DNA of 64,000 nt, from NCBI GenBank assembly GCA_039545335.1, contig BCIN01000001.1:1038604-1102603 (forward strand), written 5' to 3'. Shown in pieces: positions 1-64,000 of this stretch. A model generated the notes under the pieces. That model had not been told where the DNA came from. It did not search any database and worked only from the letters and a program-made list of their open reading frames with translations. A program made the translations under genes and the position numbers. Each line of letters starts with the position of its first letter. Position 1 is the stretch's first letter. This DNA is from Kondoa subrosea. Taxonomy: Eukaryota.

Positions 1-460
1 GTACCAGACTAACGCTTCGCGAGAGCTAGCGAGTATTCTCAAAATTGGAAGATAGGGTTGGTCGACGGGGTGAACCTTGGACAAGTTTTTACACGCTGTC
101 AACTTATCCCGAATACTGTACCTTGCGCTTCCATGGTCCCCTTAGGTAAGTAGCAGCTCCATGACCACTCACTCTGACTTCTTGAACAGCAAGCACTAGT
201 CTTTGTTCCGAGACAAGACTCTTGAGGAGATTACGTAATGTGCAGATACATCTTGTCTAGAGAAGAAAAGCTTGTAGTATGACACATCTTAGCATTCCAG
301 TCTTCACGCCCATTACACAGCTGACGTGCTTGCCTCGAGATGTGAGGAAGAAGGATATCCAGGAAAGCATTAATTGAGATCCTATTTACAGCTTCAATTA
401 AACATTATATACAGTACCAACCATCTATCATGAAATGTCCATATATCTATGAAACAGAAG

Positions 461-1441
461 TCAAGCCACCATTGGTCGACCCGCAGTGTAGTTCTTGTCG
501 CTCATCAGAGCTTTGTCCACATCTCCTCTGAGATCCATGTCTCGTTCTTTTCTGCCTACTCTTTCCATCAGGGGCCAGCCAATAAAGTATAAGGCGACTT
601 CGATGCCAAAGACCACCCAGAACACGATAATTACAGCAAGAGGCACCGTCGTTTTCGATTCAGATGTTTCGTCCCATTCGCTATCACCTCTAATTAGCAT
701 TCGAATCAATAGAAGAAGATCTTGCAGGCTTACTCGAATCCGGTGTAAATTTGCGCATCTATATCACGCATTAGTTCGACTCGATGTTCGCAGCATTCGG
801 CTTACATAATACTCCCGCAGAAGCTATACCCAAAATGATATGAAGATACCGAAGTAACGGTCGTTCACGATTGATTGTGACATAATTCCAACGCGGAGCC
901 TTGGTGATAAGCTTGGCGAGCAATCCACCGACAGCCTATCCGAAGAGTCAGCCAAATACAGATGATAAAGGACATGCACATACAGTAACGCAAACTATGA
1001 TCAGAGTTGCTAGACCAAGCTGATGGTGCGTGTCACTCCCTGAGCCAACGAATTCACCATCACCGACAGCTACGTTCGCCAGAGCAAAAGCGGCAATGAC
1101 CAGAGCAACAGTCAGGATATTGAGAGCTGAATGTACGTTGTTCCACCACGAGTACTTTCGACAATCTGCGTTGTGGGAGAATTCAGATCAGGAATGGTGA
1201 TTACCAAAACCGAAAAATACGAACATCGCCCAACAAGTGCGGCTGCTGGCAAAGTGATGAATGCTGCAACACTTCCACACACCGCTGTTCTACTATATCA
1301 GTGATGTTTGCTTGACTGAGATCTAGAACTGACCATGAGCGATGGCATAGGCTGAAAAACTGGAATCAAAACAAGCGTATTGCGCAAGAGCATTCACTCA
1401 CAGTCGTGTTTGCTTTGAGTGATCGGTACTGCTTCAGCCAT
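461..1441 (-). CDS. Cytochrome b561-like multi-TM membrane protein, copy 1 (spliced)
   Basis: Spliced reading MAEAVPITQSKHD..AIAH..WNNVHSALN..HHQLGL..LRYLHIILG..; His-bearing TM helices as in b561/DOMON-associated domains; last exon is ORF 461..709. Confidence 0.65.
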
Positions 1442-1943
1442 GCTCGGATATGGCGACAGAGAGAAAGCGAAAGGAGATCAGAAAAGAGAAAACGCGATCT
1501 CGAAGCGGAAGTGACGTGAAGAAATCAATAAATAGACACGCGGTGATTTAAATTGAGAGGTGCCTTAAAGCCCACCGCCAAAGGACCTGTATCGATTCTC
1601 GATTATCAGATAGATGCAGCTTAATTGGGACATGAACGCCATGGGAAACATCGCGACTGTGGACCAGATTATGAGTTAGTCCGAAAGAGGAGAAAAGCTT
1701 GAAAGGATGAAATGGCTCAATTAGACACACTTTGGGAGATGAATGCTGTAGCTAAAACATCAGACGCCAGAAGAGACGTGACTCAGAAAACAAACTTCAT
1801 CCGAGTTTGGGTTGAAAGAAATTGTCAAGTGAAAAGAACAAGCAGCAACTAAAGAGAGCTGAAGCCTGAAGGACCGCGAATTTGCGATGCTGGACGCCTT
1901 GCAACCTCTTGATTTATGATTCCATGTGTTTCGCGCCGGCGCA

Positions 1944-2962
1944 TCAGACCAACGGATTTGTGCCACTCTCTTTTTCCGCATTGTTAGTCGAAGCAATCTC
2001 TCTTGCTCTTCTCTTGCGGCCCAACTTCTCAAAGATCGGCCAGCCGATCAAGTATAGAAAGACTTCGAGCTAGGAAGACGATCAGTCTGATGGCAGCAGT
2101 TCTGAATAGACTACTCACTGCAAACAGTACCCAGAAAGCCGCACGAATGCCTTGCGGTGTCGTCGTCTGGGAGTCCGAGGTATCGTCCCATTCTCTGCGG
2201 CCGATTCAGCTAATTTCGAGCGTCTCGACGCTTCAAACGCACTGAAAGCCAGTATAGAGTTGCGCATCTGGACTAGGATCAGACTGAAAAGCTGACCCAT
2301 CGAGATGAGATGAGACATACAAAGCAGACCAGCCGATACAATGCCAAGAGCAATGTGAATGTAGCGGAGTATGTGCCGTTTGCTGTTCAAGGTAACATAA
2401 TTGTACGGTGGGTGCTGTGTCCACAGCTTGACTGCTATGCCCCCAACTATCGAAAGGACATTCAGCACTCAAAGATGGAAGAGAAGAAAAGTGAGAACGC
2501 ACTGCCTTGAATTATGATGGTAATGAGCACAGCTAATCCAAGCTTATGATGCACGTCGCTGTGAGGTCCAGTGTATTGATTAGGATCCTCGAGAGCAGCG
2601 TTGCCGAGCGCGAATGTAACGATTATCAAAATAACAGTAAGGCATTGAAGTATTGCGTGCACTATATTCCAGTATCGCCAAGTGCGTAAATCTGTAGACA
2701 TACTCAGAAAGAGAGCTCAGTGAAGTGGAAGGACGCTCACATCGACCGATAAGTAGAGCTATCGGCATGGTGATCAATACCGCTAAAGAGGCGGTTACAG
2801 CTTCATTCAAGGGTCAGCGCCGTATTCGATGGATGATTCCATTTGCTGACCATGAGCCACAATGTAACCTAGAAGGAAGTCTCAGTACTTGCAGATCAGC
2901 TGTAGCAAACGCGACTGACGATCGTGCTTGCTTTGGGCAATCGGAACAGGAGCTTTCTCCAT
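1944..2962 (-). CDS. Cytochrome b561-like membrane protein, copy 2 (tandem paralog of 461-1441)
   Basis: MEKAPVPIAQSKHD..WNIVHAILQ..HHKLGL..LRYIHIALG..AQLYTGF..EWDDTSDS..YLIGWPIFEK; collinear with copy 1, several intron positions shared. Confidence 0.65.
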
Positions 2963-3139
2963 GGCGATGCAAAAGACTTCGTAAGAGAGAGGAGAGAGGG
3001 GCGATGGGAAAAATAATGGCAAAATGATTTGCGATCTTTTACGCATGGCGAATTAATCGAAAGCGGCTGCCAAAAATAGACTTTGATTACTTGATATGAT
3101 TCATCCAACAAGAGTCACACGGACAGCAACCAACTTGCC

Positions 3140-5150
3140 CTACATATCGTCTCCTAAGCCATTCGAGATCCAGAAGTCCAGCATGATGCTTTTTCTACTT
3201 GGTTCTGTTTCCGCGTTGATGATACCGAACAGAGTTAGCGCATGAGCTCGAGAATTCCAAGCTTTCAGAATCGATCGAATTTCATCCAGCAGCTTCTCCA
3301 GCAGGACCAAATTGACTATTCTACATTGAGCAATGAGAACGCCAAACAGTCGATCTTGATCTTCTGGTGTAGGTGCAACGAAAGCGTTTGATCTACCTTG
3401 GACTGAATCGAGCAACTTCTCGATACACCACCAGGAAAGTGCGTCGTCTCTTTGCGAAGCTGAATAAACAACGGTACTAAAAGCTGTTGTTAGCTGCTTG
3501 GTTTGGAAGAGCTTCTCATTCTGAAGTAGTGATGAGTCGAGTAGCTAATATGATTACCAGGAGCTCACCTCTATCAGTAGATCTGTATACCAAGGAATGA
3601 CATCTATGGCTATCTTCTTTTGCGTCCGAAGTAAAGCCAACACGATAGAATGAGCAGAAGCGAATACCTCGCTTCGCTCGTCAGTCGTTTGTCTATAAAA
3701 GGTGCTCGTAAGCTTGATTTCATTCAACAACAGAGATGACCTACTTTTGAATTCGAGGCAACACTACTTCTTTGACAAGTTGATCTGAAGCTTCTCCAAT
3801 CGTATTTTCCACGCATAAAGACCAATACACTTCGTCTGATTCTTTGATCTTCCCTTGACCTTCACCACTGGGTATTGAATCCCTCAGAAATTCATCCACT
3901 TCTTCCGTCCCACTTTTCCTCAAACTATCAAGTAAACCTTTCCAGACTGCTTGGAACGATAAAAAACCAGTGGAACCGAACTCGTCCGCTATAAAGTAGA
4001 GGTTTGCGAAGATAGCCAGACCTAATTTGACTAAAGGAGTACTCGATTGTGAAGGAAGAGATCGATTTGCTATAAGACGAAGTATCGATTGTAAGATCAT
4101 AGTTTGGGAGAAGAGAGCAGCTTTAAGTAAAGTCCAGGGAGAAAGTTTGCTATTCGAATCTTTTCGCCAATCTTGCTGAGAAGCGGAAGCTGAGGTATGA
4201 ATAGCTGTACTCAGTCGCAAGAGTGCCAGAAGAGTTTCTAGAGCTGCTGATAGTGTTTCTGGAGTAGTACTTTCAAGCGATTTGCCCAAAAGACGAGAAT
4301 GTCGACCTAGTAAAGCATAGGCAGGCTGCTCGAGAAGGTGTATGACGCGACTCTGCATCATGCCATTGAGCTCTAGATAATCCATGGTAGTCGCATTACT
4401 GACTTGAAGATTCTCAGCACTCAAGAATCGACCATGATCTAGCGCTGCTTGAATAGAAGACAGCGAGATTTGCTGTAATGGCTAGACAAATTGTCCTAAG
4501 CATAAGCACTTCTACCTAGGCATGCTACTGACCTCTTTCGGCAATGTTGCGAGCGCATTGACTTCCAGATCAACGAGACTCTCCGCCGCTAGCCAGGAAG
4601 ATATTTGATCTTCTTTCGAGCATCAGTCCTGTACGTCGTGCAACCCAATTCACATACCATATGTACCAAAATTCTTGCCAGAGAGAAAATCTTCTGACCA
4701 GCAAAGCAACAAACTCTTCTCGACAGAGTCCAATAAGGCATGTGAAATGAAAGTAGCACCTTTGATCTTGATGCTAGCCAGAATAGCAGACAAGAGCAAT
4801 GGTTTCAGTATCAGATTAGAAGAAGCTTTGCTTTCCTGAACAATCTTGCATAATTCAACGTTGACATTTTTGAGTCGACCTGTGGTGGTCCAATTGGACT
4901 GCTGTTCAGCTAGTAATCGGACAATCCTCCCTTGTAAACCTCTCTTGATAGTAGAATACAGTTTCGTAGAGGTAGCATACGTCAAATGAGCGGAGTCGAG
5001 CGAAGGAGCAGATTCGAGTAAGATTGTGAACAGTTGACGCAATGCAGGCATTGGCAGGATAGCAACATGCTGAGCAAGACGGATATAGAGCTCATCAGGT
5101 ATCTCAGTTACAGCTAGCAAGTCCTGCAGCAAGTTCAAATGTTGCGACAT
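3140..5150 (-). CDS. Helical protein, probable peroxin Pex8-like (spliced)
   Basis: ORFs 4650..5177, 3741..4424 and 3140..3415 joined by introns; segment FASAHSIVLALL..IPWYTDLL..QLTTAFST resembles fungal Pex8 C-terminal region (recalled, not searched). Confidence 0.45.
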
Positions 5151-5218
5151 CCTCGTTTCGAAGCAATCAATGAGCATTTCAATTAGGATACAACAAAGTG
5201 ATGTTGTGTCTCTCTGTA

Positions 5219-6852
5219 CTATCTTCTATCTTCATGTACGTTGAGACTTTTGCTAAGCGTGAAGAAGAGTCCAATTCCAGCTCGAAGAATCTGGCACCTC
5301 TTTCTTTCGAATGAGGTGTAGAGTAACCACCATAGCCTTGTTCGTGCAATCAAACAGCTGACACCAAAAGAGGTCATGAAAATCAGCTCACCCGTGTGTC
5401 TAGCAAAACAGATCTTGAAAGGATTTCCAGCGCACCAATTGTTGCCTGAAGTTTCAATCAGTCCTTCCAATACCTGTTCATCAAATTTGACGCATACCGT
5501 GATTATGACGTGCACTCTCTTTATTATCAGCCAAGATCCGGCGATTGCAGCAAAAGACAACAACTTATCTACTGTCAAAGCCAACAATCCTTTCCCATCT
5601 CTTCCGCCCAGAATATCAGTCAAAGCAGTCCACCACTCTCCATCTGCATTCTTGTAACCATAATAAGCATTGTTGCCTTGTGTATCAAGAGGTACATCAT
5701 CATTGATTCCATTGAATTTGTCAGTCGCTTGCTGGATTGCTAAAGCTGCTGTAGGAGGTATATGAACGAAAGCTAAAGAAGGTGGTAGGAGTCCATATTT
5801 CTTCTTTATGTCGTTGGCAGATGATTCAATCCACTATTCACGAGTACATCAGCTTAATTATGAGGGCAAAGAGAATGACAACTTCACTTTAGCTGCTAGT
5901 GGATCTACCCAAGCTCGAGTTTGCCAAGGTTCCTCTGAAATAGTATCGGGTATATTGTACATCGCAGACCGGGAATCGAATAACCAAAGTAGGACAATGG
6001 GACAAGGGTTATCTTTCGCAAAGATAGGACTTCGCGAATAGACGATGAGCACGGCTCTTTCTGCGGAGAGAAGAAGCATACATCATAGAGTTGTAGACGC
6101 CATTGGGATCTGAGCTACTATCTTCGTTGGCTTGAGTGTGGCTTAAGCGAGAGTAATGTTTCTTCTCGTATTGGTATAATTGCGTATGAGTGATATTATA
6201 AGAGTTGTCATGGTTGCCGTAAAGTGAAGCAAAAGGTATCGAATGTTTGACGAGCGGTTCAAGGATCTGATCCAAGTATTTGGTAGCATTCTGGTAGAAG
6301 AGGTTCTCGCCTGTAGATACATCGAGTCCATCAATCAATAAAGCTAAGTGTACGCATACCAGTCACTTGATCGCCTCCAAAAACCCTGTCATCATGCATC
6401 AGTCATCATAATCACTGTCATTCTCATGGACTTACACGAAATGAGGCTTTTCTTGTGTCAAGAGATTGTCCATGAGAGTCTGACTCTTGCGGTCCTGGTG
6501 CAGTCAAGAGTCGGCGAGCCCACATGCAACAGGGCAATTGCAAACGCACAGCTGAAGTGCCCCAATCGGCCCAGCTGAGATTCGTATGACGTTCTCCGAA
6601 ATGCAAGTCTATCGGACAAAATTAAGAGAGAGTGTACCCTGACTCGTGAGAAGACAGACCAGAGAAAAGAGCTAATTTAAACTTCCCATCTTTCACAGAA
6701 AGCGGACGGACAGAAGAAACGAAAGCATTCGATAGAGGATCTTGTACACCACTTCGACGATAGACGAAGATAAGCCAGACGCATAGAACAAGGGCAGCAA
6801 ATTGTCGAAGTCTGTTTAATCTCGCTGGCTGAACGTGAGATTGTAGACCCAT
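5219..6852 (-). CDS. Calcineurin-like metallophosphoesterase (DCR2-like) with N-terminal TM anchor
   Basis: Motifs DLHFGE, GDL-ITGEN, YGNHD, GHDHG read across exons; hydrophobic N-terminal segment. Confidence 0.8.
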
Positions 6853-6997
6853 TTCGAGAAGTTATGGATCAGGGCTCATGATGAAGAGAAAGGGGAGGCG
6901 AATGTGAAGACAGCATCGCCTTCAGAAGGCACAAACATTCAGAGCAAGAAAGATTAGAATAGTCACGGTTTGCTAAGAACAGTGAATCCTGTTGACA

Positions 6998-7827
6998 ATG
7001 GCAGACTCCTCTGGCGCGGTCTCAGATGTAGAAGAGTACAACAAGCTCAGGATCTCAAGCAAAGGCAAAATGACAGAGTACATTGCCAAAGCTCTGAATT
7101 ATCTCAAGGTACATTCTTTACTCTGAGTCTGTTGATTGGCTTCTTTGAAGCTCACAGCATTGCTCAGGACAATCCTTCTATCGCTGTACTACTCTATACT
7201 GCTCCGGCAGACCTGAAAGTCGCTCAATCCTCGAACCACACTTCATTACATAAACTGATCTCAGTCGTCGAAATCATCAAACGCGAGTATCCGACGCATG
7301 TGGCTTCTTCTGCAAGTGTTTCGGATAAAGGCAAGGGCAAAGCTATGACAGATTCACGGATATCAAAGAAACTATATCAATACAATCAACTCACCAACCT
7401 GGTCTTACCTCAACAACCTTCAATTGCACTACAAGCAGAAGACGATGATGCACCGATAGCTGAAGATGTAAGAAAACACGATGAAGTTCTAGAAGCTTTA
7501 GCTGGCCAAAAGAGGAAAAGACCAAAGCAGAAACATTTACCTATTATGAGCGTAATTCTTTCAGTTAGGAAAGTTCAAGGACTGGATATGAAGTCTTGGA
7601 CGTAAGTAGACCTACTTCCAATCTGGGAACTCGGACTAAAGCATTGTGGTAGCGCTCAAATGCCAGATCCTGCCAAAATCCGAAAGCACAAGAAGAAGAA
7701 GAAAGCTGCTACAGCCTCAAACGAAACACGAAATAATATGACCGATGTTTCTATGGCTGGAGAAGACGATGAGATTGGGGAAGTAATCGAAAGGCAAGAG
7801 ATTGGCGAAGCCGTATCGAAGGATTAA
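6998..7827 (+). CDS. Alba-fold protein, RNase P/MRP Rpp20/Rpp25-like subunit
   Basis: LRISSKGKMTEYIAKALNYL and LHKLISVVEIIKREY motifs; two GT-AG introns. Confidence 0.55.
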
Positions 7828-8083
7828 CTCTGGCTTTACATATTGGCGATAGATGTGAGTGCAGTGCTTAAATACTGTCTTCCTAGTTGACCCGGTACTG
7901 TTGTCGCAGCTTTTTCGGCATCCATTCTGATACCGTCATTACATACAATCCACATCATGCATTGTTATACCTGTCCAATGATTGCTACTATCACAGCTTT
8001 TCTTTGTTTCAAAACACATTGATGATAGGCATACTACACAATTTCATTCGTCTCTCGATCCTTTGCCCTTTAAAGCTTTCGAA

Positions 8084-10247
8084 CTACCGAGCTTCCTTCC
8101 AAGAAAGACTAGGTAAACTTCTAGTATATTTACTTCCATCATCTCTTCTGCTCCGATCATCCTCTCTTCTTCCTTCATCTCTTCTCGGTCCAGATCGACT
8201 AGCATACCCATTATCCCTATTCGAATTCGAGGTCGAAGCCAAAGCAGCTCCTCTTCCTCTTATACTAATCCCACCACCAGTACCCGCAAAAGGTCCACTA
8301 ATAGGAGCTTCCATCCTTCCAGTACCTGTTGTTCTACTGAAACTTGCAGAAGGACCACCAGCAGTTCCCGCACGACTACTCATACTTAAAGGAACTGAAC
8401 TTGCTAAACCTCTAACTTCAGTAACAGGAGCCACATAATTAGTCAAAGTATATTCCCATTGTCCAGAATGAGAATTGTAAAGGACGGATAATTCTTTTCT
8501 TCCGCTTCGTAAAATTTTAGCTTGATCTTCTTGTTGAACTAAATCGGTAATTTTTGAAGTAGGTACATAAGTTAATGAAAGTGGTCTACCAGTTGATGGA
8601 GGCCAAATTTCATTTTGTAAAGCTTTTGTAGCCGCTTGAGCAGAATCAACTGAATCATACTGTTTTCTCCAGCGTATCAATATAGCTGAACAAGACAAAG
8701 CAAAGGCGAACGAAAACGAACAGTTAAATAGACTTGAGATTTTATGGAATCGATCCAGAAATAATCCAATTCTCCATGAGCGGTCAACATTTCCTTTAAT
8801 TCCGGGACTTGCAAAGGTCGAACCAAATTCTTAATGTACAGACTAGCTGAAGGAGGTGGTCCGTCTGGGTCTTGTTTATGGATGGCTTCTTGTATAAGAC
8901 GAGGAGGAGAACGAGAACGAGAACGGGAGCGAGAGCGAGAAGGTGATCGTCGAGAGCGTTGTCTAGGCGAACGAGAACGAGATCTTGAAAGAGGAGAAAA
9001 GCTTCTACGTCTTCTTGAACCTGAACTCTTATAAGCTTGTTGCCTTCTAGGCGGTGATCTTGATATTGAATAACTCCTAGAACGGCTCCTGAGCCTACCT
9101 CGCCAAGGAGAGCGAGAACGAGAGCGAGAATCTCTACGTCGACGAGGTGGAGATCTCGATCGATCTGGGTAAGGATCAGCTCGCATATGTCGAGCGGGAC
9201 TTCTGGATCTGGATCTGGATCTGGATCTATCTCGAGACATTGAGCGACCTCTTTCTTTCTCCTGTTGAGGTTTAGTAGCTAGCTCAGAGGGTTTGGACGA
9301 GGATTCTGCTGGTTCATTGTCATCTAATTTCGCTTTCTTTCGCTCTGGTTGATCTTCTTTTGGACTTTCATCGCTTCTCAAAGTAGGTGTACTGGCTGCA
9401 TCTGCTTCAGGTTTAATTTGTTCCATTTCGACATCCGCTTTGGTTTCGGCAGAAGTAGATTCTGCTATGAGACCGTATCAGTAATACGTATATCACAAAG
9501 TCTTGATAGTCACCTTGCGTAGGCTCAGGGTCGGCTGAAGCATCGTCTCGTTTCCGTTTCTTGTCTTCTGCCGTCGAATCGTTCAATGTAGTCAAGCCAG
9601 AATCTTGAAGATCCATATCAGATTCAGTTGATTTGGTCACAGTAGGTACATCATCAGTCTTGGCAGTTGCAGAAGACGTCTCAGTCTGAATCTCAGTCGA
9701 AGCAGATTCTGCAGGGTGCGGTTGTTCAGCGGTGTTTTCTTTAGTCTCGTCAGGCTTGGACTCTGCAACAACCGTAGACTCTTCTTCGGATTTAGATACA
9801 TCTTGTGAAGCTGTTTGAGCTGCTTCTATTTGCTGCTGGCTTGGAGGAGAGGCAGGTTTTGGTTCTTCCTCTTTACTAGGTGCCGCTAGACTTTGGTCCT
9901 CATCTTTCGGTACAGTCTCTTCCTCTTTGGTTACGGTAGCTGCCGTGCTCTCTTCTGCAGGCTTTGTGTTGCTCTTCTCGGGCATTTGAGTAATTACGCT
10001 TTCATCTTGTGTTTGTTCTGGTTGCGAGGTAGCAGTAGCAGCAGTATCAGGTTTAGCATCTATAGCTGCTTGTAGCCTTTAATTTGTACAGCATAATGTA
10101 AGCCAATTGCTACTTGACACCGCGCGTTGGTTGTCATGCACACCTTTCGCTGAGTTCCTTTTTGAGACCTTTGGTCGAGAGCCCTCTTGCGGACAATTCT
10201 GTCTTTAGATCTGCTACTTTGAGAGCAGCAACATCTAATTCTGCCAT
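8084..10247 (-). CDS. ACINUS-like SAP + RS-rich + RRM splicing factor
   Basis: N-terminal SAP (ALKVADLKTELSARGLSTKGLKKEL), RS dipeptide tracts, RRM SLYIKNLVRPL..FWIDSIKS..IWPP, C-terminal TRSLPSLSWK resembling the RSB motif. Confidence 0.8.
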
Positions 10248-10504
10248 TAACTGTTCTTATCCGGTGGTTGGCTGTAGAGAGATGAGTGGGAACATTCTAA
10301 TAGGGAAAGGCTTGACTAGCAACTGTCAAAGCAGCTGCCGCCAAGCTATACCCGCTTGGTTGGGATCTATACCTGTGTCACTCTGCTTGATCGAGAGGTG
10401 TCCTACACTTTTGGTGGACTTTGGCGAAATTTCAAGCTTGCATAACATTTGGCTCGGATTTTATTCGCATGCTTCTGCTGTGAAAGGGGGGCCCAGTCTA
10501 CACT

Positions 10505-12056
10505 ATGGTCAAAGCTAGGATCCCACAAAGAGGTGCCAAGACTCGACCACCTTCCAGCAAGAAAGTGTCCTCTATACCTTTCACAACTCTGCCTTACAAT
10601 GTCTTGTGTAATATTTTCGATCAAGCAAGATCAGATACAAGGCGGAAGCAAGATATGGCTTCTCTTACAATTCTTGGCTCTTCCTTCAAACCGAATTCTA
10701 TTCTAGACAACTCTATAAACATGATAGACGGAAGAGTCTATGTCTTGCCCAAAAACTTGCTTTACATTTCTCGGCATTGTTATGCTGCAGCAGTTCATAC
10801 TTTACTTCGTCATGTATTGCTGGTGAAAACGGAAACTGCAGCAAGCTTCTTACTCTATCTGGCTCAATATCCTTCAGCTTCAACTTATGTTCAATCTCTC
10901 ACTTTGGACGGCCATGATATACCAGCTCATCAACTGGCTTCAATCATGTTTCAATGTTCATCTGCAACTCAACTACAGTGAGTTTTCAATAATTCTGCTG
11001 ATACACATTTCGAGCTGTTTCTCTAAAACACTGGTTCTCCTTTCGACAGATTATGGAGAATTGCAAAAGGAGTCGATTCTACTGCCTGGTCAAAACCTTG
11101 TACACAACGACTTATCAAACATTTATTGATCGATTGCGATCCCTCTTCCATGCTCAACGGTGGTTCAATCCGAGATCTAATTTCTTTCTTACCCGATTCC
11201 CAACATATCATTCTTTCAGGTTTTGGAATTCCATTCAACATGCCTTCTAAATTAGCAGGGTTCCCAAATTTACCAACAGTTTCTCATTTAAACATTTCTC
11301 AATCCGCTTCAAACGTTAAAGAATTATCCAATTTAATCAAAGGTTGTTCAAAAATCTTGTCTTCTTTGGAAATCAAATTCCCTACTTCTTGTTCAACAGA
11401 AGATGTTGAAGAAATTTTTCAAGCAATTCCTACATCTATAAAACATCTCGTCCTAGAAAAATGGTTGAATAGGAAATTAACTGAAAAGAAGTTGAATGCT
11501 ATTTCACCTGCTTTGGCATCTATGATTACTCAAACCAATGGAGGAGCCGGTGATGAGCAGAAATTGGCTGTCGATGGAAAGAATGGGCATACGCATGCAC
11601 CGACGACTATGTTCCCGATTAAACAATTGAGCAAGTTCAATAAATTGAGAAGTTTGGTATTGAGGGAATGTTTCTTTGTCTTACCAAAAGGTTTCTTTGA
11701 TGGTTAGTATTTCCAACAATCATTTGCACCTTATATCGAATGCATGATCTGACAAGATTGTGATTGACATTTAGCGATACCGAAGAGCATCAGGATGATG
11801 TGTTTAAGTGGGATTATAGGTCCAGTGAATTCGACTTATTTGTGAGCCTTTCAATCCCCTTCCGTTTTCACTAGAGATATCATGCTGATCTGCCGATTGA
11901 TTTAGACTCGACTTCATCAACAATATAGATGATAGACCTAGATTCAGGGATCTCACTCTGCGAGCAGCCGATTCGAATTGGCAAACTGAAAAAGTGAAAA
12001 TCTCTCAAGCTTGTCGAAATAGGAAACCCAAGATTCGTTTAACTTGGGATGCGTAA
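10505..12056 (+). CDS. F-box-like/RNI-like LRR hypothetical protein
   Basis: TLPYNVLCNIF F-box-like start, LxxLxL repeats; ORFs 10505..10981 and 11126..11707 plus short 3' exons. Confidence 0.5.
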
Positions 12057-12303
12057 AAAGGGTCAAATAGTGTTCAATAAATGTGCAGAAGATGAGAAAG
12101 CAAGTAGTTCAGGAGTTACATATTGTACTTGTTGTTATTTTGAGTTCAGGTATAGTTCAACTAGCATCAGAGAAAAGTAGCTGTGTAGCTGTACAATTGC
12201 AAAGGAAATAATAGATGTAGTGGTATTTACATAAGAAGCCCTTGATAATCCCGATAATGCTGTAAATGCTATCTAGAGTTTGATGCGGTAATAACGAAAG
12301 ACA

Positions 12304-15300
12304 TTATGCAGGTAGATTAGGGAACAAGGATGCTGGATGAGTGAGGGTACCCAGATGACGAAGAAGCGCAGGTGGAAGAATCGAGAGACCAATTTGTACA
12401 GAAGAGTTCTAGTGAGAAACGTCAGGAAAGCTTTGCTGTGACAGAATCAAGACCGACGGTCCAGCCAAAGCCTTCTTTGTTGAGGTATCGGAAATCGAGA
12501 CCTTGGTTCTGCAGGCAGCAGATGTCAGTCGGAAAGATTCTAATATCAGGTACTTACTCCGTATTCGGCTAGCAGCAACAAATCAGTTGTCGTCTCGTGT
12601 ATTCAGGATAGGCGTACCGGTAACGAAATGAGACATAGCAACTGCATCGACCTTTTCTGGGATGACACCATTGTAATCGCTGAGATCCAGAGTGATAGAA
12701 ATCAGCACTATAGACTGATCAAGTGAGATCACACTCACACAAAGCCTTTGGTCAGCATGTAGCACCATCGATAAGCCAGACGTTGTGCTACATCGGTGTA
12801 GCCATATCTGTCAAGGGCGATCCAAGCTAGAACTGCATTCGACATCAGCTAGAGCTTTCATCGACGTCTGTAGACCCACTTTGGTGTGGTGGCCATGCAG
12901 TACTGAGCTAATATAAGCTTCGATCAGGCAGAAAGCACTTCACTTACGGATAATCCCATCTGAAGTTAGGTATAAGTTCCCCGTCCAAGCTTTATCATGT
13001 CAGACTCACTGTCGATTTGGTCTGTCTAGACTAATAGGACCTCTCGACTCTTCAGTCCCAGGAACAAGGCCTGGAAGATCAGTCAGCACTGTCCGGCGCC
13101 TGCCCGATCTCGTATTCACCTCCTGCAACTTCGAACTTTGGCAGAGCATGCTTCATCATCTTCGCGGCTTGCTGTTCCGATGCTGCGCCTGCCCACATCG
13201 CCCAAAAGCAGGTGACAGATTCATAGAGACCACGCTTCTCCTTTGCTGTATCGTAATCGACATACATGCCTTTTCCAGCGTCCCATCTATGCGTAGCATG
13301 CCAACGCATTAGCCAAGGCTAATGACGTCCCATTTTTACGCACAGATAATGATCCATAAGCTGCCTTCGTCTCGTCGCTCTCGCTACCCATTCAGAAGAA
13401 GTTTGTTTTGCGCCCATACTTCTTCTGCCGCTCAGCTTGAGCGAGTCGAAGTCGAGTGCATCCGGCGAGTCAGTTGTAGCCGCGTTGAAAGGAACTGCAG
13501 TGCCGAAAGGGAAAGACTGAAGTTCAAAATCCTCTTCTAGCTCCAGCGAGTCATTGAAGTGTTCCTTGATGGTGTAAGCAATATCACATTCATACTTGAA
13601 AAGTAGAGAATTGAGATCAATAGTAGCCAAGTTCGCACACTTCTTCTCGAATCGATAGGTAGCTGTCAAATCAGAACATCGTGTTAGCCGAACCTACCAG
13701 GAGAGCTCCTCCACTGACTGTCATGTCCACTTTCTCGCACAGCTCGGTCATGCATGAAATAGATGTCCAACTCAGGCTCATGAACTTCGCCATCATTGTA
13801 CTTCTGCACAAACTCGTTCTGCCGAGCAAGATTAGTATTTGCATTCCGGCCAAACGATATACTGACTACCGCAATACCGTGCTTTTGAGCATATGGCATA
13901 AGAATATGAGTGAAGTGTCTGTTCAAGGGACGGCCACAATATCAGCTAAAAGCCTGAAATTCGTAGCCCCGGACTGACGATGCCTCAGTTTCCGACGGCA
14001 CGCCCAGACCTGTGCATCGCGGATGGGAAATAAGTAAGCGACGAATCGCACGCATCGCCCATCAAACGCACCATCTGGACGATACCGCGACAAACCAGTC
14101 TTGGGATCTAATCGAGGTTCCGAAACCCAAACTTCATGATACTCCTTAATAGCAGCCTGGATGGCTCGTTTCAGCCAAGCCTTGTTTTCAGTTTCCTTCT
14201 TTGGATCTAGACGGCCGTAGATTTGTAGAGCGAACTGTAAAATCGAAATGCCAATGATCAGCTCGCTAGAAATTTGACACGTCAAAACCTACATCCGTGA
14301 GGAAAGGAGGTTGACTTCTACATAAGTAGCTGGATGACATATGAGCTCCGAGTTCAGCACGTGTATGAAACAGACTTGCTATGATCTATTCCCGTTCAGA
14401 ATCTTGCCATAATGCTTGATTTGGAAGATAAAGTGATCGACAATGCCTTTTGCTAGGTCAATACGACCGTCCACTATCAGGCCGAGCGAAATGAAGTAGG
14501 AATCCTGATGTTGAGAATTCAGCTTTAGAAGAAGTGAAACAGGCAGCAGGTCGGATTTACCCAATTGTACAGCTGTGAGAGGAGGAAGGTGATTAGACGA
14601 TATTGACCGAATCACTGTGACCACTCACTTCATTGAAGCGAGCACCGCTAGGAGGATTTTACATTCAGCTGGGATCAACCGGAATCGATCGGATAAGAAC
14701 AGACTCACGGCACCACAAAGGGAATCCCTTGCATCTCAGTCGTTCCATCTGCCTTCTTGATCTTGTTCATAGCAAGGGCAAGGATCCCTGGCTTATCATT
14801 CAAGTTCTTCACGTATTGGGCATCAAAGTTTTTGGGCAAAAGATCGACTTGTAAATTGATATGAGGTTTCGCTTTAGCCATATCAAGATAGTACTGGTAC
14901 ATCTCCAGTTCGTCTTCAGGTACGTAGATTCGAGGAGATTGGTTCGCTGTTGTGTTCTTTGGGTCGGCGCAAATGATTTCTAGACCTTGTGCATCAATCC
15001 GACGAGTGAGACCATCCCAGAATGAAGTTCGAATCATGCGAGATAAGCGAGTGACTGGATTTTCTGAAAGACGAGATTCGTGCAGGATGATTGTCTTTCG
15101 ACCGTGATCTTTCGCCAGCGCTAATTCTTGCAGAAGAACTGAAAGCATCCAATTGCCTCGAACTGAATGCAATCTGAGCAAAGAATCTCGTCGTACAGGA
15201 ATAGATAACAGACTGTCAAAAGACTTGAAGCCATTACTGGTTGCAGTGCCGACCGAGAAGACTTTTGGTCCAGCATCTGTAATACAGATCTGTTGGATCC

Positions 15301-15883
15301 ATTCATATTAAGTCGGCATAGACTTAAAGCTTCTTTGCCGAACAAACCTGGAAACTGCCCATATATTCAGATCATATGACCGCTAGCTCTCGAGTAACAG
15401 AACTCACTCCCCATCTGTATCTTCTTGTTCCAGTACGAGCCGCAGTGTAGAGTCGACCTGCATTACGTGTAAGCTTGTTTAACGAATCAGATAACTTTGG
15501 ACCATACATCTATCAGGAATTTACGGGGTTTGATCGGCTGCTCGTCTGTCAGGTAGCATAAGCATAGTCAGTTCTGTCACAAAGAGCATAGGTAGTGCAA
15601 GATCTAGGCTACAGACGCGAATGTCGAAGAATCGCTCTGGAAACAACAAGACAACTCCTGCAAATGAGGGCTCACCGTGAGAGAGACGTCTGCTACGCCT
15701 GACAGATTCTCCTTCGAAATGTCTCTTGCCGTGCAATTGACCACCGCTGACTGATTGAGTGCGAGTCTTCCATTCAGAGTGTTTCGAATGATTGTAATAA
15801 TGTTTGCCCTCAGCTAGAGCATCGTCTTCGCTGTATTCAGACGCGCCAGATCCATATCTGCCGTGTCCACTGAGTGCAGCCAT
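12304..15883 (-). CDS. NTH1: Neutral trehalase (GH37), many introns including ~11-12 nt microexons
   Basis: [80 protein letters not shown]. Confidence 0.95.
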
Positions 15884-16061
15884 GGGTCTAAGGAAGCTTC
15901 TTCTACTCGGTCGTACGTGAGACAAAGACACAACTTTGAGAAGTGGTCATCGCGTTTGGACAAACATCAAGCCAAGGATTATGGGCAGTGACATCAGACT
16001 GCAGTGCTACTATTGCTATTATCCTTCCGGGTATTGGCACCGCAAGAAACAACGCATGCTT

Positions 16062-16718
16062 TCAGCGCCTGCCTGCTCGTGCGCGTTCCAGGCGAGCTTC
16101 TAGCATCAGGTCGACTGCCGCTTCTGAAGCCTCCTGTTCAAATAACTTTACGCCTTCACGAGAGAAGCCCTGCGATTGGGCAATTGTCTTTTGAATCCAT
16201 TTGAGATAGTGTGCTCGCAGAATTTGGTTTGCAGCGGTTCCGGAGACGGAGAAGGTGGGTTCGAGATTATATTCGACATCTTGTTCGAATGACTCGAACG
16301 TAAAGGTTTCTTCCCGAATGGACTGGGATACTAGGTGTATGTAAATCGGTTCTGTAGCCTGCTTGAAGCCAGACTGGGCCCAAGCTTGATACCATATCTT
16401 GATGGCTGACATCTCTTGGTCTGCAGATACATTGTGTGGTCGACCACCCAGACGTTGCACCTCACGCTTCACGCCATCAAGAAAAGCTTGTGACTTTGTC
16501 GCATGTGCCTTGATTGCCTCAGCAGCTGATTGAGCAAAGCAGGCACGCGCTTCTGTTTTAGAGCCATATTTGGTCCAATTCTGCAGAGCGATGTTCATTA
16601 AGGTCTGGTGACCAGTGTCAGTCAAGAGACCTTTCGGCATGTTTGGCATTTGCGTCAATATGTGGTATACAGCTGTTGTAAAGGCGTTGGCGTTGGACGG
16701 CGTGGTAGATGTAGGCAT
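16062..16718 (-). CDS. Orphan hypothetical protein (~218 aa from Met 16718; upstream intron ~16849-16907 suggests more 5' exons)
   Basis: Uninterrupted ORF 16062..16877; no family motif recognised. Confidence 0.5.
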   Translation of the reverse strand: MPTSTTPSNANAFTTAVYHILTQMPNMPKGLLTDTGHQTLMNIALQNWTKYGSKTEARACFAQSAAEAIKAHATKSQAFLDGVKREVQRLGGRPHNVSADQEMSAIKIWYQAWAQSGFKQATEPIYIHLVSQSIREETFTFESFEQDVEYNLEPTFSVSGTAANQILRAHYLKWIQKTIAQSQGFSREGVKLFEQEASEAAVDLMLEARLERARAGRR

Positions 16719-17259
16719 GATGCCGATGAAAGGAATTGAAGTTCCGTCGATATTCCAAAGGTCTGTCAGAAGCAGCTGTGAGCCACGAAGGTATCTCAGA
16801 CAAGTCAGTATACCTGAGAAGGATGATTTACGATTGATAAGCGAATTCCTGCAAGCAAGCAGAAGCATAATCAGCATTACGGAATATCAAATATTGCCTC
16901 GCAGTACCTCAAGCAATAGCAGCGAGTCGGGAATATGTACGTAGGCAAATCGGGGCCTGGGCCGATGTTTAAGAGAGGCAGAAGAGAGAAGAACAGCTCG
17001 AAAATGAGCTCAATTGCAACGCACAAAGGGAATCGAGAGACAGGCAGAATTGTTGAGACGCATCATATTGGGACAGAAGAGGCTGCTGGAAGCAGCAAAT
17101 CGCTTCTCGATAATAGCAAGCACTAATTAGACCGAGTTTCACCCCTTCATCTGATGCTGGTATTGGTCAATAGCAGAATACGTATCACAGATGAGGCTCC
17201 ACTGCCAACGGCGCTGTCGATACGGTCGAGACGCGCAAGAAGCACATAGAACCGTTCAC

Positions 17260-17743
17260 CCTGCGAACAGCACTCGTCGAGGCAATTGGCGTCTCGGCGT
17301 TCATGGCTGGAGGTTGATGGATATACAAGCCAAATAGCTCCTCGCCGCGTCTGAGTTCGTGGTATTGAGTTGCTGGGATAGGACAAGCCTTCGAAATAAT
17401 TTTGATCTGCTTGGAGTCGAACGGTCATGTGGTGTGGATATGCCCTGTCAAGCTATACCTAAGGCCAATCTCAATTGTATTGGACCGTCTGCACATCTCC
17501 GCCTTGCAAGAAAATCACTGCCTTAGCGAAATTTCATGCATGACTGGCAGAATGGCTTTGACGTGAGCTGTCGTGTGCTGGACTGCTGTTTTCCTTATCC
17601 GTTCGCAACTCTATTGGCAGTTATTGCACTGAACTCCGTTCGTTATGCGCTCAGGATTCTGTGATCTATGTCGCAACCTCAACTAGCAATGAGAAGTCTC
17701 TTGTCTTCTGTATCACGTCCAAAGAAGCCGCTCAAATTCATCT
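17260..17743. repeat. Diverged distal part of left inverted-repeat arm (reverse complement of ~41725-42223: TRM6 upstream region and first 15 codons)
   Basis: Collinear reverse-complement match by eye, roughly 70-80% identity; encodes MNAETPIASTSAVRR versus TRM6 MSAETPVASTSDVRR. Confidence 0.9.
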
Positions 17744-17849
17744 AATTGCGTTATCTATAAGTGTCATGGGTCTCAGCAACAGCTACAGAATGCTTGCGAT
17801 CGATCGTCACATCGTCAGAGTGCCTCAGCTCTTTGCACCGCTCGAATGG

Positions 17850-18556
17850 CAGGAAGCACTACGCAGCTCAATTTGAAAAGTGTCCTCACTCCGCAGCGGC
17901 GAGATTTGTGGTCAATAAAAAGGGTTTTGCCTTTCTCTTCCCTTCTTCTCAATCGTCAACTATTCATCAAGTCTTGAACTCTGTAGCCTGGTCATCAATG
18001 GCTTGCTTCGTCAACGCTGTCAAACCTTCTTGCTCTTTTTCAGGGAGAAGATGGTTTCTGGTCTGTCCTGGAGAGGTATTTCCTGATTGAGCTCTTGAGA
18101 TTGCTTTGGAGTGACCATAGCTTCAAGTAGAGAGTCTGGATCTCTACTTCATGCTGAGAAGGAAACCTTGATGTATCAAGTGTTTCCCATATTCGATTGG
18201 ACGAAAGACGGCTTTTCCAAGAAGAACGGATTCTTTGACTTCATTCCGCTGGGGGCACGTGGTCTTTATATTTCACAGGCTGTAATGCGCACAGCTTTGA
18301 TGTCAAAGATGTCAAGGACCCGTTCTTCTACCTCGTCTGTGAGCCTTGTGAGCAAGTGCCCTTCGAAAGGAATGTTCGAAACTATGGGAATTGGTTTGCT
18401 GAGATAGTAAGCTCTTCCTTATCTTTGATCAATATGTCTTGTCTACAGTTCTGATCTAATATCCCGCTTCCTCTTCTTTTCGTCTTCTGCAGCGCTGTAA
18501 CTACTACAATCAATTGTCGCTACAATCAATTGCTTCTTCTTCAGTCGGACCATCTT
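17850..18556 (-). pseudogene. Possible degenerate gene fragments
   Basis: Protein-like stretches (SNIPFEGHLLTRLTDEVEERVLDIFDIKAVRIT; PEKEQEGLTALTKQAIDDQATEFK) broken by stops and frame changes. Confidence 0.25.
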
Positions 18557-18971
18557 ATAAGGAAAGAGAGAGCATGAGCCAACACAGTTAGTGTCGAGAG
18601 GAGAGACATGATGTGAGACTTCAAATTGGTTGCGAGCTGGAATGAAAGTGGGCACGTCATTCAGGGCGATCAGCAAGCATGAGTTCGTTCTGTTGTAACC
18701 GTCAGCATTAGAGTCATATGTTCAGTTCATTAGACACTTATGGACTTGGGAGCCTTCGCTTGTTTCAGTACAACCAACTGGCTCCTTGGACTACTGCCAC
18801 TCGTAACTACAGCAGCGCGGGGCCGTGGTCTCTGTCTACATCGCTCGATTGTCTGTCCACCTGTCTGACTTGCTCTTCAGAACTCTTACGTAAGATCTGT
18901 TGCATCGCAAAGTCGCAGCCTCAAGCGATCCTTACTCCGCATATTTCTACGCGCTGCAATCTTCTGCCGTC

Positions 18972-20399
18972 ATGTCAGATGATCACGAGGCTGATCCTGT
19001 TTTCCCGCTCGAGTTGCTGTTTAAGATAGCTCGGATGGCTTTGCAGAGGGAAGGTTCCTGGGAATGTAAGAGTCGGTATATCTCGTATGGTCATCTCTGG
19101 CTGATGTTTACTGACCAGGTGCTCTCGTCGCCAACCCGAAGTGGCCTACTTCGACCGTGCGAGCGGACGAATTGGACTTCATTTCGAAGCTGGTCAGGTG
19201 CGTGTCTTACTGTTCGTGTGCAAGTACTGTCTTACACACGTCTTAGAGTGGATCATGCTTTCAATCAAGAATTCTCATCCTTACTTTACCGTTACATCGG
19301 CTTCAAAGACGCAGAGCATATCTCACAGGCAATGGACAGCGCACATTTGCAATATACGAAGACACTTTACATCTGCTTAGACTGTACGGCGGAGGAGGCC
19401 TTTGAAAATGCTCTCCAGCTGATAGTCAAACTCCTTGGCAACGTTACTTCTCTTGCCTTCTTTGAAGTTCTCTTGCTCCCTACATGGCGATGCGATGACG
19501 CAGAAAAAGATCAATATCTGGAGCGACTATCGTCTGCATTGAGACCGGCATTACAGCCTCAGGTCTCTGGCGTATGGGCTACTGATCGATACTGGTCTGC
19601 ATTTGTTGATGGCAGACTGCGCCTGGATCTTTCAGACCTGCAACTGAAGGAGGGTTCCCTTGTCACCTTTCCAGATCATGTAGCACGGTCCAAGCAGATA
19701 GACATCCCTTGCGCGCTAATTATCGACGATGTTTATAAGCATTGTACGGCGAAGACTCTTCCACTCCTTCCATCAGCTCTGCGTGTCGATATTCATGAGC
19801 TGGACGGACGCTTCGCTGAGGTTCTGACCGAATTATCACCACATATCACTGACCTCCGCCTCGGTAGCGATATTCCGTATCCACTTCTGCCGTCACCGGA
19901 CACCTACATCTCCCTCAAATCCGTATCAGTACATATCAACATATCTGACGACCGTTGGACTCTCTGTCACGTCCTTCAAGATTTGTCTGGTACACTCGTC
20001 AATTTGGATCTCTATTTCGACGGCTTCCTTTTAGGTGGTTTGCTCATCTTTCAGCATATGCTTGCCTTCGAACCAGATCGCTATCTGCGACGCTTAGAAA
20101 ATCTTCGCATCCATGTAGCCATATCAGGCTGGTCTGAAGATTCGAAAGACGACAGGACCGGTATACATCTTTGTGCAGTCTGGATAGAGGATGTCGGACA
20201 CGATTCCTGGTTGTACCCGGAGACATCACCTACTTTTGGCATTCGAGAGGAAAGCAAGAGATCCAGTGATGAATGGCTCGGGTTGATGAGGGATGAGAGT
20301 ACTGGAAGCCAGTCATTACTGCCATTGAAGGAGGATGTTATTGTCAATTGGCTAGCTACTGGAAGAAGCGGGATGTCACTTGCAGCTTTACTGGCCTAG
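18972..20399 (+). CDS. F-box-like protein, probably lineage-specific; 3' end may extend to an acidic exon ending 20637
   Basis: 499-aa ORF; MSDDHEADPVFPLELLFKIARM F-box-like start; probable in-frame intron ~19066-19119; LRR-like LxxLxL segments. Confidence 0.55.
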   Translation: MSDDHEADPVFPLELLFKIARMALQREGSWECKSRYISYGHLWLMFTDQVLSSPTRSGLLRPCERTNWTSFRSWSGACLTVRVQVLSYTRLRVDHAFNQEFSSLLYRYIGFKDAEHISQAMDSAHLQYTKTLYICLDCTAEEAFENALQLIVKLLGNVTSLAFFEVLLLPTWRCDDAEKDQYLERLSSALRPALQPQVSGVWATDRYWSAFVDGRLRLDLSDLQLKEGSLVTFPDHVARSKQIDIPCALIIDDVYKHCTAKTLPLLPSALRVDIHELDGRFAEVLTELSPHITDLRLGSDIPYPLLPSPDTYISLKSVSVHINISDDRWTLCHVLQDLSGTLVNLDLYFDGFLLGGLLIFQHMLAFEPDRYLRRLENLRIHVAISGWSEDSKDDRTGIHLCAVWIEDVGHDSWLYPETSPTFGIREESKRSSDEWLGLMRDESTGSQSLLPLKEDVIVNWLATGRSGMSLAALLA

Positions 20400-20949
20400 G
20401 CATTGGTGCAACTTTGCCCTTCTCCTATGAATATCCTGTTTGTCATCTTCTTTGTGTGAACTTCGAGCGTGAGACTGACTTGCTTTGTAGACTTTCGGGC
20501 GATCAGAGTTCGCAACTAACCACTACGATGACTCAACAGATGACGAATCGTATGATGATTATGCGTATTCCAGCAACTCAGTTGGTGGTTCGAGCGATGG
20601 CTGGGAATCTGAAGTCAGTGACAGTGACAGTGACTAGAGCCCAGAGCTCGAAGTCGAAGAGAAACTCAAGCTAAAGCCAGCATCCCCTATGGGATGATGG
20701 CTTGGACATCAGCAGCGGTGTTTCAAGTTCTGCTGCTGTCCAAAATTTTAAACCTCTTCAAGCTTCGATTTATGCGTGTTCACTGTTTGTCTGTTTGGCT
20801 TGTCTGGCATGTTGCTTTAAGTCAATATGAATTTCGAGAAATACATGACAGGATAATGTACGGGCTGAAATTATGCATACTCTGTTTCTGCAACAAAAGA
20901 TACTGTGCAATATTTACTTGTACAATTAGCACNTNATCATGGATGTATA

Positions 20950-21780
20950 TTANGATTTGAACTCCTTCATGAAGTTCAGCAGTCTTTGTTCCAGCTTGCT
21001 CTTCTCTTCTTCGCTTATCTGAATTCCACTCAGTTCCGTTCGTAGTCCTGGGACATATGATCAGCGAATTTTGCACTCCTGAAGAAAGACTCACCTCTTG
21101 TAAAGGAGTCGAACGGCATAGAGAAAGTAAAGGAGCTTGTCGGAACAGTACTTTCAGTTGCTAACGGTGAACCATTCATCGAATAAGCTTGAATAGGTTC
21201 ATTCTTCTTCGGCCTACTGATCGGTCTAGGTGTACGAGAAGAAGGTAATTGCGATGAAGTAGAAGGTAAAGGTTTGATAGCGAGATTGGGTTGGAAGCGT
21301 TTGGATTTAGGTAAAGCTGGAGAAGGAGGAACAGAAGCAGTCTCCTCTGGTCGTTTCCTGCTCGAATAGGTGCGTGAGTTCGTGCACAGCAGACGTGCAC
21401 AGAGAGACATACCGCTTCTTCGGACTCTGAGCTTCCACTTGCTCCTGATCCTTCATCGCCTGCTCCTTCACTTGAACCGATACTACACCTTCAGCAGCTC
21501 GCCGAACATCTCCATCATATAGCTCAAAGAAATCCTTGACCTTCATATTACGTAATGAAGCTGGCAAGCGCTGAGCTTCCGGATCAAGTCTTCTCCGCAA
21601 GTCAGACAGCATGGACTGCATCTGTCTTTGCAATTCTTCCCTTCTTGTAGCAGTCTCCAGCTCAAAATTGGCCAAAATCGACTCGGCCTGTTTCTTGGGC
21701 AAGCCAGTAGAAGTCAAATCTTGATGCTTGGAAGGGGAAGCGGCTGGATTAGCTGCTGCTTTCTTATTCTTTGGTCTCAT
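20950..21780 (-). CDS. Borealin/Nbl1-like chromosomal passenger complex subunit, copy L (3 exons, intact)
   Basis: ILANFELETATR..LRRRL..QRLPASLRNMKVKDFFELYDGD (Borealin N-terminal pattern) and SMNGSPL; spliced frame ends FKS-TAA. Confidence 0.75.
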
Positions 21781-22149
21781 GCTGTCTCGCTTTGCCGGAT
21801 TTACAAAAGTACAGCACTGTTTTGAAAAGACCTTCGCGTGATTTTGAGACGCGAACTCAAAAGTGAGGTAAGAAGATTGATTCAATGCCTTTCCATTGCA
21901 TGATATACAAGGCTAACAAGTCTAGTGGATAAAAGCAATAGAACGAGACACAGATTAAAGATTTATGCAGCATGTATGAAGGAAAGCTCTAATTCGATAC
22001 GAAAAGTGTCCTTGTTTTGCGTCTGTTGGCCCCTTTTCCACAACAGGACGAGAGCAGAGAACCCAAAGAGGAGCTTGTACACGGTATGCTTAGTCGTAAA
22101 AAGGTATGGACAGGAGGAGTATATTGATTGAGTTGAAGATGAGCCATTT

Positions 22150-22389
22150 TTACTTTTTCGCAATGACCTGAAAATAGTCAAGTCAGTTTCCAGATTTTGG
22201 CATAGTGACATTTGAAGAATCACCTCGAACTTCCCGAAACTGCAGGGAAAGAAGCATAATCAGTATATGTGGAAGAACATTAGAAAGCGCCAAACTCACT
22301 CTTCGGAACTCATGGCCCAGATAGCTGACAATCCTTCCAGGATAGAAGCAATTGGTTGAATGACAATAGCTGGCACAAGATGGAAGATG
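22150..22389 (-). pseudogene. Promoterless duplicate of the last exons and introns of the glycosyltransferase gene
   Basis: Identical to reverse complement of 40109-40348 (IFHLVPAIVIQP..FGKFE-VIAKK*). Confidence 0.9.
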
Positions 22390-22580
22390 CAGGAAGCAGT
22401 GCGGTGTAATATAGCTAGAGGTTTAGCAAGACGATACACGGATTGCAGAATGCTACTGCTGCGTGAAATAGTGCTCCAGTGACGCGCCAGAAACCGATAT
22501 TGGCCGTAATGAGCTGACCATGCATTGCATCAAAAGGGCGATTGCTCTTCAACCGCGAGGACGTGCTGCTTTGTGCAAAG

Positions 22581-25500
22581 ATGCAGTACATCGTGCCCTC
22601 AGTCGAAGCGACATCCATCTTACACGCTCTCAAGACTGACTTTCATCAGCAAGGTAGCGATGAACTCATCGTCTGTAAAGGTGGAACTCGGCTAGAATTC
22701 CATGCTCTCGATCCTACTGGGCTGCGTGTGATCGAAGAGGTGCCAATCTATGGTACTATTCTGTCTATACGCGCTGTCAAACTGCCCGAGCGGTCTACAT
22801 CAAGTTTGGCTATCCTGCTTGCTTCCTATCGATTCTTCCTTCTGTCCTACTCAGTAGACCAAGGTCGTATCGTAACTGATGCCTCAGCCGATTTCACTGA
22901 AACTGCAGCTGCTCGGCCGGCTGATTTGCTCACTACCATCTTACTCGATCCATCTTCTCGTTTCATTGGCATACACGCTTACAATGGTCTCTTCCGTATC
23001 GTTCCTCTGCCACAACCGTCAACCTCTTCTAGCAAACGTAGGAAATCAACCACGACATTGATGGACGATGAGTTGGATCTCGATCGATCATACAACATCC
23101 GATTAGCAGACTACAATGTACACGCTCTTGTCTTGTTAAATATCAACGACATACCTACATTATGTATTCTTCATGATGATGCGAATGGCGACAAGATACT
23201 ACGTACAAGACAAATCTTGCTTGGTGAAAAAGATTTTTCGGAAGAGGAAATACAAGAGTTTAGAATAGAAGATGAAGGATCCAACATGCTGATTCCAGTC
23301 AATGATGAAGGTGTGGTGGTCATTGGTGAAGCGAGAGCGGTGTATATTCCTTTGGACGAGAAAGATGAAGCGGAGTCGCCGGCCAGAAAGGGAAAAGGCA
23401 AACGAAGGGCCTCGGAAATCAGTGTTACTTCTGCTGGAGGATCCAATTCTTCACCTTCAAACAAAATGAAGAGAAAACGCGTGGAAGAGCGACTGCCGCT
23501 TGAAGTGTACAAGGCATTTATCAAGATTGATGAAGGCGAACCGGATCGATATTTACTTGGTGATGTGCATGGTCTTCTACATAGCTTCATTGTAGTACGG
23601 AATGCAAGTAGTCAAGTCGTCGGTATGGAGGTAGCTGAGATTGGTCAAGTAAGAATATACTTCTGAACTTATAGCAAGACGCAGCTTACATCTCCCACCA
23701 GATCTCCTCTCCTGAAGCTCTGGTCTATCTATCGAACGATTTTCTGTTCATTGCTTCGCACTATGGGGATTCACAGCTTGTCAAGCTGCCGTCGGCTTCT
23801 ACTGCCTCAATGGATGTTGATTCTTCTTTCGACAATGGTATCCAAGTCATCGATAGCTTCACCAATCTAGCACCTATTTCTGATTTCTGTGTTGTCGAAT
23901 CGAAAGTTGGTGGTCCTACTCAAATTGTCACATGCTCTGGCGCGTACAATGACGGCAGTCTGAGAATTATCTCAAATGGAGTCGGCATGTCCGAATTGGC
24001 TACTCTAGATGTTCAAGGGCTGCAGAGGGTCTGGAGTCTTCGAAAATCTGGTTCAGAGTGAGTCCTTCGGATCACGCTCCTCCTAGACACACCCTGAAAT
24101 TAGGCAGATCCGATGAATTGCTGATACTATCTTTCGTTGACACTACTCAAGTACTGACATTTGCCAATGCAGAAGAAGGACCAGAAGCAGTAGAAGAACT
24201 TCCTGGCTTCGATCTCACCCTACCTACGCTGGATGCTTTCGTTTTGCCTTCGACTGGAGCCATATGTCAAATCACAAAGAAAGGTATTACTGCTTCTGAT
24301 GGTCAGAGGCTCTGGCGAGACGAGTGGAAAGAAGTCACTGTTGCTGTGCATGAAGGCGGATTTGCTGCTATCGCATCAGTTGCTGGAAAAATTGACCTGA
24401 TTAGCTTGGCAGACGGGAAGCTTGAAGTTCTCCAGTACGTCCAAGCTTGACTGATTGGCATCGGCTTATAATGGCCAACGTTTAGAACTGCTACTCTGCC
24501 GCAAGAAATCTCTTGTCTCGCGATGCACACCATACCCGGTTCAGGCAAAATCGTCATTGCTGCTGGACTATGGACAACGCAAGAAGTCGTTCTTCTTGAA
24601 AGCTCGCCCTCTGCTAGTCTGCCCATCGTTGCTACTATCCCACTCAACACCTCCTTCCTCATCCGTTCAGCCCTCATTGCGACGTTTAAAGATCGTACCA
24701 CTATGCTCTTTGTCGGTATAGGCGACGGCACTCTGGTCACATACGCTTTGCAAGCAAATGCAAATGGTATATCTCTGAATGATGGGAGCAAAAAGACAGC
24801 GGCTCTCGGCACCAAACCTATCGTTCTGGCTTCATTCAATATCAATGATGACGTAAGCGTCTTTGTCAGCAGTGACAGACCCACTGTTGTCAGCCGGACG
24901 AATGGACGAATGAATTTCGCCAGTATGGCATTAAGTGTAGGTTTTGGGCTCGCTTGCTGAATGCAGGTGCTTAGAGTTCTGAATTTTTAGGGAATTACCG
25001 CCGTTACATCATTTAATGCTGCAGCCTACGAAGATAGTCTGGTCATGGCTTCTGCGACGGAACTACGAATTGGTCGGATAAATGAAGTTCAAAAAGTACA
25101 AATCAAAACCATCAAACTGGAAGAACATCAGCCTCGACGTATTGCACATGCTCCGGGACTTTCTGCCTACGGAGTGGTCTGCCTGAAAGAAACTTTCAAT
25201 CATTCTACCGGGGTAGAAGAACGGACGAGTTCGTTCAAGATAATCGACGAAGAGTCTTTCGAAGGTGAACTCTGTCAATATCAGACCACAAACAGGTAAA
25301 GCTGAACTTCTTTGGTCAGTTCTACTTGATTTCGATTTCGAAGAGGAAGAACAAGGACTTTCAGTTTCGGTGCTGACAGTCGGAGATGATGGAGCAGAAA
25401 GTTTTGTCGTTGGTGCTGCTACTATCCTGCAGAGCGAGATACAAGCAAGAAGAGGTCGAGTTCTGCTATGGCAACAACAAGACACGGGCTTCGAACAAAT

Positions 25501-26494
25501 AGCCGAATACGATGCAAAAGGCTCACCCTATGCACTTGCTCAACTACCGCACGGTCGGTTGGCTGTTGCTATTAATGCTCAGGTAAGCGTCTGCGAGATA
25601 ACTTTAGAGGGTGTGTAGCTAACGATCGCTCCAGGTGCATATTCTCGAGAAAACACAAGATCACACTTTCGAACTGCTTGCAAAATGGGGCGGAACCTTT
25701 ATTGCCACCAGTCTCGTTACATCTCATGATCAGCTGATTGTCGGCGATGCTCTTCGCTCTGTCATTGTTCTTAAAATATCTGAAGATGGGCGCAAACTCA
25801 TTGAAATCGCTCGAGAGAACACGGCCTATGGAATCATGAGCGTCCAGGCGCTGCCAAACGATAGCTATATCGCAGCAGATCAAGATTTGAATCTATTCAC
25901 TATGACTCAGAGCGTAGTTGCACCGGACAGCAAAGATCTGGTACTCAAACCTGCCGGTCTCTTCCATTTGGGCGAAATGGTCAATCGAATCCTGGTCGGC
26001 TCCCTGCTACCCAAATTCGCCCAATCTACAGAAGATGTCAAGGGTCAACTCATTTATGCTACTTCGAGTGGAACTTTGGGCGTTATCGTGGATCTCAAAC
26101 CAGAATCTGGTCAATTGCTTTATGAATTGCAGAGAAATATGCGTCGTGTAATTAAAGGGGTTGGAGAAATCGAACAGCAGGAGTAAGTGCTTTGCTTATT
26201 CTACCGTTGATATGCATTGACACTCGATTTAGCTGGCGAAGGTTTCAATCCGAGTTCAGATCATTGGAGTCCGTCGCTTTCGTGGACGGTAGCTATGTCG
26301 AGAGATTTGCGGACCTCACGCCTGAAGAGGTCGAAGCTGTTTTGGCTGGTGGTAGTGAAGGTACGTGCTTTGTGCTTCTGATCGCGGAAGATAATTCACT
26401 AAATTGCCCTCTTTTGGCGACCCTAGCTGAACGTATCGCTGTACCTAAGGAAGCTGTACTGAGTCTCTTGGAAGAATGCGAAAGATTGCATTGA
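22581..26494 (+). CDS. DDB1: DNA damage-binding protein 1 (CUL4 adaptor)
   Basis: PIYGTI, RYLLGD, SHYGDSQLV, FTNLAPISDF, IVTCSGAYNDGSLRI, SDRPTV, VGDALRS, FHLGEMVN, FVDG. Confidence 0.93.
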
Positions 26495-27097
26495 TTCTTC
26501 ATAGAATCTTTTGTATTGATTTGTCAAAATAGCATGTAATTCACATTGGAAGATGACTTCTGCTTCTGTCCTAGCATACTTCTCATAGCTATCTGTATAA
26601 CAGCTCTGCCGTGCAGGTGCAGCATGGCTTTGACGAAGAGCGAGGATACCAAGCAAGCCTTTGTCTCGTCCAACAACCAGAAAATCAGGAGGCCTGGGCA
26701 TCAGCCGTGACCCAGTGACTAGAGCTTTTTCAGCACTCTTCTCACGATACAATCATCTTCCAGGCCTTTGTCTGTAGTCTAACCAGAAATCCAACTGGGT
26801 GTTCTCGCTTGAGCTTGTTATTAAGGTGCAACCGTAACTTTAACCATTCGGATTCTGCTGCTGCTAGAATCCACCTCATATCACTGCACAATTCGCGCCT
26901 TCCGCAAGCAACAGTTTGGTGTCGTGGCAGTAGGAGAAGGGAACGCGACTGCAACATTGCGCATTTTTAGTTGGAGGGTGTTCAGAGCTTTCAAGGAGTA
27001 AACGACTCTCGTTGGACGTGTCTGCACGAAATTGCTGCAAAGTAAGCAGCACCACTGGTCCGCCTATTGACGACTATTGAATCATAGAGATCTCCAG

Positions 27098-30000
27098 ATG
27101 AATGCCTTCGACCAGAATCCCACACAGACACAGCAAAGCCAGCAGCCTGAAGCGAGCACATCTTATCAAAGCCGCGAAAGACCGCCGACTCCTGCGAGGA
27201 AACACTATTACAACGCGTCTGCTGACTCTTCTCCTTCTTCCCTTCAATATGCTGCAGTATCGCCCGATGCCAGCTTCGAGCAACAAGACTATGCCGAACA
27301 ATCAGATACTAGCTCCCTTCGCTCTTCTGCTTCTTCTTCCTCTTCTCGAGCTCAGCAGCAACAGAACAAGCAATCCATATTCGATCCGATCATGCATGCT
27401 GTCTCGCTGCTGAAGAGAGCTACGGAAGCCAACAGAGTCTCGCACTTCCAGCCTGCAACTGCCTGCGTTATCTCCTCTATAAGATCGGCTCTTTCTGTTA
27501 CCGATTGTCTGGCCAAGGAATCTCAAGTGCTCAAGATGTTCCCTGTTCTCGCTAAAGAGCGCAGGCAAATACTTTCAGCATTAGCAGTCCTGGTCGCGCA
27601 AGCTAGGAAAGCATCAGGCTTTACCGGTCAAGAGGAGGAACGCTTTCGTGAAGCTGCTGTTTTGTCCGATCTTGCAGAAGGCGTGTCTGAACATGTGCAG
27701 CGGTTCAGAAGCGTGCTAGATCAATGCGGATTACTGGAGGAAGATAGAGTTATGTCTCCTGCGCCCACTGAAGACCCTTCCTTCTCATTTTCAAGGTCAA
27801 CTTCTCCTCACGAAAACAAGTTACATAAAGCAAAAAGTCTTGGAGACATATCAAGTCGCAACCGCAATAAATCGCTTCCTCGGGAACCTTTCCCCGAACA
27901 TCTTGCTCTGCACTCACGAAATCAAGTACCTCCTATACCTTCGACTTCTTCCGGCTTTCCTTGGAGCCATCAAGATAGGCAACCTCCCGCTCGTTCACCG
28001 ACGTGGACGAATGTCACCGAAATGGATACGACAGCTATCACGCATGCAGCAACCGTTACTCACGATGCTCTTCTTTCAACAGTGGCAGCTTTCATAGGTC
28101 ATGTACATGCTCATTCGCGCTCAAGTCATTCTTCAAGTCATGCACACCTCATTGATATGACAAGAGAAGCATTGGAAACCCTACGAAAGATCTTCGTCTT
28201 GGTTGAATCAGTTTGCCAACACCGATATTCTGAAGCTCAATCCGCTTCGCCGAAACTAGCTGCTCTGGACAAGACAAGGGAAGCTCTATATGATGCTACT
28301 GCTACTTTGGTTACCGAAGTTCAACGTGCAACAAGTCCCCCAAGCGAACTTGAGATGGCGCAAGCGAGTGAAGAAGAGGAGCATCAGGATTTGCTACAAG
28401 CAGCAACGGTTGTACTGCGGACGGAGAACGAGTGCTCAGAAGCTCTACAACGATGTCTACGCAGAAGAGATACCAGGCTTGAAGTCTATCAATTGGTTGG
28501 TCGACTTTCTTCACCTCCCCCTCAAACACCTGGTCCGGCTTCGCGAGGCGGCCTCAATCCATTAGAACACGACTTTCTTTTGCGACCCAGACTAACACAA
28601 ACGGTGCTACAACAGACAACTGCCCGATTGCAGCCTGTTCCAGAAAGTCGACGAGCTGCTTCTGAGCCATCTTCAGCTGTTCCGGGTGGTCTTCTGGCAA
28701 GGCGTGGCATCACAACTCCGACCCCGCTGGTGCTTCGTGATCGAAGTTCAAGCATGTCATCTGTCTCCGCCAGTACAGTAACTAGTTTGCAGCCACGGAG
28801 CTCGAGTGATGCTAATTCAGTCGGACGCTCTTGCTCACCTGCGCCTTACTCTGGTGCACACAGCGAAAGTATGAGCAGGCAAAGTTCAGCTCGATCAACA
28901 AGTTCAGCAGCAACTTCCCTATTCTCTCCAGTTTCAGAACACAGCGCCGATACTTCGCCTCGCTCTTCTGTGACTGATGAGCAAAATAATCTGTCCACAG
29001 AAGATGTCATGGCCCTAGCCGCGTCACGATCGTATCAGCCTCGCGAAATCAGTTTCAATTCCGATGGACAAGTCGTAGCTGGAACGATTCGCAGCATAGT
29101 GGAACGAATGACTCTACCTGATACAACTACCGATCCAGTCTTTGCGGCCACTTTCTTCCTTACCTTTCGAATGTTCTCTTCTCCTGCGGAAATCACGGCT
29201 GGTTTACTAGCACGCTTCAATATGCCTTCTCCTGCCAACCTGCCAGAAGATTGTGAAGCATTCAAGCTTTGGCGCGACACCAAGCTTATTCCTGTTCGAC
29301 TCAGGGTCTTCAACATATTCAAAACCTGGCTGGAAACGCATTGGCATCCGCTAACTGACAGTGTTATCTTGGAACCGCTGCTAGAATTCACGCGCAGAAC
29401 TCTCAGCCAGACAATGTCTTCGGCTTCTGCTCGCTTGTCTGACCTGATATCACGCAGATCCACTCGCGACTACAACTCTTCATACAGTTCACGCGCAATG
29501 GTCAGAGCACATTCTGGCAATCGCTCAAGATCTGGCAAACCTGCTGTGGATGGCGTACCTCTGCCTAGTTCGCCAATGGTCTCCGGACCAAACTCAACGC
29601 AACACTTCCCTTCTGCTCCTCCGCCAAATCCTAACATGACCAAGAATCTTCTAACTCTGCTTCGCACTGCACCTTTTTCTACTATCTCCATTCTCGAATT
29701 TGACGCATTAGAGTTGGCTCGACAATTCACCATAATGGAATCCAGGATCTACTGCGCTATCCAACCTTCCGAACTCCTCGGATTGGGCAAGAAGCCGGGG
29801 TGCAATACAGCTTCTAATGTCAAGGCCATGAGTTCTCTCAGTACTCGAATCACTGGATGGATCAGTGAGCTGATACTGGACGAGCAAGACGCCCGAAGGC
29901 GAACACATATGCTCAAATATTTCGTCAAATTGGCCGATGTGAGTCTTCGCTCGTTGATTAAAGGTGGTGAACCTGACATTCTCCCAGAAATGCTACTCTC

Positions 30001-30580
30001 TTCGCAACTATAATACTCTTGTGGCAGTTTTAGCTGCGTTGAACTCATCGACAATCGCTCGACTGAAAAAGACTTGGGATGGTCTCGCACCAAAATATCA
30101 TGTCATCTTGGAGAATGTCCGCAAAGCAACAGAGCACAGTCGAAATTATGCAGAATATCGAAGTCAACTACGAACTGCTCAGCCTCCAGCTCTACCCTTC
30201 TTGGGCTTGTATTTGACCGACCTGACTTTCAGCTTCGAAGGCAATCCGTCGCACCGTCCTTCGCCTATGGACTCTTCGCTGCGGTTGATCAACTTTGATC
30301 GATATGTAGTATGTTGCGTTCATCTATAAACCTTACACGCGACTAAGAGAGATAACGCAGAAAATGACAAAGATAGTCAACGATATGCAACGCTTCCAAG
30401 TTCCGTACAATTTCTTTGAAGTGCCCGAGATGCAAGTTTGGCTGAATCAATCACTTCAGAGCGTTCAGGTAAGCTCGGTCACTTCGTTCCTAAATTCATC
30501 TCATTCCTGTTTCACAGTCTGGAGGAGACGTAGATCTGTTGTATAGACGATCGCTAGTATTAGAGCCCAGGGCTCAGTAA
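27098..30580 (+). CDS. Ras guanine-nucleotide exchange factor (REM + CDC25 domain); upstream intron ~27042-27097, so the start may lie further 5'
   Basis: FFLTFRMF, VRLRVFNIFKTWLE, LELARQFTIME, LRNYN..ALNSSTIARLKKTW, RNYAEYR, LPFLGLYLTDLTF..GNP, INFD. Confidence 0.92.
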
Positions 30581-30825
30581 TCTCTTCTCCTTTTGGGTGT
30601 ACAGTAGGTAGAGATCACGATTGTTAAGAAGCTTGTTGTAACATTGTTCAGTCATTGGCATACAAGTGCAGGATTTCGATTACATGTATACATCTATCAG
30701 CAGCCTATGTCCGTCTCTTACAACTCTCGGTTCCTGCCTGGCGGATCAGCGAAAGGATCTTGCTCTACTTTCCAACTCCTTGCCAAGGCAGGAGGAAATG
30801 TTGCCAGCGCAAAATCGCTTGTGCT

Positions 30826-33144
30826 TCATGTATTTCCTGATCTTGAGGGGGATTGAGGAACAGCCTTCTGTCGCGGTCGCCAGCGACATAGACCAGCGAG
30901 TCGCTGTTTAAATGATCCCTGCCTTTCTTGGAAATACTTGTCTTCTTCGGCGGTTGCAGAAATAGCTCCGATCAAGCCACACACGAGCACGATCGAGTAG
31001 AGGAGAAGAAATGCTAGTGCGATCCATCTTTGCTGTCTGAGAATCTTCTCGTAACCGTCGTAAATTCTGTTGACCAAAGATTCACCAGCTGATTCTTCTG
31101 GCGATCCCACACTCTGGATTGAATTGGCGAAAGCGCTTGTATCATCCGGAGAGAGATGTAAGATGTCGTCAGACAAACGAGGAAGTGAGAGATGCGCATG
31201 TTCATTGAGGAAAGTCAAGGCTTTGGTCGCAGCCTCCACCTTGCTGCCAATAATACAGGCAACCACTCCTTGTACTATTGTGTTGAGCGGTGTAGAGCCA
31301 AAGATGTTCGAGAGTTCGGTCGTAAATTCGGTATAGAAGGCGTTTATTGTAGTATTCAAGATCGTGGTCGAAGAATTGACGAATCCGAAGACATTCTGAT
31401 CAAGTTGTGAGCTAAGTCCAAGTAAGCAACGAAAGAAGTCTTACGGTGTTCACGTCCAATTCGAAGGCAGCAAGATGAGCATTTGTTGCAGCAGAATACT
31501 GCGAGCTAGAGTTTCCGATGGCAGTGTTGAGTTGCTGGAGGATGGATGATTGAACATCCGCCAATCCTGCATTGGCAGTGTCAACGCCATGAGCTCTAGC
31601 AACGCCCAATGCTGCGAATTGCAGTTGTACAACTAGCAGAGCGACCAGTCCAGCTGTGAAAGTAGTGTCAGCGTAACGATCTCTCACGATAGCACGGCGT
31701 ACCGAGAAGAAGGAGCAAAGCTGGAGGATGTGTTATATATGCCATAAACCAGATCGCTCTTGTTTGAAGGGGATCAGACGATCGGAATCTGGGTAAGATG
31801 TGTAGAAGTTTGTGAAGATATGAGAAAGCCAGAGGTTGCTGATTGTATGTCAAGAAGGCCATCAGAGAGGTAGTTGAAGGAGTCTGCTTATATTCGTAAC
31901 TTGACTTCTCGTTCGGCGAACGACTGGAAGCCATGTCCTTGGTTTGCTCGATGTTATCAATCAAAGACTTGTATCGGATTCTTTCCAGGAGGCAAGAGCC
32001 AGCGATGACAAGGAATAGACCAACACCGACCAGAATAATTGCAATTCGGAGAGTCTTGAGAAAACCTTCGCCAACATCATCAACAAAGCTGGTATCCAGT
32101 TCGTTGCAGAAGGAGACGGTTTGACGAGCCGGAACTGGCAGGAGAGATGGATCCATGGTCGCGTTGGCCATAGAAGACTATCTAGCGCTTAGCGTGGTAG
32201 TCGGATTAGGCGCACTTGAACTTACATTTACTTGTAGCCTGACCTGTTCGAATGGAATAGAGATCACAGCTGCCAATCTGTCCTTCATCTCGTCCATAGC
32301 TATAGGCGGGATCGATAAGCTAAAAGCCACACCAGATGTCGTTCACGCACTGGGCATTGATGAATTCAAGCTAGTCAAAGCAGAAGTAACAGAATCAGGA
32401 AGAGTCAGATTGCTCAGGGCCCCAAGATCTGGCATTGGCAATGTTGGTCTAGATCGGTGCTGGTCAGCGGGCTTTCACAAGTTCCTCTGTATGCACTCAC
32501 GGATCAATGTTCACGCCAGGAATCTTGTTGATGGTTTCCAATGCATCCGAAAGAACTTTGTTGATATCTGTTACGCTACTTTGAATGGTGCTGGCCAGCG
32601 ATGCCGCTGTAGATTCGACCAAGTCTCCAACTAGAGAGAAATCAATCAGTCCAAGCCCAGCCCAAAGAAAGCAAGTCACATACGTGCTTCACTTGCATTT
32701 ATAGCTAGTGTCAATCCCGATCGAACAGCTAGATCCGCCAGACATAGAAAGAGAGATCGATAAAGATCAATAACGAAGATAAGGATTGCTTCTATTGCTT
32801 GTATTGAAATATCAATCATGCTCGCCATGCCTTGAACCATCCTAACAAGAAGGTCATCAGTATTTGTTAAACAGGCAGAATGCTGGAGCTTACGCAGTTG
32901 CTGACTGAGCAGTGATTCTATTGGTTGCAGTTGCCGAATAGTATGGCATGCTGGCAAGAACTGAAGCAGAGCGTTCAGCAGACAAGCAAGAAGCCGCCAG
33001 CTGAAGTTTGGCAGATGTGACTGCTCCATCTATTGAGGACATGGCAGCCAGCAGACCAGCTACGACTATGCTGAGTGGTATAATGATTTGAGACACCCAG
33101 ACCAGAGAGCAGCGGGCTCTCAATCCCAGGTAGGGCTGCAGCAT
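30826..33144 (-). CDS. PRM1: Plasma-membrane fusion protein Prm1 (mating/cell fusion)
   Basis: PYLGLRARCSLVW, SCLSAERSASVLASMPYY, FVIDLYRSLFLC, SFC, WFMAYITHPPAL, FGSTPL..VVACIIGSKV..ALTFLNEHAHLSLPRL. Confidence 0.9.
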
Positions 33145-34098
33145 TTCAGGTGATTGAAAAGAGGAGAAACAACGGAAGTTATCAAGTGTCTGACAGAGGA
33201 GGAAACAAGAGGGAAGATACAGAGATCAGAACGCACACCGAGCGCAGCACACAATAAGTCAAACACAGGTCTTTTGTCTAAAAAGAACTTTGGAATCTGA
33301 AGGGACAGCAAGCGAATCTGTACCAGTGATTGATAGACTGCTGCATCGCAGAAGAGTGCGAAGTAGATGAGACTGCAATGACAAGCTGGGTCGCTTCCTT
33401 TCGTCGACCGGATTTCGTCAATCGATGTTTGCGCCTTGTTTGCGCTTTTCTTCTTGAACTATATACTGTGACACAGCTTCCTGCAGACCTTCGCGAAAGT
33501 TTTCGGCTGTATCTTTGCACCCAATAGGTAGTTGCCTCAAAAGAGCTTCTGTATCGCTCTGTAATCCTTCGACCGGAGTGGAGATGGGGCCTTTGTTTCT
33601 AGGCTGTCTAGATTACTACTGGCCCGTTATACAGCCTTCCATCTCTTCTCATCATGTCGAGCTTTGACCAGCTCTTGACCAGATTCTCTTTCGCGTAATT
33701 TCGGATTGGTTGCCTAGTCAGTCTTATAGTCTGATACCTCCTGCAAATTGCTCTTCTCTCTCGTGTTGCGCGAAGTACTGTAAGGCGTGTTTAGAGATAT
33801 GCGTCTTTGAAGCTTTTCCGAATAATATTTGAGATCGTGCTTTGCGATTTGAATATGTTGGACATCATACAGCAGCTCAATTATCCTTACGAAGAAACTA
33901 CAGGACGCTGGAACATGAAGGACAGATGACGTCTTCTCTCCGTATTGTTGTATTCTGGACAGAAAAGGTCTTCTACCAAGCTTAAAAACCGATTGTGGGT
34001 CTTGTTCATTGCCTTTCCTCACTCTATCACTCATCACTACTCTTGAATTCAACGCAAGGAAACAATCATATCTCTTTTTCAACTCAACTAAGTCAACA

Positions 34099-34647
34099 AT
34101 GAAAGCTTCTATCCTCTGCCTTGCTGCTGTTGTCGGTCTAGCCCAGGCGAATATCCGCATCAAATCATACACCAACGTAGACTGTCAAGGAGCGGATATG
34201 GGCGTCATTGACATTAGTTAGCAAGTGCTCTAATTCTGCCCAAACTTCCCTTGATTGATCTATATATTAACAGCCTGGCTCCTCGCATGGAGAACGAGCA
34301 GCATGTCGACTTTGGACCCAATGCTCAATCTTATTGGATTGAAGCGGATGCATGTAAGTCTTGATCATTCCTTCAAGAAGTTGGAATTTCTGTGTGGCTG
34401 ACCTCTTGATCTCCTTCTTCTCGGCTTTAGATGAACAGCTGTACACGAGACCTTATGGTGGAGGCTGCGCTGGTTTTACGCCCAATCAACTTGCCCCAGT
34501 TTGCGTCACAGTTCTGCCAGGAGGCGGCCAACCTTACAACGGGTAAGTCGCCTCTTCGGTCTTGTACATCAAGGTTCAAACTGACCCTGTTTGGCATACA
34601 GGTGCAGTGGATCCATTGGTAGCGCTGTATATGGTCGATATTTTTAA
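34099..34647 (+). CDS. Small secreted Cys-containing protein (~119 aa, 4 exons; first intron probably GC-AG)
   Basis: Signal peptide MKASILCLAAVVGLAQA; exons 34099-34220, 34274-34353, 34431-34542, 34602-34647 give ..GGGCAGFTPNQLAPVCVTV..YNGCSGSIGSAVYGRYF*. Confidence 0.65.
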
Positions 34648-35710
34648 TTGGGATTTTTCGTTTTTGTATGTACAACGATATTATATTTTTCTCTGGTACT
34701 CTCATATATAGCTCTGGGTTCCTTTTCTTCTGCTTCTTTGCTGCTCTGGCCTGCCTCTTAAAAAGTGTACGGCCGTGAGATCCTGTCGTTACTTGCGAGA
34801 ATCTGTGCGAAAATTCACTCTTATGCGGCTAAACCTTGGCAAAACTCGATATGCTGCGTTAAGTGTACCATCAGCTTGGAGCAACCCTAGCAGGTGCAAG
34901 AGCTTCAGAAAATCACATTCGTGACAGGAACTTCCCGTAGTCATGATCTCATCTTCTGTTTTTCTTTTTTCGCTTATGTCTCTCGTGCAAAGTGTACAGC
35001 CGCTGAGCAGTTTTTCACAAGGGATTCATTGGAATGCATACAGCAGTGCTCTGACGTACAATTTATCTAGGTAAAGAGAGGGATCGAGACAGCCTGAGGG
35101 AAAAGAAGCTCGTTTCTATCGATTATATCATTCGATTGAAGCCGAGCAAAGGCTGAGCGTAGCGAAAAAGCTCCTTGCTCTTGACGACCTTTAATTTTCC
35201 CACAGCTCTTCAGCATTGGACACGACGCTCTCTGCCTTGACAGTCGCGCGTCTAAATTCAACACAACTGATATTTTTCAACGGACATATCGCATCGTTTT
35301 GACCGCCTCCTCTTTGGCTGCGGCGCATGGTTAATATACCAAGCCCATTCAAGTCAAATAATATTAGGCAGTCTGAAGAGGAACAACTCGCTGTAAGTTA
35401 TCGTGCCACTTCAAAGCTTTGTTTTGCACTTTCCCTCTTCTTTCGACCTACCACTCCGTCTGCCTGTGTCCACCAGGCCTAAACATCGTACGGCGCACTC
35501 AGCCTACACACCAGATAGCATTCTGTTTTGTTCATAAGCTTGGCGCAGCAAAGTAGCGTGCTCAAAGACCAACTTTACATCGATACTCATTTTTTTCGCT
35601 TCCCTTGCCTACAGGAACCACGACCACGTTACGCAACAGTCAATAGCAATTCAAGCTCTTCTTCAGTAACGGCCGCGCCTGCTGAGCCAAGGGCTGCGCC
35701 TATTCACGCC

Positions 35711-38700
35711 ATGTTTAGCTCATCCCGTCCTCAGGACAATCAAGCTCCTGTCGACTACGATTACAGGCAATCAGCTATATCTGCCGCCTCAGACTACGGC
35801 CCAGACAACCGCGACTCGAGATACGACGATGTGGCTTCAGAAGGCTACGATAGTCGTCGCGAATCGTACTTAGACCCTTCCCATGGCCAATTACAACCCC
35901 TAACCCATTCTGGCGGCTCATCTCGTATTGAAGACGATCGCAACTCAAACGAATCTGGTTCCGGCTCAAATAGCTCGGGCACAAAAGTCAACACTCCTCT
36001 TTCAGAAAGTCGTTCGCCTTCCTCTTATCGCGCCGGCTCAAAACCTTACAACCAAGGAGCCTTGCGACACGAAGGCAGTGACATGTCTGGTCAGGCTTGG
36101 CATGGTCCATCTTCCGATTCTTCTCACGAACAAGTAGGAGGCACTGGCCTCTATCAATCTCGAGGATATTCGGACTCGTCAGGCTACGTTGATCAACCAA
36201 TGTACCATCCTTCCTCTCCTTCATCAGCGCAATCTCATGGTTCGCCTGCTTTTGATACGCGCTACAGAGATAATTCTTACTCTGGTTCGGGTCTCAATTC
36301 AGCTCGCGCTTCCACTATTGGCACCGATCATATTCCATCGATGCCTTACAACTCTTCTCGCACAGCTCTCAACCATGAATGGCAAAATTCCGCAGATATG
36401 GATGGTATCGCTGTTGCACCAGGAAAAGAACGTTATGGTCCCGGGAGACATGATCGAATGGACTCTTACGGCACAGAGAAAGATGGTCCAGCTACCTATG
36501 TTCCTATACCCCCTTCTTCACCAGCAATGAACAGCTCAATGAATGAGAAAATGGGCGCTCCTGCTGGAATGAAGCCAGACGGATCAAGGCTACCGGAGCC
36601 AGCAGTGGTATTGAGCAGGGCGAACAGACTGGCATGGATTGATGGTTTGAGAGGGTTGGCTAGTATCGTCATCTTCACTCATCATTTCGCCGATTTGACC
36701 TGGGCAAGCACGCACCCTCGAACATTAGAATGGGGCTATTATCAATCCTTCGTCAGGTCAGTAGAGTGAAGCATCTGCGAATACAACTGTTTGCTAATGA
36801 TGATCATGACAGAAACGGTCAACTCGCAGTTGCCATGTATTTCTTGCTTGGCGGTCGAGTTCTTGCGCACTCTTTCCTTCGTTCAGCTTATGTCAAACCA
36901 AAAGCACCCAAAGACTCTCACGGCGATCCAATTCCTGGAGCTGTTGCACCAAAGTGGACCGGGCCAAAATGGCTTTCTCTTTCCTCTTCTCTCTTCCGTC
37001 GGTCTATTCGTCTCGCTCTGCCAGCTGTTGTCATTGGCTTCCTCCAATGGCAATTATCACTTGCGGATTACTTCGAAGACGCTAAGCAAGCTCAAGCGAT
37101 TTTGGAAACCGATGCCCTTTGGACACCAAATTGGCATTACATCGGCGGCTTTACCAACTTCTTACGCTTTGTCATTGATCTTTGTGAGCTTTTTTGCGCT
37201 AACTAATGCAGCAAGACTGATACTTCGCATAGTCACGAATTCCAATCACAAGTACATGCTTTTCGTTGGTTCCGCTCTATGGACCACCTTCGATCAATTT
37301 TGGGGAAGTATCATCACCTACATTGTGGCAGCCTTGATGGCTCCACTTGCACCAAAAGGACGTTACTTGTCATACTTCTGCATGTGAGTTCGCTTGCATC
37401 AGAAAAGGAAATATTCGGCGCTAATCTTTATTTAGCCTGGCTTCACTTTGGTGGATCCAATCTCCCAATTTCCTTTACATCTTCGGTCTCCTCATGGCTG
37501 ATCTACACGCTGCCGGTTACGTTCGTAAATTACAAGATCACTGGAAGCCAACGATGTTGGTCGAATGCGGTTTCATGGCAGTTGCTTTGACCTGCATTGT
37601 TGGAGGTCGAAACATCCAATTTGGTGCAGATGATCTTTTCGGTCGCTTTACCGTCTTTGAAGGCAAGTACTCTTTCGATCCCAGACAAGCCTGGCCGCAA
37701 TACATGAACTTCACCACTTTTATTCCGCCGTTATGTATTCTTGTCTGGGTGGAAGTCAGTCATGCCATGCAATGGTTCGCCTCGTGGGGTCTCTTTGTTT
37801 GGATTGGCAAAGTGTAAGCTTTCTTTAAGCCTGTCTTCGCGAACTTTACTAAAGCGTCGATTAGTTCTTACGGTTTCTACTTGATGCAATTCATCACCCT
37901 ATACTCCATTATGCCTCCTATGATCATTGCCTTGAACGACGGCCGTGGTTATTGGGACATGGTTGTACCAGCATACATCGTCGCGCTGATGTTCAACTTT
38001 TTCATCGCCTGGGTCGCCTATCACTTGCTCGACAGAACAGGTCTAAAGCTTGGCAAATGGGTTTGGGACGGTCTCTTCGTCACCAAGCCAAAGAATGCTG
38101 CTGCTTTACCTCTCAAGTCTGTCAAGGCTTTCGTTCACATGGCTACCACTCTACCTGGAGATACCGTCAAATGGGTGGCTAATGGAAGCAAGAATGCCTT
38201 AACAAAGACAAGAACTGCTTGGTGGTATTTATTCCACTGGCGCACACCCGTGAGTGATATTGTTCTAACTTTGTCGTCCTATTTCTAATTCCCACAATCT
38301 GTAGACCACCCGACCTGCTATTCCTGAACCAACAGATCCTGAAGTCCTCGCTCAGCTCAACTCCACTCGCTGGACAAGTGACATGTCGCAAGACAGAGAA
38401 GCGATGCACACTGCCAGACTCTTGAAGTTCCAGCAATGGACTTGGGTTCCACATCTATTCTTGATTCCAGGCTTGACGTTGGTATGTCAGAGTCTCCAAT
38501 ACTTACTTTCCTGTTCGCTCATGCTGTCTCAGGTGTGGACGTGGTTCCACCCAACAGGTAGATGGACATACGATGCGCTGACATTCTCGACACTTTGGCG
38601 GTTCATTTGGATCTTGAGTTTGCCAAATTGGTGAGTCTTTACATTCGGCCTGGAGTCATATTAAGCTAAGTGTTGTCCTTCCCAGCATGTTCGCCTGGCT

Positions 38701-40348
38701 AGGATTTTGCACACCGGATTGGGCGCATAGCAAGGAACACATGGACAAGAAGCCGGTCTGCGTAAGTCCCATTGCTTTCAGAGTGATGCCACGGCTCATG
38801 TGCTGTTATAGCGAGAACACATTCGCAACTTCTTCGTCTTGCTTGTCACCAAGGGATCAAACGAATCTGCTGTTCGAAGAGGTTACAACAAGCTTTTACC
38901 GCTCGAGAAATACCATCCTGCTTTGAAAGTCATTGTTTTGACTGATGAGCCATATGTGAGCGGCAGTAACTATTTTATGAACACTTCGCTGATTTTCTCG
39001 TAGGTCTATCCTGATCTGAAAAACATTGTCTGCCCCAAAAACTACAAGTCGCCTCTTGGTAAGGCCAAATACAAGGCTCGCGCTCTCGATTACTTCCGTT
39101 ACCACGTATCGCTCGGCAGGTATATTATGTTGTTCAGTTTCAAATGATTCCATCTGATCTATCTTCTCAGCTTTGATTGGATTCTGCATATGGACGAGGA
39201 GTCGACTTGCGATGGTGAAACTTTGAGAAGATGTATGGATTTCATTCGCTACACTCCTCATCACTTCGGGCAAGGTATTATTATGTATAATGGTGAAGGT
39301 TACTGTAAGTACTTTCTCGCTGCCGATTTCATCCGCTTACAACGTGCGAAGGGGACAACTGGCTTTTCACTGTTGCTGATGGTATTCGTGTTGGTGATGA
39401 TCTGGCTCGTTTTCATCTGCAGAACACCGTCTTCAAACGACCTATCTTTGGCGTACACGGCTCATTCTTGATGACTAACGGAGAGATGGAAAACGAGTGC
39501 ACTTGGGATTTCGGATCTTTGGCGGAAGATTTCGAATTCTCGCAAGACGCTTGGAGAAGAGGTTTCACTTGCGGCCGTATCCACGGTATCGTCAGAGAAC
39601 AATCGCCTCAAACCGTCCGAGATTTCCTGAAGCAACGTAGACGTTGGTTCATGGGCATCAGAGATATCAAGGGCATGTACGGCCTGCCAAATTTGGCCAT
39701 CAACTTGTGGATCGTTGGGTGAGTAGATCATTTGTCTACATAGGGCTTGACTGATCATTTTGCGTCAAGTGTATTCACTCTCGGAGCAACAGTCATCAAT
39801 TTCCCCTTCGTCGCTTTCGATCAGTCTTTGACACCTGTAGGTCTTGTATTAAGCTTAGCAATTCCACGACTTACCTCGTTTTAGCTATGGGTCGCCATTA
39901 TTGCCAATTTCTGCTGTAAGGCGCTCTTCATGTTCTGCTTTGCTTTTGCCTAACTATGTCCTTTGCTGCGGACAGTCATGACCTTCTATGTACTCTACCT
40001 ATGGGGATTGTTCATTCAAGAACTCGATTACGGCATGCGTAAGTCGACTTTGACCAAAGTAGCCATTTGCTTATCCTCTTCACCCGATTCTATAGCTTGG
40101 TATAAGATCATCTTCCATCTTGTGCCAGCTATTGTCATTCAACCAATTGCTTCTATCCTGGAAGGATTGTCAGCTATCTGGGCCATGAGTTCCGAAGAGT
40201 GAGTTTGGCGCTTTCTAATGTTCTTCCACATATACTGATTATGCTTCTTTCCCTGCAGTTTCGGGAAGTTCGAGGTGATTCTTCAAATGTCACTATGCCA
40301 AAATCTGGAAACTGACTTGACTATTTTCAGGTCATTGCGAAAAAGTAA
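35711..40348 (+). CDS. Fusion of acyltransferase-3-like membrane domain and GT2 glycosyltransferase (egghead/BRE-3-like)
   Basis: WIDGLRGLASIVIFTHH and SYGFYL (acyltransferase 3); YKARALDYFR, LHMDEES, GQGII, VHGSFL, SLAEDFEF, EQSP..DFLKQRRRW (GT2); reading appears continuous across GT-AG introns. Confidence 0.8.
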
Positions 40349-40639
40349 AAATGGCTCATCTTCAACTCAATCAATATACTCCTCCTGTCCATACCTTTTT
40401 ACGACTAAGCATACCGTGTACAAGCTCCTCTTTGGGTTCTCTGCTCTCGTCCTGTTGTGGAAAAGGGGCCAACAGACGCAAAACAAGGACACTTTTCGTA
40501 TCGAATTAGAGCTTTCCTTCATACATGCTGCATAAATCTTTAATCTGTGTCTCGTTCTATTGCTTTTATCCACTAGACTTGTTAGCCTTGTATATCATGC
40601 AATAGAAGGCATTGAATCAATCTTCTTACCTCGCTTGGG

Positions 40640-40662
40640 TTCGCGTCCCAAAATCACGCGAA
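40640..40662. promoter_or_regulatory. Inverted pair of MCB/SCB-like CGCG boxes upstream of borealin (also in left copy ~21834-21856)
   Basis: TTCGCGT-cccaaaatc-ACGCGAA about 50 bp before the ATG; conserved in both arms despite nearby substitutions. Confidence 0.4.
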
Positions 40663-40714
40663 GGTCTTTTCAAAACAGTGCTGTACTTTTGTAATTACGG
40701 CAAAGCGAGACAGC

Positions 40715-41548
40715 ATGGGACCAAAGAACAAGAAAGCAGCAGCTAATCCAGCCGCGTCCCCTTCCAAGCATCAAGATTTGACTTCTACTGGCTTGCCCAA
40801 GAAACAGGCCGAGTCGATTTTGGCCAATTTTGAGCTGGAGACTGCTACAAGAAGGGAAGAGTTGCAAAGACAGATGCAGTCCATGCTGTCTGACTTGCGA
40901 AGAAGACTTGATTCGGAAGCTCAGCGCTTGCCAGCTTCATTACGTAATATGAAGGTTAAGGATTTCTTTGAGCTGTATGATGGAGATGTTCGGCGAGCCG
41001 CTGAAGGTGTAGTATCGGTTCAAGTGAAGGAGCAGGCGATGAAGGATCAGGAGCAAGTGGAAGCTCAGAGTCCGAAGAAGCGGTATGTCTCTGTGTGCTC
41101 GTCTGCTAAGCTGCTGTGCATTAAGCACTTATGCAAGCAGGAAACGACCAGCGGAATCTGCTTCTGTTCCTCCTTCTCCAGCTTTACCTAAATCCAAACG
41201 CTTCCAACCCAATCTCCCTATCAAACCGTTACCTTCCACTTCATCGCTATTACCTTCTTCTCGTACACCTGGACCGATTCGTAGGCCGAAGAAGAATGAA
41301 CCTATTCAAGCTTATTCAATGAATGGTTCACCACTTGCGACCGAAAGTACTGTTCCGACAAGCTCCTTTACTTTCTCTATGCCGTTCGACTCCTTTGCGA
41401 GAGGTGAGTCTTTCTTCAGGAGTGCAAAATAAGCTGATCATATGTCCCAGGACTACGAACGGAACTGAGTGGAATTCAGATAAGCGAAGAAGAGAAGAGC
41501 AAGCTGGAACAAAGACTGCTGAACTTCATGAAGGAGTTCAAATCNTAA
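40715..41548 (+). CDS. Borealin/Nbl1-like subunit, copy R (3 exons, intact)
   Basis: Same motifs as copy L; introns 41083-41140 and ~41404-41450. Confidence 0.75.
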
Positions 41549-42178
41549 TATACATCCATGATNANGTGCTAATTGTACAAGTAAATATTGCACAGTATCT
41601 TTTGTTGCAGAAACAGAGTATGCATAATTTCAGCCCGTACATTATCCTGTCATGTATTTCTCGAAATTCATATTGACTTAAAGCAACATGCCAGACAAGC
41701 CAAATATACACATACATCGAAGCTTGATCAATCTGAGCGGCTTTGGACGTGATACACAAGGAGAAGAGACTTCTCATTTCTAGTCGAGGTTGAGCCATAG
41801 ATCACAGAATTCGCAGCGCATAACAAACGGAGGTGGGCACAGCCGCGCCTCGATAATAGATTTCTGAGCAGATACAGGAACACAGCAGTCTTGGACACGA
41901 CAGTACGCGTTAAAGCCATTGGTTCGAGTTTGCCAGTCATGCATGAAATTTCGCTAAGGCAGTGATTCTCTTGCAAGACGGAGTGCGCAGGCGGTCCGAT
42001 ACACTTGAGGTTAGGCTCAGGCATAGCTTGACAGGTATATCTACACGACATGACCGTTTGACTCCAAGCAAATCAAGATTTATTTCGAAGGGTTGTCCTG
42101 TTCTAGCAACTCGATACTCACAGCTCAGTCGCAGTCAGGAGCTGCCAGACTTGTATCTCCATCTATTGTCCAGCAGCC

Positions 42179-43773
42179 ATGAGCGCTGAAACGCCAGTCG
42201 CCTCGACGAGTGATGTTCGCAGGATTATCAAAGTTGGCGATACATTGATGCTTCGTCTGCCGAACAAGGCGGTCAAGACGATAGTAGCAAAGGATAGCGG
42301 GTCAGTATATCAAGTCAGGAGTCATCCATCGTGTGCTCAAACAGCGAATTGAAGGAATTGCAATCTGGGCAAGAGCGGCAGCTTTAATGCTTCAGAGCTT
42401 ATAGGCAAACTATTTGGCATGTCCTTTGAAATCAATCAAGATGGGACGTTGAGCGAGAAAGTGGATTTGCCAATCACTGAGATTGGTTAGTCTTGTCGAA
42501 GTGCTACGTCCTGTATGCTAATCCTCGTCCAGCGGAAACGGATGCAACGAATGAGAATATTATGGCTTCTGCTGGAGTTCAAGGTTTGACGACCGAAGAG
42601 ATTGGTGCGCTCAAAACTGGCGGAGCTAGCGGAAGAGTAAGCTGGAATCGGGCGTCATTCTGCCCTATTGATCAAGCAAATCTCTCTATAGGATATCATC
42701 GCCAGACAAATAGCAGAACATGCTGCATTTCATTTGAAGAACGAACACTCCAAGTCGAAATACATTGCTCGCAAAGAGTCCAAGTAAGTAGTCAGCTTGG
42801 GATCCTGACCTATCTAAGTTATTACAGATACATCAAATACTTCACCGTCTTCCCGTCAACAGAATACTACGTATGCGAAGCAGACTTCATAGCAAAGTCT
42901 TCTGGACAATCCAAAATTCGAGACTTGCGGCCAGACAGCTTAGCGCAAACAATGATTCTGGCCAATGCTCGCCCTGGATGTCGTGCTCTAGTAGTAGAAG
43001 ACTGTTCTGGTTTGCTTGTTGGCTCATTACTGTCGCGTATGAATGGTCAAGGTCAAGTCTTGCTTTTTCACGATGCCGACTCTCCGCCAGCTGTACCTCT
43101 TCTACCTTGTTTCAATCTTACGGAAGAAGAAACGAGTCCTTACTTCTTTCTTGATTGGCTAGATACGGATCCAGTATACAAAAACAACGGCTTACCTCTT
43201 GAACCTGATGGACCTATCAAGAATGAAAAGGACAGAATCAAGTTCAAGAAACGTCAAGAAAGTCATGCGCGGCATCAGAAAAAAAAGGAGAGTCTACAAG
43301 AGGGCGGCTGGGATGCGTGAGTCGAGTGATTTCACTGAAACTAGTATCGCTTACTTTGCTATTTTGCATGCTCATAGGCTTGTCATCAGCTCACAGTACG
43401 AACCTTTGTCGATAATAGAACATCTTGATCCATATTTGGCTGGATCTGCGAATATAGTGATACATTCTCCAGCTCTCCAGGTCAGCGAGTATTGACTATT
43501 GAATCAAGTTACATCTCATTGTTGGCATGTTCCTGACAGAGCCTCATGCCAACGCTGCAACATATGCGCAACTCTACATCCTATATTGCAGTCTCACTTT
43601 CAGAACCTCAGCTACGAAAATATCAAGTCTTGCCTGGGCGGACACATCCAGAAATGAATGGGACAGCGCATGGTGGCTTCTTGCTCTCTGCAACTCGCGT
43701 GCTAGCTACAAAGCAAGGCGATTATCAAGCAGCTTCAACGGGAAGGAGAGCAAAACGACCGAGAACTGAATGA
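42179..43773 (+). CDS. TRM6: tRNA m1A58 methyltransferase non-catalytic subunit
   Basis: LTTEEIGALK..ASGR, FHLKNEHSKSKY, KIRDLRPDSLAQ, GLLVGSLLSRM, LRKYQVLPGRTHPEM..GGFLLSATRV. Confidence 0.9.
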
Positions 43774-44023
43774 AGCGATGCTGATTCGCGTCTGCTCACG
43801 CCCTGATACCTTTGCTCACTCGCCCTTCTTCCTTTGTTGCAAGCTGTCGCGTCATCATATGTATTTCCAATACCCCATGTCCGTTGGAAATTTTGTAGAT
43901 GTTCGAATCGAACCTTTTCATTCTTTCATTTCTTCTTTCCTGTTAGCTGTACCACCTTCAGCACAAAACAAGCGTATAACATTACATTTGTTACATACCA
44001 ATTTTTCGAGCGCTCAACTTTAA

Positions 44024-46359
44024 ATGCTGTTCGAAGCAACTACAGCGGCTTTGTTGTTGAGCACAAGTGTCATCGCTCATGGCTCTCAGGATCACCACCA
44101 CAGAGGTTACATAGCTTCCAAGCATCGCAAACGGAATCTAGCACATACTGGAACCATCGATCATTTGTTTGTATGTCAAAATCAAAGCCAATCCCTTGTT
44201 CGCGCATGATCGCTTTGGTAATGTCACAGGTCAAGAGACAGCAAGGAAACTATCCGCCTCAAGATGTGTTTGGTCCAACGCCTTTACCTGCTTGGGTTGC
44301 AAGCTATGAACGAGCCAAAGCTCTTGGCCTAATACCTGGATTTGCGCCAGCAGCTAATGTCAACTCTTGGCCTTCATACCCTGACAATGCGAATATGAGC
44401 GAGATCTGTTCTTGGACAGTGGGCAAATGTGAAGGTCCGAATGAGTAGGTCAGATGGAGCAGTTGCTCGGAAGAATTCTGACGATGTTTGCAGTATCTAC
44501 GATGCTCCAAATGGAGAGATTGGCATATCGTTCGGTACGCACAATCCTATGTTGTTTGAGCATCTCAAATAATACAAAGCAGATGATGGACCTCAACTGC
44601 CGAGCGGCAAACTATACGACTTTCTGCAGACGTACAGTGCTGTCATTGATTCGAGAATACATGGCTTATCCTTCGCTTGCAGTAACAATATTACAGCAAC
44701 ACATTTCATGATCGGATCAAGGATAGTCGAAAATCCGGAATTATTCCAGAGGGCGTACGAGCAAGGCGGTGAACTAGCAGTACAGTAAGTTCTGCATGAT
44801 GATCAGGCGGTGTACTGATTGATCGTCACTCAGTACTTGGGCGCATCGTAAGTCTCGCTTAGTTCTGTTACAATCGAGAAGCTGATAACGAGCTGCACAG
44901 CTCTACTTTCAACAATGAGCGATATGCAAGTTCTCGGCGAGCTCGGCTGGTGCATGCGTAAGCTATATATGCCAAAATGGAATACGCTGAGACGGTGCGC
45001 AACAGAGATCATCAGCGATATGGCCGGCGGACTCTTGCCTTCTCTATTCCGGCCTCCATATGTGCGTCAGACGCTGACCTAAAGCACTCACGCTGATGGT
45101 CATACAGGGAGATGTAGATAACCGAGTAGTAGGTTGAGATGCAACTGTAATAGCTTCTTCGCGCTCAAATATCTCCAGCGCGCCATAGCTGAGACAGTGT
45201 TCGGTTTACAAGTAGCTGGATGGTCAAGAGATACTTTTGATTGGTGTCTCAACGACGAAGGGGGAAGCGCTTGCACATTGGGAGATGGTATCACAACTGA
45301 TCAGCAGCTAGTATCACATCTTACAACATGGCTTAGTACGTCAGAGAAGATCGACCGCGTCTCTGCTGACATGGCATGCAGATGGACCTAAATCACCTGG
45401 ATTGATCATTCTGGAGCATGAATTATCAGATCGAGCAGTCACGGGCTTCACCGGTACTGCTTGGCCGCTTATTCAATCACAAGGATGGCTTCCTAAAGGT
45501 ATATCCGATCTGTTCTCTCAAGATTGGTAGTAAGTCTGCTCTGTCTAACGCGGAATCTCGCAAATCTGACGACTGTACCAAGTCAAAACGCTGCTGGACC
45601 AAGCTCACCTGTGTTATCGATGGCTATCGGTTCCAGTCGTCCTGTTCTTTCTTCCTCTGCAGCCTCGTCATCGTCTTTCTCTTCGTCTTTCTCCTCTTCC
45701 AGCATTTCGACGTCCAGCTCAAACCCTAATTCGTCCAGCAGCAGCAGCAGCAGCAGCAAAGCCAGTGCTTCGGCCAGTCATCTGGCCGATAGTACATTCA
45801 ATGATTCAGGCATCCCGCTACCTACTATGGCTGGGATAACAGCAGGCAGTTGTGTCGCGTTTGGCATATTGTGAGCCACAGACCATCCTCCAAGAGATCC
45901 AAACTGACGCAATCTTTTTTTAGCCTAGCAATCATTTTCACCCTTGTGATGCGACGAAGGCAGAGCAAAAGATCCGTCTACTTGCAGGGCCCAGCAGACT
46001 CATCAGAAAAGATCCGCTTTTTGGCATCAGAAACCGATCTCTCCGCCAGATCAATATCTAGCCCTTACCCTATTTACGCTCACGGCTCTCATGGATCCCA
46101 ATCATCTATTTCGCTTTCACAATATGATGATTCCCGATCGAATTCACCTGGAGCTGGTCGACCAGGGTCTCCTGCTTTCGACAATCCTTTCTATCGCTCG
46201 ACTACTCCAGATGGACAATCACGTCCAGACTCGAACTACCCGGAATCACCTCAAAGAGCGCCATCGCGATCAGCAACGCCAACGCACATCCGAAGAGTCA
46301 GCTATGATCCGCCTCTATCGCCAGTGGATACCACGGGTTACAGTCCGCGTGCGTTGTAA
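44024..46359 (+). CDS. Chitin deacetylase (CE4) with signal peptide, Ser-rich linker, C-terminal TM and cytoplasmic tail
   Basis: CSWT, SF-DDGP, ATHFMIG, H-TWAH, FRPPYGD, WSRDTFDW, LIILEHEL. Confidence 0.88.
45738..45759 (+). repeat. (AGC)7 coding microsatellite (poly-Ser)
   Basis: agcagcagcagcagcagcagca in the deacetylase Ser-rich linker. Confidence 0.85.
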
Positions 46360-46445
46360 TTGTACTTAGGTTCCTTCTGTACAAGGGACATTTGAATCAT
46401 GTAAATAATACAAAATAGAATGCATTTATACTCCAAAACAGAAGT

Positions 46446-48824
46446 CTACGCATCCTCATCTAAAGGCAGCTTGTTATCCCTGCCAAAGAAAGTAGCGAAA
46501 TCATAAGCTTCGTCTTCCGCCGTAGCATGTTCATCAACGAAAGTCAAGCTCTTGGTTCTCGCTTCAAGATTTCTCGTCAAAGAATCAACAGGATCTTCTT
46601 CAACCGTAGTGGCAGGACCATTTTCAGTCGTGTCCATGTCACCACCGCTGACAGTGGATCGACCAGCTTTCAACTTCCTCTTCTTATCCTTCTTAGCAGC
46701 TTTCTGGATCGCTTTGTTCTGACCAATAGATTCATCTTCTCCTTCAGTAAACAATCTAGTCTGTTGCGTCGAAGCAAAAGTGACTGCTTTCTTCTTGCTC
46801 GCCGGTGCAACGGAGACAACTTCTTGTTCCACTTCTGTTTCTACATGTCTTCGTTTCTTGGATTTACTAGATGGTGCAATAACAGGTTCCTCAACTTCAG
46901 TTTGCATGCTGTTCGTACCGTCAACTATTAACACATCTCATCGATGTGTACGAAATGAAGCACGAACCTTTCATCAACTTCTCCAAGTAATTTGACTTCG
47001 GCTCCTTCCGTGTTCAGAGGAGTAGGTTTCATGACTACTCCTTTAATCTCTTTAGTTCCCTTCAAGTCCTCCAAGGCTTCTTCATCCGCTGATCGGAACA
47101 AAGCGGCCAAATCGAATTCCGGTGCGAATTCAGAAACAATCGCATCGTTATCTTTTGTTGCTGTTGAGGCGGGATCAACCATGACTGTATCATTCGAAGT
47201 TGAGGTAGAAGGGTTTGAGGTTGTTGGTAATGGAGGTGGAACAGTGTAGTAAGGTATTCTGCCAGAAGTCCAATCCCTAATGACTGATTTTGCAGATCCA
47301 GAAATATCCGGTAGTCCGCCCTATAAATTAGCACCAGTATTATCAGCACGGAAGTTTAATGTAATTGGCCCCAACAAAAGGCTCACCTTACGTATGCGAC
47401 CTCTAGCTCTAGCTACATGAATGAGGAATTCTTGAGTTGTGTTGAATTGAGGGATATTGTAAAGCATCATCAAATGTTCATGCTTGCATTTACTGAGGAT
47501 CAGCTCGACTGTACGGTAGGGACCAACTTAATCAGACATATGCTGATAAGAAGGATTCTCAACGCACCAGGAGTCAAAGGATCAACCAATTTGTCCACTT
47601 CTACCGCGCTTCTCAAGACTTTTCTCGCAACTTCATCTCCCGTCACATTATTCCCGCCAGCTACTTCATCCAACACTACACCAGGACAATCGAGTATTTT
47701 CAGACCACCATCTAAAACTACCGTTTGAACTGATTTAGTCCAACCAGGTGTAGGAGCAACGGAACAAGCTTTGCTTCTTTTCAAAGTATTGATCAAACTT
47801 GATTTTCCAACATTAGGTAAACCTACTACTCCAACAGTGAGTGATTTCGCAGTTCCTCGGGCGTAAGATTTGAGCAAAGTAAGTAAAGCGCTAGCTGAAG
47901 TCGAAGCTGGACCTGAGGAGGTGTTTGCAGATCGAGAAGAAAGGTTGTTTCGTTGTGATTGAGTGGAAGATTTGAAGGCTAGAGTAGGGAAAGATCTTCT
48001 CAAGTAAGTTAACCAAGCTTGAACGTTTTCTTTAGGTGCTAGATCAATCTTGTTTAAGACGAGAACTAGTTTCTTTGACGAGTGCGAAGCGTTGTGAGTC
48101 AAAATTTCCTTCTCCAGCGAAACGGTTCTAGTGCCTAGAGGATCTCGTGCATCTAAGACTTGAATAAGGATGTCGGCTGTAGAAATGACTTGTCGAAGAG
48201 AACGAGCATGAGCTTTCAAATTGGAAGTAGAAGCCTCTGGATCAGCGTTGCCTTCGTCTTCTGAATCGGTATCGGGTTCGACCTGATCTTGTTCTGTGGC
48301 TTTAGCTGCTAAAGATTCGACAGTGACTTTTGATTCTGCTCGTTTGGCTGCCTTCTCTTCCTCTTTCTGTAGGTCATCAGATGTAATTGAATGAGTGGAT
48401 ACTCATATCCATATCCGTGAACCTGAAGCCTACCCTTTGTTTAGCTTGTTGAGCTTCTTGCAGAAATTCTTCTTTGTAAGGGAAAAGTGAAGGCACGCCA
48501 GGATCCTTCTTCACACCTACATCGTATATTCAGCACTCAAGCACCGCAAGAGATGTTGCAGTCAGTGGGACGAACGAGATTTCCAAGTGATGTCCTTCTT
48601 TGCTGCCTTTTTCTGTTTGCGATGGGTTTCCGTTACTTTCTTCTTGATCTTTTCCCTCATATGGGTAGTAGTCCTCTTGGACGTCTCTGTTGATGTAGCA
48701 TTCGAGTAAGCCACATATTGCTATTCCTCGCATTCTGCTGTACGAACTCTTTCGAATCTTGGGCTGTCAGAAGAACGAGAAATAAGCATGTGTAGACAGC
48801 ATAGATCGTTCCTCCACTGACCAT
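46446..48824 (-). CDS. NUG1: Nucleolar circularly permuted GTPase (Nug1/GNL3)
   Basis: KDPGVPSLFPYKE, VLDARDPLG, LNKIDL, GLPNVGKSSLIN, LDCPG, DWTSGRIPYYTVPP. Confidence 0.93.
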
Positions 48825-48971
48825 GATTGAAATATGTGAGATGGGAGTTGCTCGACAAGCCAGCAAGAAAATGAAAATGTTTAAAAATGCTAAGAACGGC
48901 CTTCTGGTAAAGCGCGTTCGGCTGAAGAGGCAGTCTGCTCGTCTTCTCAGCCAAAGATCCATACAAGCAAT

Positions 48972-50990
48972 ATGCTGGACTCCTTCTTTGAGTCCTCGGC
49001 TTCAGTAAGTATATTTATGCATCATTTCAGATAGGCTCAAGCAACCCCGTAAGAATCGGCCACGAAGTGTTATTACAGGGCTGCTTGAGCCTACACCATA
49101 TCAGGTGTCCAATTCTGAGCTCATCGCACGCGAATAGGTTCTTGGTGCACCATTGGACCACTTCAAGCTACTCTTTCTCCTGTTCCTCTCTATTCCTTTA
49201 GCTTTCCCTTTTCCCTACTTACCTACCGCCTTACAACACTTGTACTCCATTTCAACCTCTTTCGTCTACTTCTTCTACATCTTCAAGTTACGATGGGGTT
49301 TCGCTCAATTGATCTTTATGGCAAGCACGACTTTCCTCTTTTGCAAGTTCTGCATCTCTTCACCTCTTACTATTCAACGCAGCAAATTATCATCAATACC
49401 TTGGCCTTGGTTGGTATTTGGTTTCACAATGACTCAATTAACTCTCAACCATGCTTATCGTTATTACGCTGAAACTTCTTTGGATGAATTCGAAATCACT
49501 GGTCCTATGATGGTTTTGGTTCAGAAACTAACGGTCTTTGCTTGGACAATGTATGATCGAGATTCCGATCTATCAGGAAAAGAAAACCATCCGCAACTTG
49601 AATTGCTTTCCTTCTTAGGTTATTGGTCAGTTATCAATCCATCGCTATTCAATTCCGAATAATTGATAAGCGAGCACTGGTCTGACAGTCTATTCTTCCC
49701 TACTTCTTTAGTTGGACCAGGTGTTCATTATTCAGCCTATCAATCCTACACTCTCACTCCACTACCTCAAAACAGAGTACGTGTCTTAGTCAAACGTTTA
49801 TCGATCGGTATTGTAGCATTAGGACTTTTCGTTCTCTATGCAAATCAATTCTCTTACACTGTAATCAACACACCTGCTTTCCTAGGATGGAGTAAAGCAT
49901 ACAAGTTGTTGTTTGTTAATCTGGCGGGAATGGTAGCTCGAACGAAATATTATGCTATTTGGTTAATTGCGTGCGCTTCTCTTCTTTTTTCCGGCAATAT
50001 TCAATGATGGGAATGTAAAAGCTGATTGTGATATGTTTGCTACAGCGAATCAAGTTGTATAATGGCTGGAATCGCTCGAGTTGATGTAGAGGGAAAAGAA
50101 GAACAATGGTCCGGTGCGAGAAACGTCCGAGTGCTCAGTACATTCCTTTTTCTCTTCTTCATTATGTTATAAATGAAGACTAATGATCCTGCCGTAGATA
50201 TCGAATTGGCAGAGAATTGGAAAGTCCTACTAGACAACTGTTCGTTCTCAATACATTCAATGAGCTTCAAGCTCATTTGTTGTTTGCGAACTACGAACAG
50301 GGAATTGCTTCACGAATGTTTGGCTGAGAGAAACTATCTATAAACGCCTTACTCGAAAGGGCAAGAAAGCGGGTTTCAAATCTACTATGGCTACATTTGG
50401 TACATCCGCCTTGTACGTCTCTTCCCTCTTGTGTAATCTTCTGCAGGATAGACAGCTGATCTTCAAAGAAACGCAGATGGCATGGATTAAACATTTCTTA
50501 CTACCTAACCTTTTTCCTTGGTGGATTCTTGCAAGCTCTAGCTCGACATATGCGTAAATCCTTCCGCCCCCTCTTCATCCCTTCGGCCACTTCGAATTCA
50601 GCTACTTTCTCTTCCTTAAATGGATTGGGTAAACTTTGGTCTATTTGTGGAATCATTTCGACGCAATTAACCTTGAATTACGCTGTTTTGCCATTCATGA
50701 TGATGGATCTTGGTCCAACATTACAAGCCGTACGTTTCTAGCTTTTTTCTGTTCATTTCTAACCTTGAAACTGATTTGACATTTGACATTTGCAGTGGAA
50801 AAGATTAGGCTGGTATGGACATTGGATGACTTTCTTGCCTTTAGCTTTCTTTTGGATCGGCGGTGCCAAATTCCTACCACGCTCATCTGCCTCTTCTTCT
50901 TCTGGCGGTGGAGCGAAACAAGTGAATAGTTTGGGTAAAGAAGTTGGATCGGAAGAAATCAAAGAAGCAGTAAAGAAGAGGGATTTGTAA
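48972..50990 (+). CDS. MBOAT lysophospholipid acyltransferase (Ale1-like)
   Basis: ITGPMMVLVQKLT, FFPTSLVGP, RTKYYAIW, NVWLRE, SAL-WHG..YYLTF. Confidence 0.88.
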
Positions 50991-51009
50991 AAGTAAAAAG
51001 AGATTCTTT

Positions 51010-51511
51010 TCAGGCCAGATCTTTCCATGGGTCTTCAAGAAAAGAATGATTGAAGTGAGATTGAGTATCGATTACTTCTTCCCTTTTCATTCCTCTACTC
51101 GAATTACTTCCTCCTCCTCCTCTACCTCCTCGTGAATTTGGCCGACTGCCTCTTTGAGAAGTAGAACCTCGACTGGAAGTACTGCGTTGACTGTGATTAG
51201 ATGAATTGCTCTCTTGTCGAAATCGCTATGATGCTGGATTTAGCTCAATTGGCCTACTTAGAATAGAATAGACCCACTTTAGCTTGCGGCAGATCATCAT
51301 CTTTACTACCCAAAGCCATAGAATTCGTTCCAGTGCCTCTATCTACTATCACAGGCACTTCTGACGCTTTCGAAGTTTGACCAGCAGCTTTCTTTCCCCC
51401 TCTTGTTGTTGAGCCAGAGTTACGCGATTTCTTCTTACTCTTCCCAGCAGCAGCTGCAGCACCAAAAGCAGCAGGTAAACCAAAAGCAGTCGGATCGAAT
51501 TCTTCTGCCAT
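51010..51511 (-). CDS. Small G/R/S-rich protein with C-terminal FLEDPW motif (MPLKIP/TTDN1-like)
   Basis: Exon 1 MAEEFDPTAFGLPAAFG..; last exon ..RGGRGGGG..FNHSFLEDPWKDLA*. Confidence 0.5.
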
Positions 51512-51553
51512 TATCTGCGCTTGTTAAAGGTCAACCAAGTTCCAATCCTTCCA

Positions 51554-52431
51554 ATGTCAGGTCGATCACCACCACCAAGTAAACCAGATAGGAAACGAAA
51601 AGCAGCAGCAGACACAGATGGAGGAACTGGAGTAAAAACAAAGAAACCTCGAGCGAGTAATAATAGGGCAAGATCTAAAACTGCTCAATCCCCTGGAGCT
51701 ACTAGTGGTGGTGGTACACCTCAACCTAATGGACCTTTGTCTCGGAGTGCTACACCTCAAGCGCAAGGAGTAACGATGGAAGGAGGAGGGAATATTGGGA
51801 TTCCAGGTCAAATGGCTCTACAACAGCAGGAAGAGGAAGAAGAGAGTGAAGAGGATTTAGATCTTAAGGAAGATGTGGAAGATGATGCTGAACAGATTAA
51901 AGTGGAACGAAGGGATGCTTTGGCGTGCGTTCACAATCTTACTATCAAGGCAAAATCCATTGCTAAGTATCCTTGCGGATGTACAGGTATCTTATGAATA
52001 CTCAGTTCACCGAAGAACAGTATGAACGTTATGAATTCTACATGAAATCTGGTTTACCTTCAGGTTCAATTCGAAAGGTTCGACAGAGTCACTATCATGT
52101 CCGCTTCAAAGTAATCTGACAGAAAATGACGTCGAACAGGTAGTCAATCATGTTACGAATCAATCCCAAGGTCAGAACAAAGTAATCACCGCTTTCAGAG
52201 GTATAGCAAAAACCTTTGTCGGTCAAATAATCGAAGAAGGTCAGTGTCCAGTTAGCTAGCATGTACATCAATTTGATGTGCTGCCTCTCCTTGTCGACAG
52301 CCAGAAGAGTACAAGAACGACAAGGACAGAAAGGACCTTTGCTTCCTGAACATGTTAGGGAATCGCATCGGATCTGGCAAAAACAGCGTGAAAGTCCAGG
52401 GAGTCAAAAGAGGAAGTTGTTTACGAAGTAG
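51554..52431 (+). CDS. TAF11: TFIID subunit 11 (histone fold)
   Basis: FTEEQYERYE, SIRKVVN, RGIAKTFVGQIIEEA, GPLLPEHVRES. Confidence 0.85.
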
Positions 52432-52842
52432 CATTATCAACATATATATTGTATTATACGCATATCGAGTCCTACATCCATCGCATTTTGACCTTGTCCC
52501 TTTCTGCTATAAACTTCCTGTCCCGCAGCATTTGATCTTGTAGAAGAATTCAGCTTTGGAAGAAGGAAATGAATATGGAAAAGGCGCCTGCTTACTGGAG
52601 AAGCGAGTGTCTGCCTTCATTCGATCTGGAAGTTGCCAATCTGTTCCTTCTTGTTTGAATGGCTTATTCGGCATCTCTCTGTGTGCGCGTCTTTCTGGCA
52701 TCCTCTTGTACGGAATTGGTCTAAATTGGGCGCTTTTAATCTGCTGACCTCACATCTGTCATGTGCTTTCATTATTGCTATTTCATCTGCCTTATCTACC
52801 TCTCTCTCTCTCTTTTCGTAATCTCCGCTAGTATAAGATACT

Positions 52843-53731
52843 ATGGTCACTACAGAACACGTTCTCATTACCGTCAAAGCGGACTACGACACTGCTATCG
52901 AGCAGAGNTGCGTCCAAACTGTTCTCAGTCAGCCAGGGTGTCATGAGGTCATGAGAGCTGTGTCTGTTGAAGACAAGACCAAGCTTATCTGGTTACTCGG
53001 TATGTTCTCATCAGGCGGATTGTAGAACATTGACTTGATAGTCTGTTTTTTTAGAATGGGATTCATATGAAGCGTGAGCAGGTTCATAGGTAAATGAGAG
53101 TCCTTACTGATATAACATGACTCTTAGGCACAAGGCTTTCATGGATTCTTCTGCTTATGGACCTTTCATGCAAGAGATGGGAAAGATTGTAGATGTCTCT
53201 CAAGGCTCACCAGTACGTCTTGACCTTACTGTATTTCTGTCGATCTCACTTCCAGCAGGTCGATATGGTCCATCTCCAACTACAAACTCCCGTTTCTGAC
53301 ATGATCTCGCCTGCCAAACCGATGCTAGAGAGATTCGTATTCACCACAGAAAGTTCTAAGGACGACTTGAAAGCGGCTTGTGATGGCAGTAAGTCATCGC
53401 TCTCTATCAGCATTACTTATAGTTTCTGACCTTCTCTTTCCTGAACAGTGATGAATGCGATCATCGAAGGCGGTTCACCAACATCTTGGTCGACTGCTCG
53501 AGAAGACTCCAACCGGGTCTCTATCCTCGTACATGATGCTTTAGACATTTCTGGTTGATACTGATAGAGCTAGCACAGGTCATGTGGGCAAGCATCGAAG
53601 AGCAAACTCAGTACGAGAGCGATCCTCGGTTCCTGAAAGCTCTTCCGGCCTTAGAGAAGGTTATCAGTAGTAACCTGTCGGCACTTCACTTCAAGTTGGA
53701 GTCTTTCAAATCCAAGAGCGGAAAGTTATAG
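52843..53731 (+). CDS. Dimeric alpha+beta barrel (ABM-like) protein, copy 1
   Basis: SQPGC..VEDKTKLIWLL-EWDSYEA-HKAFMDSSAYGPF, second repeat ..WASIEE; ends KSGKL*. Confidence 0.6.
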
Positions 53732-53974
53732 GTTGTGGTAAAATCGTTATGCAAGTTTTCATGATTCGGCTTCTCTTTTTGATTCCCTTTCCCACTTGAA
53801 AGTCGTATCCGTCGCATTCTGATCTTATCCCTTTTCGCTATACTTCCTGTCCCGCAGTATTCGATCTTGTAGCAGAGCTCAGCTTGGAAGAAGTGAAATG
53901 ATACCAGAAAGAGCGCCTGCTTACTGATGAAGCGAGTGTCTGCCGTAATTTGAGCTGGAAGTCGGTAAACTGAT

Positions 53975-54250
53975 CGTCCTCTTCACCCCTTAGCCCTGTC
54001 TTGCGACAGTCTTAGGGCTCGCCCGGTCCGATAATCGCCCGTCCTTGGGAGGCTCTTTTCTCACACGAATGTGAGAGAAGAACTATCCCGCAGAGATCCG
54101 TGTAGGCATTCCAATCTTGCCTCTTCAATGAAAGACAAGACGTACTAGCCGCAGGCAAGGCATACGCTATCGAAGAAGGCTTCAGGTATCAATGTCGAGC
54201 TTTTGAGTTCGCGGTTTGGGTCAACGCATGTTCGCTTTCTTTCGCAACGC
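53975..54250 (-). ncRNA. Candidate structured RNA or small non-autonomous element, unassigned
   Basis: Three long stems; on the minus strand loops are UUCG and GCAA and mismatches become G-U pairs; absent from the paralogous promoter. Confidence 0.45.
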
Positions 54251-54439
54251 TGTGCTTTCTGTTTGAGTGGCTTACTCGGCATCTCTCTGTGTGCGCGTCT
54301 GTCTGGCATCCTCTTGTACGGACATCGGTCGAATTCCGGCGCCCGCTGGCAATCTGCTGACTGCACCTTTCGCGAGCTTGCTATTTAATCTGCCTTTCCT
54401 TTCTCTCTCTTTTCGTAATCTCCGCTAGTATAAGATACT

Positions 54440-55317
54440 ATGGTCACTACAGAACACGTTCTCATTACCGTCAAAGCGGACTACGACACTGCTATCGAGC
54501 AGAGCTGCGTCCAAACTGTTCTCAGTCAGCCAGGGTGTCATGAGGTCATGAGAGCTGTGTCTGTTGAAGACAAGACCAAGCTTATCTGGTTACTCGGTAT
54601 GTTCTCATCAGGCGGATTGTAGAACATTGACTTGATAGTCTGTTTTTTTAGAATGGGATTCATATGAAGCGTGAGCAGGTTCATAGGTAAATGAGAGTCC
54701 TTACTGATATAACATGACTCTTAGGCACAAGGCTTTCATGGATTCTTCTGCTTATGGACCTTTCATGCAAGAGATGGGAAAGATTGTAGATGTCTCTCAA
54801 GGCTCGCCAGTACGTCTTGACCTTACTGTATTTCTGTCGATCTCATTTCCAGCAGGTCGATATGATTCATCTCCAACTACAGACTCCCGTCTCTGACATG
54901 ATCTCCCCTGCCAAACCGATGCTGGAGAGATTCGTATTCACCACAGAGAGTACTAAGGACGAGTTGAAAGCGGCTTGTGATGGCAGTCAGTTATAGCTCT
55001 ATCAGTGCTACTTTAGTTCCTGACTTCTGGACTAGTGATGAATGCTATCAAGGAAGGCGGTTCACCAGCATCTTGGTCGACTGCTCGAGAAGACTCCAAC
55101 CGGGTCTCTTTCCTCGTATATCACGCATTTAAGCACTTCTGCTTGATATTAAAAGCTAGAACAGGTCACCTGGGCAAGCGTCGAAGAGCATAATCAGTAT
55201 AAGAATGATTCTCGGTTCCAACAAGCGCTTCCAGCTTTAAGCAAGGCTGCCAGTAGTAATAAGTCGCTACTTCACTTCAAGTTGGAGTCTTTCAAGTCCA
55301 AGAGTGGAAAGTTATAG
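54440..55317 (+). CDS. Dimeric alpha+beta barrel (ABM-like) protein, copy 2
   Basis: Same exon structure as copy 1, intact; ends KSGKL*. Confidence 0.6.
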
Positions 55318-55745
55318 GTTGTGGTAAAATCCTTATGCAAGTTTTCCATGATTCGGCTTCTCTTTTGGAAGTACCTTTCTCCGCGTTCAATTGTGGCTTT
55401 GGGAGCGACATATATTGGAACATGCTTTCAACTTCTGAACTACTCTTGTTCTCACTTTCCTGCGAAAGTACATTTCTACGTCAATTGCTCCTTTGATGAA
55501 AGTCTATGTTGATCGGTTTCGCACCTCTCTATCCGGGTTCTTCTGCTCGTACTGTACCCTCTTCCTCGGTCTATTCTTGCGAAAAGCGATAATCCGCTCT
55601 ATTGCTTGGCATCGGTAAGCAAATCTAAGCCTTGCCGGTCGCTTTCTTGCTTGGACTCCAGATTAAACTGTACTTCCGGAGCCACTGCAGAAGCCCCTCT
55701 CTTGTCCCCAGACGATCCCCATCACTACACATATAAGATTCGACA

Positions 55746-58700
55746 ATGGGTTTGTGGATCAAAGACCCAGCTGTACGTGACTATCAACGCACTGAGTTAG
55801 AGGGGATTGGCTGATGATCTAAGCAGGACAAAGACGCCGTCGTACCAGGCACTTCACTATTGGACGAATTCAAGTCTCGTACAGAAAGTCACAAAGATAT
55901 TACTGGTTTGAAAGTGGATGACAAAGGACGTATTCTCGTACCGCAACCTAGCAACTCACCTCGTGATCCGCTGTTTGTGACCCCTCTCGCTTCGCTTAAT
56001 TCGAGCTTGTCTAAATTGCCTTCGTCGTCCGTCCAGAAATTGGCCAGTATGCACTTTGGTCTGTTGCGCGATCTGTGCTGATGTTGCCATTATCACAGAA
56101 ATGGAAGAAAGAAGCAGCTGTGAGTACTATGCAATGTTAAATCCGAAGTTTCTGAGTCGCAAGACGTTTAGTACTTCAACATCTGTTTCGCTACCGGCCT
56201 GATCGGTGCATGTGGTCCACTTATCGCTCCGTATGTTGATCCTTTCATAACTGTGGTCATAGTGTGAATCTATTTGCAGTGGCTTTCTGCAAATCTCGCG
56301 TGAACTTGGTGTTTCAGTCAATGAATTGGCAAAGACGAATAGTGCTCTGCTTATGGCTCTGGGTAAATAGTCGTCACTTATACCAAACTACTCTCATTCT
56401 ATAATAGGTGTCTTTATGTTCTTCCGTCAGTCTGCTCCATGATCCTGTACTTATTATCTGACAGTCAGTGCATACAGAGAGTGCTATTGCGGTCAAAGTA
56501 AGTTTTCAATAAAGAGAGAAGTCAACGCTAAAATCGCTTCTCAGTATGGACGTCGACCTGTATATCTAGGTGCAGCTATACTTATGTTTGCTGCAAGTCT
56601 CCCTTTGCACACCTTAGCGTTCTTTCCAGCTCATGATTTGCCATACAGTCCAACCTTTGGAGCTATGGGCAACCTACTATTCCTGGGTTGACGGGTTCTC
56701 GCATTCTTCAAGGAATGGCTATGGCACCGGTCAGCTTTGTCCAAATTTGATGGCCGAACAATGCTTATTCATCTTTCTAGGTTGAATCTATTGCTACTGC
56801 GACCATTGCGGATCTGTACTTCGTCCATCAAAGAGGGATTAGAGGTATGTATGGTTTACACAATGATCTTTGTTATTAATCATATTGGGCTAGCCGCTGT
56901 ATGGGGATTGTCTCTTCTTGGTGGAATCAACATCGCTCGTGCGTAATTTGTCCTAAGGCAGTGCCAAGGCTTATATTGTACTAACCAGCTATTGTCAACG
57001 GGTTGGTCTTTTACTTACTAGACATGAACATTTGCTCATGCATATCATCTCTTCCTTGACTGCAGATTCATAATCAGCTCAATTGGTTGGCGTTTCTGCT
57101 TTGCTATAATTGCTCCATTTTATGGTTTATCCATGATTGGCTTCATATTCTTCTCGCCTGAAACGGTCTTCGACAGGGCTGCAGCTCGTGGGTCTTCTTC
57201 GTCCGCGTCTCTGAATACGATGCTGACTACGGCATAGTTGAGATCGATCAAGGTCATTCTTTCAGAGAAGCTCAAGTTTACGAGGAGAAAGAAGAAATTC
57301 GCGCCGAAGAGACCGTCAACACTGACAAAGCAATCAGACATGTCCCCAACGAGCTGGAATCTGGGGTTGCCGAACTGCATCCGCCTGCAAAGACATTTGT
57401 GCAAGAACTTGCTCCATGGAGTGGCTATAAATCTCCACAATCTCTACTTGTCTGCTTCTTGCGTCCCTTCCCACTTTTCCTCACACCTACAGTTATTTGG
57501 GGATTCCTAACATACGGCATTGCAACATTACTGCTGGTTCTCATGTCTGCTGTTACAAGTGTTGTTTTCGGCGGCCCACCTCATAGATTCACCTCGCGAC
57601 AAGTTGGTCTGGTCTCACTATCGCCCCTGATCTGCTCAATTTTGGCATCATTGTGTGCTGGATTCGTCTCTGATTTCTTGACTACATTTATGGCCCGAAG
57701 GAACAAAGGAGTCTTCGAAGTGAGTTGTCTGAGTGATGTTCCCATGTTCAGCAGCTGAACGTATCGTCTTATAGCCAGAGCATCGTCTGAGTGAGTTGCA
57801 TTGACGCTGTTCTTGCCCCCAACAATTCTGGATACTCTGCCTCATAGTTATCATGGGCGTTTATGCTCTGTTTGTGAGTCAATAGCCTCTTCAACAGCAA
57901 ATGCCCTGTATGCTCATATCTATGCTTAAGAACGTCTTTGGCTACGTTGGCTTTGCGCTCTCTTTTAGGAACCAGACTCATGTAAGCGTTGTTAAAGCTA
58001 GTATAAAATCACTTGTTGAGTTTTATTGTGCAGTGGATTGTACCGACCGTAAGCACCTGTTCCTCTTGCTATACTCTAGCTAATTTCAACGCCTTGTAGA
58101 TTTGCTACGGAATGTAAGTTATAGCAATCAACATCGTTACTTTGCTTAAGCCTGCCGGCAGGATCAACATTGGGCAGAAGTTCTTGTCTACTGCTGCTGT
58201 TGGTGAGTGTATATGGCTTATGCCTAGGTCGTAGCTCTTATGCTGGCTTATTTGCAGTCTATATCATTGACGTACATCGACACAATACCTCTGAAGCTCA
58301 AGCCGTAATCAACTTCGTCAAAGTAAGCTCTCTTGTCTTTTATGTAATACAGGCGCTCATGAGCGGTACTAGAATCTGATTGCATACTTCTTGGGAGCTC
58401 GTAAGTGCTTATTTGCTAGCTCTCGCTAACTTGCGATTAACGATTGAACAGGTGTAAATGGATGGGTTGTGGAGATAGGAGTGGTAAATCTCCCTTCAAC
58501 TGTCTTGTCGACATTCTGACTAATTTCCTGCTGTAGTTCAACATGTTCAGTAGGTGGCTCTGAACTGACCAAGTGTATTCTTATGCTAACGATATGTTGC
58601 AGTGATCTTCCTTGGTGTTACTATCGGTGTTGCTTTGACAAGTATGGCTGATTCTTCATCGTCCAGATTGCTTGCTGACTCTAATTTTCCAATAGCCATT

Positions 58701-58890
58701 CCCATGTATCGCTATGTACGCCAAAAGCTAATAAAATACAACTTGTTCGCTGATACTTACTGACTGCTCCAGGGAAAGATCTGTCGTCTCAAGTTCTTCC
58801 GCCTTACACAGCGTTATCCCGAGTAAGTTATTGCTTCAGTTCCTCAGTTCAAGACACTGATCCTATTGTAGCTTCTTCGGCGTGCAATGA
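55746..58890 (+). CDS. MFS transporter (HOL1-like), extremely fragmented into small exons
   Basis: MGLWIKDPA-DKDAVVPGT, ILVPQPS..PRDPL-NW, YGRRPVYL, IADLYFVHQRG, PET, RRNKGVFE-PEHRL, PMYRY-GK. Confidence 0.85.
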
Positions 58891-59168
58891 TCATCTGGAG
58901 AAGCTGTTCCAACAGGAGCTTGGCAGAGTCAACGTCTCTTTACTTTTGGTACGCTTTGAAATGGGTTGTAAATATGTCAGCAAGCGGTTTCCATTTTGAA
59001 GTTGGCGGAGTCAGCATTCAAAGGAATCGCTGTTCTTGGAATCTGCATTTTTGATACGAATAACAATAACTGCTTGCCTTTACCTCTGTGGTCCTGCAAG
59101 CTCTATTTCCGGAGAAACATGACTCCAGTCTGAAGAACGAATAAAGTAGCTCTTAGAGCGCGATATTT

Positions 59169-59174
59169 ACGCGT
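59169..59174. promoter_or_regulatory. MCB box (ACGCGT) upstream of BUB1
   Basis: Perfect ACGCGT ~220 bp before the ATG of a cell-cycle gene; a 6-mer can occur by chance. Confidence 0.3.
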
Positions 59175-59396
59175 CCTAGTGATCCAGTGACTTTCTAGCG
59201 AGCTCACGCATCATCGACAGCACGAAGAGTCTCGTCCTTGAAATGAGATTTCCATTGTTTTGTTTTTCTTGCAAGTCTTTTGACCTTTCACAATCACTCG
59301 AGCTCCAATCTTGTGGCCTAGCACTCAAGCACTGGACGCCTTATACCATCCAGACGCTTTCATTCGTCTGTATACCCTTCTGTCCTTACTCGCATA

Positions 59397-62300
59397 ATGT
59401 CTCGTTCTTCACCACCATCAAATCAGCAAATAGACATTGAAATCCTCGAGCAATGCAAGGAGAATGTGCTGCCTATCTCAACAGGCCGTTCAGCTTCAAA
59501 GCTATCAACTTTATTGACCTCTGATCGAAAATCTGTGGATGCGCAACTGAAAGAAGGTCATCTAAAGTTTAAGGAGGAAATAGCTGCTATAGAGAACGGA
59601 ACTTTGGAAGAAGATGACTCTCTGGATGTGTACCATCGTTATGTTCGATGGACGCTTTCCTCTTACCCTTCTGGTCCATCTCATGCTTCCCATCTCGTAC
59701 CTCTACTGGAACTCACTACAAGACGCTTTGTCAAAGATCAGAGATATAAGTCAGACCTACGATATTTGAGGTTGTGGATTCTGTATGCGAAATATGTCGA
59801 TACACCTCGGGATATCTATCGATTCTTGGAGGCGAACGAAATCGGTGTCGGTGCAGCGAGCTTCTACGAAGAATGGGCAGGAGTCGAAGAAAACAACAAT
59901 AAGTTTGTCCTTGCTCCTTTACGCCGCTACACCTCATCTTATTAGCGTGGCAGTTTCAAGGAAGCAGATTCCGTCTTTCAATTAGGTATAAACAGAAGAG
60001 CTGAACCACTTACGAGACTCAAGAAACGTCGAGATGCATTCCAAGCTCGAATGGCTCTAGCACCTGCCTCTCAAGTAGCTGAAGAAGATTCCCAATTATC
60101 AGCTACACCATCTTTAGGAGCTTCGACCTCTCGTCGAACTGGGTTAGGCGCTTCTCAAAGTGGTTTGACATCTACAACAAGACCTCCTGCACCTAATGGA
60201 GCTCTCTTTGCTGTCTTTTCTGATGAGGGTGCACCAAAAGATGCGGAAAGTCAGAAAGCTGGATGGGAAGATTTGGGTACTAGGGATTCGAGGAGGAGAG
60301 AAAATACCAAGGAAGCTACTTCGTGGAAAGGAGAGACTTTGAGTATGTCCACAGGAGCAGGAGGAGGCATGTTTGCTGGAGAGCGGCTAGAAGTATTTCG
60401 CGATGAGGTATGCTCGAGTGCTTAACATACACAAGTTTCAGCTCACCTGGTAATGTAGGACGCTCCTGCCCCGATACATAAATCAAAAGTACCCGAAACA
60501 GAAGTCTTTTCAGCGCGTTCGTTACGTGGACCTAGCGAAGCTGAATCTCTTCGATCGAATCCGTTCAAGAACTATGCAACGGATACGAAAGATCTCTCTT
60601 TCGATCTACCCTCTGCTATTTTGCAAGCTTCGAAATCAAAAAGAGCCAAATTGGAATTAGCTGCTTCCCAAACAAAGAAAGCAAAGAAACCTTTGACAAC
60701 TTCCACTTCCGCCGTACCGGGAACAGTACCAAAGAAGGAACAAGTAGCATCACCAGTGCGTCCATGCTGTTTCGCGGAAGAATTGATCTAATTAATCTAG
60801 CGAACAGCTGGGTGAAGTGTATCCCGAAGACGAAACAGGTCAACTCGAATTTAGTTTCGAAGAGATCTACGCAAGGAGAAAAGGTCATTATAGTCTAGAT
60901 GGCCAGAAACAAGATGCTCGATGGGGCTCTCAAGCTAGAGAAGAATGGATGACGGAAGCTGCAAAATCTGGAGAACCCTTCAAAGTCGATTTCAACGGCA
61001 GTGAGTTGCCCGTCGAATCTCTATTTTCCGTGCTGAAAGGGAAACAGATGCCATTTTGTATGATCCTCATACGGGAGAAGGCAATTTTGCATACTTGCGA
61101 CAGCGGCAAGCTGCCGAAAGATCCAAACGGAAAGAAGAAGCTCGTCAAGCCGCAGAACTAGAAGAAGCTCGATTAGCAGCCGAAGCTGAGAAGCAGAAGA
61201 AAGAAGCGGAAGCAGAAGCAGAACGAGTTCGCCTTGAGGCAGAAAGAAGCCGACTTGCGTCTTTCTCGATGAAATCGATCTCTCCTGTTCGTCCACCTGT
61301 AACGGCTAGATCCAATACAAGCAAACTTCCTTCTCCTACTATCAACACAAGAGCAGCTCTAGCTGAAGTCAATGATATGTTTGGCAGTACAATGCGGTTC
61401 GATGATTCTCTCGGCTCAGCGACAGAAGATGAAAGCGCTACGGCTTCTGAGACGGAGGATGATGAAATACAGCCAAGTCAAGCGAGTCAACCTGGTGATT
61501 ATGTGAATGATTCATTCTGGGGTGCTGTTCAGAGTCAAGCAAGTCAGCCGACACAAGCTAGTCAAAGCGGTCATCAACGCCGACGAAGTCCATTGCTCGA
61601 CGAAGGCGATTCAGATAGCGATATTACTCCTCCAGCTCATAATGTTCAAGCAGATGAGAATGGCGGGCGACAACCGCTCGCCAGACCAACAGCATCTCGC
61701 GGTCTTCAGCCCAAAGCCCTGGCTCCAGCAGCACCTCTGCCTGCAGTAGTAGAGGATGATAGCGAAACTGAATCTGAACCGGAAGAGCAAACTACTCCTT
61801 TCCCTATAATACGTAATCCTCCGCCTTCCGCCAAGATTGAGATCTTTCAAGATGCCGAACCTCAACGACAGTCACCTCGTCGAAAGTCTGGCTTCCGGAT
61901 GGGAAGAAGACCGCCTGGCGAGGGTTCTCGCTTTGCACCAATGGTTGATACAATGGAACCGATCGTCGAAAGAACGGTCGAACTCGCTGGTACTGGCAAT
62001 AATCTACACGCACAATCGTCTCTTTTAGAAGAGGAGGACGAAGACCTGGAGGAAGCGGAACAAGCTTTTGTTGAAGAGGAAGACGCAGACGAAGTGATTC
62101 TGGCGCCGACGTCTCAAGCTCTTCTGTCAACAGCAGAAGCACATGTTCTTTCTCCTGTTGCCGAGCTGTCGTATGCTGATCTATCCCTGCCTACTACTCT
62201 CGTTCCGCAATCGGAAATGACCAGAAAGAAGAGCTTCGCAACTTTCAATCAATCTAACAATTCGCTCAATCTCAATGAGCTATCCATCACTGGTAATCAA

Positions 62301-63545
62301 TCATACACAGCTTCTATGGTCATCGATTCTACCTCTTCCGGTATTCCAAATCCTTGCATACCTCATGCTCCAGCGACTCTGACAGCACTCGCTCTAGCAA
62401 CCGGTTCAGACAAGGCAGAACATCACTATGATCTCTCGACACAAACAGCTGCCAAGTTAGAAGAGATTGAACGGCATCTCAAACCTAAATCTCGCAAATC
62501 CGCATCGAGTTCGGAGGAAGGATGTTTCCTCAAACTTGGACCACAACTCTTCTCTGTTAGGACAAAGCTAGGCGAAGGTGGCTTCGGTGCAGTCTTCCGA
62601 GTCGCCAATACCGAAGCTCTAGAAACCGAAGATGACGAACGACCTGCCTTCCTCGCGCTGAAAGTAGAGAAACCCGCAGCAACATGGGAATTCACCATAC
62701 TTCAGCGCTTAAGATCTCGAACTGCCTCAGATCCTCGAATGCTGCATTCAATCATCACGCCTTACAGCCTTTATCAGTTCGCCGACGAATCGCATTTACT
62801 GCTCGAAGTTTGCGACCAAGGCACTCTTCTTGATGCAGTCAATCAAGCAAATACCTCTGGTATAGGTGCAGCAGGCGGTCAAGCAGGCATGGACGAGACT
62901 CTGGCTATCTTCTTCGTCATCGAACTTCTTCGCGTCCTAGAAGGTTTCCATTCGTCTGGTTTCATTCATGGTGACTTCAAAATTGATAATGTCTTGGTTC
63001 GATTGGACGAAGTACCAGGAGGAACAAGAGCTTGGTCTAGTCAATATCAACGAGATGGATCTTCAGGCTGGTCGAGCAAAGGTATCAAGATCATTGATTA
63101 TGGTCGAGCAATTGATGTTCGAGCTTTCCCTTCACCCCAGCAACAATTCGTTGGCGATTGGCCAACGGATGGAAGAGATTGTTTGGAAATGCGTCAAGGA
63201 AGATCGTGGACTTACGAACCGGATTACCACGGTTTAGCAGGAATCGCTTACACTCTGCTCTTTGGCAAGCACTTTGAAGCGGAAGCGACTGTTCCTTCTG
63301 GCACAGGGTTACAATTGGCTGGAAAACCTTTCCGCCGGTATCATCAGGTTGAACTGTGGACTCGCTTATTTGGGCTTTTACTGGATCCTCATTCTGTCAA
63401 ATCGGATCACAGTCTACCTGTAACAGAAGAGCTCTCTTCCATGCGTCGAGAAATGGAGGATTGGCTAGAGAAGAATGCAGATAAAGGAGGCAGGAATTTG
63501 CGGTCGATGTTGAAGAAGCTTGAGATTGCTCATTTGAGTCGCTAG
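59397..63545 (+). CDS. BUB1: Spindle-checkpoint kinase Bub1 (KEN box, TPR domain, GLEBS-like motif, kinase)
   Basis: CKENVLP..GRS, RYKSDLRYLRLW, EFSFEEIYA, LGEGGFGAV, ALKVEKP..WEF, IHGDFKIDN, IIDYGRAID. Confidence 0.95.
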
Positions 63546-63797
63546 GAAGTGATTGTAGGGTCGGTATCATTCTTGTGTAGATAGTTCACAGCTTGTTGTA
63601 ACGTTGAGTGGTCAGACTTGGTCATTGCATGCATTTGGTTTTGGTAGACTCCATTACAATCATATGGTTTTAACACCGATCCTGATCTGCTACAACAACA
63701 GATTAGCCTAGCGTAGGATCAGTAGAAAAGCGCGTACTTCTTGACTCTTCGAGGCATCGAAAGCAATGCTTCCTTACATCCAAATGTGATGCAATCT

Positions 63798-64000
63798 TCA
63801 CTTCTTGACCCACATTTGATACTCCCATTTCGCTTCACCTTGCTCCTCCTTCTCATTCTGGCTATCCAGTTTCTCTCCAATCCAGTCTTTCAGTTCCCCA
63901 AACTCCGCCTTTTTCCAACTTTCATCCTCTTGATATTTAGGGAAGAAAGTATCGCATTCATAATCCGGTTGAAGTATAGAAGTGATGAGCAATCGATTTG
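63798..64000 (-). CDS. DFR1: Dihydrofolate reductase, 3' end (truncated by window edge)
   Basis: LLITSI..DYECDTFFP..W..EYQMW. Confidence 0.8.
   Translation of the reverse strand, partial: NRLLITSILQPDYECDTFFPKYQEDESWKKAEFGELKDWIGEKLDSQNEKEEQGEAKWEYQMWVKK

Follow-up and report, generated by a model that had tools for sequence, protein, structure and literature searches.

Inverted repeat arms with two intact Borealin genes bracket a 17.7-kb block containing PRM1 in Kondoa subrosea

The window, a stretch of 64,000 nucleotides of Kondoa subrosea (GCA_039545335.1, contig BCIN01000001.1, positions 1,038,604 to 1,102,603, forward strand), contains a single-copy core of 17,719 nt (22390..40108) between two inverted arms. 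A sequence-only reading had placed DDB1, a RasGEF, PRM1, a small secreted protein and an acyltransferase-GT2 fusion in this core. Domain and homolog matches bear out DDB1, the RasGEF, PRM1 and the GT2. DDB1 is encoded on the plus strand at 22581..26500 (end approximate) with Pfam RSE1/DDB1/CPSF1 domains; all 39 PDB matches are DDB1. The Ras GEF gene is located at 27071..30600 on the same strand (ends approximate; PF00618, PF00617). PRM1, a plasma-membrane fusion protein, is encoded on the minus strand at 30826..33460 (5′ end approximate). A full HMMER search yielded 421 relatives at E ≤ 0.001, unlike a word-index search with a PRM1 exon, which returned no homologs; among ten HMMER matches looked up, four are named PRM1 and six are hypothetical or unnamed. 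The two other products stand in part. The small multi-exon gene at 34099..34623 (plus strand) has a signal-peptide-like start on reading the sequence alone and no Pfam match. The gene at 35711..40348 (plus strand, predicted start) has a clear GT2 domain (PF13632, E 4e-20) and a weak acyltransferase-like part (PF01757, E 0.008). The right arm contains its last exons. No tRNA genes were found in the window.

The arms form a genuine inverted repeat. Self-BLAST aligned 20788-22389 with 40109-41710 (minus strand) at 96.5% identity over 1605 columns, with 50 mismatches and 4 gap openings. The arms 20794-22389 and 40109-41704 had been described as exact reverse complements; the inverted repeat holds and the exactness does not, with 53 differing columns in a global alignment. 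The main part of the left arm spans 20758..22389 (minus strand), with a decayed rim at 20758-20793 whose match score was reached by none of 1000 shuffles. The right arm, the putative source copy, spans 40109..41727 (plus strand). The inner 495 nt (21895-22389, minus strand, and 40109-40603) are free of differences, as the earlier reading had it, and comprise the last exons of the GT gene, two introns, the stop codon (40346-40348) and the 3′ region; in the left arm, the tract consists of an orphan GT 3′ stump (22389-22150), a terminator and intergenic DNA. Some 110 nt upstream of where Borealin starts, the arms begin to diverge, and the middle 825 nt of the arm have some 50 differing positions (about 94% identity). 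The outer 272 nt (20794-21065, minus strand, and 41433-41704), covering part of Borealin intron 2, exon 3 and the 3′ UTR, are identical except for three N at mirror positions. Inward of 22389, no decayed homology was detected (456 of 1000 shuffles scored as high). The arms are thus two-copy, non-repetitive and inverted, and they end in partial genes. A TIR transposon or a site-specific invertible element was rejected on the two-copy state of the arms, the absence of transposase or recombinase Pfam matches in the window and the absence of PF00589 recombinases in the genome.

Each arm contains a complete Borealin/Nbl1 gene, which the sequence-only reading had not listed. Copy L is located on the minus strand at 20950..21780 (exons 21780-21413, 21357-21095 and 21047-20950; PF10444, E 5e-14) and copy R on the plus strand at 40715..41548 (exons 40715-41082, 41141-41403 and 41451-41548; PF10444, E 7e-14). 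Both are intact, encode 242 amino acids and are the only Borealin copies in the genome. To our knowledge, Borealin, a chromosomal-passenger subunit, is normally single-copy in fungi. A word-index search with exon 1 found no homologs. Between the copies, 17 changes are synonymous and 10 non-synonymous (dS 0.107, dN 0.018). Judged by this dN/dS of 0.17 (Fisher p 9e-6), both are under purifying selection.

Beside the right arm, TRM6/GCD10 is intact (42179..43760, plus strand, predicted start and end; PF04189, E 2e-24). Its promoter and first 15 codons (41726..42223, plus strand) are the source of a decayed inverted copy on the left at 17260..17742 (minus strand), which is 79% identical and, on translation, hits a stop after 39 codons. 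This second, older arm segment, the oldest piece of the left arm, was also absent from the earlier reading. Outward of the stump, no decayed homology was detected (793 of 1000 shuffles scored as high). Along the duplicated unit, the identity zones are 79%, 100%, about 94% and 100%. GT, Borealin and TRM6 are all whole on the right side; the left side has stumps at both ends. A left-only segment of 3.0 kb (17743..20757) splits the old left arm in two and has no counterpart on the right, where 41726/41727 is contiguous. An insertion on the left or a deletion on the right may have caused this asymmetry. The segment is single-copy save for one 43-nt match. It contains an F-box-like orphan gene with a 501-codon open frame (18894..20399, plus strand), with an Atlas feature score of 0.96 to basidiomycete F-box-like clusters, no Pfam match and one distant paralog on contig C6. 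The orphan ORF at 16065-16886 has neither an Atlas match nor a paralog. A short inverted match connects 17983-18027 with a site about 208 kb away and hints at further scars.

Read depth was obtained from contigs of two read sets (X1 and X2) of the same single sample; they are possibly the source of the assembly and so not independent of it, and the mapping extends neither to the outermost left portion of the arm nor to the single-copy sequence left of it. The arms had depths of 266-291 against 140.5 for the core, and 91-99 against 53.7 in the other read set. Both arm alleles were present as roughly single-copy bubbles, and the core was recovered at 1x as one variant-free contig of 17,779 nt. 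For the inner tract, 1.86x was expected and 1.99x and 1.80x were observed, which fits at most about one hidden difference; ten hidden differences would give 1.46x. The depth also leans against reading the three mirrored N as differences between the copies: X2 had 1.81x (expected 1.80x without and 1.64x with such differences) and X1 had 2.07x (1.88x and 1.70x). Could one arm be a haplotype copy, or the identity a product of repeat collapse? The N are mirrored in both arms, some of the known differences were fused by the contig builder into single nodes, and the core forms a single contig flanked by merged nodes of the arms, which leaves its orientation unreadable from the contigs. Such an artefact is nevertheless hardly credible: the arms are at about 2x in both read sets, their alleles at about 1x, the core lacks variants, the depth of the inner node rules out many hidden differences, and an assembler cannot produce a 79% relic.

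When 52 differences were placed at random 100,000 times, a gap of at least 499 nt never arose, the observed gap being 495 nt. At the rate of the middle zone, the probability of three or fewer differences in the outer 272 nt is 2e-5. Protein selection cannot explain the identity of the inner tract because it spans two introns and intergenic DNA. The 495- and 272-nt patches indicate gene conversion between the arms as the putative cause. Identical patches within older, diverged arms point to inter-arm recombination, which makes an occasional orientation polymorphism plausible. Rare crossovers would make a passive, occasional inversion of the 17.7-kb core possible; the roughly 50 differences in the middle 825 nt suggest that inter-arm exchange is infrequent. 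The gene layout agrees with the earlier proposal that crossing over within the inner 495 bp would flip the block and leave every gene whole. A flip would also not alter the first 495 nt adjoining each inner end, nor any local promoter or terminator.

No outgroup or second strain was found, and direction, age and ancestral order are therefore inferred from which copy has broken genes. When metagenomes were scanned with DDB1 exon 1 for outgroup synteny, none of the 307 pattern matches was confirmed, and no look-alike windows were found in other genomes. An intact Borealin in each arm together with the TRM6 relic suggests that the GT tail, Borealin and the TRM6 head were duplicated long ago in inverted orientation. 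The locus is probably best explained by such an old, local inverted segmental duplication with subsequent inter-arm conversion, in which passive inversion may occasionally happen, and not by a regulated switch. A piece of at least 2.1 kb, from the last GT exons through Borealin to the first TRM6 codons, would have been duplicated and the copy placed in reverse orientation about 18 kb away, upstream of DDB1. A mis-repaired break may have been the origin, as a staggered-break inversion that was later undone or as a template-switch insertion. The 600-kb sample of the genome also has several direct local duplications, so an inversion-linked origin is not required. The 3-kb F-box segment would then have cut off the TRM6 piece, which decayed to 79%, and the Borealin copies would have remained functional. 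The identical patches may be the work of non-allelic gene conversion between the arms, and rare crossovers during such conversion would invert the core harmlessly. The continuity of the GT gene suggests that the core is now in its ancestral orientation.

Against this explanation, the inner identity stops sharply at 22389, and a recent separate duplication would give the same edge. Two staggered-break inversions in succession, with breakpoints reused, could have given rise to the locus: one would have duplicated Borealin and the TRM6 head, and a recent second one would have copied the GT tail and brought back the original orientation, in which case the 495-nt tract is simply young. GT tail and terminator make up nearly the whole tract, with divergence beginning just before Borealin. 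Staggered breaks and breakpoint reuse are documented (Ranz 2007, PMC1885836), and the inverted match about 208 kb away may be a further scar. Two inversions are nonetheless improbable, since the homology is in register across 40603/40604, which needs homologous exchange there, and the outer 272-nt tract needs conversion anyway. The mechanism of the preferred duplication and conversion, by analogy, matches what has been reported by Salzberg 2022 (PMC9731477) and Ranz 2007 (PMC1885836). The latter describes inverted duplications at inversion breakpoints resulting from staggered breaks. Both cases share an inverted duplicate of non-repetitive sequence that ends in partial genes, and the reported duplicates, up to about 1.9 kb long with a mean identity of about 88%, are comparable to the arms. 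Most duplicated genes decay in that report, whereas in Kondoa selection has kept Borealin and there are signs of conversion in the arms; an inversion accompanying the duplication is putative here.

The closest known case is the 24-kb flip/flop (FF) region on Saccharomyces chromosome XIV, described with 4-kb near-identical arms and sporulation genes near the centromere (Salzberg 2022, PMC9731477). It is reported to have re-inverted repeatedly in evolution, yet to be stable over about 53,800 mitoses. Both regions have unrelated single-copy genes between gene-bearing, conversion-homogenised inverted repeats, and inversion breaks no gene. The Kondoa arms, with Borealin and gene stumps, are patchy and only 1.6 kb long compared to 4 kb, and one orientation is known where both were shown in Saccharomyces; the evidence for conversion comes from within one genome, not from a cross-strain tree. 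By likeness to the FF region, no phenotype would be expected from the orientation. A recurrent polymorphism of this type, with both orientations segregating among strains now, is compatible with the duplication and conversion scenario but a stronger claim. Selection for two Borealin genes would keep the arms and conversion would keep them alike, in line with purifying selection on both copies, the gene-safe flip site and the repeated re-inversion of the yeast counterpart (PMC9731477). We consider it possible but rather doubtful, given a single isolate with one known orientation and a perfect tract of 495 nt as opposed to 4-kb near-identical arms in yeast.

The sequence-only reading had also considered an inversion switch of mating type. 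In Ogataea polymorpha, identical inverted repeats of 2,049 bp are reported around about 18 kb (PMC4238957), and a kb-scale inverted repeat with a truncated gene copy around 18-19 kb is common to its FF1 region and the Kondoa locus (PMC4238957, PMC6692504). The flanking repeat of FF1/FF2 (O. polymorpha and Komagataella phaffii) thus has a counterpart here, but mating-type determinants are absent inside and at the ends of the block. The scans agree with the earlier reading, in which no homeodomain (HD), STE3, pheromone or recombinase gene was recognised in the window: HD and STE3 had no matches among the 206 window ORFs scanned, and a single-exon scan detected no CAAX pheromone ORF in 16000-44000. 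A divergent HD pair is located on contig C11, and STE3 loci on C4 and on C1 at least 1.3 Mb from the block. A regulated switch of mating type or mating competence via PRM1 would be in keeping with the sizes of arms and core, with the truncated gene copy that makes up one arm in O. polymorpha too (PMC4238957) and with the reported action of PRM1 in cell fusion (PMC5720818). PRM1 acts as an effector of fusion, is no determinant and is a passenger in the block; it sits in the middle of the core, 6.6 kb or more from each arm, and its Cryptococcus counterpart is reported as induced in both a and alpha strains (PMC6772093). The locus does not appear to be subtelomeric, as it sits about 1.04 Mb in from the end of its 4.23-Mb contig. 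The 100 kb on each side are coding DNA with a normal GC content of 45-47%, and ORFs are present all along them apart from two stretches that have N gaps; an assembly gap is located 20-30 kb left of the left arm. The arms are just 96.5% alike, and PF00589 recombinases are lacking, though O. polymorpha needs none. A mating-type switch is therefore very unlikely. A true basidiomycete mating-type flip/flop would be a major finding, and the evidence at this locus is against it. No basidiomycete flip/flop region was found in the literature searched (titles and starts of abstracts, with few subscription journals covered).

Elsewhere in this genome, housekeeping genes are commonly enclosed by similar inverted brackets, which also speaks against a mating-type or regulated switch. 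Four more local inverted pairs were present in the 600 kb sampled, which extrapolates to 35-325 brackets genome-wide. Three further inverted pairs were checked and all were found; in two, identical stretches extend over 311 and 269 nt. Among the eight pairs measured, the Borealin block has the longest perfect tract (495 nt; the next is 311 nt). Taken alone, the locus adds one more to the homogenised inverted duplications, and two features give it modest interest: a layered history, with zones of 79%, 94% and 100% within one unit, and the retention of two selected Borealin copies. A speculative and on the whole unlikely extension is that the genome holds tens to hundreds of gene-safe inverted brackets, the best-homogenised of which, including the Borealin-anchored block, re-invert repeatedly and segregate. 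If true, this would be a genome-wide flip/flop architecture with many small recombination-suppressed blocks, here with PRM1, and selection acting on duplicates like Borealin would maintain the brackets. The Borealin block is the best place in the genome to ask whether brackets flip in nature.

Self-comparison of the window aligned 20788-22389 with 40109-41710 in reverse orientation at 96.5% identity over 1605 columns. The inverted repeat proposed by the sequence-only reading was borne out, but not as an exact reverse complement: the arms are a mosaic. From the inside outwards, 495 nt are identical (21895-22389 and 40109-40603), approximately 825 nt carry about 50 differences, and 272 nt are again identical (20794-21065 and 41433-41704). 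Three N in this outer tract are mirror-placed in both arms. The assembly comprises 27 contigs and 18.9 Mb, with the window at 1,038,604-1,102,603 of contig C1 (BCIN01000001.1); arm DNA occurred at only two sites in it, the two arms. The inverted repeat is confirmed, and extended by new anatomy.

One arm might have been a misassembled haplotype copy. Depth was obtained from two read sets in contig form (X1 and X2; one sample, possibly the source of the assembly), covering 20960-40108. These contigs do not phase the orientation of the core between the arms; their depth bears on copy number and identity. Arm bins had depths of 266 and 291 against 140.5 for the core in X1, and of 91 and 99 against 53.7 in X2. 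Both arm alleles were present as bubbles of near single-copy depth, and the core was a single 17,779-nt contig without variants. A haplotype artefact is therefore unlikely, judged by the depth of unphased contigs. Some known differences had been merged by the contig builder, and the inner tract was therefore checked by depth. Known differences predicted 1.86x; 1.99x and 1.80x were observed. In the depth model, the value would fall to 1.63x with 5 hidden differences and to 1.14x with 30; a control node, for which 1.52x was predicted, had 1.47x and 1.32x. The inner 495-nt tract is identical or nearly so. It holds the terminal exons, stop and 3' region of the GT2 glycosyltransferase-like gene (GT).

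The inner tract represents the tail of GT with two introns, the stop codon (40346-40348) and intergenic DNA. The N-terminal region of GT (35711-40348, +) weakly matches acyltransferase-3, a candidate fusion. Each arm encodes a complete, outward-pointing Borealin/Nbl1 gene (PF10444; 20950-21780, −, and 40715-41548, +), the only PF10444 matches in the genome. Both copies have 3 exons and 242 codons and differ in 9 residues. The 17 synonymous and 10 non-synonymous changes correspond to a dS of 0.107 and a dN of 0.018 (ratio 0.17, p 9e-6). A Mad3/Bub1 kinase (Pfam; 59322-63542, +) is located 18 kb from the right copy, probably by chance.

On the right side, Borealin is directly followed by the promoter and gene of TRM6 (PF04189; 42179-43760, +). 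An inverted copy of the TRM6 promoter and first 15 codons, with 79% identity, is present at 17260-17742. A decayed rim at 20758-20793 joins this piece to the main left arm (scores as high in 0 of 1000 shuffles). Thus, the duplicated unit reached from the end of GT into the start of TRM6. Its right copy consists of whole genes; the left copy has stumps at both ends and is split by a 3.0-kb segment carrying an F-box-like orphan gene. This segment may be a left insertion or a right deletion. Within it, 17865-17903 and 17983-18027 have short, inverted collinear matches (77% and 89%) to C1:1264315-1264485, a site some 208 kb further downstream; another inversion may have left these traces when it delivered the F-box piece. 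Just past the TRM6 stump, a single-copy orphan frame of 274 codons (16065-16886, −) without match in Pfam or Atlas may use the relic TRM6 promoter.

Zones of 79%, 100%, 94% and 100% identity within one unit indicate uneven divergence. A 499-nt gap appeared in 0 of 100,000 random placements of 52 differences; the real gap is 495 nt. At the middle-zone rate, 3 differences or fewer would arise in the outer 272 nt with a probability of 2e-5. Gene conversion between the arms, the standard explanation, would account for the identical tracts. The locus resembles the 24-kb flip/flop block of Saccharomyces chromosome XIV in anatomy and homogenisation, and may belong to the same kind of region. For that block, PMC9731477 proposes re-inversion when conversion ends as a crossover, and reports that orientation did not change in ~53,800 mitoses and 950 meioses.

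Crossing over within the inner tract would invert the block without breaking a gene, as originally suggested: GT would stay whole, its downstream sequence differing only from 495 nt beyond the junction, and DDB1 would keep its identical upstream 495 nt. The flip would therefore be harmless and, by the same token, would leave local regulation unaltered; to act as a switch, it would require a long-range silent domain. Staggered-break inversions are described as leaving inverted duplicates, in 17 of 29 Drosophila inversions, of up to ~1.9 kb and ~88% mean identity (PMC1885836). After a single inversion of this kind at the GT-tail-to-TRM6-head unit, the whole GT gene would be expected on the left side; the present arrangement would therefore require either a re-inversion or a plain inverted insertion.

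PRM1 is located mid-core, and a search for relatives confirmed its identity. The closest named relatives share 33-40% identity and belong to Microbotryomycetes and agarics, as expected for a basidiomycete, perhaps one of the Pucciniomycotina. PRM1 is described as a cell-fusion protein (PMC5720818), and in Cryptococcus it is induced in a and alpha strains alike (PMC6772093). In the available sections of a survey published in 2025 on MAT loci in Cryptococcus and Kwoniella, only the reference list names PRM1 (PMC12510652). Among 206 window ORFs of at least 80 aa (210 in total; 4 with N excluded), none matched homeodomain, STE3, transposase or recombinase, and a single-exon scan of 16000-44000 yielded no CAAX ORF, in line with the sequence-only reading. 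At C11:52835-54192, a homeodomain match and a KN-homeobox match are arranged divergently with 1.1 kb between them, which is probably the HD mating-type locus; no homeodomain matched on C1 in the search of the genome contigs. STE3-like receptors matched at four loci in this apparently haploid genome: C4:51017, C4:1439612, C1:2428923 and C1:2745580, the two C1 loci being separated from the window by 1.3 and 1.6 Mb. With these genes on other contigs or at least 1.3 Mb away, a mating-type role is not supported, and the locus differs from flip/flop mating-type switches in the key feature of that class.

The window lies 1.04 Mb from the contig end. Its flanks, viewed in 20 stretches, have ORFs throughout and a GC content of 45-47%; the exceptions are two stretches that contain assembly gaps. 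Pfam also identified a neutral trehalase (12600-15900, −), an MMR_HSR1 GTPase (47503-48402, −) and an MBOAT protein (49119-50738, +). A multi-exon gene of 1.3-1.6 kb is tandemly duplicated at 52476-55379 (89% identity, rising to 99% in a 300-nt patch), without Pfam match among the ORFs scanned.

Inverted pairs are present at three other loci (524 nt, 92.6%; 936 nt, 89.4%; 524 nt, 95.6%), in which uninterrupted identity extends over up to 311, 73 and 269 nt, respectively. A 600-kb sample (window flanks, an arbitrary site on C2 and another on C3, 200 kb from each) contained four further local pairs of ~0.8 kb or more, with 75-92% identity, 1.2-78 kb apart and with no identical run longer than 98 nt. 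C1:1114991-1117963 pairs with 1144996-1146768 (~80%, 27.6 kb apart, 12 kb past the window end; tandem pieces and an assembly gap also occur there), and C2:659591-660410 with 661655-662473. On C3, two two-copy pairs are nested: 576376-577561 with 589245-590432, and 561097-562057 with 639724-640681. Genome-wide searches of three of the four sampled pairs revealed two with two copies only and a third with an additional short adjacent tandem piece. Cross-contig matches of at least 100 nt were absent from the sample. Extrapolation gives 127 local inverted pairs per genome (Poisson range 35-325). Several direct local duplications were also found, so the genome duplicates locally in both orientations. 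It might, at a rather low probability, harbour many gene-safe blocks that flip recurrently.
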